Shown: positions 1-64,000, counted from the first letter of the stretch. The stretch is DNA of 64,000 nucleotides from Gemmatimonadota bacterium (GCA_003169895.1 PNAE01000007.1:1426880-1490879); one strand, 5' to 3'. Notes: a model not told the origin generated them from the letters alone. Made by a program: numbers and translations.

Positions 1-45
1 TGGCAGGCGAATCCAACGCTACCGTACGCGTCCGATCTGCTAAGT

Positions 46-1359
46 GTGGCCGTGGTACTCAATCGGTTCGATGCTGTTCGCGACGCGGCGGAGTTCGTTC
101 TGTCCCCGTCCGTCGACGCACCCCTAGCCGCCAGGCGCCTCGCCAATCGGGCGTTGAGTATTTCGGAAGAAGAGGCTCCCGACGACTCGGTCGCGGGTCA
201 CGAACAGCGGCTGCGCGCCGCGCTAGCTCGGGCACGAGCACGCCTTCGATTGTATCCTCGCGATCCGTTGGTACTCGTCGATCAATCGAGACTTTATGCG
301 CTCGCTGGCCGATTGGATAAGGCTCAGGATGCGATGAGACGTGCGGTCGCGCTCGCACCCGATGACAGATTTGTGCTGCGCTCCGCAGCCCGGCTGAATC
401 TGCATCAGCACAACCCGAACGAGGCATTACGCCTCTTGCGGGGAAGTACGAGGACGCGAGTAGATCCATGGTTGTTGGCGGCAGAAGTGGCGGCCGCGTC
501 CGTTGCGGGAAAGTCGACGAGATACGTACGCGAGGGGCGGCGAATACTAGCTTCCGATTTGGACCCGTGGCATTTGAACGAACTCGCGAGCGCTTTCGGG
601 ACCTTGGAGATCCAGGATGGTACAAAATCACACGCCCGCCGGTTATTCACCCAGGCCCTCCGCGCGCCGACGGACAATACGATTGCGCAAGTTCAATGGG
701 CCGAGCGATACGTTCCGTCCCTTACACTTTCCGCGGATATGTGGAAACGCCCGAGAGTCTACGAGGCGCGAGCATGGGATAAGTACGCATCGGGCCACTG
801 GAGGGAAGCGTTCGCGGCGTCTGAAGAGTGGCTCAAGGACGAATTGTTTGCCTCGCGACCCGCGCTAATGGGCACCTTTGTTTCCGCGGTGTTACTCGAA
901 GACTTCGAAGCGAGCGCGCGAATAGCACGTATCGGACTTCACGCAAACCCTGACGAACAGGTCCTTCGCAATAACTTAGTTTTCGCTCTTGCAAGCGCAG
1001 GCAGGATAGACGAGGCCGAAAAGGAAGCATCCACTGTGAGAGCTAGTCACCTTACCGAGATTGGGGGGCAGATCGCCTGGACGGCGACACGCGGCTTGCT
1101 GGCCTTTCGCCGTGGACGCTTCGATGAGGGAAGATCGCTTTACATGCAAGCGCTCGACGGCAGTAAAGCGTATACCCAGAATCATGCATTCGCCGCGGCG
1201 TTCCTTGCGCGTGAAGAAATCATTGCACGAACACCGGAAGCAAGCGGGGCGCTTCAACGAGCGGAGAACAACGCCAAGACTTTGGGTTCAATGGCAGTCG
1301 GTGACCTCCTGGAACGGCTGCGGAGACTCGCGGCAACGCTCGATGCGCTTCGCGTCTAG
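46..1359 (+). CDS. TPR-like helical-repeat protein, function unknown (possibly 5'-truncated by window edge)
   Basis: 437-aa ORF with Ala/Leu/Arg-rich helical repeats (e.g. RLYALAGRLDKAQDAMRRAVALAPDD, GRFDEGRSLYMQALDG). There is a GTG at 46, but the frame stays open back to nt 1, so the start may lie outside the window. It sits directly 5' of the dcm/REase pair. Confidence 0.5.
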   Translation: MAVVLNRFDAVRDAAEFVLSPSVDAPLAARRLANRALSISEEEAPDDSVAGHEQRLRAALARARARLRLYPRDPLVLVDQSRLYALAGRLDKAQDAMRRAVALAPDDRFVLRSAARLNLHQHNPNEALRLLRGSTRTRVDPWLLAAEVAAASVAGKSTRYVREGRRILASDLDPWHLNELASAFGTLEIQDGTKSHARRLFTQALRAPTDNTIAQVQWAERYVPSLTLSADMWKRPRVYEARAWDKYASGHWREAFAASEEWLKDELFASRPALMGTFVSAVLLEDFEASARIARIGLHANPDEQVLRNNLVFALASAGRIDEAEKEASTVRASHLTEIGGQIAWTATRGLLAFRRGRFDEGRSLYMQALDGSKAYTQNHAFAAAFLAREEIIARTPEASGALQRAENNAKTLGSMAVGDLLERLRRLAATLDALRV

Positions 1360-1458
1360 GGCTGTCACGTCAAGAGCCTATGGAATCCCAAGGATCGCAA
1401 AGGCGGACCCGTCAACAGGCCACTTGCGCCGTAACCGATAGAAGCGGACTTTCCAGCG

Positions 1459-2808
1459 ATGATTGACTCTTCGACCCGGCATTCGGACATTCCGACGTGT
1501 GCCCTCACTTGCGTCGACCTTTTCGCAGGCGCGGGCGGGTTCGGTCTTGGCTTTCGGGCCTCGGGGTTCGAGCACTTGCTCTCTCTCGAACTCGACTCGT
1601 GGGCTGCTGATACACTCAGACACAACCACGCTGGGAACAGCGTGATTGAGGCCGACATCCGGGATTACTGGGAACATGCGACAATCAGGAGTCTGGCCCG
1701 GACGCCGGTCGACGTCCTCGTCGGTGGGCCTCCGTGCCAAGGGTTCAGTATCGCTGGCCCCGCTGCAAAGGATCCGTCCGATCCTCGCAATAGTCTCTTT
1801 CGTGACTTCGCGAATTGGGTCGCTGCGTTGACTCCTCGTGTGTTTGTCATGGAAAACGTTAAAGGATTGCTCTCTAGACGTACCAAGGAGGGTGTTCCCG
1901 TGGTTACCGTCATTCAGGATGCGTTTCGCGAACTCGGCTACAACGTGGAGGTATGGACCCTCAACGCGGCGGCCTTTGGCGTCCCACAAACGCGGGAGCG
2001 CATATTCGTCGTCGGGAATCGGATTGGTGTTCCCGCAATCGGTGGACCGTCGCCAACACACAGCCCGACGCTTCAATGCGCACACAGCGGTTCGCAACTG
2101 CTGTTAGCGCCCGACAGCATGCTGCAGCCGGCGGTGACTCTATGGGAGGCAATTTCTGATCTGCCGGCGCGGGAACCGGGCGAAGGCCTCGAAACTGACA
2201 GGTACGATCGTCCACCGATGAGTGAGTACCAACGTGTCTTGCGCACGGGGACGACCGCTCTGTTCAACCATGTCGCTATGAGCCATTCGTCGCGGTTGGT
2301 AGAGCGGTTCAAGCACGTCGATTGGGGCGAGTCAAGCGCCAACGTTCCAAGTGAGCACTGGGCGCGGAAGCGGGATGGGAGCGGCGATCTCTCCGCCGCG
2401 ATGTACAGTCAAAACAATCGACGCCTTCACCCACACCGGCCTTCCCAAACGATCGCGGCTTCGTTTTATGCGAACTTTCTACATCCCTACCAGCATCGGA
2501 ACCTGACGGCGCGCGAGGGAGCGCGCATTCAATCATTTCCTGATTCTTACCGCTTCCTTGGCAAGAAGACGGTGATGTCGCAAAAGCTACTTCACCGCGA
2601 AGGTCGGCATTCGGAGAAACACGTCTGCCAGTACTCGCAAATTGGGAATGCAGTGCCACCGATCCTGGCGTCCGCAATCGCCACACACTTACGCAAGGTT
2701 TTGACCAATGAGCTTCGTACACGGCTCCAATCTACGGCAAAAGGAAGCTCACCGGACGAAGTACATGGACGAAGAGAGTCGGCGATACTTGCAGGAGATC
2801 CGACCTAG
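1459..2808 (+). CDS. dcm: DNA (cytosine-5)-methyltransferase
   Basis: All canonical C5-MTase motifs are readable: DLFAGAGGFGLGF (I, AdoMet), GGPPCQGFS (IV, catalytic Cys), ENV (VI), QTRERIFVVG (VIII), GNAVPP (X). Confidence 0.93.
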   Translation: MIDSSTRHSDIPTCALTCVDLFAGAGGFGLGFRASGFEHLLSLELDSWAADTLRHNHAGNSVIEADIRDYWEHATIRSLARTPVDVLVGGPPCQGFSIAGPAAKDPSDPRNSLFRDFANWVAALTPRVFVMENVKGLLSRRTKEGVPVVTVIQDAFRELGYNVEVWTLNAAAFGVPQTRERIFVVGNRIGVPAIGGPSPTHSPTLQCAHSGSQLLLAPDSMLQPAVTLWEAISDLPAREPGEGLETDRYDRPPMSEYQRVLRTGTTALFNHVAMSHSSRLVERFKHVDWGESSANVPSEHWARKRDGSGDLSAAMYSQNNRRLHPHRPSQTIAASFYANFLHPYQHRNLTAREGARIQSFPDSYRFLGKKTVMSQKLLHREGRHSEKHVCQYSQIGNAVPPILASAIATHLRKVLTNELRTRLQSTAKGSSPDEVHGRRESAILAGDPT

Positions 2809-3658
2809 GTATGACGATTGGCACAAACAGAACATGGAACTGGTTGGTCCTCGCCTTGAACCGGCCGAAGGCGATCAGGACATCGTTCGGCAGCGAGTAG
2901 TCCTGCTTTCCCAGTACAAAGACTTTCTTGATCAACAACACTACGCGGAGCAGTTCGATTCTCGGTCGAATCTTCATTCGTCCGTGTTGGAGGAGTTTCT
3001 GTACTACTTGTTCAAAGATCTCGTCGGCGACTTCGGAGAGACGGCGCTATTGGGAAAGTCGCATACGTTCAAGGATATGTTCTTTGTTCCACCGAATTAC
3101 AAGTCGCTCGTCGAGCGTCCCTATGCTACCCTCGAAACGAAGGACCATGACTTTGTGATTGGTACCTCGGTGACCGCACGATTGCAGGCTTCCGTGCCTG
3201 TCGATCCCCCGGAGGATGCCGCCGATCCGGCCGAGGTGGCGGATGAACACCAAGACCCATATCTGCCCCGGGTCGTCGGTGCGGAGGAAGTACATCGTTT
3301 TGATCTTCCGGCCGTTGCAATCGAGTGCAAGACTTATCTCGACAAGACGATGCTTGAGGGAGCATCACGCGCTGCCGAGGAACTGAAGGCCCGGGTTCCG
3401 ACCGCCATCTGCGTTGTAGTAATGGAATGGCTAAAACTCACTGAGGCCGTCAACCTGCGAAAGTACAAGGTCGATCAGATCTACGTGCTTCGCCGCCAAC
3501 GAAACACTGATCGAGAGTTCCGATACGCCGAGGATTATGACAAGAGTCCAATTGATGCCGACGTCGTGTGGCACTTGTTTTCGATGGTCCGAAGCCACCT
3601 AGCCGCGGACTGGCAGGGCGGCACGGCGTTCGGCCTTGAGCGAGGGTGGCTGATCTAG
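2765..3658 (+). CDS. putative type II restriction endonuclease, PD-(D/E)XK fold
   Basis: The ORF (track 2708-3658) overlaps the 3' end of dcm. The first ATG is at 2765; an alternative ATG is at 2834. It has a nuclease-like signature KDHDFVIG ... VAIECKTYLD (D...ExK) and forms a classic MTase-REase pair. Family and recognition site cannot be identified by eye. Confidence 0.6.
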   Translation: MDEESRRYLQEIRPRYDDWHKQNMELVGPRLEPAEGDQDIVRQRVVLLSQYKDFLDQQHYAEQFDSRSNLHSSVLEEFLYYLFKDLVGDFGETALLGKSHTFKDMFFVPPNYKSLVERPYATLETKDHDFVIGTSVTARLQASVPVDPPEDAADPAEVADEHQDPYLPRVVGAEEVHRFDLPAVAIECKTYLDKTMLEGASRAAEELKARVPTAICVVVMEWLKLTEAVNLRKYKVDQIYVLRRQRNTDREFRYAEDYDKSPIDADVVWHLFSMVRSHLAADWQGGTAFGLERGWLI

Positions 3659-3784
3659 CGTTGCTGGTCGATGTTCGCCGCAAACCAGGGCGTGAAGTCC
3701 GGCTCTTCATGCTTCCGCACGTCACGCAATTACCGCGATTGTAGCGTAGGCTTCCCCTTGTCGGTCACGGCGCAAAGTAGACTT

Positions 3785-5257
3785 TCAATTTTCTGGGGGG
3801 AGGTCAATCCCGTCGGCCTTTGGCAACGTTTCCACGATCGGTACGGGGTTCACGTCGCCCGCAACTAACTCCGCTGCGGCTGCGAGTCGTGGCGACGCAT
3901 CGATCGGCTCAAGGATCTCGATCTCTTCCCCAGGTCCGACTCCCAAGGCGCGTAACCGCCGTGCCGCCGGCAGCGCGCGGGTTTCGAGTGACCCTACCGC
4001 GGCGTTGTACGCGTTCACCGCCCCCTCCAATCCCTTCTTCACCCTCAGGAGGTGCTCGCCTATGGTGCGCATGCGGGCATATAGGTCCATCGCCGCGTCG
4101 CGGATCTGCTCCGTATTCCGGGCAACGCGCTCCTGTTGCCACCCATAGAACACTGCCTTGAGAACGGTCACCAGCGTCGTGGGGCTGGCAGGGATAACGC
4201 CCCGACTCAATGCGAACTCAATCAGTCTCGGATCTCGTTGGCAGGCGGCGCTGAAGAATGCTTCGCCAGGCAGGAACATGACTACGAAATCGGGCGCCTC
4301 GGTGAACTGGTTCGCATAATCCTTGCTCGCAAGCGTTGAGACATGGTTGCGTACCTGTTTGGCGTGTTGGTCAAGGAAGAGTCCCCGCTCGTCATCGTCG
4401 GTGGCTTCCATCGCGTCCAAGTACGCCGAGAGCGGTGCTTTCGAGTCGACGACAACCACCTTCTCGCCCGGTAGCCGGACAATCAGGTCGGGTCTCAGGC
4501 GGCCGTTGTCGCCTTGCACCGTCTCCTGCTCTACGAAATCGCAATGCTCCAACATTCCCGCCAGTTCCACTACTCGTTTCAGCTGCAGCTCGCCCCATTG
4601 TCCTCGCACTTGTGGCGCCCGCAACGCCCGGACGAGCATCTGGGTCTCGCCAGTGAGTTGCTGCTGGGCTTCGGCCATTGACCGAAGATGCTCCTGCAAC
4701 GACGCCGCACTGATGGCGCGCTCCTTGTCAAATGCTTGGAGCTTCTCGTCGACCCGCTGCAGCCCCTCCTGCATCGGCTTTACCAGTTGATCGATCGCCA
4801 GTTGCCGGCCCTCGATGTCTGACTTCGCCGCCTGCTGAAATTCTCCCATCGAGGCCTTGGCCAGATCGAGAAATGCCCGGTTATTGGCCTGCAGCGCTTG
4901 AGCAGACAGCGCTGCAAACGCCTCGCGCAGCTTGGCCTCGGCTTGGTCAATCGCCCCTAGCCGTTCCTGTGCACTTTGGCGTTCGCTCTCCAATGTTGCC
5001 TTCAGGCGCTCCCTGTCGCCCTCCGCGGTCGCCACACGGTCGCGGAGTACCTCGAACTCAGCGCGCTGCGCACCGACTGCTTGCGCATGGCCGTCGGCCG
5101 CGTGTTGGGCTGCTGCTCGAACGCCCTCAAGTTCACGGTCGCGTTCATCCAACCGCACTTGCAACTCTGTTCTACGCCGAGAGCCAAGGGACCATCCCAA
5201 CCCGCCCGCCGCTAAGGCTCCAACTAGAGCGAATGCGACCCAGGCAAGTTCAGGCAT
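3785..5257 (-). CDS. rmuC: DNA recombination protein RmuC (N-terminal TM, coiled coil, C-terminal nuclease-like domain)
   Basis: N-terminal hydrophobic helix (WVAFALVGALAAGGLGW) followed by a long coiled coil. The conserved RmuC core is present: LPGEKVVVVDSKAPLSAYL ... DFVVMFLPGEAFFSAA ... SPTTLVTVLKAV. It starts 38 nt after the upstream ATPase stop on the same strand. Confidence 0.85.
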   Translation of the reverse strand: MPELAWVAFALVGALAAGGLGWSLGSRRRTELQVRLDERDRELEGVRAAAQHAADGHAQAVGAQRAEFEVLRDRVATAEGDRERLKATLESERQSAQERLGAIDQAEAKLREAFAALSAQALQANNRAFLDLAKASMGEFQQAAKSDIEGRQLAIDQLVKPMQEGLQRVDEKLQAFDKERAISAASLQEHLRSMAEAQQQLTGETQMLVRALRAPQVRGQWGELQLKRVVELAGMLEHCDFVEQETVQGDNGRLRPDLIVRLPGEKVVVVDSKAPLSAYLDAMEATDDDERGLFLDQHAKQVRNHVSTLASKDYANQFTEAPDFVVMFLPGEAFFSAACQRDPRLIEFALSRGVIPASPTTLVTVLKAVFYGWQQERVARNTEQIRDAAMDLYARMRTIGEHLLRVKKGLEGAVNAYNAAVGSLETRALPAARRLRALGVGPGEEIEILEPIDASPRLAAAAELVAGDVNPVPIVETLPKADGIDLPPEN

Positions 5258-5295
5258 ATCCGACTCTCCGTTGTGGTTTTAGCGCAGAAGTATCC

Positions 5296-7656
5296 TTACG
5301 AACCCTTTCCATAGCGCCAACGAAGCTGCCCGCATTGGCATTGCATCCATTCTGAGGCTCTTGCGTTGGTCAACCAAACGGCCTTCCCGCACGATACGCA
5401 CTTGAACATCGAAATCGCTAACTCGCATGCATCGATTAGCTTGCTAGCTTCAGCGGGAACAAGGTCAAACGAATGGGAACCACGGTTTCCCCACGAGAGT
5501 AGAAGGCGATCGGCATTGACGAATGCATCAAGCGCCTCGGTGAAGGTCTCATAGTTTCCTCCGACCCTCTTTTCAAGACACTTCCGTCCATCACCAATCA
5601 GGCGTTCCAGGAACTCATGTGCCATGCGTTTGTCGTTCTTTTCGCCTCGCAAATAGAGCAGCCTGATTTGTAGGCGTTCAGCAATAGGAGCAAGTTCAAC
5701 ATCCATGATCTTCCGGGCGTCGTTGCCCGCCGAATCAGGGCGATCCTTGAGGTGCGAACGCGCGTCGTCGAACGTCGTCGTCTTGTGGGACCAGCGAATC
5801 CCTAGGTCGGGCGTCTCATACGGCAGAAGCGCTTTGAACCCCCAATTCCGTTCGTCAAGTTGTTGCCGGAGTTCGGTGTACCACTCGCGGTCGTGGGTGA
5901 GGATAATGACCTGTCGATCGCCGAATTCCTTCTCGAGAAGGTCAACGATCATCCCCCGGTGATCGCGATCTAGACTCACTACAACGTCATCCAAGAATAC
6001 CGGTCGGTCGTTGACGGCTTCTCGTTGTGCCATGGCCAGAAAAATGCAGAGTCCAAGGCAATTACGATTACCTTCTGAGAGCGTTAGCCTGGGTGAGTCT
6101 TGCTCAATCCCGTAGAATGTGAGGCCGATGTCGATCGCCTTGTCCGTGTCGGGTGGGACGTAGAGCCGCACGTTTTCAATGCCTCCGTGAGGGTGGAGGA
6201 TTCCCCACATCGATCGGATGGCCGCTGAGATCTCGTCGATCACTGCTTGGGCTTGGATCCTAATTTCATCCCGCGTTCCCGCTTCCAAGGCCCGAATGAA
6301 CGATAGGAGGGCTTCTGCTCGAGCTAAAGCTTTCCGCAGTTCGGCGGCTCTAAGCAACGCCTTACCTGCATCAACAACTTGTTTGGCAGCCGATAGCTGT
6401 TGAGCGTCGGCTGGCGCCTCCCGCGAGGCCGCGGCGGCCGCATGGATTAGTGGCACGAGTCTTTGCTGAATGTCATTGAGCTCCGCCTCCCCGCACGAAC
6501 CCCTGAGGGAGTCAATATTGATACCCTCAAGGTGTGCCAGATGCGCACCCGATGGCCCGGCGGCCAGGGCATCTCGCCACGATCGCACATCTGGTTTCTC
6601 CAGTGCGGCTTTGAGGTCTCGGACGGTATCGCAGAGGGTTCCGAATGCGGCCTTTCGCTTCTCGAACACATCGATGAGTCGTACAAGACGCCTGCGTTCA
6701 GACTCCACGTGTTCTCGAAAGTGCAGAACGGAGATGAGGCGCCCACAAGCTGGACAAGTTACCGCCTCTTCGTCTGTCAATCCTTCGACGTAACTGGCGG
6801 TAGATTGCAACACCTCGAGTTTCTCGACCAGCAGAGGCTCCACAGCACCGACCAACTGGGCGTTCAAGTCTCGCGCGGCTCCAACTTGGCCGTCGAGATC
6901 CAGAGCGGCAGCGCCTATTAGGATGACGTGCCGGCGTTGGTCAATCGAGGACCCTGCCACTCGGGAGGCAATAGCTGTGGTAAGATCCTCGCAAAGGGGT
7001 AGTGGCTCGCGGGAATCCGGTTCACCGGGACAGTAATGGGTATGAAGCTCCTTGATCTTGGCGACTACCTCCTCGTCGGTGGCGGACCCAAAGACGGCCT
7101 GACGTACATTCTCCAGCTGTCCTAGCGCGCCTCGTGTCTCTGCAATGCGCGATTGTTCCTCAATTGACCTTGCCAGTTGACGGAGGTTTTCGGCTGCCAC
7201 CTCCATGTGGTGCAGCCCCAAGAGCGGAAGGAGCGCAGAGTACTTGACACCCTTGGTGTCACGAATGAACGCGGCTACCTCGTCTTGCCGCAGAACTGTG
7301 CGGCGATAGTCCCAGTTCGTCATGGAGGCAGATTCGCCACCGGAGCTCGTAGAGGTGCCGTTCGGCATGATTTGAATGGCCAGCATGGAGTCGTCTTGGA
7401 ATGTGAGCCGCAGCTCCGTCTGGCGGTTCTGTGGAGTACGGCGGTTCGGAATGGCCTTCTCCTGGCGTCTGCCGCTGTACTCATGGGCGAGGTGCTCGAT
7501 CTTCCCATTGTGGAGCACGTACTCGATGGCGTCCACAAAGGAAGACTTGCCCGCGCCATTCGTGCCGTATACCACGAGTGACTTGCAGGAGGTATCCAAG
7601 GTCACCGAGTCCGCGGCGCCGCGGAACCATGCCAATTCTACGGCCTTTATCCTCAC
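5296..7656 (-). CDS. SMC/Rad50-like ABC ATPase with CxxC hook and C-terminal extension (PrrC/RloC-like or Lamassu LmuB-like)
   Basis: Walker A GTNGAGKSSFVDAIEYVL and an ABC signature LSEGNRNCLGLCIFLAMAQ. Walker B/D-loop is VFLDDVVVSLD, followed by ILTHD. A roughly 450-aa helical insert carries TCPACGRL. The C-terminal ~190 aa contain NDARKIMD ... GNRGSHS and a terminal zinc ribbon CVSCG...CQCG. Confidence 0.8.
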   Translation of the reverse strand: MRIKAVELAWFRGAADSVTLDTSCKSLVVYGTNGAGKSSFVDAIEYVLHNGKIEHLAHEYSGRRQEKAIPNRRTPQNRQTELRLTFQDDSMLAIQIMPNGTSTSSGGESASMTNWDYRRTVLRQDEVAAFIRDTKGVKYSALLPLLGLHHMEVAAENLRQLARSIEEQSRIAETRGALGQLENVRQAVFGSATDEEVVAKIKELHTHYCPGEPDSREPLPLCEDLTTAIASRVAGSSIDQRRHVILIGAAALDLDGQVGAARDLNAQLVGAVEPLLVEKLEVLQSTASYVEGLTDEEAVTCPACGRLISVLHFREHVESERRRLVRLIDVFEKRKAAFGTLCDTVRDLKAALEKPDVRSWRDALAAGPSGAHLAHLEGINIDSLRGSCGEAELNDIQQRLVPLIHAAAAASREAPADAQQLSAAKQVVDAGKALLRAAELRKALARAEALLSFIRALEAGTRDEIRIQAQAVIDEISAAIRSMWGILHPHGGIENVRLYVPPDTDKAIDIGLTFYGIEQDSPRLTLSEGNRNCLGLCIFLAMAQREAVNDRPVFLDDVVVSLDRDHRGMIVDLLEKEFGDRQVIILTHDREWYTELRQQLDERNWGFKALLPYETPDLGIRWSHKTTTFDDARSHLKDRPDSAGNDARKIMDVELAPIAERLQIRLLYLRGEKNDKRMAHEFLERLIGDGRKCLEKRVGGNYETFTEALDAFVNADRLLLSWGNRGSHSFDLVPAEASKLIDACELAISMFKCVSCGKAVWLTNARASEWMQCQCGQLRWRYGKGS

Positions 7657-7961
7657 TCTTTGGTCGGAGTTTCAGGTTGGGAGGAGCCCATAGCATTTAG
7701 AAGCTCTTGGGCAGTTCTCTTGAGCAACGCCGCCGGCAGTGCATGGTCGCTTAGGTCCCGCAGTAGCAGCGTACTCATTAGAGCGATTGCATCCACCGTG
7801 ACCGACGGATGCTCGTTCCGCGCCTGGGACAAGCGCGCTGCAACCCATGTTTGGTCATCTGCCATCGGTCGAGACTCCACAGACGCCAATAAATTCCACG
7901 GCCGGTCTTCCGAACGCCACCTAACGACCTCCGCTTCTGGTTCGGCGCCGCAGCGACACAC
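7653..7961 (-). CDS. small hypothetical protein, translationally coupled to the ATPase
   Basis: 102-aa ORF whose stop overlaps the ATPase start by 4 nt (7653-7656). A more likely ATG at 7865 gives a 70-aa product, MADDQTWVAARLSQ... No recognisable domain. Confidence 0.4.
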   Translation of the reverse strand: MCRCGAEPEAEVVRWRSEDRPWNLLASVESRPMADDQTWVAARLSQARNEHPSVTVDAIALMSTLLLRDLSDHALPAALLKRTAQELLNAMGSSQPETPTKE

Positions 7962-8056
7962 TGCCGCGACGCGTCGTTGACCTCACCACATCACCGGAAC
8001 TTCGGCCCGCGGTGCGGGGCGCCGGCGCCGGCAGCGGCAACCGCCGGTTAGGTGCA

Positions 8057-8896
8057 TCACTTCCGTGCTACGCCCGGCTTGAATTCGAAGTCATATACAA
8101 CCTTTGCCTCACGCGCGACTTCCTTGATGATGTACTCATCCCGAGGAGCATCAGATCCGAGAAGTTCATGCAATAGATAGAGGCGAGCCTGCTCGGTCTT
8201 GCATTGCGGGAATCGTGCGTCCGCGGCGGCTTGACGTGCCACGTCTGTTTTCTTCTGTCGCGTCCAGAGCTTCCGCTCGGCTTGATGCGCCTCCCACTCG
8301 GGATCAGGCGGCGAGTTAAGCACTTCGCCGTCGTGCGGAGCGAACAGGAGGTCGTACCATTTCGCCGTCAACGCGAAACGGAGAATCAACTCGTTCGTGC
8401 TAACGAAAATGTCCACCGCGACTGACGCGGCCTGACCCACGTGTCGAGTGCACTCGCGCACGTGGCTGACAGTCTCCGCGTCGGCACCACGCTCCTGCAG
8501 CTGATCAAGCGCGTCTTGAACGTCCTCAGCTGTAAGCTCATGTACGGTTAGCACGACAACGGTTGGCTTGAGCTTGCCGGCAGTGGCCAAGAAGGGCGCG
8601 ACGTCTTTCGGCGAGTTGACCTCCGCGAAACACACGGCGATCGGAGCTTCCTTGTCAAGCAGTCCCCGAACCACCGGGAGATTATGCGCCTCGGCCCAGC
8701 CGATCACGGAGTCCACCACCTGCTGAACTGAGTCGCTCGCAACTTCTGGCATCTGATGTCTCCTCCCGGCACGGGCCCAAACGGCTGACACGGCCGTTGA
8801 GGCTTGGTCGAGGCCGCCCGGCTCGGTGACAAGGCTTCCACTCATGAAGTCGAAGGCCTGTGTGGGAGAGGACTGACGGCGTCGTGTTGTCATCAA
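8057..8896 (-). CDS. hypothetical protein (279 aa), first gene of the ATPase/RmuC transcription unit
   Basis: Long ORF on the same strand, 95 nt upstream of the small ORF. An ATG at 8893 lies immediately downstream of the TATAAT-containing repeat element. No motif recognised by eye. Confidence 0.55.
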   Translation of the reverse strand: MMTTRRRQSSPTQAFDFMSGSLVTEPGGLDQASTAVSAVWARAGRRHQMPEVASDSVQQVVDSVIGWAEAHNLPVVRGLLDKEAPIAVCFAEVNSPKDVAPFLATAGKLKPTVVVLTVHELTAEDVQDALDQLQERGADAETVSHVRECTRHVGQAASVAVDIFVSTNELILRFALTAKWYDLLFAPHDGEVLNSPPDPEWEAHQAERKLWTRQKKTDVARQAAADARFPQCKTEQARLYLLHELLGSDAPRDEYIIKEVAREAKVVYDFEFKPGVARK

Positions 8897-8915
8897 GAAC
8901 TCGTGTGCCAGCTTG

Positions 8916-9013
8916 CTCGCAATTATACAGCGAAGCGGCGGCTTAGGCTGCTGAATTGAGGCCGTCCGTCAGTAACAAGGACGCTTGTCCGCGAACCCGG
9001 GGAGGCGAGCCTC
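8916..9013 (-). promoter_or_regulatory. repeated promoter-like element, copy 1 (TATAATTGCGAG core plus upstream CCCGGGTTCGCG..CAAGCG.CCTTGTT block)
   Basis: The minus strand reads ...GAGGCTCGCCTCCCCGGGTTCGCGGACAAGCGTCCTTGTT-N38-CTTCGCTGTATAATTGCGAGCAAG, about 25 nt before the ATG at 8893. The TATAAT is the complement of 8922-8927. Paralogous copies lie at 10484-10580 and 12337-12355. Confidence 0.55.
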
Positions 9014-9088
9014 TTGCCAACTGGGCCTGTGAACGCGACCTGGAGCCCAAAGTGGCGTCGTTGCTGTTTTGTGGGCGGCATCCGCATG

Positions 9089-10438
9089 CTAGCTTGCCGT
9101 CTTCGGACGTGCCCAATTGCAATAGCGATGAGTAAGCCGAGCGTTGTCAGGCACCGTTGCTCCCCCAAGCCAGTACATCTTGACGTGGTCCACCGCCGCA
9201 TCGTCGATTTCAGCAATGTGCTGGTCGCAGAGAGAGCAGGTCGGGTTGTTATCGAACAATCGCTGCTTCAATTCTCTCGAGAAACAGCGCGGCTGATTCG
9301 TCGTTGACTGAAGCACCGACTCAAGTGCGGTTCTCCACCGATCAAAGCGAAGCTGTATGGACTTGATTGAGCTCGTCGACAGCTCGATCGCCTCAATGAA
9401 CTCTTGATCGTCGGTCATAATGGAGAGTAGCGCCTCCCGAATCGAATCGAGGCACGCCATGACCCGGTTCTTATCAACCCGCGCCATGGACCACATCAAC
9501 ACGTCGTAGATTGAAGCGTTGAACTTCTTTGCCTCCCAACGACCGTTCGGCGATTTTCCGTCTCCTCGGTAGAACCTCTTGAACGCGTTCTTACCAAGAA
9601 GAGAACGGACAAGTGCGACGGCGTTCTTGAACGCTTTGGCAAGCTCGGTCGCGTCCTGAGGCGATATCTCTTGGTACCGCTTCATATCTTCATTCATGAA
9701 GCGCTCCATCGACGGCCGGTAGTTCAAATAGCTCGCATGATAGAACGCTGAAAAGCGTAAGACGTACTCAACGTCTTTCATGCGTTTCTCGGGGCCCTTG
9801 AAGCCCATGCTTGCCATGTAGTCTGGGTCGCGCGACAATTCGTGAAGGAGGTCGTTGTACGGGCCGCGGTAGATGCAGTTGCGCAGTTCTTGTGCGTTCA
9901 GCGGCATTGCCCCAGTATTCAGCCGTTCGAAGATCTGAAAGCGGAGGCTTTCGTCCGACTCCTTCTTGAAAACGATAGTCCGAACAGAGCAGTTCCGGAG
10001 CTGCTTCTGGTAGTTCTCATCCAAATCCTGATACGTCTTCCCATTCAGAGTGCGCCATTCCTTCAATCCCTTTAGGGCAAACCCATTGTCAAGATACCTG
10101 AAGAAGGCGTTCAATCTCTGTTGCCCGTCGATGACCTCTTCGGTCCCATCCTGGTTTTCAGCGAGATAGAAGATTGGCAGCGGTACTTCGAGCAACGCAG
10201 ACTCGATTAGCCGACTTGAACGAGCATCATCCCATACCTTGCGGCGTTGAAATGTCGGATTGAGCACCAAATCGCCTGACTTGAAGCTCTGATGGAGCCC
10301 ACTGACCTTGGGATCCAGCTTGTCGGTGAAGATTCGACGGCGACCGTCATCCGCCCCGGGGGATTCGTCATCCACATCGGCATCCACCTCATCCTCAAAA
10401 AGCTCTTCAAGATCTTGAAAGTCATCATGGTTCTTCAC
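9089..10438 (-). CDS. DUF262 (ParB/GmrSD-type DGQQR NTPase) - HNH endonuclease fusion; putative type IV (modification-dependent) restriction enzyme
   Basis: The N-terminal part has the DUF262 hallmark EVIDGQQRLNAFFRYL. The C-terminal part is an HNH/His-Me finger with a Zn site: CSLCDQHI...DHVKMYWLGGATVPDNARLTHRYCNWARP. GTG start at 10438. Lower-GC codon usage (K/N/I/F/Y rich). Confidence 0.85.
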   Translation of the reverse strand: MKNHDDFQDLEELFEDEVDADVDDESPGADDGRRRIFTDKLDPKVSGLHQSFKSGDLVLNPTFQRRKVWDDARSSRLIESALLEVPLPIFYLAENQDGTEEVIDGQQRLNAFFRYLDNGFALKGLKEWRTLNGKTYQDLDENYQKQLRNCSVRTIVFKKESDESLRFQIFERLNTGAMPLNAQELRNCIYRGPYNDLLHELSRDPDYMASMGFKGPEKRMKDVEYVLRFSAFYHASYLNYRPSMERFMNEDMKRYQEISPQDATELAKAFKNAVALVRSLLGKNAFKRFYRGDGKSPNGRWEAKKFNASIYDVLMWSMARVDKNRVMACLDSIREALLSIMTDDQEFIEAIELSTSSIKSIQLRFDRWRTALESVLQSTTNQPRCFSRELKQRLFDNNPTCSLCDQHIAEIDDAAVDHVKMYWLGGATVPDNARLTHRYCNWARPKTAS

Positions 10439-10483
10439 GTCTAACGCCCCTTTCTTGCAGCTGCCGGACCACGATCAGGCTAA

Positions 10484-10580
10484 CTCACAACTATACCACG
10501 AAGTTGCAACGTCGGCCGTTGAACTAGCGCGCTCATCACGAACAAGGCCGCTTGCGCGCGAACCCGGGCAACCGAGCCTC
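10484..10580 (-). promoter_or_regulatory. repeated promoter-like element, copy 2
   Basis: The minus strand reads GAGGCTCGGTTGCCCGGGTTCGCGCGCAAGCGGCCTTGTT-N37-CTTCGTGGTATAGTTGTGAGTTAG (TGgTATAGT is an extended -10 type). It ends about 45 nt upstream of the DUF262-HNH start. The spacing between the two blocks matches copy 1 (38 vs 37 nt). Confidence 0.55.
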
Positions 10581-10816
10581 AAGCCCAACCCAGCGTGAGG
10601 GCCGGAAGCGCCGACAACGTGTTACCTATGTTCCCGGCTTACTTCGTCACCGATCTGCCCCGATTGTTCACCGAGTCACGAGCGGCGCGAAGGCGCTCAA
10701 GTTCAGCGCGGCCGCCAGCAGCAAATGCTTGTTAGGCTGCCACTTCTCAATCATGGTGGCGCTTCTCCATTTCTTCAGGGAACGGGCATGTCGCGAATAC
10801 TGCCAAGCGTATCGCA

Positions 10817-11524
10817 TCACCCGTTGCCCATCGATTTCTCCCACTCAAAGTACGGATTTCTGTGGCCTGCGACGACCATGTTCACGAATATGCTGTGGTT
10901 GAGGGCATCCATGGGCCCAGGCAAGAGGCTTCCCAGGCCAAGCATGCTTCGGACCTGGTCCTCCTCCCAAATGAGCATTGACGTGATGAACGGCCGCAAC
11001 CAGTCTTTGTCGTTGTCGAGATCGTCGAATTCAATACGCACACAATTGAAGCCATTTAGGTAGTAGAGAAGGACCAGGCATCGTGAGTTGCAAAACGAGA
11101 TTAGTTCATCGCTGGATAGGTCGGGATGTTTCCACTTGAACTCCCGAAGCCCACCATGGTGCTCGACCATCTTATCGATGTGCCGGTATAACACACCTGA
11201 AATGTACGGGGAGTCAGAATAATAGGCGTTGCGCTTCTCCTCCTCAGTCAGACAGAGCACCTGGTAACCAGTGTATTCAATCACGTACGAGGCGAGGAGT
11301 TCGCGCATCGCGAGGAATGGGTTTTCTGCTAGCGACAAACCTCCGACGGCGTTGTAGAAATCGCGTACGATCTTGTCCTTGGTCTCGGTGGTGAGGTTGG
11401 CGAGACGCGGGTACTGCGTAAAGTACTCTTGCGTATGCGCTGCGAGTGCCTTTCCAATTGTAGAGGCCTTCCAGAGGCGAATGGCTTGCTTCTCTTTCAA
11501 ACGATTGAGGAATGCCCGGATCAT
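10817..11524 (-). CDS. hypothetical protein (235 aa), partner of the upstream protease
   Basis: ORF 85 nt downstream of the protease gene on the same strand, in a low-GC, K/N/Y/F-rich region. No signal peptide and no recognisable catalytic motif. Confidence 0.6.
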   Translation of the reverse strand: MIRAFLNRLKEKQAIRLWKASTIGKALAAHTQEYFTQYPRLANLTTETKDKIVRDFYNAVGGLSLAENPFLAMRELLASYVIEYTGYQVLCLTEEEKRNAYYSDSPYISGVLYRHIDKMVEHHGGLREFKWKHPDLSSDELISFCNSRCLVLLYYLNGFNCVRIEFDDLDNDKDWLRPFITSMLIWEEDQVRSMLGLGSLLPGPMDALNHSIFVNMVVAGHRNPYFEWEKSMGNG

Positions 11525-11608
11525 TGCCTCTACCTCTGTTTGCGTTTACAGCCCTGAGATTCCGCTGCCGCGCCGGCACGCTCGCCCTCGGTCGGCAGTA
11601 AGCGCTTG

Positions 11609-12343
11609 TCAGACTGCGCCTGAAATGATGTCAGAATGTATCCGTCTGATGATCGCGTAGATTCGCGAAGAATCAATGAAATGACAGATCTCCCCTCCTG
11701 CCTCCACGATCATTCCAACAAATCCGAAGGAAGGTGGATTGAATGCGTAGACCGGAGAACCACTGATACCGGCCCAGGACGCGAGATCGGCTCGCGGCTT
11801 CAAAGCAGCTCGATGGAGATACTTCCGCTGCGCATCCGGCGCCAGGTACTCAAGATTAAGCGTGAGTGTCTTGGCCGATATCTGACGAACGTCATAGTCT
11901 ATCGCACAGGTCTCACCCGGACACGCAGCTGCCTCGAGGGATGCTCCGGCGGCTAACGCCGACCCTCCGCGTCCGACCACCATATCGCCGAGAGGCAGCG
12001 AGTGCTCTCGTAGTCGCGGGGCATCCGCTTCCGCCTTAGACAGGTCGAACGGAAAGACGGCAACATCGTCGGCATCAATTCCAGATTTCGGAACCATCAT
12101 GCTCGTCAGAGGTAGTCCAATGTTGCTATCGTGTGGAAGGATCAAAAAGTCAGTGGGATTGAGATTACGCACTACGTGTGCAGCTGTAATGAATGCACCC
12201 ATGTTCTCGTAAATGGCAATAAAGCCAGCTCCTCCGAGGAAGTATGGGTAGGGCGAATCCGGTGCTTCCACGATAAGCGGACGAGTAGCATCGAATAAGG
12301 TGGCAGTGTTCAGCGGTTCCTCCGGTTCGCACCTAACTCGCAA
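11609..12343 (-). CDS. cytoplasmic trypsin-like (S1/chymotrypsin-fold) serine protease
   Basis: The catalytic triad context is readable: FITAAHVV (His), DADDVAVFPF (Asp), WAGISGSPVY (GxSGxP Ser). No signal peptide. The TTG at 12343 lies inside the conserved TATAATTGCGAG element, so the real start is probably downstream. Candidates are the in-frame CTG at 12313, 5 nt after GGAGG, or the GTG at 12271. Confidence 0.7.
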   Translation of the reverse strand: MRVRCEPEEPLNTATLFDATRPLIVEAPDSPYPYFLGGAGFIAIYENMGAFITAAHVVRNLNPTDFLILPHDSNIGLPLTSMMVPKSGIDADDVAVFPFDLSKAEADAPRLREHSLPLGDMVVGRGGSALAAGASLEAAACPGETCAIDYDVRQISAKTLTLNLEYLAPDAQRKYLHRAALKPRADLASWAGISGSPVYAFNPPSFGFVGMIVEAGGEICHFIDSSRIYAIIRRIHSDIISGAV

Positions 12344-12355
12344 TTATACCGCGAA
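12337..12355 (-). promoter_or_regulatory. repeated promoter-like element, copy 3 (core only)
   Basis: The minus strand reads CTTCGCGGTATAATTGCGAGTTAG, matching copies 1 and 2. It is followed about 20 nt later by GGAGGA and the protease ORF. Upstream similarity to copy 1 (CGGACG...CTCA) continues weakly to about 12470. Confidence 0.5.
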
Positions 12356-12470
12356 GTGGCGGGTTCGGATGTTGAGCCTGAGCGAGTCGTCCGAGACATG
12401 ACTGCCGGGGACCTCGTTCGAGATCGACTTGAGGTCCGACGGTGCGGCCAACTTCACCTCACGTTAAGCG

Positions 12471-12583
12471 GCATGAGGTCGTGAATTCGAGTGGAGTGGC
12501 CAAAGGTGTCCAATTAGGCGTGAGGTCAAATCGACCTCGACTACCGAAAAGGCGTGAGGTTTGGAGTGGCCAATAGAGTGGCC
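12471..12583 (+). repeat. degenerate tandem fragments related to the tRNA-Ile 3' half (GCRTGAGGT and GAGTGGCC motifs)
   Basis: GCATGAGGTC at 12471, GCGTGAGGTC at 12518 and GCGTGAGGT at 12552 precede the well-preserved copy at 12700. GAGTGGCC occurs at 12494, 12564 and 12576, and again at 30541 next to the second tRNA remnant. Confidence 0.5.
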
Positions 12584-12692
12584 AAATAGCCCGCGAGGGT
12601 CCGATCTCACGAAAAAGCGATCCGGGCGGATCACGCGAACTGTCAATGAGTTAGCGGTTTTTTCGCGGGATGCGGACCCCCCGTTTTACGAG

Positions 12693-12734
12693 CTGATAAG
12701 CGTGAGGTCGGAGGTTCAACTCCTCCCAGGCCCA
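12693..12734 (+). pseudogene. tRNA-Ile(GAU) 3'-half remnant (anticodon loop to discriminator), att-like
   Basis: The sequence CTGATAAGCGTGAGGTCGGAGGTTCAACTCCTCCCAGGCCCA parses as anticodon loop CU-GAU-AA, 3' anticodon stem, AGGTC variable loop, T-arm GGAGG/TTCAACT/CCTCC, and acceptor CAGGCCC+A. It closely resembles the E. coli tRNA-Ile 3' half. No matching 5' half (GGGCCTG...) lies upstream. Confidence 0.7.
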
Positions 12735-12748
12735 CTGATCGAAAGCAT

Positions 12749-12791
12749 AAGTCCCGCATCGCGTTACCGACTGTGCGGGACTTCGCTTTTT
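12749..12791. terminator. intrinsic-terminator-like hairpin (bidirectional)
   Basis: AAGTCCCGCA-N15-TGCGGGACTT forms a 10-bp stem followed by CGCTTTTTC on the plus strand. The minus strand has TTATGCTTTC after the stem. It lies 15 nt after the tRNA remnant and about 80 nt after the stop of the minus-strand kinase (12868). Confidence 0.55.
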
Positions 12792-12867
12792 CATCGATTC
12801 TGTGCTGGAGTGTCTCGGCGCCTGCGGTCAACCGCGGCGGCTGAGGCCGACCCTACCTGCGGGGCGA

Positions 12868-15537
12868 TCATGGCCGTGTCGCCGCCGGCGCGGTCGAGTC
12901 GGCGTGCTGGAAGATCATCGGCCAGTGCTGGAGGTAGGCCACCGCGAGGCCGGTCGAAGACTGACGCAGAAGATATCGCTCGCCGTCGCCGCCGACGGCG
13001 AAACCGGTGCCGTTATCGTCAAAGGTGGAGCGCCGCCACGTTGGTACCGAAAACAGAGTGCGCGGCGTCCCGGGAGGCGCGCCCGCAGCAGCGATGTCCG
13101 CCACCTGCACGCGGCCGTCAGGCGTGAGGTATGTCAGTTGCCGACCACCATGCGTCCAGGCGGGCCAGCGACCGCCCTCAAGCGAAACCCGCAACGGTGG
13201 ACCGGAAGGCAGCGGCTGTACGTACACCTCATACCGGTCGGTTTCGTCGGACGTGTACGCGACGGAGTGGCCATCAGGGGAAAAGCGCCCATCCGACACT
13301 CGTCCCGGACGGATGATCGATTGCGTCTCGGCGCTACCATCCACCGGGATGATGCGGAGCGTACTGTCCTGTCGCACGAGCAGGAAACGACCGTCTGGCG
13401 ACCAGTCGAGTGGGAACCGGCATTCGCTGTTGCTGGAAAGCGTCGAGATTTCCTTGCCGACGACCCGCTCGACGCTCGTGCGGAGATCGCGATCCACGAT
13501 GCGACAACGATTGCCCCCGCGCATGGCGTAGACGAGGTGCGTGCCGTTGCCGTTGAAGGCCGGATGAGTGGTACCGAATGCGAAACCGGTCGTCGGAAAG
13601 GTGCTGTCCTGCACCAGGACCCGGGTGCCGCGGTTGGCATCGAGATCGTAGAGCCAGATGCCGGCGGTGTTGCCGGCGACAGCTACCATGGCCGGGCCGC
13701 CTCGCGCGGGTCGGACGCTCATAGTCCAGGCGCCATCTACCCGTACGGTGTCCCGGAGCAGCCCGCTGGCATCGTAGACGAGATACGGCCGGTCCTGCCC
13801 GCCGGGGAGGAATGCCAGCACGCCGTTCGACGACACCGCGAAGGTATGGATGCCCGCCTGGGCCCGGACGTCATTGGCGGCCCGGACTACCGGCCCTTCA
13901 AGTGCCAGTGAATTCAGGTTCAGTCGCTGTGCATCAAGGGCGCGCACGTCATTCTGGCTCGCCTTGAGCAGGTAGCCCGGGGCGACGACCGAGAATTCAA
14001 CCGTCCGGACCGGGAGCGTCGCGACGGTCTTCCCGTCAAGACTTGCCGCGATCATGTCGGTGAATTGGCCACGGGCAATCAGCATCCGTTTTCCGTCGGG
14101 AAGAAAGAGTCCCTTGAGCGACGGGCCGGAGCCGCGAGGAACCACGACCTTGCACGTTCCGCCGTCCGCTGGCACCGTCGAAATGCCGTCGCGATGCCCG
14201 AAGAGGATCAGCCCCAACTTGCTCCACGAACCTCCGGTTGCGTCGGCTACTGGGCAAAGCCTCCGCACCTGTCCGTTCGGCTCCGCCACCAGGAGAAACC
14301 CGCCGGCGAAAAATCCCAGCGATCGCCCATCGGGCGACCAGAATGGTGCGTTGGCGCCGTTCGAGCCATTCACGGGCTCGGCGTCCAGGCGATCAACGCC
14401 GCGCACCCAGAGGTTCCGCGACCCGTCCGCTGCGGCAAACACGAATGCGAGGCGACGACCATCCGGCGATAGCGCCAGCGACCGTTGCTCCCCGAAGCTG
14501 CCGCCAGCCGGGGCAAGGATCGACGTGGCCGTGAGTGCTCCGCTGCTCGCTTGACCCGTTCGCCACGGCCGCGCGGCCAGAATGCCGACGACCGCACCGC
14601 CGAGGGCGAGCGCCACGGCGGCAGCGATGACGAGTGGCCGGTTCCTCTTTCGCGTCCCATTGCTCGACGACCCTGTGCTCCGGCGTACGTGCATCTTGAC
14701 TGCGGGCGCGCCACCTTCGCGCAGTGCCGCGCCGAAGTCGGCGGCGGTTGCGAATCGATCTGCCGGCAACTTCTCGAGCGCGTGCAGCACCGCCGCCTCG
14801 ACGTGCTCGGGGACGGCCTTCCGTTGGGCCACGATCCCCCGGGGGTCCTCCGTGATCAGGCGCGCGACGATCGCCTGGACGCTCGGTCCCGTGAATGGTG
14901 GTTCGCCCACGAGCATTTCGTAGGTCACCGCACCGAGCGAGTAGATGTCGCTTCGTGCGTCGATGGCGCGCTCGCCCATGGCCTGTTCGGGGGACATGTA
15001 TTGTGGCGTGCCAAGCGAGAGTCCAGTCTGGGTCATCCGCTGTCCGCCGGCGGTCTGCACCGCGAGCGCGATGCCGAAATCGGCGACCAGTGCGTGGCCA
15101 TCCTGCAGCAGGATGTTCTCCGGCTTGATATCACGGTGAATCACGGCGCGCCCGTGCGCGTAGCTCAGTGCGTCCGCGACTTCCCGCGCAATGCGCATGG
15201 CGTCATCCACCGGTAGCTGGCGCTCGCGTTCGAGGCGAGTGCGCAGTGTTTCGCCGGTGACGAGCGGCATCACGTAGTACAGCAGTCCTTCGGCTTCGCC
15301 GCTGTCAAGCAGCGGCAGGATGTGCGGGTGCTGCAGCGCCGCCGTGGTCGTGATCTCCTGCACGAAGCGATCGGCACCGAGCACGGCAGCCAGTTCGGGC
15401 TTCAGGACCTTGATGGCGACCTTGCGCTTGTGCTTGAGGTCCTCGGCGAGATACACCGTCGCCATGCCGCCCTGGCCCAGTTCGCGGTCGATGCGGTAAC
15501 GGTCGGAAAGGGCCTCCCGAAGGCCGTCACGGCTCAT
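12868..15537 (-). CDS. Ser/Thr protein kinase with TM segment and C-terminal PD40/TolB-like beta-propeller repeats
   Basis: Hanks motifs GQGGMATVYLA, VAIKVL, HRDIKPENILL, DFGIA, YMSPEQ. A TM helix follows (LVIAAAVALALGGAVVGILAA), then repeated WSPDG-type blades (FWSPDGRSL, DWSPDGRFL, RFSPDGHSV). Confidence 0.9.
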   Translation of the reverse strand: MSRDGLREALSDRYRIDRELGQGGMATVYLAEDLKHKRKVAIKVLKPELAAVLGADRFVQEITTTAALQHPHILPLLDSGEAEGLLYYVMPLVTGETLRTRLERERQLPVDDAMRIAREVADALSYAHGRAVIHRDIKPENILLQDGHALVADFGIALAVQTAGGQRMTQTGLSLGTPQYMSPEQAMGERAIDARSDIYSLGAVTYEMLVGEPPFTGPSVQAIVARLITEDPRGIVAQRKAVPEHVEAAVLHALEKLPADRFATAADFGAALREGGAPAVKMHVRRSTGSSSNGTRKRNRPLVIAAAVALALGGAVVGILAARPWRTGQASSGALTATSILAPAGGSFGEQRSLALSPDGRRLAFVFAAADGSRNLWVRGVDRLDAEPVNGSNGANAPFWSPDGRSLGFFAGGFLLVAEPNGQVRRLCPVADATGGSWSKLGLILFGHRDGISTVPADGGTCKVVVPRGSGPSLKGLFLPDGKRMLIARGQFTDMIAASLDGKTVATLPVRTVEFSVVAPGYLLKASQNDVRALDAQRLNLNSLALEGPVVRAANDVRAQAGIHTFAVSSNGVLAFLPGGQDRPYLVYDASGLLRDTVRVDGAWTMSVRPARGGPAMVAVAGNTAGIWLYDLDANRGTRVLVQDSTFPTTGFAFGTTHPAFNGNGTHLVYAMRGGNRCRIVDRDLRTSVERVVGKEISTLSSNSECRFPLDWSPDGRFLLVRQDSTLRIIPVDGSAETQSIIRPGRVSDGRFSPDGHSVAYTSDETDRYEVYVQPLPSGPPLRVSLEGGRWPAWTHGGRQLTYLTPDGRVQVADIAAAGAPPGTPRTLFSVPTWRRSTFDDNGTGFAVGGDGERYLLRQSSTGLAVAYLQHWPMIFQHADSTAPAATRP

Positions 15538-15546
15538 GGGTATGCC

Positions 15547-17832
15547 TCATTGGATGAAATTCAACCGCTTCATCAGCGCAGCGAACCGCGGGTCAGATCG
15601 CAGCGGATCGAAGGTCCAGTCCACCTTCAGCCAGACCATTTGCTGCGAATTGGCCACATAGGCCTGCTCGAGATAGTCGAGCGCGCGAGCGTGATCGCCG
15701 AGGCCGAGATACACCAGTGCCAGGTTGTACGGCGCGACCTTTCCGCCAGGCGAAATCTTCTTCAACTCCCCAAGAGTCACCATCGCGCCGGCGCGATCAC
15801 CCGACTTCCCCTGGGCGTACGCCAGATTGGCGGTCACGAACGGCGGGGCACCCAAGGTCAGCGATTGCTTCAATTTCTCGATCGCCTCGCGGAAATTGCC
15901 CACGTGCAGCGCCATGATCCCTTCCTGCTCGACCGGGAAGTAGAAGGTTGGGTCGAGATCCGCTGCCTTCCGGTCCAGCTCCAGGGCTTTTGCCGTCCGG
16001 CCCGAGAATTCGAGTGACGCCACCTCATCGATCAGGATCGACGGCGAGAGCGGATCCAGCGCCATGGCGCGCTGGCCTTCGGCGATCGCCTCGTCGAAGC
16101 GCCCGATGAGCCCCAGCATCAGGCCGAACTGGTCGTGTGCGAAGGCATAATTGGGATTCAGGGCGATTGCCCGGCGGAGCTCCTGCTCGCTCCCGTCCCA
16201 ATCGTAGTCGAACCACGCCTTGAAGACGCCGAGCGATGTATGCGCCTCGGCCGACATGCTGTCGAGCGCTACCGCGCGTTCGGCGGTTTCCTTCGCTCTC
16301 GGCTTCGCATCGGCGACGGAAATGAATCCTTCGTTGAACGCCGCCCAAGTGTAGGCATCCGACAGCCCCGAGTACGCCGGGACGAACGTCGGGCTCAGCC
16401 TGACCGCAGTATCAAACTGCGCGATCGCCTTCTCAAGGTTTTCATCGCTGGGACGATTGAAGAAATATCGACCCTTGAGATAAGCGTCATGCGCCGCCGG
16501 ATCGACGGTCGGCGCGGCGGAAAGGCGGGACTGCTCGCCCGGCGTGAGCCGCACGTTGATCGCGCTCGCAATGGCCGACGCCAGCTCGGCCTGAAGCGCC
16601 AACACGTCGCTCGAACTGCGCTCGAAGGTCTGGGCCCAGAGGTGCCTGTCGGCGCGAGCGTCGATCAGTTGCGCGTTGATCCGTACCCGGTCGCCGACCC
16701 GGGTCACCGAACCCTCGACGACGGCATCGACGTTGAGGGTCCTGGCGATCGCCGGCGTCGGTGGACGATTGCTCCCCTTGAACTGCATTGCGGACCCACG
16801 CGAGGTGACCCGAAGCTGGCTGATCATCGCCAGGTCACTCGTCAGCTCATCCGTCATGCCCTCGGCGAAGTAGTCCTGGGTGGAATCGGCGGAATAGTTG
16901 TCGAGCGGGAGTACGGCGATCGAGTGGATCGCGGACGTCGGACCAGTGCCGCTCGAGCTCCCGCGTCGCGCGAACAGATACGCCCCGACAATGGCGACGA
17001 AGACGATCCCGACAGCCACCGCAAGCCCCTTCCATCTGCCTGGGCGCGCTTGCGGAGTCGGGGCCGGCGCGGCAGCGGCTCCGCTCGAGAGTGCCTCGGC
17101 AAACTCACGTGCGGTGGCGAACCGATCGATCGGTGCCTTGGCCAGAGCGCGCAAGACGGCCGCGTCGACAGCCGCCGGTACGGTGTCGCGGAGTACGCGC
17201 AACGACATGGCGCGCTCGGTCATCACCTTCGCGATGATCGCCTGGGCCGATGCGCCGGTGACAGGCGGCTCACCGGCGAGCATTTCGTACGTCACCGCCC
17301 CGAGGGCAAAGACGTCGCTGCGAGCGTCGAGGGCGCGCTCTCCGGCGGCTTGTTCGGGGCTCATGTAGCTCGGCGTGCCGAGCGAGAGCCCCGTTCCGGT
17401 GAGGCGGTCGCCGCCGGCCTCGCTCACGGCGAGTGCGATGCCGAAGTCCGTGAGGATCGCCTCGCCTTCGTGCAGCAGAATGTTCTCCGGCTTGATGTCC
17501 CGGTGGATCACGCCGTGGCGGTGGGCGTAGTCGAGCGCCGCAGCGATCTGGCGCGTGATAGTGAGCGCCTCGTCGATCCCGAGCTGCTTCTCCCGTGTGA
17601 GCCTGGCGCGAAGCGATTCTCCGCGCACGAAGGGCATGACATAGAAGAGCGTGCCGTCGACGGTCCCGGAGTCGATCAGCGTCAGGATGTGGGGATGGTC
17701 GAGCCTGGCGGTGATTTTGACTTCCGCGAGGAAGCGTTCTGCCCCGAGTGCCTGGGCGAGCTCGGGACGCAACACCTTGATCGCCACTTCGCGTTCGTGC
17801 TTGAGATCACGGGCGAGATAGACCGTGGCCAT
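15547..17832 (-). CDS. Ser/Thr protein kinase with TM segment, TolB-N-like domain and C-terminal TPR repeats (true start probably upstream, CTG at 17913)
   Basis: HRDIKPENILL, DFGIA, YMSPEQ; IAVLPLDNYSADSTQDYFAEGMTDEL; TPR repeats (AIALNPNYAFAHDQFG...). The first ATG is the Met inside the GAGGMATVYLA P-loop. The frame continues upstream as LSSDATQRLATALADRYTIERELGAGG with no ATG/GTG/TTG. Confidence 0.88.
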   Translation of the reverse strand: MATVYLARDLKHEREVAIKVLRPELAQALGAERFLAEVKITARLDHPHILTLIDSGTVDGTLFYVMPFVRGESLRARLTREKQLGIDEALTITRQIAAALDYAHRHGVIHRDIKPENILLHEGEAILTDFGIALAVSEAGGDRLTGTGLSLGTPSYMSPEQAAGERALDARSDVFALGAVTYEMLAGEPPVTGASAQAIIAKVMTERAMSLRVLRDTVPAAVDAAVLRALAKAPIDRFATAREFAEALSSGAAAAPAPTPQARPGRWKGLAVAVGIVFVAIVGAYLFARRGSSSGTGPTSAIHSIAVLPLDNYSADSTQDYFAEGMTDELTSDLAMISQLRVTSRGSAMQFKGSNRPPTPAIARTLNVDAVVEGSVTRVGDRVRINAQLIDARADRHLWAQTFERSSSDVLALQAELASAIASAINVRLTPGEQSRLSAAPTVDPAAHDAYLKGRYFFNRPSDENLEKAIAQFDTAVRLSPTFVPAYSGLSDAYTWAAFNEGFISVADAKPRAKETAERAVALDSMSAEAHTSLGVFKAWFDYDWDGSEQELRRAIALNPNYAFAHDQFGLMLGLIGRFDEAIAEGQRAMALDPLSPSILIDEVASLEFSGRTAKALELDRKAADLDPTFYFPVEQEGIMALHVGNFREAIEKLKQSLTLGAPPFVTANLAYAQGKSGDRAGAMVTLGELKKISPGGKVAPYNLALVYLGLGDHARALDYLEQAYVANSQQMVWLKVDWTFDPLRSDPRFAALMKRLNFIQ

Positions 17833-18065
17833 GCCGCCGGCACCGAGCTCGCGCTCGATGGTGTAGCGGTCGGCGAGCGCGGTGGCGAGCCGTTGCGTGG
17901 CGTCAGAACTCAGAGAGTGCCCCGCCGGTCAGGGAGAACAGAGTGCCAGGTGATGCCGGAATTGCTGGGGATGGGGACCCCATGAATATGCCCCCGAACC
18001 GGCGGGTGCGAAGTGAGAGCGGCGAGCGAGGTCGACCCGGCGGGGGGGCGCTCGAGGGTCCTTCG

Positions 18066-18109
18066 AGGTGTCCTCCGGGTGTCCGTTGGGTGTCCGTTGG
18101 GTATCTGCT
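18066..18109. repeat. tandem 11-nt repeat GGGTGTCCGTT (2 perfect + 2 degenerate units)
   Basis: aggtgtcctcc-gggtgtccgtt-gggtgtccgtt-gggtatctgct, located about 150-200 nt upstream of the kinase start. The same 11-mer pair recurs at 30430-30451 upstream of a kinase remnant, followed in both places by GTCGGAATCG. Confidence 0.6.
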
Positions 18110-18356
18110 ATCCCGTCGGAATCGGTGAAATATTGAGGCGGCCGCCCACTGGGCGAAATCCTCACCGACCGGCGGGTGCCAAACGTGGCGATAACTATTG
18201 CGATCTAGCGCGCCAGAACCTGAACCCAGGACCTGTTACGGGCAGAGCAGCGGCGCAGTGACGCCCCACGTCGGCTCGATCGCCAGTCGAGGTGTGTTAT
18301 AGCCGGCCAGGAGCGGAACCGCGGTGATGGCGCCGGTTGCGCGCGACCAGCGCGGC

Positions 18357-18956
18357 TTAGCGCACCACCACGGTATCCGGTCCGGCGACCTTCCGCACAT
18401 GACAGCCGTCGCTCCCGAACGTGTAGCTTGCGCTGAATCCCTTCCCGGCCGCGGTTCCAGTCACGCGGACGGCGTCGCCAGATTCGCGGACCTCGCCCAG
18501 GAAATTGTCGCTGAAGATGTCTACCGTGCCGGCGAGGAACACCGCGTCCTGCGGCACCGCGAACCCATGGCCGGTGCGTACGACGGTGTCGGCGACGGCG
18601 AGTCCCGTCACGGGCTGGCCGGCAGCGTCAACAGCAACGGCCGTGATGTAGGCGAAGATCGCGGTGCACGCGCCGCCGTTGCTGGAAGTGGTGCACGCGC
18701 TCGTTGCGACCGCGAGGAGGAGAAGGCGCCAATGGCGCTCCAGAGGAGCTAGTCGGGTCCTTCCTCCTCCAGCGTGATCGGCGCCCTCCTCGGCGCTCAA
18801 GCGCTGCCATTGCCGGATCAGTTGCGGGGCCACCGCCAGTTCCCGGGCCAGTTCGGCGACGGTGAGTTCCTGGCGGCCTAAGCGCGCGACCTGCTCCTGC
18901 CTGAACTGCGGCGTGACGACCCGACGACCATCCGCCTTGCGGCGATGCGTTTCCAT
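18357..18956 (-). pseudogene. chimeric ORF: IS3-family OrfA (HTH) N-terminal fragment fused in frame to a lipoprotein-like C-terminal domain
   Basis: The N-terminal ~55 aa (RRVVTPQFRQEQVARLGRQELTVAELARELAVAPQLIRQWQRL) look like IS3/IS911 OrfA. This is followed by a signal/lipobox-like RLLLLAVATSAC and a ~125-aa Gly/Val/Thr-rich domain. No OrfB and no IS ends are present. Confidence 0.4.
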
Positions 18957-19191
18957 CCGACGACCCTCCGGTGGGAAGTAAACCTACGCTTCCCAAAGTG
19001 CCTCGGCGAATTGGGGTACAGACCAAACCCGAGTTTCGACCAATGAGACTCGTGGCGTCATCACGGCCCCTTCACGGCGGCCCGCAATCCCGCGACATTG
19101 TACAACCGGCCACCGCGAATCACCAACTCCGACTTTCGCAAGTCGCTCACGTGCGCTGCGGGCCGTCCATTCACGACAATGAGATCGGCGA

Positions 19192-19365
19192 TCTTGCGGC
19201 AAATCTTTGAGGTCGACCCGCTCCGGTGCCCGTGCTGCCACGGGACCATGTGGATCATCGCGTGCATCACCCAGACGGCGGTGATCGATCAGATCCTCAC
19301 CCACCGTGGCACGCCGCGCAGAGCCGCGCTACATGCTCAGAGTCCCGATTGAAATTCCTATCGGG
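19192..19365 (+). mobile_element. IS91/Y2-transposase C-terminal tail remnant, copy a
   Basis: Encodes ...ILRQIFEVDPLRCPCCHGTMWIIACITQTAVIDQILTHRGTPRRAA*, the characteristic zinc-ribbon tail of IS91-family transposases. No catalytic domain lies upstream. It is a near-identical direct repeat of 21435-21594. Confidence 0.6.
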
Positions 19366-19458
19366 CACCGGTATCCGGCGATGTCGTGGCACTGGAGGGT
19401 GTAAACGTCTACTTGCTGACCGGCGTGATACCGTGACGTCCTGGGCTGTACACCGTTG

Positions 19459-19592
19459 TCATCCTGAGCGAAGCGCGCGTCGCGCGCGCAGTCGAAGGAC
19501 CTCGGATCCAGGCGCAGGGACCGACATTTCAGCGCGGAACCGCGGTCCTTCGACTGCGTCGGTGCTTCGCACCGACTTCGCTCAGGATGACA
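19459..19592. repeat. 134-nt imperfect palindromic (MITE/REP-like) element
   Basis: GTCATCCTGAGCGAAG (19459-19474) pairs perfectly with CTTCGCTCAGGATGAC (19577-19592). Inner arms CAGTCGAAGGACC (19490-19502) pair with GGTCCTTCGACTG (19545-19557). It lies 20 nt downstream of the amidohydrolase stop. Confidence 0.6.
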
Positions 19593-19612
19593 TGTTCGGT
19601 GGAGCTAGGCTG

Positions 19613-20809
19613 CTACCGGATGGTCGGGCGCCCCAAAGACAGGTACACCACCCCGCCTTTCATCACGAACTTCACCCGCCGCACCGCCTCGATCTCCTGA
19701 AGCGGGTCGCCGTCGAGCGCGATCAGGTCGGCCTGGTATCCCGGGGCGATCGTTCCGATCACACGGCCGAGTCCCAGAGCATCGGCGTTACGTGAAGTGG
19801 CGGTGACCAGTACCGCCATTGGCGATTGTCCCGCTTCCCGCACCCAGCAGACCAGGTCCTCGGCGTTGCGTCCGTGGGCGCCGGCAGTGGCGTCGGTCCC
19901 GTACAGCACCTTGAGGCCGGGCGTGGCGATGGCGGTGCGCAGCAGGCTCGGCAACTTCGGCAGCATCTGCGTCATCAGCGCGAATCCTTCGGAGTCCAAA
20001 CCGCCGATTCCCTCGAAGCGGGCCCGGTTCTCGAGATAGTTGCGGAGCACCAGCCCGCACTGCGGATCGAAGTACACGCCATGGGCAGCGAGAACATTGA
20101 GGCCCGCGGTGGTGGCGAGAAACCCGTGCTCGACCTCGGTGCAGCCGGCGGCCGCGGCTTGGGCAACGGAGGCATCGTCCTGGGCGTGGATCACCGAGCG
20201 GAGCTTGACCCGGCGGGCCTCGCCGCAGAGGGCCGAGAGCTGCTCGAGCGTGAACACGGGAACGCCGCCATCCCGGACGGCATTGGAGGCGAAAATCTTG
20301 ATGAAATCGGCGCGATCGGCTGCGTGGCGCTGCACCAGGCGCCGGAGTGCGTCGGGCGTCGGCGTAGCGTCGTGGATCTGGGACAGCGATGTCAGGATGC
20401 GGGGGCCGGGAAGGGCGCCGGCGTTGATCTTGTCGCGCAGTTCCCCTTCAATCTCGGCGCCCATGCTCGCGACGGTGGTGAACCCGGCCCGCAAGGTGGC
20501 GAGCAGAAGCGCCGCTCGCGCCGTATCGCGCTGTGGCGCGGTCTCACCATCGTCGGTGTTGGCGAGCCGCCCCTGACGGTTGAAGAATCCGTTGAGGTGG
20601 ACGTGCGCGTCGATCAGGCCGGGGAGGACGGTATAGCGGGAGAGGTCGTAGCTGACGGAGTCACCGCGCCAGGGGGCGACACCGGTGATCCGACCATTGA
20701 CCACGGTGATCACCGCGTCGCGCATCTGGCCGCCCCGACCGTCGAGCAGGAGGCCGGCGCGAAGGGTCACCGGCGCCGGGCGGCAGGAAGCACCGGCGAC
20801 GCCGATCAA
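19613..20809 (-). CDS. metal-dependent amidohydrolase (imidazolonepropionase/Xaa-Pro-dipeptidase-like superfamily), exported; copy 1
   Basis: HxH metal motif PGLIDAHVHL and a C-terminal GYQADLIALDGDPL. By eye it is about 85-90% identical to 53883-55127. The track start is TTG at 20809. Homology to copy 2 (LTVV..KRPA.RALL.FWA...AG.SC signal/lipobox) extends to an in-frame CTG at 20875, 1 nt after the stop of peptide P1. Confidence 0.85.
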   Translation of the reverse strand: MIGVAGASCRPAPVTLRAGLLLDGRGGQMRDAVITVVNGRITGVAPWRGDSVSYDLSRYTVLPGLIDAHVHLNGFFNRQGRLANTDDGETAPQRDTARAALLLATLRAGFTTVASMGAEIEGELRDKINAGALPGPRILTSLSQIHDATPTPDALRRLVQRHAADRADFIKIFASNAVRDGGVPVFTLEQLSALCGEARRVKLRSVIHAQDDASVAQAAAAGCTEVEHGFLATTAGLNVLAAHGVYFDPQCGLVLRNYLENRARFEGIGGLDSEGFALMTQMLPKLPSLLRTAIATPGLKVLYGTDATAGAHGRNAEDLVCWVREAGQSPMAVLVTATSRNADALGLGRVIGTIAPGYQADLIALDGDPLQEIEAVRRVKFVMKGGVVYLSLGRPTIR

Positions 20810-20876
20810 TGCCCAGAAGCAGAGAAGCGCCCGGCTGGCCGGGCGCTTCGTTAGGTCTGCACTGACGACGGTCAGC

Positions 20877-20987
20877 CTACTGGTAGGTGAGGGCGTCTTG
20901 GGCTCCCGAGAGGACCGACGCGCCCAAGGTCAATTGGCTCAGGGTCGCCTCTTCCCGGATTACCGGGGCAACGAACTTCTTCTTCAT
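20877..20987 (-). CDS. 36-aa peptide P1 with lasso-type leader: [36 protein letters not shown]
   Basis: GGAGG lies 4 nt before the ATG (20987). The first 21 residues are conserved in three paralogs despite several synonymous codon changes. The stop TAG (20879-20877) is separated by 1 nt from the amidohydrolase reading frame. Confidence 0.6.
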   Translation of the reverse strand: MKKKFVAPVIREEATLSQLTLGASVLSGAQDALTYQ

Positions 20988-21065
20988 GCTTCCTCCGCGG
21001 AGAATCGGGCCATCGCTACGGCCGGGCCATCCCGGGGCGCGCAGCGAGGACCGCCGGCTTAGACA

Positions 21066-21167
21066 CTAATCAAAGTCACGTGCTCCGGAGATGCCCGGGG
21101 AAGCCAGCGTCAACTGACTCAAGGTCGCTTCTTCCCGGATCACCGGGGCGATGAACTGCTTCCTCAT
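21066..21167 (-). CDS. 33-aa peptide P2 with lasso-type leader: MRKQFIAPVIREEATLSQLTL-ASPGISGARDFD
   Basis: GGAGG lies 4 nt before the ATG (21167). It sits 78 nt upstream of P1 on the same strand. The leader is identical to P1 and P3 from position 10 to 21. Confidence 0.6.
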   Translation of the reverse strand: MRKQFIAPVIREEATLSQLTLASPGISGARDFD

Positions 21168-21197
21168 AGCGCCTCCTCAGGGAATGCCACTTTCGGT

Positions 21198-21226
21198 ATC
21201 ATGGATGACGCTGGAGCCGAGCGCAA
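21198..21226 (-). promoter_or_regulatory. putative sigma70-type promoter of the P2-P1-amidohydrolase cassette (TTGCGC-N17-CATGAT)
   Basis: The minus strand reads CCACTCTTGCGC-tcggctccagcgtcatc-CATGAT, about 30 nt upstream of the P2 ATG. The whole ~90-nt upstream region is conserved with the region upstream of P3 (53693-53782). Confidence 0.4.
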
Positions 21227-21434
21227 GAGTGGCGCGAGGGCAACAGGGTGGTGAGGTTGCAACAGTCCAGCGAGCCAGTCGATCAGGCTGATTGGCCACC
21301 CGGGCGTCGGTCAGTTCCCTCAAGCGGCGGCGGGCGCCGGCGCCAGGCCGAGTCCGTTCTGATCGACGCGCCGGTGCCGATCGTCACCACGCCGCGGCTC
21401 GCGCCCACCGAGGCCAGCCGTCGGTGGGCGGCGT

Positions 21435-21594
21435 TCTTGCGGCAGATCTTTGAGGTCGACCCGCTCCGGTGCCCGTGCTGCCACGGGACCATGCGGATCA
21501 TCGCGTGCATCACACCCGAACCGCATGCGGGCTCGTGGCACGCCGCGCAGAGCCGCGCTACATTCTCAGAGTCCCGATTGAAATTCCTATCGGG
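21435..21594 (+). mobile_element. IS91/Y2-transposase C-terminal tail remnant, copy b (internally deleted)
   Basis: Encodes ...WAAFLRQIFEVDPLRCPCCHGTMRIIACIT... The DNA is near-identical to 19192-19270 and 19306-19365, with the segment between them replaced. The shared 3' end is CTCAGAGTCCCGATTGAAATTCCTATCGGG. Confidence 0.6.
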
Positions 21595-21789
21595 TCGCCG
21601 ATGGGATCCGCATTACGCGGACACTTGGTCGAGGCGGTGCCACGGAACGGCGAGTGACGCTCGGCACGGTCGGGGCTCGACACTGGAGCTCGCTGCGGTC
21701 GGCACAAGCGTCGGAGTCGATTGTCCTCCTCGCCAAGGAGTCCCGATCATGATCATGCGCTTCAACCGTCCCGTCGCCGCTATCTTCGC

Positions 21790-22116
21790 GTGCTCGTGCA
21801 TCGCCGCATCGCCGCATCGCTGCTCGCGTGCAGGGACAACACCTCTGACGGCCCGGCGAAGTGCCGGAGTACGCTCAGCCTGTTTACGTCACCCGCGCCT
21901 GGAACGGTGACGCTGAAAGGGCAATTCTACGCGGATGAATCGATCCTGATCTACGACTTCGCAACCAACTCGATCGTTGCGCAAGGAACGCCCGCCACCG
22001 ATCGCACCAGCTTCACGCTCACGGGACTACCGAGCGGCCAGCGCGATTACCTCATCAAGGCGTCATGCGCGAACGGTCAGGAAACAATCGACGAGGGTGT
22101 TTTCACCGTGTCGTGA
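21790..22116 (+). CDS. small putative lipoprotein (108 aa)
   Basis: An in-frame GTG at 21790 gives MLVHRRIAASLLAC (lipobox LLAC). A beta-rich domain follows (GTVTLKGQFYADESILIYDF...SFTLTGLPSGQRDYLIKASC). The track ORF starts earlier, at 21721. Confidence 0.45.
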   Translation: MLVHRRIAASLLACRDNTSDGPAKCRSTLSLFTSPAPGTVTLKGQFYADESILIYDFATNSIVAQGTPATDRTSFTLTGLPSGQRDYLIKASCANGQETIDEGVFTVS

Positions 22117-22319
22117 GGTGTTGGCGTACGATCCGCGGGCGGCAACCCCCTCACCTATCTCGTCGACGTGCTGCGAAGCCTGATGGTGGTGGGCGCGGTC
22201 AGCGCCACCGGCGTCGGACGGGACTTTGCCGTCCTCGGCGCGTTGGGGTCGAACTGCTGATCGCGCTCGCGGCGCGATTCTACGCCGGCCTGGCGCAGTA
22301 GGTCACGGAGACCATCGCG

Positions 22320-22772
22320 ATGCTTGTGCGCCTGATCGTCAACGGGGAGGTGAAGGAACTTGAGGTTCCGACGGGGCGGAGCCTGCTCGCCGTGCTGCGA
22401 GACGACCTCGACCTCACCGGCGCCAAGTACGGCTGTAGCCATGGCGGCTGCGGCGCCTGCATGGTGCTCGTCGATGGCGAGGCGACGCCGTCGTGCGTGA
22501 CTCCGGCGGAGACCATCGTGGGCAGGCAGATCGTCACGATCGAGGGCCTCGCCGCCGGGGCGACACTTCATCCGGTTCAACAGGCATTCCTGGATGAAGA
22601 TGCCATGCAGTGCGGTTACTGCACGACCGGCATGGTGATTAACGCCGTCGCGTTGTTGCAGCGGATCGCCACGCCGTCCGAGCGGCAGATCCGCGAGGCA
22701 CTTGCCGCCAACCTTTGTCGATGCGGCGTCTACCAGCGGGCCATTCGCGCCGTGCAGCGGGCGTCACGATGA
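22320..22772 (+). CDS. (2Fe-2S)-binding small subunit of a molybdenum hydroxylase (IorA/CoxS-like)
   Basis: Two [2Fe-2S] cysteine clusters: GCSHGGCGACMV and QCGYCTTGMV...CRCGVY. Confidence 0.9.
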   Translation: MLVRLIVNGEVKELEVPTGRSLLAVLRDDLDLTGAKYGCSHGGCGACMVLVDGEATPSCVTPAETIVGRQIVTIEGLAAGATLHPVQQAFLDEDAMQCGYCTTGMVINAVALLQRIATPSERQIREALAANLCRCGVYQRAIRAVQRASR

Positions 22773-24769
22773 GCGCGCGGGCCGAGCGCGGTGGCTGGGG
22801 TGAACCGCCGCCCGAACGGGTGGAACAACGCATTGTCATTGAGCGCGACAACACCGTCACCGCCCGATCCGGCAAGGTCGAGTACGGCCAGGGCATCCGC
22901 GCCGGGTTCGCCATGATTGTCGCCGAAGAACTCGGGGTGCGGTTCGACCGGGTTCGCGTCGAACTCGGCGAAACCGATCGTGTGCCGTGGGATATGGGGA
23001 CCTTCGGCAGCATGTCGACCGCGGTTGACGGCTCGTTGCTCCGCGCCGCCGCCGCCGTTGCTCGCGCGATGCTGCTCGAGCGCGCCGCCGCGCGATGGCA
23101 GCTACCGATGGACGGGCTCGACACGCGAGACGGTGCCGTCGTCGCATCCGATGGTCGGACGCTCTCGTTCGCAGCGTTGACGGCGGGCGAGCCGCTCGCT
23201 GGACCGGTGGCCTCCGCGGTGCTGCGACCGATGACCGAGGCGGTCGATCAGCCGCGCCGCACCGGCGCATTCGACATCGTCACCGGCCGGGCGCGCTATC
23301 CTGGCGACATTCGCCTTCCCGGGATGGTGCACGGACACGCGCTGGCGCCGCCGCGGTCCGGGTGCGGGTTGCTCGCACTCGTGGATCGCGGTGCAGCGGC
23401 CGTCTCCGGTGTGATTGCGGTGGTGCGGGATGGCGACTTCGTCGGGGTCGTCGCCGAGCGGGACGAGCAGGCGCACGAAGCGCTCAGGCTCCTCCATGTC
23501 GATTGGGGACCACCACCACCACCGGCCGCGCCGACGCAAATCGAGATGCGCAACGATGGCGGCGTGGACGAGGCGTTCGCTGGCGGGCACGGGATCATCG
23601 CCGCCGAATACTCGGTGCCGCATATCGCCCATGCGTCGATCGGCCCGAGTGCAGCCGTCGCGTCGGTTACGCGCGATCGCACCGACGTGTATGCCGCCAC
23701 GCAGCGCCCATTCGGTCTGCGTGACGAAGTGGCGGGGCTGCTTGCCACCCCTCCCCAGCGGGTGAGCATCCACCCGACCGCGATGGGCGGGATGTACGGG
23801 CGGGGGAACATGAACGATGCCGCGCTCGAGGCGGTGCGCCTCTCACGCGCCGTCCAGCGTCCCGTGATGGTGCAATGGACCAGGACCGAGGAATTCCAGC
23901 GGAGCCCCGCGCGACCGGTCCTCGAGGCTCACCTTGAGGCCGTGCTGACCGACGGCACGATCACCGCGTGGCGCTCGAGCATCCGGACGAACCCGCACGC
24001 CTACGTTGGCGCGGTGGTCCCGCCGCAGGTGCTTGAAATCACGTCGGGACGCAACGCGGTGCCGGCCTACCGGCTTGGGCGGGCGGCTGTCATGCTCGAG
24101 GTGGTCCCGGCGAGCATTCGCACCGGCGCGTTTCGTTCGCTGGCGGCCGCGCCGAACATCTTCGCCATAGAATCGTTCATCGACGAACTTGCCGGCGCCG
24201 CCGGCCGGGATCCGATCGCATTCCGGCTCGAACACCTCGATGATCCGCGCCTGCGTCGCGTCCTCGAAACGGTGCGTGAACGGAGCGGGTGGGACCGCCA
24301 CGGGCAGGTGGCCGGACGCGGGCTTGGTGTCGCCTGCGCCATATACAACGATACCGCGGTGGCGCAGGTGGCAGAGGTCGTCTGCACGGATGGCGCCACG
24401 GTCCGGCTGGAGCGAATCTGGTGCGCGGTCGACGCCGGTCACCTGGTGCATCCCGACGGCGCGCGGAATCAGATCGAGGGAGGGATCCAGCAGGCGGCGA
24501 GCTGGACGCTGCTCGAGGCGCTGGCTGTTGACGATGGCGCGATCGCGACGACGAATTGGCGAGACTATCCCATCGCGACCTTCCGCGACGCACCGGAACG
24601 GATCGACGTAGTGTTCACGACGACACCCGGTCAGCGATCGTCCGGGACGGGTGAGCCCGGCTCGGTGCCGACGGCCGCGGCGATCGCCAACGCGGTGTTC
24701 GCCGCCTGCGGCGTGCGCGTCCGCCGGCTCCCCTTTGCGCGCGGGGTCAACGACGCACGCTCTCCCTGA
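22769..24769 (+). CDS. molybdopterin-binding large subunit (IorB/aldehyde-oxidase-like), no Tat signal
   Basis: The ATG at 22769 overlaps the small-subunit stop (ATGA). It shows EYGQGIRAGFAMIVAEELGV and a C-terminal GTGEPGSVPTAAAIANAVFAACG, typical of this family. Confidence 0.85.
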   Translation: MSARAERGGWGEPPPERVEQRIVIERDNTVTARSGKVEYGQGIRAGFAMIVAEELGVRFDRVRVELGETDRVPWDMGTFGSMSTAVDGSLLRAAAAVARAMLLERAAARWQLPMDGLDTRDGAVVASDGRTLSFAALTAGEPLAGPVASAVLRPMTEAVDQPRRTGAFDIVTGRARYPGDIRLPGMVHGHALAPPRSGCGLLALVDRGAAAVSGVIAVVRDGDFVGVVAERDEQAHEALRLLHVDWGPPPPPAAPTQIEMRNDGGVDEAFAGGHGIIAAEYSVPHIAHASIGPSAAVASVTRDRTDVYAATQRPFGLRDEVAGLLATPPQRVSIHPTAMGGMYGRGNMNDAALEAVRLSRAVQRPVMVQWTRTEEFQRSPARPVLEAHLEAVLTDGTITAWRSSIRTNPHAYVGAVVPPQVLEITSGRNAVPAYRLGRAAVMLEVVPASIRTGAFRSLAAAPNIFAIESFIDELAGAAGRDPIAFRLEHLDDPRLRRVLETVRERSGWDRHGQVAGRGLGVACAIYNDTAVAQVAEVVCTDGATVRLERIWCAVDAGHLVHPDGARNQIEGGIQQAASWTLLEALAVDDGAIATTNWRDYPIATFRDAPERIDVVFTTTPGQRSSGTGEPGSVPTAAAIANAVFAACGVRVRRLPFARGVNDARSP

Positions 24770-24870
24770 CTGAAGCGCCAACGGATCCGACGACACGGAT
24801 TCCACGGGTCACCGGATTCTCAACGAGCACCGAAGCGCCGAGCGCCCCGCGCCGCCATGAAACGGCGGCG

Positions 24871-26772
24871 CTACCGACCAGAGAGGACCGGTTCCAGGCG
24901 GTCCGGAGCGGCAGACTGAGGCTGCGGCTCGGCAAGAGTCACCGCCGGTAGTTGCTCGCGCGTGAGTGTCTCGCGCTCCTGCAGCAGGCGCGCACCGTCG
25001 TCCAGCGCGGCGTGGTTCCTGGTGAGGATCGCGACGGCTCGCTTGAGCGCGGCCGCCACCAGGTTGCGCACGGCGCCTTCGATCTCCCGCGCGGTCGCTT
25101 CGCTGTAGACCCGCGACTCCGGCGCAATCAGTGCGCGAGGACCGAGAAAGGCATTGGTGGGCTCACCATACACCACGTGTCCTACGGTTTCATCCATCCC
25201 GTGGCGCATGACCATTTCGCGGGCCAGTTCGGTGGCCTTGACCAGGTCGTCGGCCGCGCCGGTGGACAACTCGCCGAATGCGACAAGTTCGGCGGCCCGG
25301 CCGCCGAGGAGCACGGTCATCCGTCCCTCGAGCTCCTTGCGGGTGGCGATGTAGCGCTCTTCCAGCGGCCGCTGCAAGGTGAAGCCAAGTGCGCCGAGGC
25401 CGTGCGGAATGATCGACACCTTCTGTACCGGATCGGCGCCGGGGGTGGCAAGCGCCACCAGTGCGTGCCCCATCTCATGGTACGATGTGATCCTCCGCTC
25501 GCGGGCATTCAGCACCCGGCTCTTCTTCTCCAATCCTGCGACGATGCGCTCCACGGCAGCGGTGAAGTCGGCGAGGCCCACCGCGTTCGCGCCGCGGCGC
25601 GTGGCCGTGAGGGCCGCCTCGTTGACCAGATTGGCAAGGTCGGCGCCGGTGAAGCCGGGCGTCATCGCCGCCACGTCATCGAGCGTGAGCGCGGGATCGA
25701 GCGGCACCTTCTTGACATGCACATGGAGGATCTGCACTCGCCCGGCACGATCAGGCCGGTCCACCAGGATCTGGCGGTCGAAGCGGCCCGCCCGCAGCAG
25801 CGCAGGGTCGAGCGTTTCAGGCCGGTTGGTGGCCGCCAGCAATATCACCCGCGATTCCGGGGTGAACCCATCCATCTCGGCGAGGAGCTGATTGAGCGTC
25901 TGCTCCTTCTCGTCGTTGGCGCCGCTCAGCACGCTGGCGCCGCGGGTGCGGCCGAGGGCATCGATCTCGTCGATGAAGATGATGCAGGGAGCACCCTGCC
26001 GGGCGCGGCTGAAGAGGTCGCGTACGCGGGCCGCGCCCACGCCCACGAAGAGTTCGACGAATTCCGATCCGTTGATCGAGTAGAATGGCACGCCGGCCTC
26101 GCCCGCAACGGCCCTGGCCAGCAACGTCTTGCCGGTGCCCGGCGGGCCGACCAGGAGAATGCCCTTGGGAATCCTCGCGCCGAGGCGGCCGAATGACGCC
26201 GGGTCCTTGAGGAACGCTACCACTTCGCGGAGCTCCGCCTTCGCCTCGTCGATGCCGGCCACGTCGTTGAATGTCACCGAGATGTCGCGCTCGGCGAAGA
26301 TCTTGGCGCCGCTGCGTCCGAAGCCAAGGGCCCCGGCCGCCTGCTGGCCCATGACGCGCCGACCCAGGAACATCCAGAGCGCGAAGAACGCCGCCATCGG
26401 CAGGACCCAGGACAGCAGCATCTCGATCCAGCTGTTCGGGGCATCGCCGGCGAACTCGACTCCGCGCGCGCGCAACTCGGCAACGAGGGCCGGATCGATT
26501 CTGGTCGTGACGACCTCGCTGCGGCCGAGCGCATCGGGCGCCTTGAGCGTGGCACGAATGGAGTTGGTTCCCACATCGACCCGGCGTACGCGCCCCGAAT
26601 CGAGCAGCTGCACGAAGGTGCTGTACGGGATGCGCTGCCGGGAGCTCCCGATCAGCAGGCGCGATGCGACCAGGGCCGCAACGACCAGCAACGGAAAGAG
26701 CCAAGCCATGGTGCCGCGAGGGCGGGACCCGTCACGTCGTGGGCCGGCTGGGGGTTCAGGACGATCGGCCAC
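24871..26772 (-). CDS. ftsH: ATP-dependent zinc metalloprotease FtsH
   Basis: AAA+ Walker [23 protein letters not shown], Walker [13 protein letters not shown] region, and the zinc motif HEMGHALV. There is an N-terminal TM pair. Confidence 0.93.
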
Positions 26773-26802
26773 ACATCCTCCGGTTGTCGCGGGTCTGTGC
26801 CA

Positions 26803-27306
26803 TCAGGGTGTCGTGGCAACCTCGGGAACCGGCACGTCGGCTGGACGGAGGGGCTGGCTCTGTGACAGCAGCGAGCGGCCCCACGCCTCGGCCCCGGCGA
26901 GTTCTTCCTGGTTTGGCCGCCCGCGGTTGAAGATCCGCGGGCCGATCCTGCCGATGAGGCGGCTCCACCCACGAGCCGAGATGCCGCCGAGGAAGACCAT
27001 CCCCTTGGCCTCGAACAGCAGCTGCAACTGGTGAATCGTCTTCGCATCGCCCGATGCGTGCATGGTGCAGAATGCTGCGGCTCGCTTGCCCGGCATGGCC
27101 GGCATCCGCGCGATGAACTTGCGGACCGCGCGCGAGGGACCGCCGTATTGCACCGGCGTCCCAACGCAGATCAGATCACAGTCCGGAACCCGGGTCATAT
27201 CCACGCTTTCAAGGCTCACGGCAGCGACGCCGAGACCGGTGGCGACGGCCTGCGCGAGCTTCCGGGTGTTGCCACTTTCCGAGTGGTAGATGACGAGCGC
27301 GCTCAT
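26803..27306 (-). CDS. flavodoxin-family protein
   Basis: MSALVIYHSESGNTRKLAQAV is an FMN-binding loop. The ATG at 27306 is preceded by AAGGAG with a 6-nt spacer. The track start at 27312 is 2 codons upstream. Confidence 0.75.
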   Translation of the reverse strand: MSALVIYHSESGNTRKLAQAVATGLGVAAVSLESVDMTRVPDCDLICVGTPVQYGGPSRAVRKFIARMPAMPGKRAAAFCTMHASGDAKTIHQLQLLFEAKGMVFLGGISARGWSRLIGRIGPRIFNRGRPNQEELAGAEAWGRSLLSQSQPLRPADVPVPEVATTP

Positions 27307-27488
27307 GACCAACTCCTTCTTGACCTTCTGCCGGTGACCAAGCCGGGCTGCCGATTAGCGAGCAGTGCGCGGCACTATAGGTGTTCGCTGCGGCCTAACC
27401 CATCGGGCAATTGCCGACGGTCTGTCGTCAAAGGTCCGACCCGGAATCACCGACACGTTGTCGGCCAATGCCGGACTGACCCTGGCTG

Positions 27489-27527
27489 CTTCCCGGCAGA
27501 ATGGCGGGAATTCCTTGTAGAATCAGG
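27489..27527 (+). repeat. 39-nt repeat R1, copy a
   Basis: CTTCCCGGCAGAATGGCGGGAATTCCTTGTAGAATCAGG is 38/39 identical to 30475-30513. A diverged relative lies at about 18135-18170 (..TGGGCGAAATCCTC..). Confidence 0.7.
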
Positions 27528-27589
27528 AGTTCAATCAGTAGCCTGCTAGAGGTTTAGTAGCGCGCATTGCGGGGAGCCGTTCGGCATCG

Positions 27590-27720
27590 CATCGAGTCGG
27601 GGTCGATCGCTCGCCGCCAATCTCGGCGGAGATTTCCGGACGGAGCACCTTGAGGGCCACGTTACGGCCCCATACTCTGGCACCTGGTGGTTCCGGTTGC
27701 TTCGACGCGGTTTCACAGCG
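27590..27720 (-). pseudogene. decayed N-terminal fragment of a Ser/Thr kinase
   Basis: The minus-strand frame reads IASGMARC...GRNVALKVLRPEISAEIGGER. Compare intact paralogs, GGMATVYLA...R.VAIKVLRPEL...G.ERF. Homology is lost on both sides. Confidence 0.4.
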
Positions 27721-27863
27721 TGCCATGCCACTGGCGATTGAACAGTGCGATGGTTGCAGGGAAGGTCAGTGCACGCGTTCGCCCATGCCGGTGCGACTCA
27801 ACGCGAAACGGACCCCGGCAGGCGGTAAGGACGGCCCCCGTGCGCCCGAGAGCAATGTGTCAC

Positions 27864-28325
27864 TCACGGGCTCGGCGGCAACTCGCCGAGGGCCTCGAGG
27901 TCGCTCAGGTCCTTGCGTCGTCCGGCCGCGCGCTTGTTCGCGATCAGAACCCGCCGGCTGATGAATGCCGCGGGCGCTCCGTCGAGTTCATGCTCGACTC
28001 GGTCGGGCCAGGCGTCATCGAAGGTGGCAACGCCGGTGATGCTGGTGAGCAGGTCAATCCGGTGCGGCGGCAGCCCGAGCTGGATCACGATTCCGGGCCG
28101 CTGAAGATCCTGCACCGTAATGCCGAGCGAATCCATCGGCGCGCCGAATGCAGCCAATGCGCGCCAGGCACGTTCAGCGTTCGAGGCGGCGGGGTCGAGC
28201 CAGATATCGAGGTCCTGCGTACCACGCGGGACTCCGTGCAGCGCGAGCGCGTGGGCGCCGACGATCAGGAACCGCGCGCCGGCCGTCTCCAGGGCGGCGA
28301 GCAAGTCCCGCCAGTCGTCACCCAC
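27864..28325 (-). CDS. minimal nucleotidyltransferase-fold protein (DUF2204/MNT-like), possible TA component
   Basis: FLIVGAHALALHGVPRGTQDLDIWL matches the G..A...hG..R.T.DlD nucleotidyltransferase signature. Its start overlaps the stop of a small upstream ORF by 8 nt. Confidence 0.5.
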   Translation of the reverse strand: MGDDWRDLLAALETAGARFLIVGAHALALHGVPRGTQDLDIWLDPAASNAERAWRALAAFGAPMDSLGITVQDLQRPGIVIQLGLPPHRIDLLTSITGVATFDDAWPDRVEHELDGAPAAFISRRVLIANKRAAGRRKDLSDLEALGELPPSP

Positions 28326-28458
28326 CCGGCCGGATCACTCGTCCGGGCATGTCTGCGCGCCCGTAGCTGGGAATCGGTCGGCCGGTGAGCCGCCACATCC
28401 GGGTCGAAAGCAGTGCCACCATGGCGAGCCGCTCGCCGGCCGTTGTAGTCGCTCGCAT
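28318..28458 (-). CDS. small partner ORF (46 aa) of the nucleotidyltransferase
   Basis: MRATTTAGERLAMVALLSTRMWRLTGRPIPSYGRADMPGRVIRPGG. ATG at 28458; alternative ATGs at 28482 and 28503. It overlaps the downstream gene, suggesting coupling. Confidence 0.35.
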   Translation of the reverse strand: MRATTTAGERLAMVALLSTRMWRLTGRPIPSYGRADMPGRVIRPGG

Positions 28459-28628
28459 GTCGTCGCGCGGCTCCGCACCCATGCGAAAAACCCGGGCCGG
28501 CATCCTGCCGTGAGCTTCTGGATCTCCGGGTGACTTCATCAGCGAAATATAGTTGACCAGGGACAACACCAGCCTGCACGCGGCCGTATTCGCCCCAGAC
28601 CAATGGGTAGGCCAGCACCGTCCACACC

Positions 28629-29006
28629 GTGGCCAACCAGACGCTGACTTTCGGATCGCCGCTGCCGTCATCAGGAGTAATCGCGGGCGCCGGGGCGCCA
28701 TACAAGGTGCTCAACGCTTCGGTCACCTTTGCCGGTGACTACCAATCGCTGTCGCTGTCATACGGGTCGGTTGTCGGCAACAACTTCTCCATGGTAGCGA
28801 GCACGAGCTATGCTGGTGGAAACACCGTGAACCTGGTGGCGCCCAACCTCGCACCGGTCGCCGGCTACCTCACCAGCTGGGCGCCGCCGACGGGCACCGC
28901 CAACTACACGCTCAAGGCGGCCTCGATCAATGACGTCGCCCAGACCACGAACTTCTGCGTCGACGGGTTCAAGTACTTCGCGGCTATGGCCACCGGGACG
29001 ATGTAG
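28629..29006 (+). CDS. hypothetical protein (125 aa), possibly a gene fragment
   Basis: GTG-initiated ORF with an in-frame stop 19 nt upstream. It has a Gly/Ser/Thr/Asn-rich beta-type composition, no signal peptide and no recognisable motif. Confidence 0.3.
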   Translation: MANQTLTFGSPLPSSGVIAGAGAPYKVLNASVTFAGDYQSLSLSYGSVVGNNFSMVASTSYAGGNTVNLVAPNLAPVAGYLTSWAPPTGTANYTLKAASINDVAQTTNFCVDGFKYFAAMATGTM

Positions 29007-29134
29007 CAGCACGGGTAGCGCGGCGAGCGAGAGCTGACCGGGGGCGCTTCACCCCCGCCGTTTGCCGGCGATGCATGGCACGGGATACATTGGCTCCACT
29101 CGCCACGGCCCTCATCTCCAATGGAGTTCAACGC

Positions 29135-29590
29135 ATGAAGAACAACTGGTTCGCTCTCGTAGTCGCCTTTGGGGCGGTGTCGTCGCCCCTTCCTGCGCAG
29201 CAGACAGACGTGATGGTGGCCGTGAACCGCTTTGTCGACGGTTACAACAAGAGTGATGCAAAAATGTTGGCTGCGGCGTGTTCGGACCAGACCTCCATCA
29301 TCGATGAGTTTCCACCCCACGAGTGGCATGGCATGGGCGCTTGCTTGACGTGGATGAAGGACTACGACATCGACGCGAAGAAGAACGGGATTACGGACGG
29401 CGCAGTGGTCCTGGGGAAGCCGTCGCATGTTGACGTTACCGGCGACCGTGCCTACGTGGTCATCCCGTCGAATTACACGTACAAGCAGCGGGGCGCGGCG
29501 ATGAAAGAAGTGGGTTCAGCGTTCACGTTTGCGTTGCACAAGGATCCATCCGGGTGGCGCATTGTCGGCTGGTCCTGGGCGAAGAAGTAG
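29135..29590 (+). CDS. secreted SnoaL/NTF2-like (DUF4440-type) protein
   Basis: The ATG at 29135 follows GGAG with an 8-nt spacer. Signal peptide MKNNWFALVVAFGAVSSPLPAQQ. The body (VNRFVDGYNKSDAKMLAAAC...WRIVGWSW) has NTF2-like size and pattern. Confidence 0.55.
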   Translation: MKNNWFALVVAFGAVSSPLPAQQTDVMVAVNRFVDGYNKSDAKMLAAACSDQTSIIDEFPPHEWHGMGACLTWMKDYDIDAKKNGITDGAVVLGKPSHVDVTGDRAYVVIPSNYTYKQRGAAMKEVGSAFTFALHKDPSGWRIVGWSWAKK

Positions 29591-29694
29591 GCGCCGCCTA
29601 ACACTTTCACGACGTCGATTGAATTTCCTGTCCTTCCGCGGTGTGTGTAAGATAGAGATCCCTAATTCGAATTCAGGCCAATTCAGAACCTCCA

Positions 29695-30141
29695 ATGGAG
29701 ACGAAAGCCATGCGCAGAATGAACGTTCCATTCTCCGGGGCTCTGTCCTTGTCGATGATCGTTCTCATCTCGACGGTCTCCACAGGGGCAGCACAGGCGC
29801 CGGCCGCGCCGGCACATCAACATTACGTGTACTGCATCTCAGGCTCGAGTATGCCAGTCGTCTATTTCAGCGAAGTTTTTGCGGCGGCGACGACAAGCGA
29901 TAAGGTTGGACCGTCTCCCGCGCCGAACAGGTTCTACGAGATCGCCGACCCCTTCAAGGCGTTTCTCGAGAAGAAATATGGCGCCGAGAGCCATTCCACC
30001 ACTCCCCCCAGCTGCCGTGTCACTAACCCGGACCCCGCGGGCCTCGAGGCAGCGCAAAAGGCCAAGCAGGGATTTGAAGACATGTACAAGCAGCAATACA
30101 AGAAACAGATCGTCGAGACCGGTTGGAAATACACGCCATAG
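29695..30141 (+). CDS. secreted hypothetical protein (148 aa)
   Basis: Signal-peptide-like N-terminus ([20 protein letters not shown]) and a Lys/Gln-rich C-terminus. No known motif. Confidence 0.5.
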
Positions 30142-30161
30142 TCCGTCCGCCGCCGCACACG

Positions 30162-30412
30162 ATTGCCGCCGAAGGTGGTGACGGAGTTGCGGCCGGTGGC
30201 TTCGTTGATCGCTTTTGCTACGCCGAAATCGGTCACCAGGGCGTGGCGGCCAGAGAGCATCACGTTGTCGGGCTTGATGTCGCGATGCACCACGCCGTGT
30301 TCGTGTGCCTCGACGAGCGCATCGACCACCTCGGTGATCAGGCGGACCGCCTCCAGCGCAGCTCCATGGGAACGGCGCGCCCTCGGCCGAGCGCAACTTC
30401 GGCGGAACCGTG
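30162..30412 (-). pseudogene. internal fragment of a Ser/Thr kinase (catalytic loop/DFG), frameshifted and truncated at both ends
   Basis: The minus strand encodes [60 protein letters not shown], almost identical to the 50354-53014 kinase. The preceding [11 protein letters not shown] is in another frame. The P-loop region and everything after the DFG segment are missing. Confidence 0.65.
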
Positions 30413-30429
30413 GGCTTGAGATCCCACCT

Positions 30430-30451
30430 AGGTGTCCGTTGGGTGTCCGTT
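30430..30451. repeat. tandem 11-nt repeat (A/G)GGTGTCCGTT x2
   Basis: aggtgtccgtt-gggtgtccgtt followed by agcGGGTCGGAATCG. The module is homologous to 18066-18125. Confidence 0.6.
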
Positions 30452-30474
30452 AGCGGGTCGGAATCGAAAAAACG

Positions 30475-30513
30475 CTTCCCGGCAGAATGGCGGGAAATCC
30501 TTGTAGAATCAGG
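30475..30513 (+). repeat. 39-nt repeat R1, copy b
   Basis: CTTCCCGGCAGAATGGCGGGAAATCCTTGTAGAATCAGG, 38/39 identical to 27489-27527. Confidence 0.7.
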
Positions 30514-30547
30514 CTTTTCGTCGGACTTGCGAAAAATATCGAGTGGC

Positions 30548-30589
30548 CTGATTAGCGTGAGGTCGGAGGTTCAACTCCTCCCAGGCCCA
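30548..30589 (+). pseudogene. tRNA-Ile(GAU) 3'-half remnant, second copy (att-like direct repeat)
   Basis: CTGATTAGCGTGAGGTCGGAGGTTCAACTCCTCCCAGGCCCA is 41/42 identical to 12693-12734 in the same orientation. It is preceded by GAGTGGC, and no 5' half is present. Confidence 0.7.
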
Positions 30590-30659
30590 TACCGTCCACC
30601 TGACGCCGCACCAAGGCTCACGCAACTGGCGGGGCGTTGATTCTCCGGCAAAGAGCGGC

Positions 30660-30928
30660 GTGGTCCTATTGACGCTCCCACCAACCGATCGCACTATTGC
30701 CGTTGAAGGCGTGAGCCCCGCCGCCAAGGCGGCGGGCTCCCCCCCCGCAACCAACCCGCTACCGGAAGGAGCCGCCCATGCGCACAGGCCACATTCGTCA
30801 CCTCCTCCTCCTTCCTTCGACATCGCCGGGGTCACCAAGGGTACGTACACCGTGACCTGGATGCTTTCGTGCGACAATGGCGATGGCGAGGTGGTGATGA
30901 CGTCGACAGTCAAGAATACTACGGTCAC

Positions 30929-30932
<4 letters not shown>
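30660..30932 (+). CDS. hypothetical 90-aa protein upstream of the short kinase
   Basis: GTG-initiated ORF with a Pro/Ala-rich N-terminal half, then FDIAGVTKGTYTVTWMLSCDNGDGEVVMTSTVKNTTVT. Its TGA overlaps an in-frame TTG of the kinase (TTGA at 30929-30932). Confidence 0.3.
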
Positions 30933-31831
<899 letters not shown>

Positions 31832-31931
31832 AAATTCGTTACTGACCCGTGACATACCCGCGGTATATCTCCAAAGACGCCCCGATCGACTCACGGCCAT
31901 CGACCATCGACCAACGACTAACGACTCTACC

Positions 31932-32162
31932 ATGACCGAACCGGAATTGCCGCCCGACCAGGTGCGACTGGTCCTTACCCCCGAGCAGAAAGAGATGGTG
32001 CGCCGCATGTCGGGGCAGAACATCGATGCCATCGAACTTGAACCGGAGGACACCAAGCAGGGCGGCGGGCCGCTGCGGTTCCTCTGGCGCCTGTCATCGA
32101 CGAGCGGCATCCCCCGGCAGCAATGGGCGGAAGGTGCGGAGGATCCCAAGCCGGAGAAGTAG
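31932..32162 (+). CDS. small acidic hypothetical protein (76 aa)
   Basis: ATG at 31932, 100 nt after the kinase stop. MTEPELPPDQVRLVLTPEQKEMVRRMSGQNIDAIELEPED... resembles a widespread LT.EQ....G...(E/A)IEL small-protein pattern. No function known to me. Confidence 0.4.
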   Translation: MTEPELPPDQVRLVLTPEQKEMVRRMSGQNIDAIELEPEDTKQGGGPLRFLWRLSSTSGIPRQQWAEGAEDPKPEK

Positions 32163-32176
32163 GGGCCTGCGTCCTC

Positions 32177-32638
32177 CTAGACTCCGAACTGTCGCAAGTG
32201 ATGATCGACGTGCTTGTACGCCCAGTGATGCCAGTCCCGAAGTGACATCCTGCCGAACCGGAAATGCGTGGGTGATACGCTCTCCGGCGTGGCCACCGCC
32301 AGCGAGCGAAGGCCATCGACCACCCGCGCGCGATCCCTGGCGAAATCCCCCGGGCGGGTTCCTTCCTTCCTCGGGTTCACGCCGGGTCGCGTCTCGACGC
32401 CCTTCGGAAACGGGATCGGCGAGTAGAGCAGCAGCCACTTGATCGGCAGCAGGAGCCGGTTGGAAGGCGCCGTTCCGGGGGGAACCCGGCGTCCAAGCAC
32501 CGCGTCGCCGGCATCGCCCAAATGGCAGAGCATTTCGCCAGGTGTCATGGTGCCCCAGCGTCGCTCGGCATCAGACCGAAGCCGCTCCGCCCGCTGCACC
32601 AGTTCGTCAAGCACGTGGGCATTGCTGATGGTCCTCAT
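32177..32638 (-). CDS. DinB-family (DUF1569/DinB_2-like) four-helix-bundle protein
   Basis: MLCHLGDAGD ... WHHWAYKHVDHHLRQFG shows the His-rich metal triad pattern and the ~150-aa size typical of DinB-like proteins. Confidence 0.7.
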   Translation of the reverse strand: MRTISNAHVLDELVQRAERLRSDAERRWGTMTPGEMLCHLGDAGDAVLGRRVPPGTAPSNRLLLPIKWLLLYSPIPFPKGVETRPGVNPRKEGTRPGDFARDRARVVDGLRSLAVATPESVSPTHFRFGRMSLRDWHHWAYKHVDHHLRQFGV

Positions 32639-33017
32639 GAGGGTCGCTCCGGGAGTTTGGGACGGCAGCGCTTGGCCGTCGAATGCAACGGGATTCGCCG
32701 CTGGAATTCTAGCGCTGCATTGTCCCGACCAGCTGGCTCAGACCGAGGAGAAGCGAGAATCTCGCCGGCCGCGACCGCAAGCGGGAGCGATCGGGCGACG
32801 CCGCGCTCACTGCCACGAAGCCAGACATCGATGGCCGGCTTCGAGGCGGTCGAATGGGGCCGTCATCGCTTCACCTTCGCGGCCTGTCGCGTGGGGCAGG
32901 CGCCGGAGCTTGACTCACGCCGGAAGCTCGGCCTGATTATCCCGGACGCGAAGGCGGTGACATCGTCAGCACGATGAAGAAGGCCACGAAGCGGAAACCC
33001 CAGGAGGATGAGATCCA

Positions 33018-33632
33018 ATGTTCCTTGCCCGGTCTTTTCGTATGGCAGCCGTCGGTGCGGTCGTGCTGACGAGCGGTCTCGCGTGCGCCACCAAGACGAA
33101 GGAACAGCTCGAGAAATCCAGCGTCAGCATGGCACCGGAGGTCGCGGCCGAGTTCAAGAAGCGCGTCGAGGCGTACGCGGACAGTTCCAGGAAACTGGCG
33201 GCCACGTTGCCGAAGCTCCCGAAGGAAGCCACGCCGCAGCAGATTGATCAGGACCAGCGGGCCTTCGAGCAGCTCGTCGTGCAGGAACGGCGTGACGCCA
33301 AGCCCGGCGACCTGTTCATCCCGGAAATGCAGACGTACGTGCGGACACTGCTCGCCGACGTGTTCGCGGGTCCGCTCGGAGCCGCGGAGAGGAAGGCGGT
33401 GCACGACGAATCGCATCCAGTAGCGCCCGTCATCAATAAGCGCTACCCCGATGAAGTGCCGCTCTCGACGATGCCGCCGCGACTCCTGGCGAATTTGCCG
33501 ACACTTCCCGACCAGCTCGAGTACCGCTTTGTCTACAATGATCTGATCCTGATGGACGACCATGCCCACGTCATCCTGGACTTCATCGTGGATGCCATGC
33601 CGCGGGCCCCCATACCAGCATCAAGGCCCTAG
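33018..33632 (+). CDS. putative lipoprotein (204 aa)
   Basis: The N-terminus MAAVGAVVLTSGLAC has a lipobox. The rest is helical and Lys/Glu-rich. No catalytic motif. Confidence 0.55.
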   Translation: MFLARSFRMAAVGAVVLTSGLACATKTKEQLEKSSVSMAPEVAAEFKKRVEAYADSSRKLAATLPKLPKEATPQQIDQDQRAFEQLVVQERRDAKPGDLFIPEMQTYVRTLLADVFAGPLGAAERKAVHDESHPVAPVINKRYPDEVPLSTMPPRLLANLPTLPDQLEYRFVYNDLILMDDHAHVILDFIVDAMPRAPIPASRP

Positions 33633-33647
33633 TCCGCGGAGACTCGA

Positions 33648-34571
33648 ATGCGCACCCGCAGTTTCATCGTCGCAGTCGCTCTGCTCGTGTCGGGGATCCC
33701 GATTGGCCCGGGGATCACTGCCAGGCCGTCTCGAACGCCGGTTCCCGTCCCGCAACAAGGCGCCGCCGCGCAGGCGCCCATTGCGCTTCCGAACAAAAAG
33801 GGATCGTTGAAGTTCATGATATTCGGGGATTTCGGCGACGCGAGCCCTGAGCAGGTTGCGACGGCGGCACAAATGGCCAAGACACGCGCTACGTTTCCGT
33901 TCGAAATCGCCGTCACCACCGGCGATAACCTCCTGGGATCGGAGCGCCCGCAGGACTTTCAGAAGAAGTTCGAGACGCCATACAAACCGCTGCTCGACGC
34001 CGGCGTGACGTTCTATGCGACGCTCGGCAACCACGACGCCCAGGAACAGCGCTACTACAAGCTGTTCAACATGAACGGCAAGCTGTATTACTCCTTCAAG
34101 GCCCCCCAACAGGACGTCCGGTTCTTCATGCTGGAAAGCACCTACATGGACCCGGACCAGGTGAAATGGATCGAAAACGAGCTCAAGACCTCAACGGAAG
34201 CCTGGAAGATCGTCGTGATGCATCATCCCCCCTACTCCTCTGGCGCGACGCACGGTTCCTCCCTGTCGTTGCGGGCGACGCTCGAACCGATGTTCGTCAA
34301 GTACGGCGTGAGCGTGGTCCTCACCGGGCACGACCATATCTATGAGCGCGTCAAGCCCCAGCAGGGGATCACGTATTTCGTCATTGGATCCGGGGGGGAG
34401 TTGCGTCGCGGCGATCTTACGAAGACGGCGCTGACCGACGTCGGCTTTGACACCGACAACGCGTTCGTGGTGGCAGAAATCATCAATCACACGATGTACT
34501 TCAACGCGATTTCTCGCCTTGCGAAGATCGTCGATTCAGGCATCATCACGGCTCGAACCGCGCCGAAATAG
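33648..34571 (+). CDS. secreted metallophosphoesterase (purple-acid/calcineurin-like phosphatase)
   Basis: Signal peptide, then the motif series GDFGD, TGDN, GNHD, MHHPPYSS, GHDHIYER. Confidence 0.85.
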   Translation: MRTRSFIVAVALLVSGIPIGPGITARPSRTPVPVPQQGAAAQAPIALPNKKGSLKFMIFGDFGDASPEQVATAAQMAKTRATFPFEIAVTTGDNLLGSERPQDFQKKFETPYKPLLDAGVTFYATLGNHDAQEQRYYKLFNMNGKLYYSFKAPQQDVRFFMLESTYMDPDQVKWIENELKTSTEAWKIVVMHHPPYSSGATHGSSLSLRATLEPMFVKYGVSVVLTGHDHIYERVKPQQGITYFVIGSGGELRRGDLTKTALTDVGFDTDNAFVVAEIINHTMYFNAISRLAKIVDSGIITARTAPK

Positions 34572-34673
34572 CGAGTAGGTGAAGGGGTCAGACCGTTATT
34601 CTTCGCGTGGCGGCCCCGTTCCCGCCCCGCCTGAGGTGCCATGCATACTCCGCGTGAGTCACGATATACCGCC

Positions 34674-35630
34674 ATGACGTACCAGCGGTGTGGTCGCAGC
34701 GGCCTCAAGCTTCCCGCCGTCTCGCTCGGCCTCTGGCACAATTTTGGTGCGTCCGATCCGTTCGACGCCGGCCGCGACATGGTGCTGCGAGCCTTCGATC
34801 TCGGCATTACGCACTTCGATCTCGCCAACAACTACGGGTTGCCGCCGGGCTCCGCCGAAGTGACGTTCGGGCGGATCCTGCGCGAGGAGCTTGCTGGCCA
34901 CCGTGACGAGCTGATCATATCGTCCAAGGCTGGCTACCTGATGTGGCCTGGGCCGTACGGCGAGTGGGGATCGCGCAAGTACCTGGTCGCGAGCGTCGAC
35001 CAGAGCCTGCGCCGCATGGGGATCGAGTACGTCGACATCTTCTATTCGCACCGCCCCGATCCCGACACGCCGCTCGAGGAAACAATGGGGGCGCTCGATG
35101 CAATCGTGCGTAGCGGCAAGGCCCTGTATGCCGGCATCTCCAGCTACACCGCCGAGCAGACGGAGCGCGCGGCAGCGATCCTGAAGTCACTCGGCACGCC
35201 ATGTCTGATTCACCAGCCGAAATACAGCATGTTCGTCCGCTGGGTCGAGGGTGGGTTGCTCGACGTGCTCGACCACGAGGGGATCGGCTGCATCGCGTTT
35301 TCGCCGCTTGCGCAGGGGCTGCTCACCGATCGCTACCTTGCCGGAATTCCCGCCGGTTCACGAGCATCCAAGCCGAACGGGTTTCTCAAGCCGGCCGAGA
35401 TCACGGCGCAGCGCCTGGCGCAAGTGCGGCGGCTCAATGACATCGCGGCACAGCGCGGACAGCGGCTGGCGCAAATGGCGGTTGCATGGGTGTTGCGCGA
35501 CCGGCGGATGACATCGGCGCTGATCGGTGCGAGCCGCGTCTCACAAGTCGAGGACGCCGTCGCAGCGTTGGCCAATCGGTCGTTCAGCGACGCGGAACTG
35601 CAGCAGATTGATCGGATCCTGGCGGAGTGA
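34674..35630 (+). CDS. aldo/keto reductase (YghZ/Mgr-like)
   Basis: MTYQRCGRSGLKLPAVSLGLWHNFG, ITHFDLANNYG and the rest of the AKR pattern. ATG at 34674; the track ORF begins at 34641. Confidence 0.9.
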   Translation: MTYQRCGRSGLKLPAVSLGLWHNFGASDPFDAGRDMVLRAFDLGITHFDLANNYGLPPGSAEVTFGRILREELAGHRDELIISSKAGYLMWPGPYGEWGSRKYLVASVDQSLRRMGIEYVDIFYSHRPDPDTPLEETMGALDAIVRSGKALYAGISSYTAEQTERAAAILKSLGTPCLIHQPKYSMFVRWVEGGLLDVLDHEGIGCIAFSPLAQGLLTDRYLAGIPAGSRASKPNGFLKPAEITAQRLAQVRRLNDIAAQRGQRLAQMAVAWVLRDRRMTSALIGASRVSQVEDAVAALANRSFSDAELQQIDRILAE

Positions 35631-35827
35631 GCCAACCTGACCCGCTGCGCGGGCTCGCTTACTTTGTCCCTGAAATCAGCGACGCATACTCCACCGCCTT
35701 CGCCGATTTCGCCCACGCCGTGTAGAGTGCGACCAACCGGGGGCGTGTTAACCAGGGGCGGCGCCTCTCCCCCCGTCGGTGGCATTCGGATAGGTTTGTC
35801 GCCTCCCAGCGAAAGGGTGCCAACCGC

Positions 35828-38002
35828 GTGTTGAAGGGTCTTGAAGCGGCGTTATCGGACAACTACAAGATCGAGCGCGAGCTGGGCCGCGGCGGCATGG
35901 CCACCGTCTATCTTGCCCACGACCGCAAGCACGACCGCGCCGTGGCGCTCAAGGTACTCCACCCCGAACTCTCCTCGGCGCTCGGCCCCGACCGCTTCCT
36001 CCGCGAAATCAAGGTTGCCGCCCGCCTCAATCACCCGCACATCCTGCCACTGTATGACTCCGGCGAGGCGGGCGGATTCCTCTATTACGTCATGCCGTAC
36101 GTCGAGGGCGAGTCACTGCGTTCCAAGCTCAATCGCGACGGCAAGTTCCCGCTTGACGAGGCACTGCATCTGGCTCGCGTGATCGCCGGCGCGCTCGACT
36201 ACGCCCACCGGCAGCGCGTGGTGCACCGCGACATCAAGCCCGAAAACGTCATGTTGCACGAAGGCGAGGCGATGGTGATGGATTTCGGCATCGCCAAGGC
36301 GGTGAGTGTCGCCAGCGATGACACGCTCACCCAGATCGGGATGATGGTCGGCACGCCAGCCTACGTCAGCCCCGAGCAGGCGGCCGGCGAGGGCGAAATA
36401 GACGGCCGGAGCGACCAGTACAGCCTGGCGTGCATGCTGTTCGAAATTCTCTCGGGGGAAAAGGCGTTCACCGGCTCGACGGCGCAAGCGGTGCTGAGCA
36501 AGCGGTTTACCGATCCGGTCCCTTCGTTGCACAAGATCAATCCGGGCATTCCGGACGAAATCGATCTGGCGGTGAGCAAGGCGCTGTCGAAGGACCCGCG
36601 CGAGCGATTCACCACGTCGGGCGAATTCGCCAAGGCGCTCATCTGGCCGAAGGTAGCGACGCCAGCCGATCAGCCGGCGGTCAAGCCGACTGCCGCGCCC
36701 AAGTCCATCGCCGTGCTGCCCTTCGCCGACATGAGCGCCGAGCGAGAAAACGGGTACTTCACCGACGGCATGGCGGAGGAGATCATCAACGCCCTGACGA
36801 CGATCCGGGCATTGCGCGTCGCGTCGCGCACGTCGTCGTTCGCGTTCAAGGCCACGACCGAAGACATCCGCCAGGTCGGCAAGAAGCTCGACGTCGCGAC
36901 GGTCCTGGAGGGGAGCGTTCGCAAGGCGGGAAACAAGCTTCGCATCACGGCCCAGCTGGTAAACGTCGCCGACGGGTATCAGCTCTGGTCGCAGCGATAT
37001 GATCGCGACCTGGAAGACGTGTTCGCGATCCAGGACGAGATCGCGACCAGCATCGTCAAGGCGCTGCGCGTCATCCTGAGCGACGATGAGAAGCGGGCGA
37101 TCGAGCGGGTGCCGACCGCGAATGTCGAGGCGTACGACTGTTACCTGCGCGGGCGCCAGTACTTCCACCAGTTCCAGAAACAGAGCCTGGAATTTGCGCG
37201 GCAGATGTTTACCAAGGCGATCGACATCGATCCCACCTACGCGCTGGCGTACGCCGGGGTGGCCGACTGCTGCTCGGTGCTGTACACCAACTTCGACGCC
37301 ACCGAGGCGAACCTCTCCAACGCCGAGACGGCCTCCCGCCGCGCGCTGGAACTGGATCCTGGCCTGGCCGAGGCGCATGTGGCGCGTGGGCTGGCGGTGT
37401 CGTTGCATGGCAACCACAAGGACGCCGAGGGGGAGTTCGAGACGGCGATGAAGCTGAACCCGCAGCTCTTCGATGCGGCCTACATGTACGGCCGGGCGCT
37501 GACGGCGCAGGGTAAGCACGAGAAGGCACTGAAGATGTTCGAGCGGGCGGCCGAGCTGCGCCCCGAAGACTATGTCATTCCGGGCATGGTAGGTGGGGCG
37601 TATGCGAGCCTGGGTCGAACGGCCGAAGCGCAACTCGCCTTCCGGCGCCAGTCAGCGGTGGCTGCCAAGCGGCTGGAACTCAACCCCGACGATCCGCGGG
37701 CCCTCTATATGGGTGCCATCGCGCTGTCGCACCTGGGGGAACTGACGCGGGCGAAGGACTGGGCACGACAGGCACTGGCGATCAATGCCGGCGATGCCAC
37801 GGTGTTGTACAATGTCGCCTGCATGTATGCTGCGAGCGGCGAGAGTGACGAGGCGATCACGCTGCTCGAGCGAGCCATGGCGGCCGGCTTCGGGCACTGG
37901 AACTGGATCGAGAACGATTCGGATCTGGAATCGTTGCGCGGACATCCCCGATTTCTGGCGTTACAGGCGAAGAAACACCAGGAGCCGACGCACGCGTCAT
38001 GA
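35828..38002 (+). CDS. Ser/Thr protein kinase with TolB-N-like domain and TPR repeats
   Basis: GRGGMATVYLA, VALKVL, HRDIKPENVML, DFGIA, SPEQ; IAVLPFADMSAERENGYFTDGMAEEI; C-terminal TPR repeats. Paralog of 15547-17832 and 48047-50299. Confidence 0.9.
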   Translation: MLKGLEAALSDNYKIERELGRGGMATVYLAHDRKHDRAVALKVLHPELSSALGPDRFLREIKVAARLNHPHILPLYDSGEAGGFLYYVMPYVEGESLRSKLNRDGKFPLDEALHLARVIAGALDYAHRQRVVHRDIKPENVMLHEGEAMVMDFGIAKAVSVASDDTLTQIGMMVGTPAYVSPEQAAGEGEIDGRSDQYSLACMLFEILSGEKAFTGSTAQAVLSKRFTDPVPSLHKINPGIPDEIDLAVSKALSKDPRERFTTSGEFAKALIWPKVATPADQPAVKPTAAPKSIAVLPFADMSAERENGYFTDGMAEEIINALTTIRALRVASRTSSFAFKATTEDIRQVGKKLDVATVLEGSVRKAGNKLRITAQLVNVADGYQLWSQRYDRDLEDVFAIQDEIATSIVKALRVILSDDEKRAIERVPTANVEAYDCYLRGRQYFHQFQKQSLEFARQMFTKAIDIDPTYALAYAGVADCCSVLYTNFDATEANLSNAETASRRALELDPGLAEAHVARGLAVSLHGNHKDAEGEFETAMKLNPQLFDAAYMYGRALTAQGKHEKALKMFERAAELRPEDYVIPGMVGGAYASLGRTAEAQLAFRRQSAVAAKRLELNPDDPRALYMGAIALSHLGELTRAKDWARQALAINAGDATVLYNVACMYAASGESDEAITLLERAMAAGFGHWNWIENDSDLESLRGHPRFLALQAKKHQEPTHAS

Positions 38003-38049
38003 ACCGGACGGCGTGACCGAGTGGCGTCACGGACGTCATTCAGTTTGCG

Positions 38050-40685
<2,636 letters not shown>

Positions 40686-40689
<4 letters not shown>

Positions 40690-43328
40690 TTCTTCGCTGG
40701 CCCTGCGTTCGCCACCCAGATGTCGCTTTGCTGGTCACCCAGCGTGACGTAGATCCGTTCCCCGCGGACCCGGAAGCCGAACCGGTGCCAAGGTCGGGTC
40801 GGGTCGTCGAACCGGACGACAATGTACGGGCGCGTTCCGGACACGGGTACGGCGACCACGGCAGCGACGCCGGTCGCACCCTCGGTCAGATGAAAGATCG
40901 TCCGGCCGTCGGCGGACCACTGGGGAAAGGCCCACCCAGCGGTGGCGAACGGCGACGGGATGCGGCGCCCGGCGCCGCCTGCCGCCGGGAAGACGACCAA
41001 ACCGCCAGGACCGCAACCGCAAGCGAGGACGGTACCATCGGGAGACCACACTGCGAGTCCGGGAGTCACGGTGTCAGCGCCGATCACGACGGGAAGGAGC
41101 CGCGGCGCCGACCACCGCCCATCGGCACTCCGCGCGACGATGTAAAGCGCCGGATGAATCCCCCAGTTTGCCAGCACCGCCAGGCGCTGGCCGTCCGGTG
41201 ACCATTCCGGTGACCGCACATCTTCGGCGCCATCGGTAACCGGAACCGGCCGGCCGCCTTCGGCGGGCACTACGAAGACCTGGCGACGTTGTCCGTGAAA
41301 GCTATGGAAAGCGATGGCCTTCCCATCGGGCGACCAGGCAGACCAGAACGAGCCCACGGTGTCCGTCGTCAGCTGCTGCGGTCCCGCCGGCCCGTGGCCA
41401 AGTCGGAGGCGGTAGAGCTGAGTCACTCCGCTGACGTCGGAACTGTAAGCGAGCCATTCGCCATCGAGCGACACGTCGAAGTTTTCTATCGTCTGGTTGC
41501 CCACGGTCACGGGTTGTGCCTGGGAAATCGAACGGCCGCCGCTCGTCACGGGCAGCGACCACACATTCGAGGTTTCAGTGAAACTGGAGTACGCCAGGCG
41601 CGATCCGTCCAGCGACGTCCCGATTCCCAGCGCGTTGAGCCCGGTCGTGAGCCGCACGGGCGAGCCGCTGGCCCCTCCGGAGCTGGAGAGCTTCTGCTGA
41701 TATACGTCGCGGCTCCCCTCACGATCGGAGACGAACAGTAACTCCCCGCGGGATGTCCATGCCGGACTGACGTTGAGAAAGTGTGCTTCGGTGAGCTGCG
41801 TTGGCTTCCCGCCGCTTGCCCGGACCACCTGGACGCTGCTCGGTGCGATGTTCCCGAGAGATCGGTCGTGCGCGCTGACATACTGGGTGTTACCCGAAAC
41901 GAACCCGATCCACCTGCCATCTGGTGACCACGCGGGCGAGTGAATCTCCCGGCCCGTCGTGACCAGTCGCGCTGCGCCGCCATCCACAGGCTTGGCATAT
42001 AGCGAGTCGTGTGAAACGAAGGCGACGGAGCGGCCATCCGGAGCGAGGGCAATTCCGCGCTCGGGGTTGGCTTCGGCAGCCACGAGCCGGGGCGCCCCGC
42101 CGAACGCCGGCACGACTTCCACGCCGTGCGACGAGAGATAGATCAGCCGTTGCCCATTGGGATCCCATGCGGGCCAGCGTCCCGTGCCTTCCGCTTCGCG
42201 GATGACCGAAATCGGATCGCCACCCTCGACCTGGCGGACCAGGAGAACTCCCCCGGCACCGGAGTACGCCAGGAATTTTCCGTCCGGTGAAAGCGCCGGG
42301 TCAATCTCGAGCCCCGGCTCATGGGTAATCTGGCTGCGCCTGCCCAGCGACAATGCGGTTGGTCCGCGACGTGCGAGCAGCAGCAAGCCGGCGACGCCGA
42401 GTAATAGAATGACGGCAAGAATCCCGGTAGCGGCCCCCAAGAATCGACGCCTGCCGCGCGCGGCTCGGTTGAGGCTGGAGCCCGTCTCCGTCGCTGCCCG
42501 GCCCAGGGCATCGGTGAACAGCCCGACCGGATTGAATCGATCTGCCGGCGTCTTTGCCAGCGCGCGTTGAAGTGCTGCAGCGACAGCCACCGGCACGGCG
42601 GGTCGAAGATTGGTGATCGGTGGGGCATTCACGGTGAGGTGCTGGTGGACCACGCTCTCGACCGTTGGGCCGGTGAATGGTGGTTGTCCACCGAGCATCT
42701 CGTACAGCACGCAGCCCAGCGAATACACATCACTCCGACCATCCAGGTCCTTCTCTCCCGCTGCCTGCTCCGGACTCATGTACTGCGGAGTACCGAGCAC
42801 GACGCCGGTCTCGGTCAGCGCCTCCGCGCCCGCGAGGCCGACCGCCTTCGCGATTCCGAAGTCGGTTACCACTGCGTGGCCACTCTCAAACAGGATGTTC
42901 TCCGGTTTGATGTCTCGATGGACGACGCCGTGCCCATGCGCGTAATTCAACGCCTCGCCGACTTCGCCGGCGATCCGGAGGGCATCGTTCACGGGAAGCT
43001 GCTTCTCCCGGTTGAGGCGGTCTCTGAGGCTTTCTCCCTCCACATAAGGCATGGTGTACCACAACTGACCGGCCGCTTCACCAGAATCATGCACACTGAG
43101 GATGTGTGGATGCTGGAGTCTCGCTGCGAGGCGGATCTCCCGCTGGAATCGCTCCGGACCTAGCGCGACGGCAAGTTCCTGCCGCATCACCTTGATGGCG
43201 ACCTGGCGATCGTGCTTCAGGTCCTGCGCGAGGTACACAGTCGCCATCCCGCCGGCACCGAGCTCGCGCTCGATGCGATAGCGGTCGGAGAGGGCGGTAG
43301 CGAGGCGGTGCAGGGCGTCAGCCGTCAA
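40686..43328 (-). CDS. Ser/Thr protein kinase with PD40/TolB-like beta-propeller repeats
   Basis: Same architecture (GAGGMATVYLA, HRDIKPENILF, DFGIA, AWSPDGRWIGF ...). TTG start at 43328. Confidence 0.9.
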
Positions 43329-43441
43329 TCAGTGCCCCGCGCGTCAAGGGGTGCTGCAGCGTGTAGCGATGCCTGGGGAAGGGACCAGACGAATATGCTC
43401 GGCAACCGGCGGGCCGGTAAGGCCAGGTCGTCAGGCGAGGC

Positions 43442-44503
43442 TCACTTCACCAGGAACTTCATCGTCGTCCCCATCTTTGCGGTCACGCTTACGCCATCCG
43501 GCAGGCAGGGCGACCGCACGATCCGTCCGGTGAACTCCACCAGATGCCCCACCAGCTTGTCGGCGTACGCCCTCCCCCACGCGAATTGCAGTTGCGGCGC
43601 ACTGGTGCAGACCGTCAACCCGGCCGATTCCGCGAAGTAGATGATGGCGTACGTCCCAGTCGGCTCCTCGACCACGCGTGAGATCGTGCCATGCATCGTT
43701 CGCGTATCGCCGATCCACTGCGGCGAGAAATTCGCGACGGTGTTTGCGTCGAGTTCCGCCATCCGCCGGATCGAGTCCCGCACGAGAGCGCTATTCACCT
43801 GCCGCACCGCGGCCCGGATATTGTCGAGCGCACTGGGACCCTGTGGCGTGGTGGCCGACACCGTCCCGCCGCCGCCGTTCAAGCTGCGCCCGAGCGGAAT
43901 CGCGCGATCGTTCGATCCGAACCCGACCTGCAACGTCGTGGGAAGGAGTTCCACGCCGGCCCAGACATCCGATTGCAGGTTGTAATCGATCGATGCGGGA
44001 AGCGACACCAGGGCGGGGTCGAGCTTGCAGGCGGCGGCCGGGTCGTTGCCGTCGACGCGGTAGTTGTCACCGTTCTTCGTCACGCAGAGTCGCAGCTTCG
44101 ACCGCCTGAACCACTTGGCGTCGACGTCGTTCCGACCTTGCATCGGCCGGATAGCGGCGGGGTTCACCGTGCCCCCACCCCAGGTACCAGTTGCATCCGT
44201 GAAGGCAAACGCGAGGTGCAGATGCTCGCTGTTGGCCTCGGCAAAAAGCGCAGAGCCCAGTCCATTGTCGAAGTCGTATACATGCGAAAACACTTCAGCG
44301 CAGCTTCCGGGCGAGATGCTGATCCAACGGTGGACCGCCCAAAACTTGGCGGTCAGGGTCTTGTCCTGATACGCAATGGCAACACTGAGCGTGAGCTGTC
44401 CGTTGTTGCAGATCCTGACGGTGTATTGTCGAGGGTCCGCGCGGAGCGCTGAGGCCGCGAGCAGCAGCAGGATCGTCAACAGGAAGACTCGCGGGCGGAT
44501 CAC
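43442..44503 (-). CDS. secreted hypothetical protein (353 aa), N-terminal DUF1036-like region
   Basis: Signal peptide MIRPRVFLLTILLLLAASALRA. TVRICNNGQLTLSVAIAYQD...WISISPGSCAEVF recalls the DUF1036 pattern; this is a tentative recognition from memory. Confidence 0.5.
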   Translation of the reverse strand: MIRPRVFLLTILLLLAASALRADPRQYTVRICNNGQLTLSVAIAYQDKTLTAKFWAVHRWISISPGSCAEVFSHVYDFDNGLGSALFAEANSEHLHLAFAFTDATGTWGGGTVNPAAIRPMQGRNDVDAKWFRRSKLRLCVTKNGDNYRVDGNDPAAACKLDPALVSLPASIDYNLQSDVWAGVELLPTTLQVGFGSNDRAIPLGRSLNGGGGTVSATTPQGPSALDNIRAAVRQVNSALVRDSIRRMAELDANTVANFSPQWIGDTRTMHGTISRVVEEPTGTYAIIYFAESAGLTVCTSAPQLQFAWGRAYADKLVGHLVEFTGRIVRSPCLPDGVSVTAKMGTTMKFLVK

Positions 44504-44701
44504 GTTGCCTCCTTACTCTTCCAGGGCAGTGGGCGAAAAGGTCGTCACCGGGTCAGGGACTCCTGTCGGCAACTTTATCGTAACCCGTCAGTGGGCTTAC
44601 CGTGGCCGCTTCTGTGACTCCACTGATCTGGCCGATCCTGCCCCCACCGACCATTGTTCAGCTGCTCCCGAACAGATGCTCCTCGACCGGACGGTGTTCT
44701 C

Positions 44702-45964
44702 ATGGACAAACGCACGTTCCTCCGCACGCTCGGCGTCGCCGCGCTTGCGACCGTGGTCAAGGACGACCTCTGGGCCCGTCACGCCAGCCTGCCGCCCGAT
44801 CGCCTCGCCGAGGACGAAAAGTTCTGGAATACCATTCGTCGCCAGTATCGCCTCACGCCGGACTACGTCAATCTCGAGAACGGCTACTACTCGATGCAGT
44901 CGCAGCCGGTGCTCGAGGCCTTCATTCACCACGTGCGCGACATCAACCTGCAGGCGTCGCGATACCTGCGCACCCGGCAGTTCGACGACAAGCTCGCCGT
45001 GCGCACCCGCCTCGCTACCCTGGCCGGCTGCTCGCCCGATGAGTTGATCATCACGCGGAACACCACCGAATCCCTTGACACCGTCATCTCCGGGTTCGAC
45101 TGGAAGCCGGGCGACGAAGCGATCATGGCGCAACAGGATTACGGTGCCATGCTCGACATGTTTGCGTTGCAGGCCCGCCGCCACGGCATTGTAAACCGCA
45201 TCGTATCCCTGCCGATGGATCCCAGTTCCGACGACGAAGTCGTCCAGCTCTATGAATCGGTGATCACGCCGCGGACCCGACTGCTCATGGTCTGTCACCT
45301 GGTCAACATTACGGGGCAGATCCTGCCGGTCGCGAAGATCACCGCAATGGCGCACCGCCACGGTGTGCCGGTGATGGTCGACGGGGCGCACGCGTTTGGC
45401 CACCTGGATTTTGCCATTCCCGCCCTTGGCGGCGACTACTACGGTGCATCGCTGCACAAGTGGCTCGGCGCGCCCCTGGGTGCCGGCCTCCTCTACGTGC
45501 GCCGCGATCGCATCGCACCGCTCTGGCCGATCTACGCCGACAGCACCATGCACGACGACGATATCCGCAAGCTGAATCACACGGGCACGCACCCCGTGCA
45601 CACCGACCTCGCCATCAACGACGCGATCGACTATCACCTCGGCATCGGCATCCAGCGGAAGGAAGCGCGCCTGCGCTACCTGCAGCGCTACTGGACCACG
45701 AAGGTGCGCGGCGTGCCGAACATCGTGCTCTACACACCCGAGGACCCGACGCGCTCATGCGCCATCGCCAACGTCGGCGTGCAAGGGATCGCCCCGGCGG
45801 AGCTGGCGAAGACGCTGCTCGACAAGTATCGCATCTGGACCGTGGCAATCGACGGGGCAGGGGTCCACGGCGCCCGGATCACGCCACACCTGTTCATCTC
45901 GACTGGCGAGCTCGACCAGCTGGTACGGGCGCTCAGGGAAATTGCGGCTCGCCAGCCGTCCTGA
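44702..45964 (+). CDS. class-V aminotransferase / cysteine-desulfurase-like PLP enzyme with Tat-like signal
   Basis: The ATG at 44702 gives MDKRTFLRTLGVAALATVV (KRxFL Tat-like). The fold-type-I pattern is present, with SLHKWLGAPLG (PLP Lys). Confidence 0.8.
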   Translation: MDKRTFLRTLGVAALATVVKDDLWARHASLPPDRLAEDEKFWNTIRRQYRLTPDYVNLENGYYSMQSQPVLEAFIHHVRDINLQASRYLRTRQFDDKLAVRTRLATLAGCSPDELIITRNTTESLDTVISGFDWKPGDEAIMAQQDYGAMLDMFALQARRHGIVNRIVSLPMDPSSDDEVVQLYESVITPRTRLLMVCHLVNITGQILPVAKITAMAHRHGVPVMVDGAHAFGHLDFAIPALGGDYYGASLHKWLGAPLGAGLLYVRRDRIAPLWPIYADSTMHDDDIRKLNHTGTHPVHTDLAINDAIDYHLGIGIQRKEARLRYLQRYWTTKVRGVPNIVLYTPEDPTRSCAIANVGVQGIAPAELAKTLLDKYRIWTVAIDGAGVHGARITPHLFISTGELDQLVRALREIAARQPS

Positions 45965-46000
45965 TCCGTTCCGGTATCCGGGCAGGTGTGCGGGACTTCG

Positions 46001-47614
46001 CTACGGTGCGTTCTCCTCCGCTCCTGGCGCGCTGGTCGGTTCGGGATTGACGTACTTGCGGGCGACCACGTCATCGAGCCACCAGGATGCGCCCGGCGGC
46101 ACGATAATCTTTCCGAACCCGACGTTACCGGATGCCAGCTCGGTCTGCCCCGACGCGGTGGTCTGCAGAGTGCCGTTGACGAACAGGTAAAAAGTGCTGC
46201 CGAACATCGCGGTGCCCACGCGATTCCATGTCCCAGCCGCGGGGGCGGCGCCAGCAGGCGCGGCCACCGTCGTGGGGATGCCGCCAACCGACTTTTCGAC
46301 GGTGAGACCGAACGGCGGCAGCAAGTAGAGTCGGGTGCCGTACCCATTTAGCCCGCCGTCTTCGCGAACAGCCTGTGCAATGTCGTAGCCGGTGGACGGA
46401 GTGTCCCGATACCACCACGCGTCGAAATACACGTTGTCGACATTGAGCGCCGGATTGGCTAGGAGAGTGCTGACGGCGCTGCTCTCGGCGGGATACCTGA
46501 GCGCGAAGGTACCAGCATGGGAAAGCGTGTTATCGATCGTCCAGAGTCCCAGGTGCGTCCACTTGCTGAGGTTGCCCGATTCGAAGTCGTCTGCAAACAG
46601 GAAGACGTTGGACTTGTTCGCCGGAGGATTCGTCGCCGCCGGGTTGCTGTAGTAGACGTAGTAATTGTTGTCGACACTGCTTGCGGTGATGGCGGGCACC
46701 GTCATGAACCAGATCGTGGTGGTCGCAGTGTTCCACGCTGACCCGGGGTCGAGCACTCGATCGAGTTCGACCCAGCTCGATCCGGTCCAGTAGACGACGC
46801 GCACATCGTTGCCGGAGGCGAGCGCCTTCCCCGCCGTCACCAGCGAAGCGTGGTCGAATTGCACCGCGACAGAATAGCCTGCGGGCGTGCCCGCCGTGGT
46901 GGTAGTTACGGTGATCTGCTGGCGCAGGTGCCAGGCGGCGTTCCAGGTGCTCTGCGTCACGGTCAGCAGCGCGCCACCGCTCTGGCCCTCGCTGGTCGCC
47001 GTGATGGTGCTGGTCCCGACGCCCACCGTGGTGATGACGCCACCGGTACTGACCGTGGCGACCGTGGTGGTCGACGATTGCCACGTCACCGTACGACCGA
47101 GCAGCACATTGCCGCTGGCATCCTTCAGCACCGCGGTGGCTTGGTCGCCGGCGGTACCAAGGGGGATCAACGGTGTGGCGAGCGTTACTGCAACGCTGCT
47201 CACCGGCGCTGCGGTGGCGGTCACGCTGACAATCAGGAAATCACCGGACGACACCGATCCACGCACGGCTTGCGTCCCGACCGTCGGGCCGAGGATCCAT
47301 GTCAGCGATGCGGATCCGTCCGTCGCGGTGGTGAGCGTGGTCGACGCAGCGCCACCGACCGTCCCCCCGCCTGCCGTGACAGTGACCGTGAAGGTCTTGC
47401 CGCTGGCGGGTTTGGAGCTGCCGTCACTCTCGTTCTCGGTGACGGTGAACGCGATCGGAATCGAAGCCCCCACCTGCGCGGTCGTCGGCGGGGCGGTCTT
47501 GATGGTCACCGTGTAGCCCAGGACAGTGACGGTCGTGCCGCCGCCAGAACTACTGCACCCGGCCACGAACATAAAGGCAAGGGCGAGGATCGCTGCCAGG
47601 GAGTTGCGACGCAT
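46001..47614 (-). CDS. lipoprotein with Ig-like (Big_2-type) repeats, DUF2341 and LamG/ConA-like C-terminal domain
   Basis: Lipobox LAFMFVAGC. It has Thr/Val-rich Ig-like repeats and a DUF2341-like WHLRQQITVTT...GYSVAVQFDHASLV...GNDVRVVYW. The C-terminus is jelly-roll-like (FADDFESGNLSKW...). Confidence 0.7.
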   Translation of the reverse strand: MRRNSLAAILALAFMFVAGCSSSGGGTTVTVLGYTVTIKTAPPTTAQVGASIPIAFTVTENESDGSSKPASGKTFTVTVTAGGGTVGGAASTTLTTATDGSASLTWILGPTVGTQAVRGSVSSGDFLIVSVTATAAPVSSVAVTLATPLIPLGTAGDQATAVLKDASGNVLLGRTVTWQSSTTTVATVSTGGVITTVGVGTSTITATSEGQSGGALLTVTQSTWNAAWHLRQQITVTTTTAGTPAGYSVAVQFDHASLVTAGKALASGNDVRVVYWTGSSWVELDRVLDPGSAWNTATTTIWFMTVPAITASSVDNNYYVYYSNPAATNPPANKSNVFLFADDFESGNLSKWTHLGLWTIDNTLSHAGTFALRYPAESSAVSTLLANPALNVDNVYFDAWWYRDTPSTGYDIAQAVREDGGLNGYGTRLYLLPPFGLTVEKSVGGIPTTVAAPAGAAPAAGTWNRVGTAMFGSTFYLFVNGTLQTTASGQTELASGNVGFGKIIVPPGASWWLDDVVARKYVNPEPTSAPGAEENAP

Positions 47615-47742
47615 GATGGGGTAGTCCGGGTGGAAGTGGCGATGGTCTTGGGGCCTCCCTCATGACCGTCGCTAAAGCCTAGAGACGAACGACCCGGGGT
47701 CACCGGCACGCCTGGTCTCCAGCCAATCGGGCGTGAGTTCGA

Positions 47743-47771
47743 TTGAAAACCCGGCACTCCCGTTCTAGTTT
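47743..47771 (+). promoter_or_regulatory. putative sigma70-type promoter (TTGAAA-N17-TAGTTT)
   Basis: TTGAAA at 47743-47748, an exact 17-nt spacer, then TAGTTT at 47766-47771, in an AT-richer patch. It lies about 45 nt upstream of the perfect Shine-Dalgarno of the 22-codon ORF. Confidence 0.3.
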
Positions 47772-47817
47772 TCTTGTGTTCGCCCGCTGTCCCACCTGAA
47801 ACTGAGGAGGTGATCCC

Positions 47818-47886
47818 TTGCCTAGCAGTTCTAGAACCACCGTCAGCCCGACCTGGGCAAACGGTCGCCACGTGGTGATCGCCTAA
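47818..47886 (+). CDS. candidate 22-codon sORF MPSSSRTTVSPTWANGRHVVIA
   Basis: GGAGGTGATC (47806-47815) is a 10-nt perfect complement of the 16S 3' tail. It sits 7 nt (counted from GGAGG) before a TTG. The ORF is followed by two hairpins and a T-tract. There is no comparative support. Confidence 0.25.
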   Translation: MPSSSRTTVSPTWANGRHVVIA

Positions 47887-47937
47887 GCCGTACGCCCGGC
47901 GTCAGCCGAGCGACCGTCTCGGGCTGACATGGTCTGC

Positions 47938-47979
47938 GCGCCGCTTCCGCCGTAACGGGGAAGCGGCGCGATCCATTTT
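47938..47979 (+). terminator. GC-rich hairpin with downstream T-tract
   Basis: GCGCCGCTTCC-N10-GGAAGCGGCGC forms an 11-bp perfect stem, followed by GATCCATTTTG. It is preceded by a second imperfect hairpin at 47901-47928. It could also serve the minus-strand kinase ending at 48047. Confidence 0.4.
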
Positions 47980-48046
47980 GCGGCGACTTCTTCTGCTTGC
48001 CGAACATGCGTGCTGCCAGCAGCGGGGCGGTGCGCGGCGTCAGACG

Positions 48047-50299
48047 TCAGTGCAATCCGATCTTCCGCACCATGTCGGCGAAGCGCGGATCGGAACGGAG
48101 CGGCCCATAGGCCGGATCCAGATGCAGGTAGATCAACCCGGCCGAGTGCGCGTCCAGCGCCTGCTGGAGACAATCGAAGGCTTTCTCCAGGTCGCCGAGC
48201 GCGGCGAAGCCCATCGCCAGTACCTCGGCACGGAGGTACTCGGTCTTCGCCTGCTGTTCCAGCCGCGCCATGATCGCGGTGGCATCTTCCAACTCGCCCA
48301 GCACCACCAGGGGACGGACGATCATGGCGTCATAGGATCGCACTGCCGCGCTCAGGGATTGCCCGCGACGGAACGCTTTCAGCGACTCCTCGGTGCGGCC
48401 CCGCGCCAGCTCCGCCGCGCCGATATCGAGGTACGCCTGGAAGTAATTGGGCTCGATCTCCAGCGTCTTCTGGCTCTGTTCGATCGCGGCCTCGTACCGC
48501 TCCGCATAGAGGAGGAAGCGCCCCAGCCACCGGCTGAAGTGCGCCGACAGCGGGTCGAGCACCAGCGCCTTGCGCATCTCGTCAATGCCCTCGACGAGGC
48601 GTCCGACCGCCGGCAGGGTGCTGCCATAGACGAAATGCGCCTCGGCGTAGTTCGGATTGTACTCCACGGCTTTGGCCAGCGCGTTCGAGGCGCCCTCGAA
48701 TTCCCACTCGTACCAGCAGAGGACCTTGCCGATCGAGGTGTGGGCCTCACCCAGCGTGGGTTCCAGCTGGATTGCCCGGATCGCGGCCGATTTGGCGCGA
48801 GGATAGGCCTCCTCTGGCGCGACCCAGTCGTCGGCGAGATTGCTCCAGCAGTCGGCGATTCCCGAGTAGGCCCGCGCGTAGCCGGGGTCGGCATCGAGCG
48901 CCTGCTCGAACAGCCCCAGCGCTTTGCGGAGGTCATGTTCTGCCAGGCGGTTGACGAAGAATCGTCCTTTGAGGTAGAGCGTGTAGGCTTCGAGGTTTTC
49001 CGTCGTCGGCTTAACTAGTGCCTGTGCCTGCTCGCCCATCAGCCGCACCTTCAGGGCATCGACAATGGCTCGCGAGATTTCATCCTGGATGGCGAACACG
49101 TCCTCCAGTTGTCGATCGTAGGATTCGGACCAGAGCTGGTAGCCGTTCGCGACGTTCACCAGCTGGGCGGTAATCCGGATCCGATTACCAATTTTCCGGA
49201 CGCTGCCTTCCAGCACCGAGGAGACGCCGAGCTTGGCCCCGATCTGCTGAATGTCCACCGCCTTGTTCTTGAAGGCGAAGGAGGACGTGCGCGAGGCGAC
49301 CTGGAGATCAGGAATTTTCGCGAGCGCGTTGATGATCTCCTCCGTCATCCCATCGCTGAAGTATTCGTTCTCCGGATCGGCGCTCATGTTGGTCAGCGGG
49401 AGCACGACGATCGACTTCTCGGGCGGCGCCGCAGCGGCGCGGGGCGATCCGGTCGGCGTGTGGCTGTCACGCTGGATTTGGAGCAGCGCCTCGGCAAACT
49501 CGCCGGCGGAATGAAATCGATCCACGGGCGTCCGGGCCAGCGAGCGCGTCACGGCCTGATCGAGCTGCTCCGGGACGTCGCGCATGGCGCGCACGTGCGG
49601 CACGGGAGCAATGAACCGCTTGGTGATGATGGCCTGGGCGTTGGGACCGGTGTACGGCTGCTCGCCGGTGAGCATCTCATACAGCACGCAGCCCAGGCTG
49701 TAGAGATCACTGCGGCCGTCCACCGCGGAGTCGGCGGACGCCTGCTCCGGACTCATGTACGCCGGCGTGCCCAGGGCGAACCCGGTCTGCGTGACGGACC
49801 CGCCCGCGGTGCTCAACGCCTTCCCGATGCCGAAGTCGGCCACGAGCGCCGCGTCGTCGTGCATCAGGATATTCTCGGGTTTCACATCCCGGTGGATGAC
49901 ACCCTGCCGGTGAGCGTAATCGAGAGCGGAGGCCACCTCGCACGTGATGCGTAACGCCTCATCCAGCGGGAGCATCTTTTCCTGCGCCATCCGGTCCCGG
50001 AGGGACTTCCCCTCCATGTTCGGCATCACATAGAAGAGCAGGCCTTCGGACTCGCCGGAGTCGAACACGGGCAGGATATGCGGGTGGGTGAGCCGTGCCG
50101 CGAGCTTGATCTCTCGCAGGAAACGGTCCGGACCAATTTCGCTGCCAAGCTCGGGGCGGAGCACTTTGAGGGCGACGGGCCGGTCGTGGCGCAGGTCGTG
50201 GGCCAGGAAGACGACCGCCATCCCGCCCTCACCCAGTTGCCGGTCGATGACATAGCGCCCGGCGAGGCCGCGGTTGAGACGCTCCTGCAGATCAGTCAT
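48047..50299 (-). CDS. Ser/Thr protein kinase with TolB-N-like domain and TPR repeats
   Basis: GEGGMAVVFLA, VALKVL, HRDVKPENILM, DFGIG, SPEQ; IVVLPLTNMSADPENEYFSDGMTEEI; C-terminal TPR repeats. Confidence 0.9.
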   Translation of the reverse strand: MTDLQERLNRGLAGRYVIDRQLGEGGMAVVFLAHDLRHDRPVALKVLRPELGSEIGPDRFLREIKLAARLTHPHILPVFDSGESEGLLFYVMPNMEGKSLRDRMAQEKMLPLDEALRITCEVASALDYAHRQGVIHRDVKPENILMHDDAALVADFGIGKALSTAGGSVTQTGFALGTPAYMSPEQASADSAVDGRSDLYSLGCVLYEMLTGEQPYTGPNAQAIITKRFIAPVPHVRAMRDVPEQLDQAVTRSLARTPVDRFHSAGEFAEALLQIQRDSHTPTGSPRAAAAPPEKSIVVLPLTNMSADPENEYFSDGMTEEIINALAKIPDLQVASRTSSFAFKNKAVDIQQIGAKLGVSSVLEGSVRKIGNRIRITAQLVNVANGYQLWSESYDRQLEDVFAIQDEISRAIVDALKVRLMGEQAQALVKPTTENLEAYTLYLKGRFFVNRLAEHDLRKALGLFEQALDADPGYARAYSGIADCWSNLADDWVAPEEAYPRAKSAAIRAIQLEPTLGEAHTSIGKVLCWYEWEFEGASNALAKAVEYNPNYAEAHFVYGSTLPAVGRLVEGIDEMRKALVLDPLSAHFSRWLGRFLLYAERYEAAIEQSQKTLEIEPNYFQAYLDIGAAELARGRTEESLKAFRRGQSLSAAVRSYDAMIVRPLVVLGELEDATAIMARLEQQAKTEYLRAEVLAMGFAALGDLEKAFDCLQQALDAHSAGLIYLHLDPAYGPLRSDPRFADMVRKIGLH

Positions 50300-50353
50300 G
50301 GGCAGAGAAGATGGCTCCGGACGGAGGGGAGTGCCAGTAAGCGAAGCACTCGT

Positions 50354-53014
50354 TCACTGCTTCAGCCCCTTGACGCTCGCGACCCAGATATCGCTCTGGA
50401 AATCACTCAACGTGAAGTAAAGCCAGCCGCCATACTCGGCGATGCCATTGGACGCGGTGCTGTGCGGTCGCGATGGCTCATCGAACCGCAACACGTCGCG
50501 CCACTCGCCGTCGGCGAGGCGCATGGCACCAACCAGGGCGCGCGGCTGGCCGGCGACATTGCGTTGGGCGAAAAAGTACAACGACTGTCCGTCACTTGAT
50601 CGCGCGCCCATGGTGTTCAGTGCAAGCGCCGTATCGAGGACGCGCGAAGGGATCTGCGGCCGGAACGCACTGCCAGCCACCGGCCATGCGCCGAGGTGCC
50701 CGGTCGAATCGTCGCCGAGAAGTGCCGTCCCCTCGTCGGTCCAGGTCATGAACGCGTCGCCACCGGGGGTTTGGACGGTGAGCGGCGGACCCCACTTGTC
50801 TTGTGCGTCCCGGGTGGCCACCTGTATGTAGCCGCGCACACCCTGAGCAACCAACCACGCGATGCGATGGCCATCCGGTGACCAGCTGACATTGCGCTCA
50901 TCCGGCGCGGCGCCTGGTGATAGCTGGGTCGACCTCCCGCCATCGATTGGTACGCTGAAGATCCGCCGGAGCCCTTTCACAATGGCGTGGTACGCCACCT
51001 CCTTGCCATCGGGCGAGATCGCTGGCTTGAAGGAGGGATTGGAGTCATGCGTGAGCTGCTGCACCGGACCGCCACCAAGTGGCATCCGGAAGATCTGCAT
51101 TACTCCCTGGCGGTTGGAATCGAAGACCAGCCACTTGCCATCGTGCGAGACGTCGAGGCCCTCGATGGTCTGGAGGTCATTCGTCACCGGCAACGCACCC
51201 TGCGTCGAGATAGCCCCGCTTTTCGGGATCGCGACCTTCCAGATGTTCGCATGATACGTCGCGACCGAATACGCCAACTGGGTCCCATCGGCTGAAAGCG
51301 ATATCAGCGACGGATTGAGTCCGGTGGTGACGCGCACCGGCTCGCCGTTCGGATGCCCTGAGCTGTTGACATTGATCTGATAGACATCGCGCACCCCGGC
51401 AAGCACCGATACGATAAGCAGGCGACGGGAGTCCGGCGCCCAGGTCGGGCTCAGGCTCATGCCGCCGGCGGGCGTCAATTGGATTGGCGTGCCGCCCGCA
51501 GATGAAACGAGCCAGACGCTGCTCGGCGCAATGTTGTAGGTACGGAAGTACGGAGAATTGCCCGAGACAAAAGCGATCCATTTTCCATCAGGCGACCACA
51601 CGGGCGAATGCGGGTCGAGTGCTGACGTCACAAACCGCGGTGTCCCGCCATTCGCGTCGCCAACGAACAGTGAATCGCGAATGAAGAAGGCCACCTGCTT
51701 GCCATCTGGCGACCATGATCCGAAGAACGCTTGCGGATCGATCGTCGTCCCCTGGCCACCGAGGGCCGGCTGGCTGACGAGCCCCCGGGCACCCCACACC
51801 AGCAACCGATCACCGGCTGGCGACCACGCCCTCGGGACGATGCCACCGGCGATCTGCACTGCGTCACCGCCATCGGTCCGACGAAACTCGACGTGGGGCG
51901 CACGATCGGAGGGGCCGAAGGCCCGGTAGGCAACCGACTTTCCATCGGGCGAAATGGCAGGGAATTCTTCGGTACCTGCCGCGCGCGTGAGCTGGGTGTT
52001 TGACGTGATCACCGCCGCAGCCGGCGGACGGTTCGTCAGCCAGAGCACCAATGCAGCGCACGCAACGACGCCTGCACCCGCAAGTATGAACTTCGGCCAT
52101 GGACTTGCTGAGCGAATTGCAGCCACCGGCCGCGTCTCCGTCGGTGTCAATCCCCCGCTCGGCGTCGCGAGCGGTTCCAGTGCCGCATGCAGCTCGGCCG
52201 CGGTTTGGAACCGATCAGCCGGTCGCTTCGCGAGGCAACGCATCACGACCGCCTCGATCGCCGGCGGAATTGCCGGACGGCGCTTCGACACCGAGTCGGG
52301 CGCCTCAGTCACGTGCGCGGCAAGGACCTGTTGCGGCGTACTTCCCGTGAAGGGCGGTCGACCGCTGAGCATCTCATACGCCATCACGCCAACAGAGTAG
52401 ATGTCGGAGCGATGGTCGACATGCGGATCGGCGGCGGCCTGTTCCGGTGACATGTACGTTGGCGTGCCCACAGCAACGCCGAGCGTGGTGATCGTGTTAC
52501 GGCCCGTGGCTTCGCTGATCGCCTTCGCCAGGCCGAAATCGGTCACCAGCGCGTGGCGACCCGAGAGCATCACATTGTCTGGCTTGATGTCGCGATGCAC
52601 GACGCCGTGCGCGTGCGCCTCGACGAGCGCGTCGGCCACCTCCGTCAACAGTCGCACCGCTTCGTGGACCGGTAGTTCCCCCTCGCGGGCGAGGCGTTCG
52701 CGAAGGGATTGCCCCTTGATATACGGCATGACGAAAAAGAGGAATCCGTCGGCTTCACCGGAATCGAGCAGCGGCAGGATGTGGGGATGCTGCAGCTGTG
52801 CCGCGATCTTGATCTCGCGGAGGAATCGCCCCGCCCCGAGGGAGGCGGAAAGATCCTCGCGGAGCACCTTGATCGCCACCTCGCGCTCGTGCTTGATGTC
52901 GTGCGCGAGATAGACCGTGGCCATGCCGCCCTGACCGAGCTCGCGCTCGATGCGGTAGCGGTCGGACAAAGCGGCGGTGAGCCTGGTCCTGATGTCAGAC
53001 ACCGACCACCTCAA
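50354..53014 (-). CDS. Ser/Thr protein kinase with PD40/TolB-like beta-propeller repeats
   Basis: [27 protein letters not shown], a TM helix, and blades (SWSPDGKQVAF, VWSPDGKWIAF, SWSPDGHRIAW). The start is TTG at 53014 or the homologous GTG at 53002. Both overlap the vapC 3' end. Confidence 0.9.
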   Translation of the reverse strand: MRWSVSDIRTRLTAALSDRYRIERELGQGGMATVYLAHDIKHEREVAIKVLREDLSASLGAGRFLREIKIAAQLQHPHILPLLDSGEADGFLFFVMPYIKGQSLRERLAREGELPVHEAVRLLTEVADALVEAHAHGVVHRDIKPDNVMLSGRHALVTDFGLAKAISEATGRNTITTLGVAVGTPTYMSPEQAAADPHVDHRSDIYSVGVMAYEMLSGRPPFTGSTPQQVLAAHVTEAPDSVSKRRPAIPPAIEAVVMRCLAKRPADRFQTAAELHAALEPLATPSGGLTPTETRPVAAIRSASPWPKFILAGAGVVACAALVLWLTNRPPAAAVITSNTQLTRAAGTEEFPAISPDGKSVAYRAFGPSDRAPHVEFRRTDGGDAVQIAGGIVPRAWSPAGDRLLVWGARGLVSQPALGGQGTTIDPQAFFGSWSPDGKQVAFFIRDSLFVGDANGGTPRFVTSALDPHSPVWSPDGKWIAFVSGNSPYFRTYNIAPSSVWLVSSAGGTPIQLTPAGGMSLSPTWAPDSRRLLIVSVLAGVRDVYQINVNSSGHPNGEPVRVTTGLNPSLISLSADGTQLAYSVATYHANIWKVAIPKSGAISTQGALPVTNDLQTIEGLDVSHDGKWLVFDSNRQGVMQIFRMPLGGGPVQQLTHDSNPSFKPAISPDGKEVAYHAIVKGLRRIFSVPIDGGRSTQLSPGAAPDERNVSWSPDGHRIAWLVAQGVRGYIQVATRDAQDKWGPPLTVQTPGGDAFMTWTDEGTALLGDDSTGHLGAWPVAGSAFRPQIPSRVLDTALALNTMGARSSDGQSLYFFAQRNVAGQPRALVGAMRLADGEWRDVLRFDEPSRPHSTASNGIAEYGGWLYFTLSDFQSDIWVASVKGLKQ

Positions 53015-53411
53015 GCCCCCTGGCTCGTGCGGCGATCGCTAGTGATTTGTCGTGGGTCGCCATCGTTAACGTGACCTCCCGGGCGTCGCGCCACGCGATC
53101 GCCGTGGAAAGGTGAATGGCGTCGAGTGTGCCGAGGGGCGTGGGGAAGGGCTCGGGCGCGCGACGCAACACGGCACCGCTGATGTCGACCACCTCGACCT
53201 CCTCGAGCAATCGGTAGCATGCCATGCGCCGGTCGGCGACCTCCTGCGGGGAGAGCGAGCCGGTTCGTGCCATCCGGTCAAGGGTACGCAAGCATTCGAC
53301 CTCGGTGAGCGCACTCGTGACCGCTCCAGAATACTGCTGGCGCTTCACCAGCGGTTTCGGCTCGCCAAGGACGAGGCGCAGCACGATCGACGCGTCCAGA
53401 TAGATGATCAT
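52995..53411 (-). CDS. vapC: PIN-domain ribonuclease toxin VapC
   Basis: MIIYLDASIVLRLVLGE (first acidic residue), ...TSALTEVEC..., ...LGTLDAIHLSTA..., ...ATHDKSLAIAARARG. This is the typical PIN acidic quartet spacing in 139 aa. Confidence 0.8.
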   Translation of the reverse strand: MIIYLDASIVLRLVLGEPKPLVKRQQYSGAVTSALTEVECLRTLDRMARTGSLSPQEVADRRMACYRLLEEVEVVDISGAVLRRAPEPFPTPLGTLDAIHLSTAIAWRDAREVTLTMATHDKSLAIAARARGLEVVGV

Positions 53412-53573
53412 CGCGTCGACTGGCGTTCCTCGAGCAGCGAGGCCAGGCTGTCGACCCGGTGTCTGGTCATGTCGGGCAAGCGCCCAAGTCATTGCTTCAG
53501 CCTTGCCCGTCTTGATCTCGGCGAGGAAGCGGTCGGCAATGCAGCGGTGAGCCGGGCCCGGCGTATCAATCAC
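53408..53573 (-). pseudogene. possible disrupted VapB/Phd-type antitoxin
   Basis: The upstream part (GTG 53573: IDTPGPAHRCIADRFLAEIKTGKAEAMT) is in the same frame as vapC, with no stop between them. A second frame gives MTRHRVDSLASLLEERQSTR*, whose TGA overlaps the vapC ATG (ATGA). The two pieces look like one antitoxin split by a frameshift. Confidence 0.25.
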
Positions 53574-53722
53574 GCGGTGTCCTCGTCGTGCGGAATGTGC
53601 GATGTGTATTGGGAAGCCCAAAGGTACCATCGCCGGGGGATTGCGCCATCGAAAAGGCGCCAGGCGCGTGACCTCGTATGCTCGCTTATTCTCTGCCACA
53701 CCCTGTGGCCTTCCCGCCACTC

Positions 53723-53751
53723 TTGCGCCCGGCTCCAACGACCTGCATCAT
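53723..53751 (+). promoter_or_regulatory. putative sigma70-type promoter of the P3-amidohydrolase cassette (TTGCGC-N17-CATCAT)
   Basis: CCACTCTTGCGC-ccggctccaacgacctg-CATCAT. It is homologous position-for-position to the element upstream of P2 (21198-21226, minus strand). Confidence 0.4.
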
Positions 53752-53782
53752 ATTGATAGGCAGGATTCTCTCAGGAGGCAGT

Positions 53783-53881
53783 ATGAAGAAAGAGTTCGTT
53801 GCCCCGACGATCCGGGAAGAGGCGACCCTGAGTCAGTTGACCCTGAGGCAGGGCCTCTCGGGAAGCAACGACGAACTTTAA
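53783..53881 (+). CDS. 32-aa peptide P3 with lasso-type leader: MKKEFVAPTIREEATLSQLTL-RQGLSGSNDEL
   Basis: AGGAGG lies 4 nt before the ATG. The leader is conserved with P1 and P2. The TAA (53879-53881) is followed after 1 nt by the TTG start of the amidohydrolase (53883). Confidence 0.6.
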   Translation: MKKEFVAPTIREEATLSQLTLRQGLSGSNDEL

Positions 53882-53882
53882 G

Positions 53883-55127
53883 TTGACCGTCGTCGCTGCA
53901 TGCGCAAGGAAGCGCCCGGCCACCCGGGCGCTCCTTGTTTTCTGGGCATCGGTCAGCATCGCCGGTACCTCCTGCCAGTCGAGCCCGCTCCCGGTGACCC
54001 TCCGCGCCGGCCTCCTCCTCGACGGGCGGGGCGGCCAGATGCGGGACGCGGTGATCACCGTGGTGAACGGCCGGATCGCGACCGTGGCTCCCTGGCGGGA
54101 CGACTCCGTCACCTACGACCTCTCCCGCTATACCGTCCTCCCCGGCCTGATCGACGCGCACGTCCACCTCAACGGATTCCTCAACCATCTGGGGAGGCTG
54201 GCCAACACCGACGACGGTGAGACGTCGGCACAGCGCGCGGCGGCGCGCGCGGCCGTCGCCCTCGCCACCCTGCGTGCCGGGTTCACCACGGTGGCGAGCA
54301 TGGGCGCCGAGGCCGAAAAGGAACTCCGCGATGAGATCAACGCCGGCGCCCTTCCCGGCCCCCGCATCCTGACCTCCCTGGCCCAGATCCACGGCAACGC
54401 CCTCGCGCCCGATGCACTCCGGCGCCTGGTGCAGCGCCACGCGTCCGACCGCGCCGACTTCATCAAGATCTTCGCATCCAACGCCCTCAGAGATGGCGGC
54501 GTGCCCGTGTTCACCCTCGAGCAGCTCTCGGCCCTCTGCGGCGAGGCCCGCCGACTCAAGCTCCGCTCGGTGGTCCACGCCCAAGACGATGCCTCGCTCC
54601 GCCAGGCTGCGGCCGCCGGTTGCACCGAGGTCGAGCACGGCGCGCTTGCCACTGCGGCGGGCCTCGAGGTTCTCGCCAGCCGCGGCGTGTACTTCGATCC
54701 CCAATGCGGGCTCGTGCTTCGCAACTACCTCGAGAACCGCGCGCGCTTCGAGGGGATCGCCGATTTCGACTCCACCGGATTCGCGCTCATGACGCGGTTG
54801 CTCCCGTTGTTGCCGAACCTCCTGCGCACCGCCCTCGCCACGCCCGGTCTCAAGCTCCTGTACGGGACCGACGCAACCGCCGGCGCCCACGGACGGAACG
54901 CCGAGGACCTGGTCTGCCGGGTCCGGGAGGCGGGACAATCGCCGATGGATGCGCTGGTCACCGCCACTTCCCGGAACGCCGCTGCCTTGGGACTGGGGCG
55001 CGAGATCGGCACGATCGCCCCGGGATACCAGGCCGACCTGATCGCGCTCGACGGCGATCCGCTCCAGAAGATCGAGGCGGTGTTGCGTGTGAAGTTCGTG
55101 ATGAAGGGCGGGGTGGTGTACCACTAG
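53883..55127 (+). CDS. metal-dependent amidohydrolase, exported; copy 2
   Basis: The TTG start gives MTVVAACARKRPATRALLVFWASVSIAGTSC (signal/lipobox-like). PGLIDAHVHL metal motif. Paralog of 19613-20809. Confidence 0.85.
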   Translation: MTVVAACARKRPATRALLVFWASVSIAGTSCQSSPLPVTLRAGLLLDGRGGQMRDAVITVVNGRIATVAPWRDDSVTYDLSRYTVLPGLIDAHVHLNGFLNHLGRLANTDDGETSAQRAAARAAVALATLRAGFTTVASMGAEAEKELRDEINAGALPGPRILTSLAQIHGNALAPDALRRLVQRHASDRADFIKIFASNALRDGGVPVFTLEQLSALCGEARRLKLRSVVHAQDDASLRQAAAAGCTEVEHGALATAAGLEVLASRGVYFDPQCGLVLRNYLENRARFEGIADFDSTGFALMTRLLPLLPNLLRTALATPGLKLLYGTDATAGAHGRNAEDLVCRVREAGQSPMDALVTATSRNAAALGLGREIGTIAPGYQADLIALDGDPLQKIEAVLRVKFVMKGGVVYH

Positions 55128-55164
55128 GCGGCAAAGGATATTCGCCGAGAGCTGCTTGGATGTG

Positions 55165-56424
55165 CTACGGCGCTCCGCCCGCCCCAACAGCTGCCGCCCC
55201 ACTTGGAACCTTGATCCCCACCATCGCCCCGAATGCCGCAAACGCAAACACCGCCAGCTCATTGCCGAGCGGAATCTTCGACGCCAGCGGCAACAGGCTG
55301 ACGCCGAGGCCGCTGTAGATCGCCGTGGCCAGCACCGCACCCAGCACCGCCCCGACGACTTGTCGCACCATGGATGACGTGCGCCCCTGTTTCTTCTGTT
55401 GTGTCTGCGCGTACACGGCACCCAGCACGCCGCCCAGCAGTGCTGCAAGCGCAAACCGCACCGGCAACGCAAAGTCGATCGTCGTCTCCGCCGTTCCCAG
55501 TGTCGCCGATACCACGCGAACCGTAGCCGGCCCGAGCCCGCTCGCCGATCGCAGCGTCACCACTCCGCCAGTGGGTCCGATGCGGAGTTGATTGCTGCTC
55601 AGTATGCCGCGGTCGGCGCTCACCGACACGTCGATCGAGTCCTTCGACGTCACGCCCCGCATGCCGATCACCAGTGTCACGGTCTCGATGCCGTACCCCT
55701 GGATCGATGCCGGCGGCCGTTCGAACGTCAGCGCCGGCTGCACGCTCAGCCAGATCGACACGCCGCGCGGGTCGAATTGCGGCACCACCTGTACCCGGAG
55801 CGAGTCGTGCGGACTACGCGCCACTACGCGCACCCGTTCGTACATTCCGCCGGTGTAGCCGAACGTCAGTGACGCCGGCGTGATCGAGTCGGCGTCGCCG
55901 CCAAAGGTGAGACCGATCGAGCGCGCCAGGCTCACCGAGTCGCCTGAACCATCGACCAGGTCGAGCCGGATCAGGAAATCTCCCTCGAATTCATCGGCTG
56001 CCGGCGCATACCGGAGCCCGCCTTCCGGGATGTACACCGGCTGGTACGCCGGCGTCTTTCCTTCGCGATCGAAGCCGACGAAGGTGAACGGTAGCGCGAA
56101 GGTCGAATCCATCCCCTTTGTCGCGGGACTCCGGCCACCGGTGTGGTTCGCGGACTTGGGCGACACTTTCGACAGCGTGGCTCGCTCACCAGTTCGCGCA
56201 GCCAGCGCCTCACCGGGACGGAGCATCGGCGCAGTGGCCGTCCTGGGCACGGTATCGGGCGTCGACGACGTCAGCCTGACCAAGGCACCGCGGTCGAGTT
56301 GCGCCTGGACGTTCGCCGGAAGCTGCGCCCGCGAAATTGGCCGCGCCTGGCCGCTCGCCGATCTCGCCATCGCCAGGCCCAATCCCAGAACCAGGATCAG
56401 CTGGCCACTCTTGTTGCGATACAT
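55165..56424 (-). CDS. membrane-anchored hypothetical protein (419 aa)
   Basis: Signal peptide LILVLGLGLAMARSASG, a beta-rich middle region, and a C-terminal cluster of Gly/Ala-rich TM helices (FALAALLGGVLGAVYA, VVGAVLGAVLATAIY, AVFAFAAFGAMVGI). GGAGG lies 6 nt before the ATG. Confidence 0.6.
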   Translation of the reverse strand: MYRNKSGQLILVLGLGLAMARSASGQARPISRAQLPANVQAQLDRGALVRLTSSTPDTVPRTATAPMLRPGEALAARTGERATLSKVSPKSANHTGGRSPATKGMDSTFALPFTFVGFDREGKTPAYQPVYIPEGGLRYAPAADEFEGDFLIRLDLVDGSGDSVSLARSIGLTFGGDADSITPASLTFGYTGGMYERVRVVARSPHDSLRVQVVPQFDPRGVSIWLSVQPALTFERPPASIQGYGIETVTLVIGMRGVTSKDSIDVSVSADRGILSSNQLRIGPTGGVVTLRSASGLGPATVRVVSATLGTAETTIDFALPVRFALAALLGGVLGAVYAQTQQKKQGRTSSMVRQVVGAVLGAVLATAIYSGLGVSLLPLASKIPLGNELAVFAFAAFGAMVGIKVPSGAAAVGAGGAP

Positions 56425-56707
56425 CGTCCGCCTCCGGATCGGTCGCCTGGGTGTGTTCGCGCGCGCGCTTCACCAAGTCGGTCACATGCCGCGCGCCCGG
56501 ACGCAACGTGTATGCCGCGCCGAACACGCCCCGCCGCGACCGAACCTCCGCAGCCATCACTCGTTCCACATTTGCCTGCATCCGTTCTGGGTGACGACGT
56601 ATCAGTGAGACAACGTTGTCCGAAAATCTGGACGCTCCGGTCTCGACTTGCCGCTCCGCGGCTCGCTCGACCTGACGACGTTTCTCGATTCGACGGTCGT
56701 TCGTCAC
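56210..56707 (-). CDS. uncertain ORF; only the N-terminal ~90 aa look protein-like
   Basis: MTNDRRIEKRRQVERAAERQVETGASRFSDNVVSLIRRHPERMQANVERVMAAEV... The 3' two thirds overlap the start of 55165-56424 in another frame and are Gly/Pro/Ala noise. The true end is unclear. Confidence 0.25.
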   Translation of the reverse strand: MTNDRRIEKRRQVERAAERQVETGASRFSDNVVSLIRRHPERMQANVERVMAAEVRSRRGVFGAAYTLRPGARHVTDLVKRAREHTQATDPEADDVSQQEWPADPGSGIGPGDGEIGERPGAANFAGAASGERPGATRPRCLGQADVVDARYRAQDGHCADAPSR

Positions 56708-56959
56708 CCCGAGCGATGGCGCAGCCCGAGTCGAGGGGCAACCAGCGCCACATAAGGTCTTGCCGCGTATTGCTTACCTGATCGACGCCGGCAAGACTCG
56801 GCCGCACGACATTACACGTTGCGACTTTGGCACATCCCTCGCCTTGCTCCCGGCCGGTCAGTCGACGGTTGGAGTGCCGATCGATTGCAATCATCCACAG
56901 ACATGTCGCGCGGTGCCCCAACGGCCGAGCCGACTGAAGGATTGCGAAAGGAGCGTCGT

Positions 56960-57709
56960 ATGCAGGCAATGCAGACCTATCGATTCGGCAAGCACCCGCC
57001 CAAGCGCGACTACCGCACGTTGCGCTTTCAGGACTATCTCTCGCCCACGCTCCCCCCGCCGGAACCGGCGCACAACGTCCTGGCCGCAGTCTACGCAAAC
57101 CTCAGGAACGCCGATCCGACGAAGCTGTTTCCATTGGACGGCAACGACACGCTGGGCGACTGCACCATTGCCGCGGTTGCGCACGCTAGTACCGCCTATC
57201 ACGCATTGATCGGCAGGAAGACCATCATGCCGCGGGCCGAGGTGGTGAAATTGTACCTGCATCTCACCGGCGGCATCGACAGCGGCCTCAACGAGCTCGA
57301 TGTCCTCAACTACTGGCGCAAGCACCCGGTCGCGGGTAGCGAGATTCTGGCGTTCGCAGGCGTCGATCCGAGGAACCATACCCACGTGAAGCAGGCGATC
57401 ACGCTCTTTGGTGGCGTGTACCTCGGCTTCCAGGTACAGCGCGACTGCCTCCAGGAGTTTGACGCGCGCACACCGTGGACGGCGGGCCCGCTGACGCCCG
57501 ACGGCCATGCGGTGTTTGCGATTGGATACGATCGCACCGGGGTGACGGTGCTGACGTGGGGCAACACTCAGGCGGCGACGTGGGGCTGGTGGGATGAATG
57601 TGTCGACGAGGCCTACGCCATCTTGCCACTAGAGGCGAAGGAGCCGGGGTTCGCGCCGGGATTCTCCTCGGCGCAGTTGGCGGCGGATCTCACTGCGGTG
57701 GCGAGTTGA
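56960..57709 (+). CDS. papain-fold cysteine peptidase-like protein (249 aa)
   Basis: The ATG at 56960 follows AAAGGAG with a 6-nt spacer. Candidate nucleophile in NDTLGDCTIAAVAHA and candidate His in PDGHAVFAIGYDRTGVTVLTWGN. No signal peptide. Confidence 0.55.
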   Translation: MQAMQTYRFGKHPPKRDYRTLRFQDYLSPTLPPPEPAHNVLAAVYANLRNADPTKLFPLDGNDTLGDCTIAAVAHASTAYHALIGRKTIMPRAEVVKLYLHLTGGIDSGLNELDVLNYWRKHPVAGSEILAFAGVDPRNHTHVKQAITLFGGVYLGFQVQRDCLQEFDARTPWTAGPLTPDGHAVFAIGYDRTGVTVLTWGNTQAATWGWWDECVDEAYAILPLEAKEPGFAPGFSSAQLAADLTAVAS

Positions 57710-58339
57710 CTGATCCTCTCCGGTTGAGCCGCTGGTTGAGCATGGTTCAGTCTATGCATCTGCAGTTGAACTCCGCCGGTGGAGATCTCGTTGCTCCATC
57801 TCGATGTTCCGTCGGGCTCCATGTACAACCCACGTCGCGGGGAAACGACAAGGCACATCCGGTACCGTTGTCCGAGCTTCGCCATCTTCTTCCAGGCTCG
57901 AGCTACGAGGGTTTGCATGCTAGCTCGTTCCGGCATCCCTACGACCATGCACACCCCAGGCATGAGGCGGACGACGAGATACGGCGCGAACGTTACTGAC
58001 TGAGCGGCAGGCGGAGACGCGGCAGGCGTGCGCGGCATGGGAATACCCTTTCGGCCAGATGGGGACCGCACATGGTTCCCGCCACTGCAGCGGGTTGGCG
58101 TTGCCACCGTGAGATGCCGTGGGGCATCGGGGTAACGGCGTGGCGGACGGATCAATGAGCCAGGTCTCTCCCCGTCCTCTTCATGCAGTCGACGGACGTT
58201 CCGCCGATCGGCGAACACTGTCAGTTTGGTGCGAAGTCGGCAAGCCCGACCGATTTCAGTCAGCCGTACCGAAGACCCCCAAGTGGCGGACGGGGGCTTA
58301 CGTTAAATGGCTCTCGCCGATCACCGGAGGTACCAACCC

Positions 58340-58840
58340 ATGCCTTACCAGCTCAAAATCAACGGGAAGACCACAACGGTTGACGTGCCCGCCGACATGC
58401 CCCTGCTCTGGGTGTTGCGCGACGTGCTGGATCTTAAGGGCACCAAGTTCGGCTGCGGCGTGGCGCAGTGCGGTGCGTGCATGGTTCACGTCGCGGGCAC
58501 GGCGACGCGATCGTGTATCCTGCCCGTGTCCGCCGTCGGGGCATCGCCGATCACGACCATCGAGGGCCTCGCTCCCGACGCGTCACACCCGCTCCAGCGC
58601 GCCTGGCAGGAACTCGACGTGTCGCAATGCGGCTACTGCCAGCCGGGCCAATTGATGTCGGCGGCGGCGTTGCTGGTGCGGACACCCAAGCCCACCGACG
58701 CTGATATCGACGCCGCGATGGATGGCAATATCTGCCGCTGCACCACATACCTCAGGATCCGACAGGCGATTCATCATGCAGCGGGCAATTCCGCTCCGCC
58801 CGCCACACCGATGCCCAAGGGCAGCAAGGGGGCGTTGTGA
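58340..58840 (+). CDS. (2Fe-2S)-binding small subunit (IorA-like)
   Basis: [10 protein letters not shown]..., [32 protein letters not shown] at 58340 with GGAGG 9 nt upstream. Confidence 0.9.
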
Positions 58841-61071
58841 GCACGCTCACTGTGGGCCGCCGCGGTTTCCTGAAGGTCACGGTTCTAGCGGGCGGTAGCC
58901 TCCTCCTCGGCGCGTATTTCGAGCCCGTGCGAGCCATCACCGGCAAGGCGTCGCGCGCGGCCGACTTCATGCCCAACGCATACATCAGGATCGCGGCCGA
59001 TGGTGCCGTCACCATCATCGCCAAGAATCCTGAAATCGGCCAGGGAATCAAGACCGCGTTCCCGATGATCATCGCCGACGAGCTCGATGTCGATTGGAAG
59101 AGCGTCACGGTGGAAATGGCGATGGCCGACCAGGCGAAGTATGGCAGTCAGAACGTCGGCGGAAGCAGCTCGACGCCCAACAACTACACGACACTGCGCC
59201 GGGTAGGCGCGGCCGGGCGACAGCTGTTCGTGACCGCTGCCGCCCAGACCTGGAACGTGCCGGAGTCCGAGTGCACCACCGCGTCCGGCACGGTCTTTCA
59301 CCGGAGCAGCAATCGCAAGCTCGGTTACGGCGAGCTGATTGCCAAGGCGGCGACACTGCCGCCACCCGACCTGCAGTCCGTTACGCTCAAGGACCCGAAG
59401 GACTTCAAGATCATCGGCACGCCGGTGCCGAACGTCGACGCACCGGGGATCGTGCGCGGCATGCCGATGTACGGCATCGACGTCACCTTGCCGGGCATGT
59501 TGTACGCCGTGTACGCCAAGTGTCCTGTGTTCGGCGGCAAGGTGGCGAGCGTCGATCTCGCCGCAGTGAAGGCGATGCCCGGCGTGCGACACGCGTTCGT
59601 TGTGGACGGCGCGTCGCCGGGGATGAGCGCCGGCCTCAACCCCGGCGTCGCCATCGTTGCCGATTCCTGGTGGTACGCCAAGACCGCGCGCGACAAGATG
59701 CGCGTCACCTGGGACGAGGGCTCGACGGAGGGACAGAGTACGGCCGAGTTCGCCCAACGGGCGGCAGAACTCTCGCAGCAGTCGCCGGAGCGGTCAGTCC
59801 GCAAGGACGGCGACGTCGATGCTGCGCTGAGCGGCGCGGCGAAGGTCGTTGCAGCCGCCTATAGCTACCCGTTCCTGGCCCACGCGCCGCTCGAGCCGAT
59901 GAACTGCACCGCGTCCTGGCAGAACGGCAAGCTGGAGATGTGGGCGCCATCGCAGGGGCCGTTCGGCGGCGGCCAGCTTGCCGCGAGAACAGTCGGCATT
60001 CCGGAGAGCGACGTCACCGTGCACATCACGCGTGCCGGCGGCGGCTTTGGCCGGCGAGGATTCAACGATTTCATGGCCGAAGCCGCGTGGATCGCGAAGA
60101 CCATTGGCGGGCCGGTGAAGCTGCTATGGACTCGCGAGGACGACATTCAACACGACTATTATCGCCCGGGGGGCTTCCATTTCCTCAAGGGCGGCGTCGA
60201 CGCCGACGGGAAGCTGGTCGCCTGGCACAACCATTTTGTGTCGTTCGGCGAGAACGGTCGGGCCGCCCTCACGGCGGACCTCTCGGCGAGCGAGTTCCCC
60301 GCGCGGTTCGTGCCCAACTATGCGCTCGACATATCGCTCATCCCGCTCCGCGTCCCGACCGGGTGGCTGCGCGCTCCCGGCAGCAATGCACTCGCGTTCG
60401 TCATGCAGTCGTTTATCGACGAGCTTGCGCACGCCGCCGGCAAGGACCCGTTGCAGTTCCGCCTCGACCTCCTCGGCGCGCCTCGCATGGTGACGGACCC
60501 TCCCGGCGCCGGCGGTGCCCGCGGTCGTCGCGGGGGCGGCGGCTACGACGCGGCCCGCATGCGCGGCGTGCTGGAACTGGTACGTGACAAGTCGGGATGG
60601 GACAACCGCCAACTACCCGGTGGCACGGGAATGGGAGTGGCATTTCACTTTTCGCATCGCGGCTACTTCGCGGAGGTCGTCGAAGCCAGCGTCGACGCAA
60701 CGAACCTGCTCAAGGTGCACAAGATCTGGATTGCCGGGGACATCGGCAGTCAGATCATCAATCCGTCGGCCGCGATCGGCCAGGCACAGGGCGCCGCGCT
60801 GGATGGCCTCGCACAGGCGCTCGGGCAGGAGATTACCATCGACAGGGGCCGCGTAGTGCAAAGCAATTTCCACAACTTCGCGCTGCTGCGGCATCGCCAG
60901 GCGCCGGCCGAGGTCGAGGTGCATTTCCGGATCACCGACAATCCGCCCACCGGGCTCGGCGAACCGGCGCTGCCGCCGGTGATTCCGGCACTGTGCAACG
61001 CGATCTTCGCGGCGACAGGCAAGCGGATCCGGGCGTTGCCGATCTCGAAGCAAGGGTTGCGGGTCGCTTGA
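58837..61071 (+). CDS. molybdopterin-binding large subunit (IorB-like) with Tat signal
   Basis: The GTG overlaps the small-subunit stop (GTGA). Tat motif [43 protein letters not shown]; C-terminal [23 protein letters not shown]. Confidence 0.9.
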
Positions 61072-61084
61072 GCGTCGCGGAGCG

Positions 61085-62194
61085 ATGAAACACTGGCAGG
61101 AGGCCCGGCAAGTCTTCGAATGGCTCTCGACGCTGAATACCGAGCAGCGCCGCGCCGCGCTGGCGACCGTAGTGTGCGTTCACGGTTCAGCGTACCGCCG
61201 CGAAGGCGCCAAGATGGCCGTGGCGGAGGACGGTGCCTGCGTCGGGAATGTGAGCGGCGGATGCCTCGAACTGGACGTGCGGGAGGTGGCGTTGCAGGTA
61301 ATCGCCTCGCAGGTTCCCCAGTTGCGCAGCTATTGCTCGGGCGGGGACGAGGTTCGCGCCTGGGATCTCGGCGTCGGTTGTGAGGGAGAGGTCAAGGTAT
61401 TCGTCGAGCCCGCGTACTCCACGTCAGCGATCGAACAGGGACTGTTGGCAGCGGGGCTCCCGTTCGCCGTGTGCACGATGATTCGCACCGAACCAGCAAC
61501 CAACCGGCCAAACCGACTTATTGTCACCGCACGCGGCGTCGAAGGCAATTCTGAGGACAGCGACATCAATACCGCGGTGGTTGCCGAAGCGCGGGGATTG
61601 CTTGCGGTGGATGCGCCAAGCTCGCTTCGGGACGTTGCCGGGACGGCCGTATTCGTCGACGTGTATCGGGTGCCGCCGCATCTGGTGATCGTCAGCGCCG
61701 GCAACGATGCCCGGCCGCTGGCGCGCTTCGCCGTGGAAGCGGGGTTCCGCGTCACGGTGGTCGATCACCGTCCCGGGCTGCTGCTGACCGATCGGTTCCC
61801 CGGTGCCGCCACGCTGATCGACAGCTTCCCCGCGGACCTCGTGCGGCGGGTGCAGTTCGACGACCACACTTTCGCTGTCGTGATGACGCACAACTTCGCG
61901 GACGACGAGCAGTACCTTCGGGCGCTCGTCGCGACCTCCGTTGCTTACATCGGCGTGCTGGGGCCACGTCAGCGCACGGAACGTCTCCTGCGCAATGTCG
62001 CGGGCGACTCGTCGCTCGACACCGATCGCATCTACGCTCCGGTCGGCCTCGACGTCGGCACCGATGGCGCCGAGCAGGTCGCGCTGGCCATCATCGCGGA
62101 GATGCTGGCGGTGCGCGGCGGGCGCCAGCCGCAATCGCTGCGCGAGCGCCCGCTGCCGATTCATGCCGCCGGCGGGGTGGGGCGTGGGGCATGA
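61085..62194 (+). CDS. XdhC/CoxI-family molybdenum-cofactor insertion chaperone
   Basis: N-terminal XdhC_CoxI pattern (ALATVVCVHGSAYRREGAKMAV...GNVSGGCLE) and a C-terminal Rossmann part (HLVIVSAGNDARPLARFA..., VVMTHNFADDEQYL). Confidence 0.85.
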   Translation: MKHWQEARQVFEWLSTLNTEQRRAALATVVCVHGSAYRREGAKMAVAEDGACVGNVSGGCLELDVREVALQVIASQVPQLRSYCSGGDEVRAWDLGVGCEGEVKVFVEPAYSTSAIEQGLLAAGLPFAVCTMIRTEPATNRPNRLIVTARGVEGNSEDSDINTAVVAEARGLLAVDAPSSLRDVAGTAVFVDVYRVPPHLVIVSAGNDARPLARFAVEAGFRVTVVDHRPGLLLTDRFPGAATLIDSFPADLVRRVQFDDHTFAVVMTHNFADDEQYLRALVATSVAYIGVLGPRQRTERLLRNVAGDSSLDTDRIYAPVGLDVGTDGAEQVALAIIAEMLAVRGGRQPQSLRERPLPIHAAGGVGRGA

Positions 62195-62783
62195 CGTCCC
62201 GGCGCGAATCGCGGCTATCGTCCTCGCCGCCGGTGCCTCCCGACGGATGGGCCGCAACAAGATGCTGCTGCCGCTCGACGGCGAATCGCTGGTGCGCCGC
62301 GCCGCCGGGCGCGCGATCGGCGCCAGATTGTCGCCGACGATCGTGGTGCTCGGACACGAACCCGAGAAGGTCCGCGCGGAGCTGACCGGCCTGTCCTGCG
62401 AGTTCGTCACCAATCCCGATTACACCGGCCCCACGAGCACATCGCTGCACCGCGGTCTCGGCGCGCTGCCTGCCGATGCTGATGCCGCAGTCGTGATCCT
62501 CGCTGACATGGTGATGGTGACCGTCGCGATGCTGACGGCGATTGTGATGGCTGCGCGCGCCAACCCGGCGCCGCTGGTCGTATCGCGCTACGGTGACGTC
62601 CTCGCACCGCCGCTCCTGTTCCGGCGATTGCTGTTTCCGGAGCTACTCGCCTGGCGCGATGAGGGATGCGGCAAGCAGGTGGTACTGCGACACCGGGCGG
62701 AGGCGATATTTCTCGACTGGCCCCCGGCTGCACTCCTGGACATCGACACATCGGAAGACTTCGCTGCGCTCACGCGGAGCTGA
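62184..62783 (+). CDS. mocA: molybdenum cofactor cytidylyltransferase (MocA/MobA-like NTP transferase)
   Basis: AAIVLAAGASRRMGRNKMLLPLDG is the hallmark N-terminal loop. Possible starts are GTG at 62184 or ATG at 62163, both overlapping the xdhC-family 3' end. The track ORF begins far upstream (61941) in xdhC antisense-free overlap. Confidence 0.8.
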   Translation: MGHDVPARIAAIVLAAGASRRMGRNKMLLPLDGESLVRRAAGRAIGARLSPTIVVLGHEPEKVRAELTGLSCEFVTNPDYTGPTSTSLHRGLGALPADADAAVVILADMVMVTVAMLTAIVMAARANPAPLVVSRYGDVLAPPLLFRRLLFPELLAWRDEGCGKQVVLRHRAEAIFLDWPPAALLDIDTSEDFAALTRS

Positions 62784-62933
62784 TATACCGCCAGCTCAGC
62801 GCTCAGACCACGGTTCCACTCTCTCAAATTGACCCTCGGCTCGGGGCGAGCGAGGCACCGGTCTGGGGCCGTCTCTTCCGCCGGGCGGGAATCAGTGGCA
62901 GCTTACTGAGGAATTCCCCTTTCGGAGGCGCGC

Positions 62934-63389
62934 GTGCCCAGTTTCACCCTCACCATCAATGGCAAGCAGCAGTCCGTCGACGTTGCCGCGGACACACCGC
63001 TCCTCTGGGTCCTGCGCGATAATCTTGGCCTCACCGGTACCAAGTTCGGTTGCGGCATCGGCGAATGCGGCGCCTGCACCGTCCATATCGACGGCGCCGC
63101 CACTCGCTCATGCTCCACGCCAGTCAGCACCGTCGCCGGCAGGCGGGTGACGACGATCGAGGGACTCTCCAGCGACCGCAGCCACGCAGTGCAGAAAGCC
63201 TGGATCGCCGACGACGTGCCGCAGTGCGGCTACTGCCAGTCCGGCCAGATCATGGTGGCGGCAGCACTCCTGGCGAAGGGTGGCAAGCCCACCGACGTGG
63301 ATATCGACACCGCCATGACCAACATCTGCCGCTGCGGCACCTACCAGCGGATTCGCACAGCGATTCATCACGCCGCCGGGGAGGTGTGA
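62934..63389 (+). CDS. (2Fe-2S)-binding small subunit (IorA-like), third paralog
   Basis: [11 protein letters not shown]..., [29 protein letters not shown]. Confidence 0.9.
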
Positions 63390-63390
63390 C

Positions 63391-64000
63391 ATGAGCGCTC
63401 CCCGCGAAGTCTCCCGCCGCGAATTCATCCAGGCGACGTCGGTCGCCGGCGCCGGGCTGCTGATCGGCTTCTCGCTCACCGGCTGTGCGCCGACACCGAC
63501 AGCACCGGCGGGCCCGCCGGTCCCGCTCAACGCCTGGCTCCGTATCGCGTCCGACGACAGCATTACGGTGATTGTCGACCGATCCGAAATGGGCCAGGGG
63601 GTGACCACCGCGCTGCCGATGCTGCTGGCCGAAGAGCTCGAGGTGGACTGGGCGAAAATCGCGATCGAATTCGCCCCGGCCGACAAGGTGTACACCAATC
63701 CCCTGTTCGGCATGCAGGGCACCGGCGGCAGCAGCAGCGTGCGCGTCGCCTTTGTCCCGCTGCGCCAGACCGGTGCCGCCGCACGCGAGATGCTGATCTC
63801 AGCCGCCGCCACAACCTGGAAGGTGGACCGGAGTGAATGCCACGCCGAAACTGGCGCGGTGATTCACACCAGCAGCAAGCGCAAGCTCCGCTACGGCGAA
63901 CTGGTGAAGGCGGCTGCAGCGCTCCCGGTGCCGAAGGACGTGCCGCTCAAGGATTCCAAGGCGTGGAAGGTGATCGGCACGCGCACCAAGCGCCTCGATA
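63391..64000 (+). CDS. molybdopterin-binding large subunit (IorB-like), 3'-truncated by window end
   Basis: My own translation from the ATG at 63391: MSAPREVSRREFIQATSVAGAGLLIGFSLTGC... (Tat-like plus lipobox), then SEMGQGVTTALPMLLAEELEVDW, collinear with 58837-61071. It is open to the end of the window, so it is not in the ORF track. Confidence 0.85.
   Translation, partial: MSAPREVSRREFIQATSVAGAGLLIGFSLTGCAPTPTAPAGPPVPLNAWLRIASDDSITVIVDRSEMGQGVTTALPMLLAEELEVDWAKIAIEFAPADKVYTNPLFGMQGTGGSSSVRVAFVPLRQTGAAAREMLISAAATTWKVDRSECHAETGAVIHTSSKRKLRYGELVKAAAALPVPKDVPLKDSKAWKVIGTRTKRLD

Follow-up and report, generated by a model that had tools for sequence, protein, structure and literature searches.

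Small peptide genes with lasso-type leaders precede an amidohydrolase whose signal-peptide codons form a terminator-like hairpin in soil Gemmatimonadales

The stretch of Gemmatimonadota DNA analysed here, a window of 64 kb, contains two copies of a cassette in which small peptide genes precede an amidohydrolase that is predicted to be exported. Copy 2 lies on the plus strand with one peptide gene and copy 1 on the minus strand with two, and no further copies occur in the window. The initial annotation had described for both copies a promoter-like motif, a GGAGG-N4-ATG peptide start, a peptide–enzyme junction, and an enzyme with an HxH motif, all of which we located in each. At the DNA level the copies are 84% identical over 1373 nt (blastn), with 80% identity in the promoter and first-peptide part (blastn). 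The enzymes, which had been judged by eye to be 85–90% identical, are 86.7% identical by measurement, with a dS of 0.39 and a dN/dS of 0.21. The same layout was found again in dozens of unrelated contigs and is conserved across soil Gemmatimonadales; the pairing of peptide genes with this amidohydrolase is a conserved unit and not a coincidence. Other genes in the window include eight Ser/Thr kinases, Mo-oxidoreductases, FtsH, a defence island, and toxin–antitoxin genes. Copy 1 is flanked by direct repeats (plus-strand positions 19186–19365 downstream and 21429–21594 upstream, ~2.24 kb from start to start), which share 84% identity over 181 aligned nt and 96–98% in two gap-free blocks. The proximal repeat looks like part of the C-terminal end of a transposase (..FEVDPLRCPCCHGTM.IIACIT..), which may be IS91-like.

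Upstream of the copy 2 peptide gene, TTGCGC (53723–53728) and CATCAT (53746–53751) are separated by 17 nt, and 31 nt separate the end of the −10-like hexamer from the peptide ATG (element at 53723–53751, plus strand). The counterpart in copy 1 (21198–21226, minus strand) consists of TTGCGC at 21226–21221, 17 nt, and CATGAT at 21203–21198. Of 51 distinct regions upstream of peptide-family members, 28 contain TTGCGC-N17-CAT(G/C)AT. The spacer is 17 nt in each, and in all cases except one the motif precedes the ATG by 26–35 nt; most members that lack it are genes internal to arrays. These comparisons with relatives bear out the motif and the Shine–Dalgarno sequences reported earlier, and we propose that TTGCGC-N17-CATSAT would serve as a sigma-70-like promoter driving each peptide array. 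Directly 5′ of the copy 2 −35 element lies an inverted repeat, GCCACAcccTGTGGC (53695–53709, plus strand; read from the sequence), and comparable short inverted repeats are found at this position in relatives. It may represent an operator or mark where the adjacent unit ends.

The single peptide of copy 2, P1 (32 aa, MKKEFVAPTIREEATLSQLTLRQGLSGSNDEL), is encoded at 53783–53881 behind a GGAGG at 53774–53778 on the plus strand, and consists of the leader MKKEFVAPTIREEATLSQLTL and the core RQGLSGSNDEL. Both copy 1 peptides also have the GGAGG-N4-ATG arrangement. P3 (33 aa, MRKQFIAPVIREEATLSQLTL followed by ASPGISGARDFD) is encoded on the minus strand at 21167–21066 with its GGAGG at 21176–21172, and P2, the second peptide (36 aa, MKKKFVAPVIREEATLSQLTL followed by 15 residues), at 20987–20877 with its GGAGG at 20996–20992 and with no promoter motif of its own. 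None of the three matched Pfam or NCBIfam at E ≤ 1. A homology search with a padded 67-aa ORF returned one relative only, and the family was recovered only through scans with DNA patterns followed by a profile made from their matches. The profile search gave an exact match to P1 (P0149) and an identical match to P2 (P0147), both entries being named simply "hypothetical protein". A strict leader pattern run on 185,579 species genomes yielded one true match, in a Gemmatimonadales MAG; two other matches (L003 and L004) fall inside unrelated genes and were dismissed as chance. Four of 26 metagenome matches (L012, L013, L026, and L030) did not survive the peptide filter and were excluded as likely to be fortuitous. 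The resulting family comprises at least 172 clusters with no annotation, nearly all on Gemmatimonadales-like metagenome contigs, in arrays of one to three genes and with up to six genes per 9-kb locus.

A conserved leader followed by hypervariable cores of 7–25 aa characterizes these peptides (42-sequence alignment, 172 clusters). Third codon positions of the leader are about twice as variable as first and second positions, and pN/pS is 0.24–0.33. We read the small ORFs as real products because they have their own Shine–Dalgarno sequences, pN/pS values and third-position variation of this kind, and a conserved leader joined to a variable core. The SG[AS]xD motif, initially noted as conserved, is so within the window's own clade, but family-wide only one [VLI]-[S/C] position is kept. 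Nor do the C-termini share a residue that would hint at a carboxypeptidase specificity. A double-glycine export leader was considered and rejected, since the hydrophobic residues ahead of SG[AS] are not spaced as in the consensus.

Counted back from the LTL at the end of the leader, Phe at −17, Pro at −14, Leu or Ile at −12, and Thr at −2 are present in all members. Phe, Pro, and Thr were partly set by the search pattern, and profile matches obtained independently of that pattern carry the same residues. This spacing matches the lasso leader motif YxxPxL at −17 to −12 with Thr, rarely Ile or Val, at −2 (PMC10368454), so the description of the leader as lasso-type stands. The closest resemblance is to paeninodin-type systems and BsfA/BsfK/BsfB1 of Bradymonas, in which lasso precursors are accompanied by a split B1 protein (a PqqD-type RRE) and an HPr-kinase-like tailoring kinase (PMC10368454): the aromatic residue at −17, Pro at −14, Leu at −12, and Thr at −2 are shared, as are a length of ~30–40 aa and the combination of conserved leader and variable core. 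At one locus (L034) a family member is followed by an HprK-like kinase (HAG..SGKST..DD, agreeing with the H..G..GKS..DD pattern) and then by a PqqD protein (PF05402, E 2.6e-13); the kinase match is weak (E 6.5e-6) and falls far short of the family cut-off. At a second (L047), NTP_transf_5, PqqD, HprK-like, and GT2 genes lie ~5.6 kb from a cassette, the nucleotidyltransferase being one also seen in split-B1 clusters. By precedent, lasso kinases require both RRE and leader. The link to an RRE and a kinase thus consists of one adjacent locus and one 5.6 kb away, and is absent in the window and at most loci: the window contains no modifying enzyme, RRE, or exporter, and none adjoins most of the other cassettes. 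FGE-sulfatase and Rce1-like genes were each seen twice near peptide arrays and are noted as a lead only. The Ser/Thr kinases neighbouring the cassettes were considered as partners and not counted as evidence because they also flank enzymes without peptides (L036) and are common across the window.

These similarities raise the question of whether the peptides are ordinary lasso peptides, cleaved after LTL and cyclised from residue 1 to an Asp at position 8–10 by a B/C pair encoded elsewhere, with the amidohydrolase as an accessory. Beyond the leader spacing, this reading can draw on a Cys-rich subfamily in which many cores start with Gly and have an Asp at position 9, and on lasso clusters reported in Gemmatimonadota MAGs (PMC11316326). 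Against it, the Pfam-annotated genes of the window and of ~40 related loci include neither an Asn-synthetase-like cyclase nor a transglutaminase-like B2 protein, and no radical-SAM, YcaO, or LanM-type enzyme is encoded in the window either. The cores themselves are also poorly suited to threading. Known lassos are at least about 13–15 aa long with rings of 7–9. The window cores do not have the combination of small first residue, Asp or Glu at 7–9, and threadable tail: RQGLSGSND-EL begins with Arg and has its Asp at position 9 followed by a two-residue tail, and Asp is at position 10 in both the 15-residue core and ASPGISGARD-FD, so that tails of two to five residues are too short to thread. 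Several family cores contain no acidic residue at all. Split-B1 systems differ further in that no cyclase or B2 peptidase adjoins any member of the present family, whose genes are dispersed and multi-copy, each unit with its own promoter and terminator, and whose usual neighbour is an exported amidohydrolase. We know of no lasso system with such an enzyme as an accessory, and we consider it improbable that these are ordinary lasso peptides.

In copy 2, a single G after the peptide's TAA is followed directly by TTG (53882–53885, plus strand), with no Shine–Dalgarno sequence before it, and this TTG is the sole start codon 5′ of the signal-peptide codons. The copy 1 junction reads TAG-G-CTG, with the CTG at 20875–20873; no ATG, GTG, or TTG lies 5′ of the signal-peptide codons there, which makes the junction CTG the sole option, and the first canonical start, a TTG at 20809, falls within the signal peptide and would truncate it. 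This arrangement of stop, one nucleotide, and start had been put forward as a preserved feature of the cassette. It holds in both copies and in their closest relatives (L001 and L028), but elsewhere only the proximity is kept: the enzyme of other loci begins at an ATG overlapping the peptide by 14–23 nt or at a GTG or ATG 10–28 nt past the first stop base. Candidate starts thus range from −23 to +28 nt, counted from where the peptide stop codon begins, and use codons that differ by lineage. That the start always lies at or near the stop and has no Shine–Dalgarno sequence fits the earlier suggestion that enzyme translation is coupled to the peptide by re-initiation. Repeated, independent start-codon solutions tied to the peptide stop look like selection for co-expression rather than accident. 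A programmed frameshift fusing peptide and enzyme is unnecessary and unsupported, though the enzyme is in the +1 frame relative to the peptide in most loci.

A feature overlooked in the initial annotation is a GC-rich hairpin with a T tract, which belongs to the peptide module and yet lies within the signal-peptide codons of the enzyme. In copy 2 it is formed by AGCGCCCGG-ccac-CCGGGCGCT (53911–53932) followed by CCTTGTTTTC (to 53942, plus strand), which read K-R-P-A-T-R-A-L-L-V-F in the enzyme frame; in copy 1, GAAGCGCCCGG-ccag-CCGGGCGCTTC followed by TCTGCTTCTG (20814–20849, minus strand) occupies the codons K-R-P-A-S-R-A-L-L-C-F. Terminator scan, fold energy, and covariation all bear on this structure. 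Both fold more stably than expected (−33.7 kcal/mol, z = −3.25 in copy 2; −35.8 kcal/mol, z = −3.45 in copy 1), and the motif occurs in the 64-kb window at the two cassettes only. With a GC-rich stem, a short loop, and a following U tract they have the makings of intrinsic terminators; a simple terminator scan flagged copy 2 and did not flag copy 1 because its T tract is weaker. Across 21 loci, 94.8% of cells are paired, with slid controls reaching at most 53%, and five of 12 pairs have changed on both sides. Every array, whether or not an enzyme follows, has the hairpin behind its last gene, with a stem of 9–17 bp located 21–45 nt past the last peptide stop and, in nearly all loci, a T-rich tail. 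We interpret hairpin and T tract as an intrinsic-terminator-like end of the peptide unit at which transcription may stop, and the element could alternatively be a 3′ stabiliser, a processing stop, or a block to translation initiation.

This same element is translated. In copy 2 the enzyme begins with a predicted lipoprotein-type signal peptide (MTVVAACARKRPATRALLVFWASVSIAGTSC, 53883–53975, plus strand) with the Cys at codon 31; the corresponding Cys of copy 1 is encoded at 20785–20783, and the two N-termini read RKRPATR-ALLVFWASVSIAG-TSC and TKRPASR-ALLCFWALIGVAG-ASC. Hairpin and T tract, read in frame, thus supply the KRPxxRA n-region and the LLFFW ... Cys stretch of a lipoprotein-type signal peptide. 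Of 37 full-length homologues, 32 retain the KRPxxRA n-region, the hydrophobic run, and the Cys, which follows RA by 10–26 aa. All 20 distinct loci preserve the reading frame between hairpin and mature domain, over lengths of 63, 66, 69, 72, and 75 nt. It is this retention of frame across five lengths, together with the Cys in 32 of 37 homologues, that shows the hairpin region to be translated. The homologue comparison agrees with the earlier prediction of an exported, lipoprotein-type N-terminus. The lipobox positions −3 to −1 are G-T/A-S, not the classic L-A/S-G/A, and one subclade (P0056, P0067) has AxA/AQ-type sites in place of the Cys.

From its TTG, the copy 2 amidohydrolase spans 414 aa (53883–55127, plus strand; PF01979, E 4e-35), and that of copy 1 is open from the junction CTG to a TAG at 19613 (19613–20875, minus strand; PF01979, E 6e-34). 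The public call of the copy 2 enzyme (P0002) starts at an internal GTG at 53994 and comprises 377 aa. An exact look-up of the 414-aa protein found nothing because public calls begin at this GTG; the dual-coding hairpin would explain why gene callers mis-start the enzyme there and so overlook its export. The nearest NCBIfam model, NF051886 (Xaa-Pro dipeptidase), gives the two enzymes 199.7 and 185.2 bits where its cut-off asks for 500, so that equivalog level is not reached. Among solved structures the nearest are 8IHQ and 3MTW (E ~4e-41). The HxH site noted initially is intact, as IDAHVH, FIKIF, VVHAQ, EVEHG, and YGTDA align with the motifs of these structures, bringing into register HxH, Lys (carboxylated in this superfamily), His, His, and Asp, the metal ligands. 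The enzymes share the PF01979 fold and aligned metal ligands with the Xaa-Pro dipeptidase, Cc2672 (3MTW), and ochratoxin amidohydrolase (8IHQ, 4C5Y) group, presumably COG1228. In contrast to that group, the window enzyme falls under the NCBIfam cut-off and so is not orthologous to any characterised enzyme, carries a lipoprotein-type signal peptide, and is apparently co-transcribed with a peptide gene. Its nearest solved relatives cleave the amide bond of a C-terminal residue, as in the Arg carboxypeptidase Cc2672, prolidases, and ochratoxin amidohydrolases, and work on COG1228 by the Raushel laboratory reportedly indicates that known relatives prefer very small substrates.

The enzyme had been suggested to act on the peptide precursor at SG[AS]xD. 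In that form the idea is improbable, since the enzyme is predicted to be exported and the leader-bearing precursor has no export signal. The initial annotation also knew of no described RiPP or signalling system in which a lasso-type leader peptide is paired with an amidohydrolase-superfamily enzyme. For such an enzyme in a RiPP pathway there is a precedent in PurAH/BotAH, which takes off the follower peptide during bottromycin biosynthesis (PMC10885120) and is likewise a dinuclear-metal enzyme of the amidohydrolase superfamily, encoded with a RiPP precursor and cutting C-terminal to the core. Its sequence is not closely similar, and it is not among the solved chains matching the window enzyme at E ≤ 1e-10. 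PurAH/BotAH is also cytoplasmic and part of a YcaO cluster with a leaderless precursor, whereas the present enzyme would be exported and its peptide has an N-terminal leader.

An enzyme gene follows within ~120 nt in 20 of 33 distinct peptide arrays, in neighbourhoods as different as PIN/kinase, TPR/TonB, UPF0182/PQQ, PALP/BNR, and aldehyde dehydrogenase, and the pair is kept down to ~57% enzyme identity. The neighbourhood survey proposed in the initial annotation gave a divided answer. A peptide was present at all seven KRPxxRA-type loci whose upstream DNA was read (the two in the window, L005, L006, L007, L039, and L041), but not at the more distant enzymes with plain signal peptides, of which both types examined (L036/37 and L038) have their own Shine–Dalgarno sequence; such relatives are 54–63% identical. 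Conversely, 11 of the 33 arrays have no enzyme, arrays survive deletion of the enzyme in relatives, and peptide units also lie 5′ of unrelated genes encoding a beta-lactamase-fold hydrolase, a Big_2 protein, and a membrane protein. Either partner can therefore do without the other.

The stand-alone units bear on the proposal that the small ORF is purely regulatory, an attenuator or arrest peptide that only controls the amidohydrolase, with ribosome behaviour deciding hairpin formation as in trpL, tnaC, and speFL. The layout of upstream ORF, terminator-like hairpin, and gene, the start adjoining the stop, and the strong conservation of the N-terminal two thirds of the peptide are what such a leader would predict. 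However, units with their own hairpin and no enzyme, tandem arrays of two or three, several units per contig, survival of enzyme deletion, and a family member heading a kinase and PqqD operon (L034) are not. The C-terminus, which would lie nearest the peptidyl-transferase centre, is the least conserved part of the peptide. Folds gave no alternative antiterminator pairing, and an Rfam scan of both junction regions returned nothing at E ≤ 1. A purely regulatory role is therefore disfavoured, and we would put little weight on it.

A harder alternative is that peptide unit and enzyme are biochemically unconnected and joined through expression only. A peptide unit would have landed upstream of a periplasmic peptidase or amidase for nutrient or envelope amides, like the peptide-less relatives, which then lost its own promoter, Shine–Dalgarno sequence, and signal peptide, came to depend on the promoter of the unit, and recruited the terminator as a new signal peptide. 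The peptide-less relatives with their own start signals, the units upstream of unrelated genes, the arrays that outlast the enzyme, and the lack of a shared C-terminal residue are all compatible with such a capture. Retention of the pair to ~57% enzyme identity in many neighbourhoods, its duplication as a unit, and the several independent solutions that keep the enzyme start at the peptide stop argue against it. We regard capture for expression alone as unlikely, yet as an account to be taken seriously.

The reading we prefer, with confidence that is evenly divided, is that the cassette makes RRE-type precursor peptides together with an exported carboxypeptidase-type amidohydrolase produced only through read-through and translational coupling. 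Each array would be a self-contained and strongly expressed unit, with promoter, strong Shine–Dalgarno sequence, one to three ORFs, and terminator-like hairpin with its T-rich tail. Within a single Gemmatimonadales lineage, this unit would have acquired by fusion a carboxypeptidase- or dipeptidase-type exported amidohydrolase, whose signal peptide is encoded by the hairpin (K-R-P-x-x-R-A) and by the T tract (the L/F-rich start of the hydrophobic core). Enzyme would arise only from transcripts that read through the hairpin, translated by ribosomes re-initiating after the peptide, which may also melt the hairpin. The outcome would be much peptide and little enzyme at a hard-wired ratio. Before export, the peptides probably undergo modification in the cytoplasm by enzymes that depend on the leader and lie outside the cassette, and the periplasmic lipoprotein enzyme may act on the exported product in C-terminal trimming, activation, or self-protection. 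The comparisons establish the anatomy and its conservation, the hairpin structure and its translation, the intact active site, and the linkage of peptide and enzyme, while termination, read-through, re-initiation, peptide modification and export, and the peptide as substrate of the enzyme are inferred. Several observations weigh against this reading: modifying enzymes, RREs, and exporters are missing from the window and beside most cassettes, 11 of 33 arrays have no enzyme and distant enzymes no peptide, the peptide C-termini share no residue, relatives of the enzyme reportedly prefer very small substrates, and copy 1 has only a CTG start and a weak T tract.

Leaky-terminator operons offer a parallel. 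In lantibiotic operons lanA is followed by a weak terminator, and in colicin operons a terminator precedes the gene for the lysis lipoprotein. By analogy, an abundant small structural gene ending in a hairpin, with accessory genes reached by read-through, would give a high ratio of product to accessory protein, and in colicin operons the downstream gene can likewise encode a lipoprotein. These systems differ in that their hairpins are intergenic, whereas here hairpin and T tract are the signal-peptide codons of the downstream gene, which starts at the upstream stop. The genomic distribution recalls prochlorosins, in which many procA genes are served by one promiscuous maturase: many paralogous precursors per genome share a near-invariant leader and hypervariable cores and lie mostly far from the maturase. 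Their leader is of the Nif11 type as against lasso-like here, phylum and presumed chemistry differ, and no exported hydrolase is known to be fused to them.

Taken together, the cassette looks like an undescribed peptide natural-product system. A more specific version is that it represents a new RiPP-like class of PqqD-recognised, non-lasso peptides, modified at the conserved core Ser or Cys (e.g., by HPr-kinase-like phosphorylation), exported, and processed or disarmed in the periplasm by a dedicated lipoprotein amidohydrolase hard-wired to them through the terminator/signal peptide. We offer this version tentatively and think it rather less likely to be right than wrong.

To our knowledge, Gemmatimonadales have almost no characterised natural products. 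If the preferred reading is correct, the cassettes define an unannotated peptide family of at least 172 clusters, all "hypothetical" and lacking a Pfam or NCBIfam model, that is abundant in soil Gemmatimonadales. It would tie a lasso-type leader to a non-lasso outcome and an exported amidohydrolase, a new co-occurrence rule for genome mining for which the leader and the KRPxxRA signal peptide would be two sequence handles. Even if only expression was captured, the dual-coding element and the peptide family are still of interest. One 30-nt element would combine transcription stop, translation barrier, and signal-peptide code, and would clearly exemplify the co-option of a transcriptional stop for protein export.

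The two cassettes in the window share one architecture. Copy 2, on the plus strand, carries a promoter-like motif (TTGCGC at 53723–53728, 17 nt, CATCAT at 53746–53751) followed by a Shine–Dalgarno (SD) sequence (GGAGG, 53774–53778), 4 nt, and the ATG of a 32-aa peptide ORF (MKKEFVAPTIREEATLSQLTLRQGLSGSNDEL, 53783–53881); a TAA stop, a single G and a TTG codon then lead into a 414-aa amidohydrolase ORF ending at 55127. Copy 1, on the minus strand, has TTGCGC-N17-CATGAT at 21226–21198, two peptide ORFs (21167–21066 and 20987–20877), each with GGAGG-N4 in front, and a TAG-G-CTG junction that enters the same enzyme reading frame and runs to 19613. The initial annotation had described a cassette present twice with this promoter-like motif and these ribosome-binding sites, and every feature was found at its place; no further peptide copies occur in the window. 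Between the copies, an alignment of 1373 nt shows 84% identity, and a second match, at 80%, links the promoter and first peptide of copy 2 with the distal peptide gene of copy 1. The mature enzymes share 86.7% identity with dS 0.39 and dN/dS 0.21, and are therefore old paralogues, both under purifying selection, in agreement with the 85–90% first estimated by eye.

Direct repeats on the plus strand (19186–19365 and 21429–21594) bracket copy 1; their identity is 84% over 181 aligned nt, rising to 96–98% within two blocks free of gaps. Their translation resembles part of a transposase C-terminus (..LRQIFEVDPLRCPCCHGTM.IIACIT..), and they adjoin an HTH_Tnp_1 ORF (PF01527; 18357–18956, minus strand), suggesting that a mobile element may have helped to move or duplicate this paralogue. 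Directly 3' of the copy 1 enzyme lies a long inverted repeat (19440–19600; GTCATCCTGAGCGAAG ... CTTCGCTCAGGATGAC in minus-strand reading), which resembles REP-like elements of other soil phyla. Directly upstream of copy 2 is a PIN-domain toxin gene (52995–53420, minus strand), and gene calling on the orthologous contig L001 places a PhdYeFM antitoxin gene beside it.

No RiPP maturase was found in the window, where the neighbours are eight Ser/Thr protein kinases, IorAB-like oxidoreductases, FtsH, the PIN toxin and a defence island. The kinase genes lie within 12868–17832, 30869–31831, 35828–43328 and 48047–53014; four encode fusions with PD40/TolB-like beta-propellers and three encode fusions with TPR repeats; the one at 30869–31831 is a kinase domain only. 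Kinase pairs flank both cassettes. We did not count them as cassette partners; kinases also flank peptide-less enzyme relatives (related loci L036 and L039). Three IorA/IorB-like gene sets, each of a 2Fe-2S and a molybdopterin subunit, occur at 22320–24769, 58307–62194 and 62934–63999, one with XdhC. The left-to-right order of kinases, cassette and IorAB is common to both regions, with the cassette itself inverted between them. The defence island, of lower GC3 (1459–11524), encodes a C5 DNA methylase (1459–2808), a Bpu10I-like restriction endonuclease (2708–3658), RmuC (3785–5257), an SMC/AAA_13-type ATPase (5296–7656) and a GmrSD-HNH nuclease (9089–10438).

Missing from the initial description of the cassette was a GC-rich hairpin, found in every array of one to three peptide genes, 21–45 nt past the final gene's stop codon and followed by a T-rich run. 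Its core is GCGCCCGG-N4-CCGGGCGC, with stems of 9–17 bp. The copy 2 hairpin (53911–53932, plus strand, with CCTTGTTTTC after it) was picked up by a terminator scan; that of copy 1 (20849–20824, minus strand), with a weaker T run, went unflagged. Both fold far better than shuffled sequences (z = -3.3 for copy 2 and -3.5 for copy 1), and within the window the motif occurs at the two cassettes only. Across 21 loci 94.8% of cells pair, compared with at most 53% in slid controls, and in 5 of the 12 pairs both partners have changed; between copy 1 and the related locus L002, one compensatory pair joins a Lys-to-Glu replacement on one arm to a silent substitution in a Leu codon on the opposite arm. 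Arrays with no enzyme behind them carry the hairpin as well (L005 peptide 1, the first L006 array, L010, L019, L020, L025, L027 and L031); it therefore belongs to the peptide unit, of which it would most simply be the terminator. The promoter motif was found in 28 of 51 distinct upstream regions, always with the 17-nt spacer and in all but one case 26–35 nt before the ATG; regions lacking it are mostly those of internal array members. With promoter motif, strong SD and hairpin, each array is, as judged from these signals, a self-contained and strongly expressed unit.

At loci with an enzyme, the same nucleotides read in the enzyme frame give K-R-P-x-x-R-A for the hairpin and L/F codons for the T tract, followed by a hydrophobic stretch and a Cys. 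The distance from hairpin to mature domain takes five values (63, 66, 69, 72 and 75 nt) and is in frame in 20/20 distinct loci, and the Cys is kept in 32/37 homologues, with one enzyme subclade having an AxA/AQ-type site in its place. Frame and Cys conservation thus indicate that the stretch is translated, and its predicted product resembles a lipoprotein signal peptide, as first proposed from its lipobox-like appearance. That KRPGNRA is so unusually conserved for a signal-peptide n-region is attributable to constraint by the RNA structure. The public call of the copy 2 enzyme (P0002, 377 aa) begins at an internal GTG and so misses the export signal.

Candidate enzyme starts always fall between -23 and +28 nt from the first base of the peptide stop, with codon and position depending on lineage. 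The stop-1nt-start junction with a non-AUG start holds for the window, L001 and L028 (TTG or CTG at +4) but not elsewhere, where we found an ATG overlapping the peptide by 14–23 nt (L005 and L007-type loci), GTG at +10 to +19 (L002, L006, L023, L033) or ATG at +16 or +28 (L015, L039, L041). Copy 1 has no ATG, GTG or TTG 5' of the signal-peptide codons, leaving the junction CTG as sole option. This CTG sits within a small 6-bp stem (CUGACcgucGUCAG; 20859–20875, minus strand) predicted directly 5' of the main hairpin; its copy 2 counterpart has 3 bp only. As the initial annotation held for the window, the enzyme has no SD of its own, and none precedes the start candidates in any lineage compared. 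A stable hairpin starting within about 30 nt downstream of the start should hinder de novo initiation, and termination-reinitiation after the peptide would be the simplest reading of enzyme translation.

Pfam places both enzymes in the amidohydrolase family PF01979 (E about 1e-34). Their closest curated family is the Caulobacter-type Xaa-Pro dipeptidase, at a score far under the cut-off, and the closest solved structures are ochratoxin-degrading amidohydrolases (8IHQ), the L-Arg carboxypeptidase Cc2672 (3MTW), other Arg carboxypeptidases and prolidases. Beyond the HxH metal site first noticed, the Lys, His, His and Asp positions also align with solved relatives. From these matches and aligned ligand positions, the enzyme is predicted to be an intact metal-dependent hydrolase, belonging to a group whose members release a C-terminal residue by breaking its amide bond.

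Enzyme homologues number in the thousands and are of two kinds by N-terminus. The first bears '...KRPGNRA(L/F)LL...Cys' (among the best 120, 37 as called and another 15 in truncated form); the second is more distant (54–63% identical) and has an ordinary MKK...AQ signal peptide. The supposition that a small ORF precedes this enzyme stands for the first kind, always found directly downstream of one to three family small ORFs (L005, L006, L007–9, L039, L041), but not for the second, whose genes start behind an SD of their own and lack the peptide (L036/37, L038). Among 33 distinct arrays over all loci, the enzyme follows 20 (one an internal-deletion relic retaining only signal-peptide codons and the last 20 codons) and is absent from 11, while 2 cannot be judged; for arrays reached via the peptide rather than the enzyme, the ratio with to without is roughly 12 to 10. 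Two arrays have lost the enzyme with peptide genes and hairpins intact: at L006 (2947–3100) only 'PVPDPTAPKRPGNRALL' remains, fused to the last ~20 enzyme codons, and at L025 (8241–8400) the hairpin and about 10 signal-peptide codons are kept in a neighbourhood otherwise syntenic with L007. Enzyme relatives without peptide, arrays that outlive the enzyme, and peptide units standing upstream of other genes all favour simple expression capture, with peptide unit and enzyme biochemically unlinked, a reading we regard as rather unlikely.

The peptides matched no Pfam or NCBIfam model. A padded peptide query returned a single relative, whose 3.1-kb contig repeats the order PIN gene, peptide, enzyme; of 185,579 species genomes scanned with a degenerate leader pattern, one gave a true match, a Gemmatimonadales MAG in which the surrounding genes are quite unlike those here, and a looser pattern gave 26 loci on metagenome contigs. 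A profile of 42 peptides recovered at least 172 protein clusters of 29–66 aa, none with a Pfam domain and all either unnamed or labelled 'hypothetical'. Purifying selection acts on the leader (pN/pS 0.24–0.33), third positions being ~2x as variable as first and second. When positions are numbered backwards from the invariant LT-L, all members show F at -17, P at -14, L/I at -12 and T at -2, a spacing identical to that of the lasso leader motif (PMC10368454), in which YxxPxL spans -17 to -12 and Thr occupies -2. The cores, by comparison, are hypervariable (7–25 aa), with two flavours, xxAVSGxxxD... and GxxVCSxCD..., that have only [VLI]-[S/C] in common.

Lasso clusters have been predicted in Gemmatimonadota, and the leader would suit ordinary lasso peptides matured by distant B/C genes. 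Tails of 2–5 residues, an Asp often at position 10, cores with no acidic residue, and the lack of any cyclase or B2 peptidase in about 40 loci nevertheless make this very unlikely, and by sequence the peptides are poor candidates for true lassos. A link to RRE-dependent chemistry comes from locus L034. There a family peptide (core FQAVSGGEAAPT) precedes a protein of 322 aa that bears the HAG...SGKST...DD signature of HPr-kinase-like lasso kinases (weak match to HprK_rel_A, E 6.5e-6), and next in line is a PqqD domain protein (PF05402, E 2.6e-13, above threshold). At L047 a block of NTP_transf_5, PqqD, HprK-like and GT2 glycosyltransferase genes lies 5.6 kb from a two-peptide cassette; the best NCBIfam match of its PqqD is the lasso PqqD chaperone, below cut-off. 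Since HPr-kinase-like lasso kinases phosphorylate a precursor core Ser in a leader- and RRE-dependent manner, the conserved core Ser of the family is a plausible candidate modification site.

Two kinds of protein each occur twice within a few kb of peptide arrays: FGE-sulfatase-domain proteins (L031 3913–6993 and L046 3401–4846, one of them a fusion with a Ser/Thr kinase) and intramembrane proteases of the Rce1-like/CPBP type (L007 499–1299 and L031 6986–7792); they may be candidates for modifying the conserved Cys/Ser or for immunity, or chance neighbours. At L006 (5685–7088) a divergent member of the peptide family (MKKTFTAPVLSPGPTLGAITRDVTGVSSSPFPD) precedes a polytopic membrane protein of 408 aa that matches nothing in Pfam or NCBIfam. 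L046 (714–8946) carries five family peptide genes over 8 kb and no amidohydrolase, two of them (1066–1161 and 1158–1253) overlapping stop-to-start; the family is thus multi-copy and dispersed within a genome.

Stand-alone units without the enzyme, tandem arrays, variable C-termini and the L034 operon together speak against the peptide being a purely regulatory leader, an option the initial annotation had left standing and which now appears improbable. We instead favour, with middling confidence, RRE-type precursor peptides coupled to an exported carboxypeptidase-type amidohydrolase. The precursors would be made in large excess from their own transcription units, and the enzyme solely through read-through of the hairpin and coupling to peptide translation; reinitiating ribosomes running on could keep the hairpin from forming behind the polymerase. 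The exported enzyme would then act on the exported peptide product, in trimming, activation or self-protection.

One amidohydrolase, PurAH of bottromycin, is known in RiPP processing. Nothing in the open-access literature searched pairs a lasso-type leader with an amidohydrolase, in keeping with the initial statement that no such system is known, and the peptide family has no description there. The cassette is of the same general kind as precursor and accessory-hydrolase operons with a leaky terminator. What is unusual here is an orphan, dispersed lasso-leader family and a putative terminator that doubles as the signal-peptide code of the next gene.
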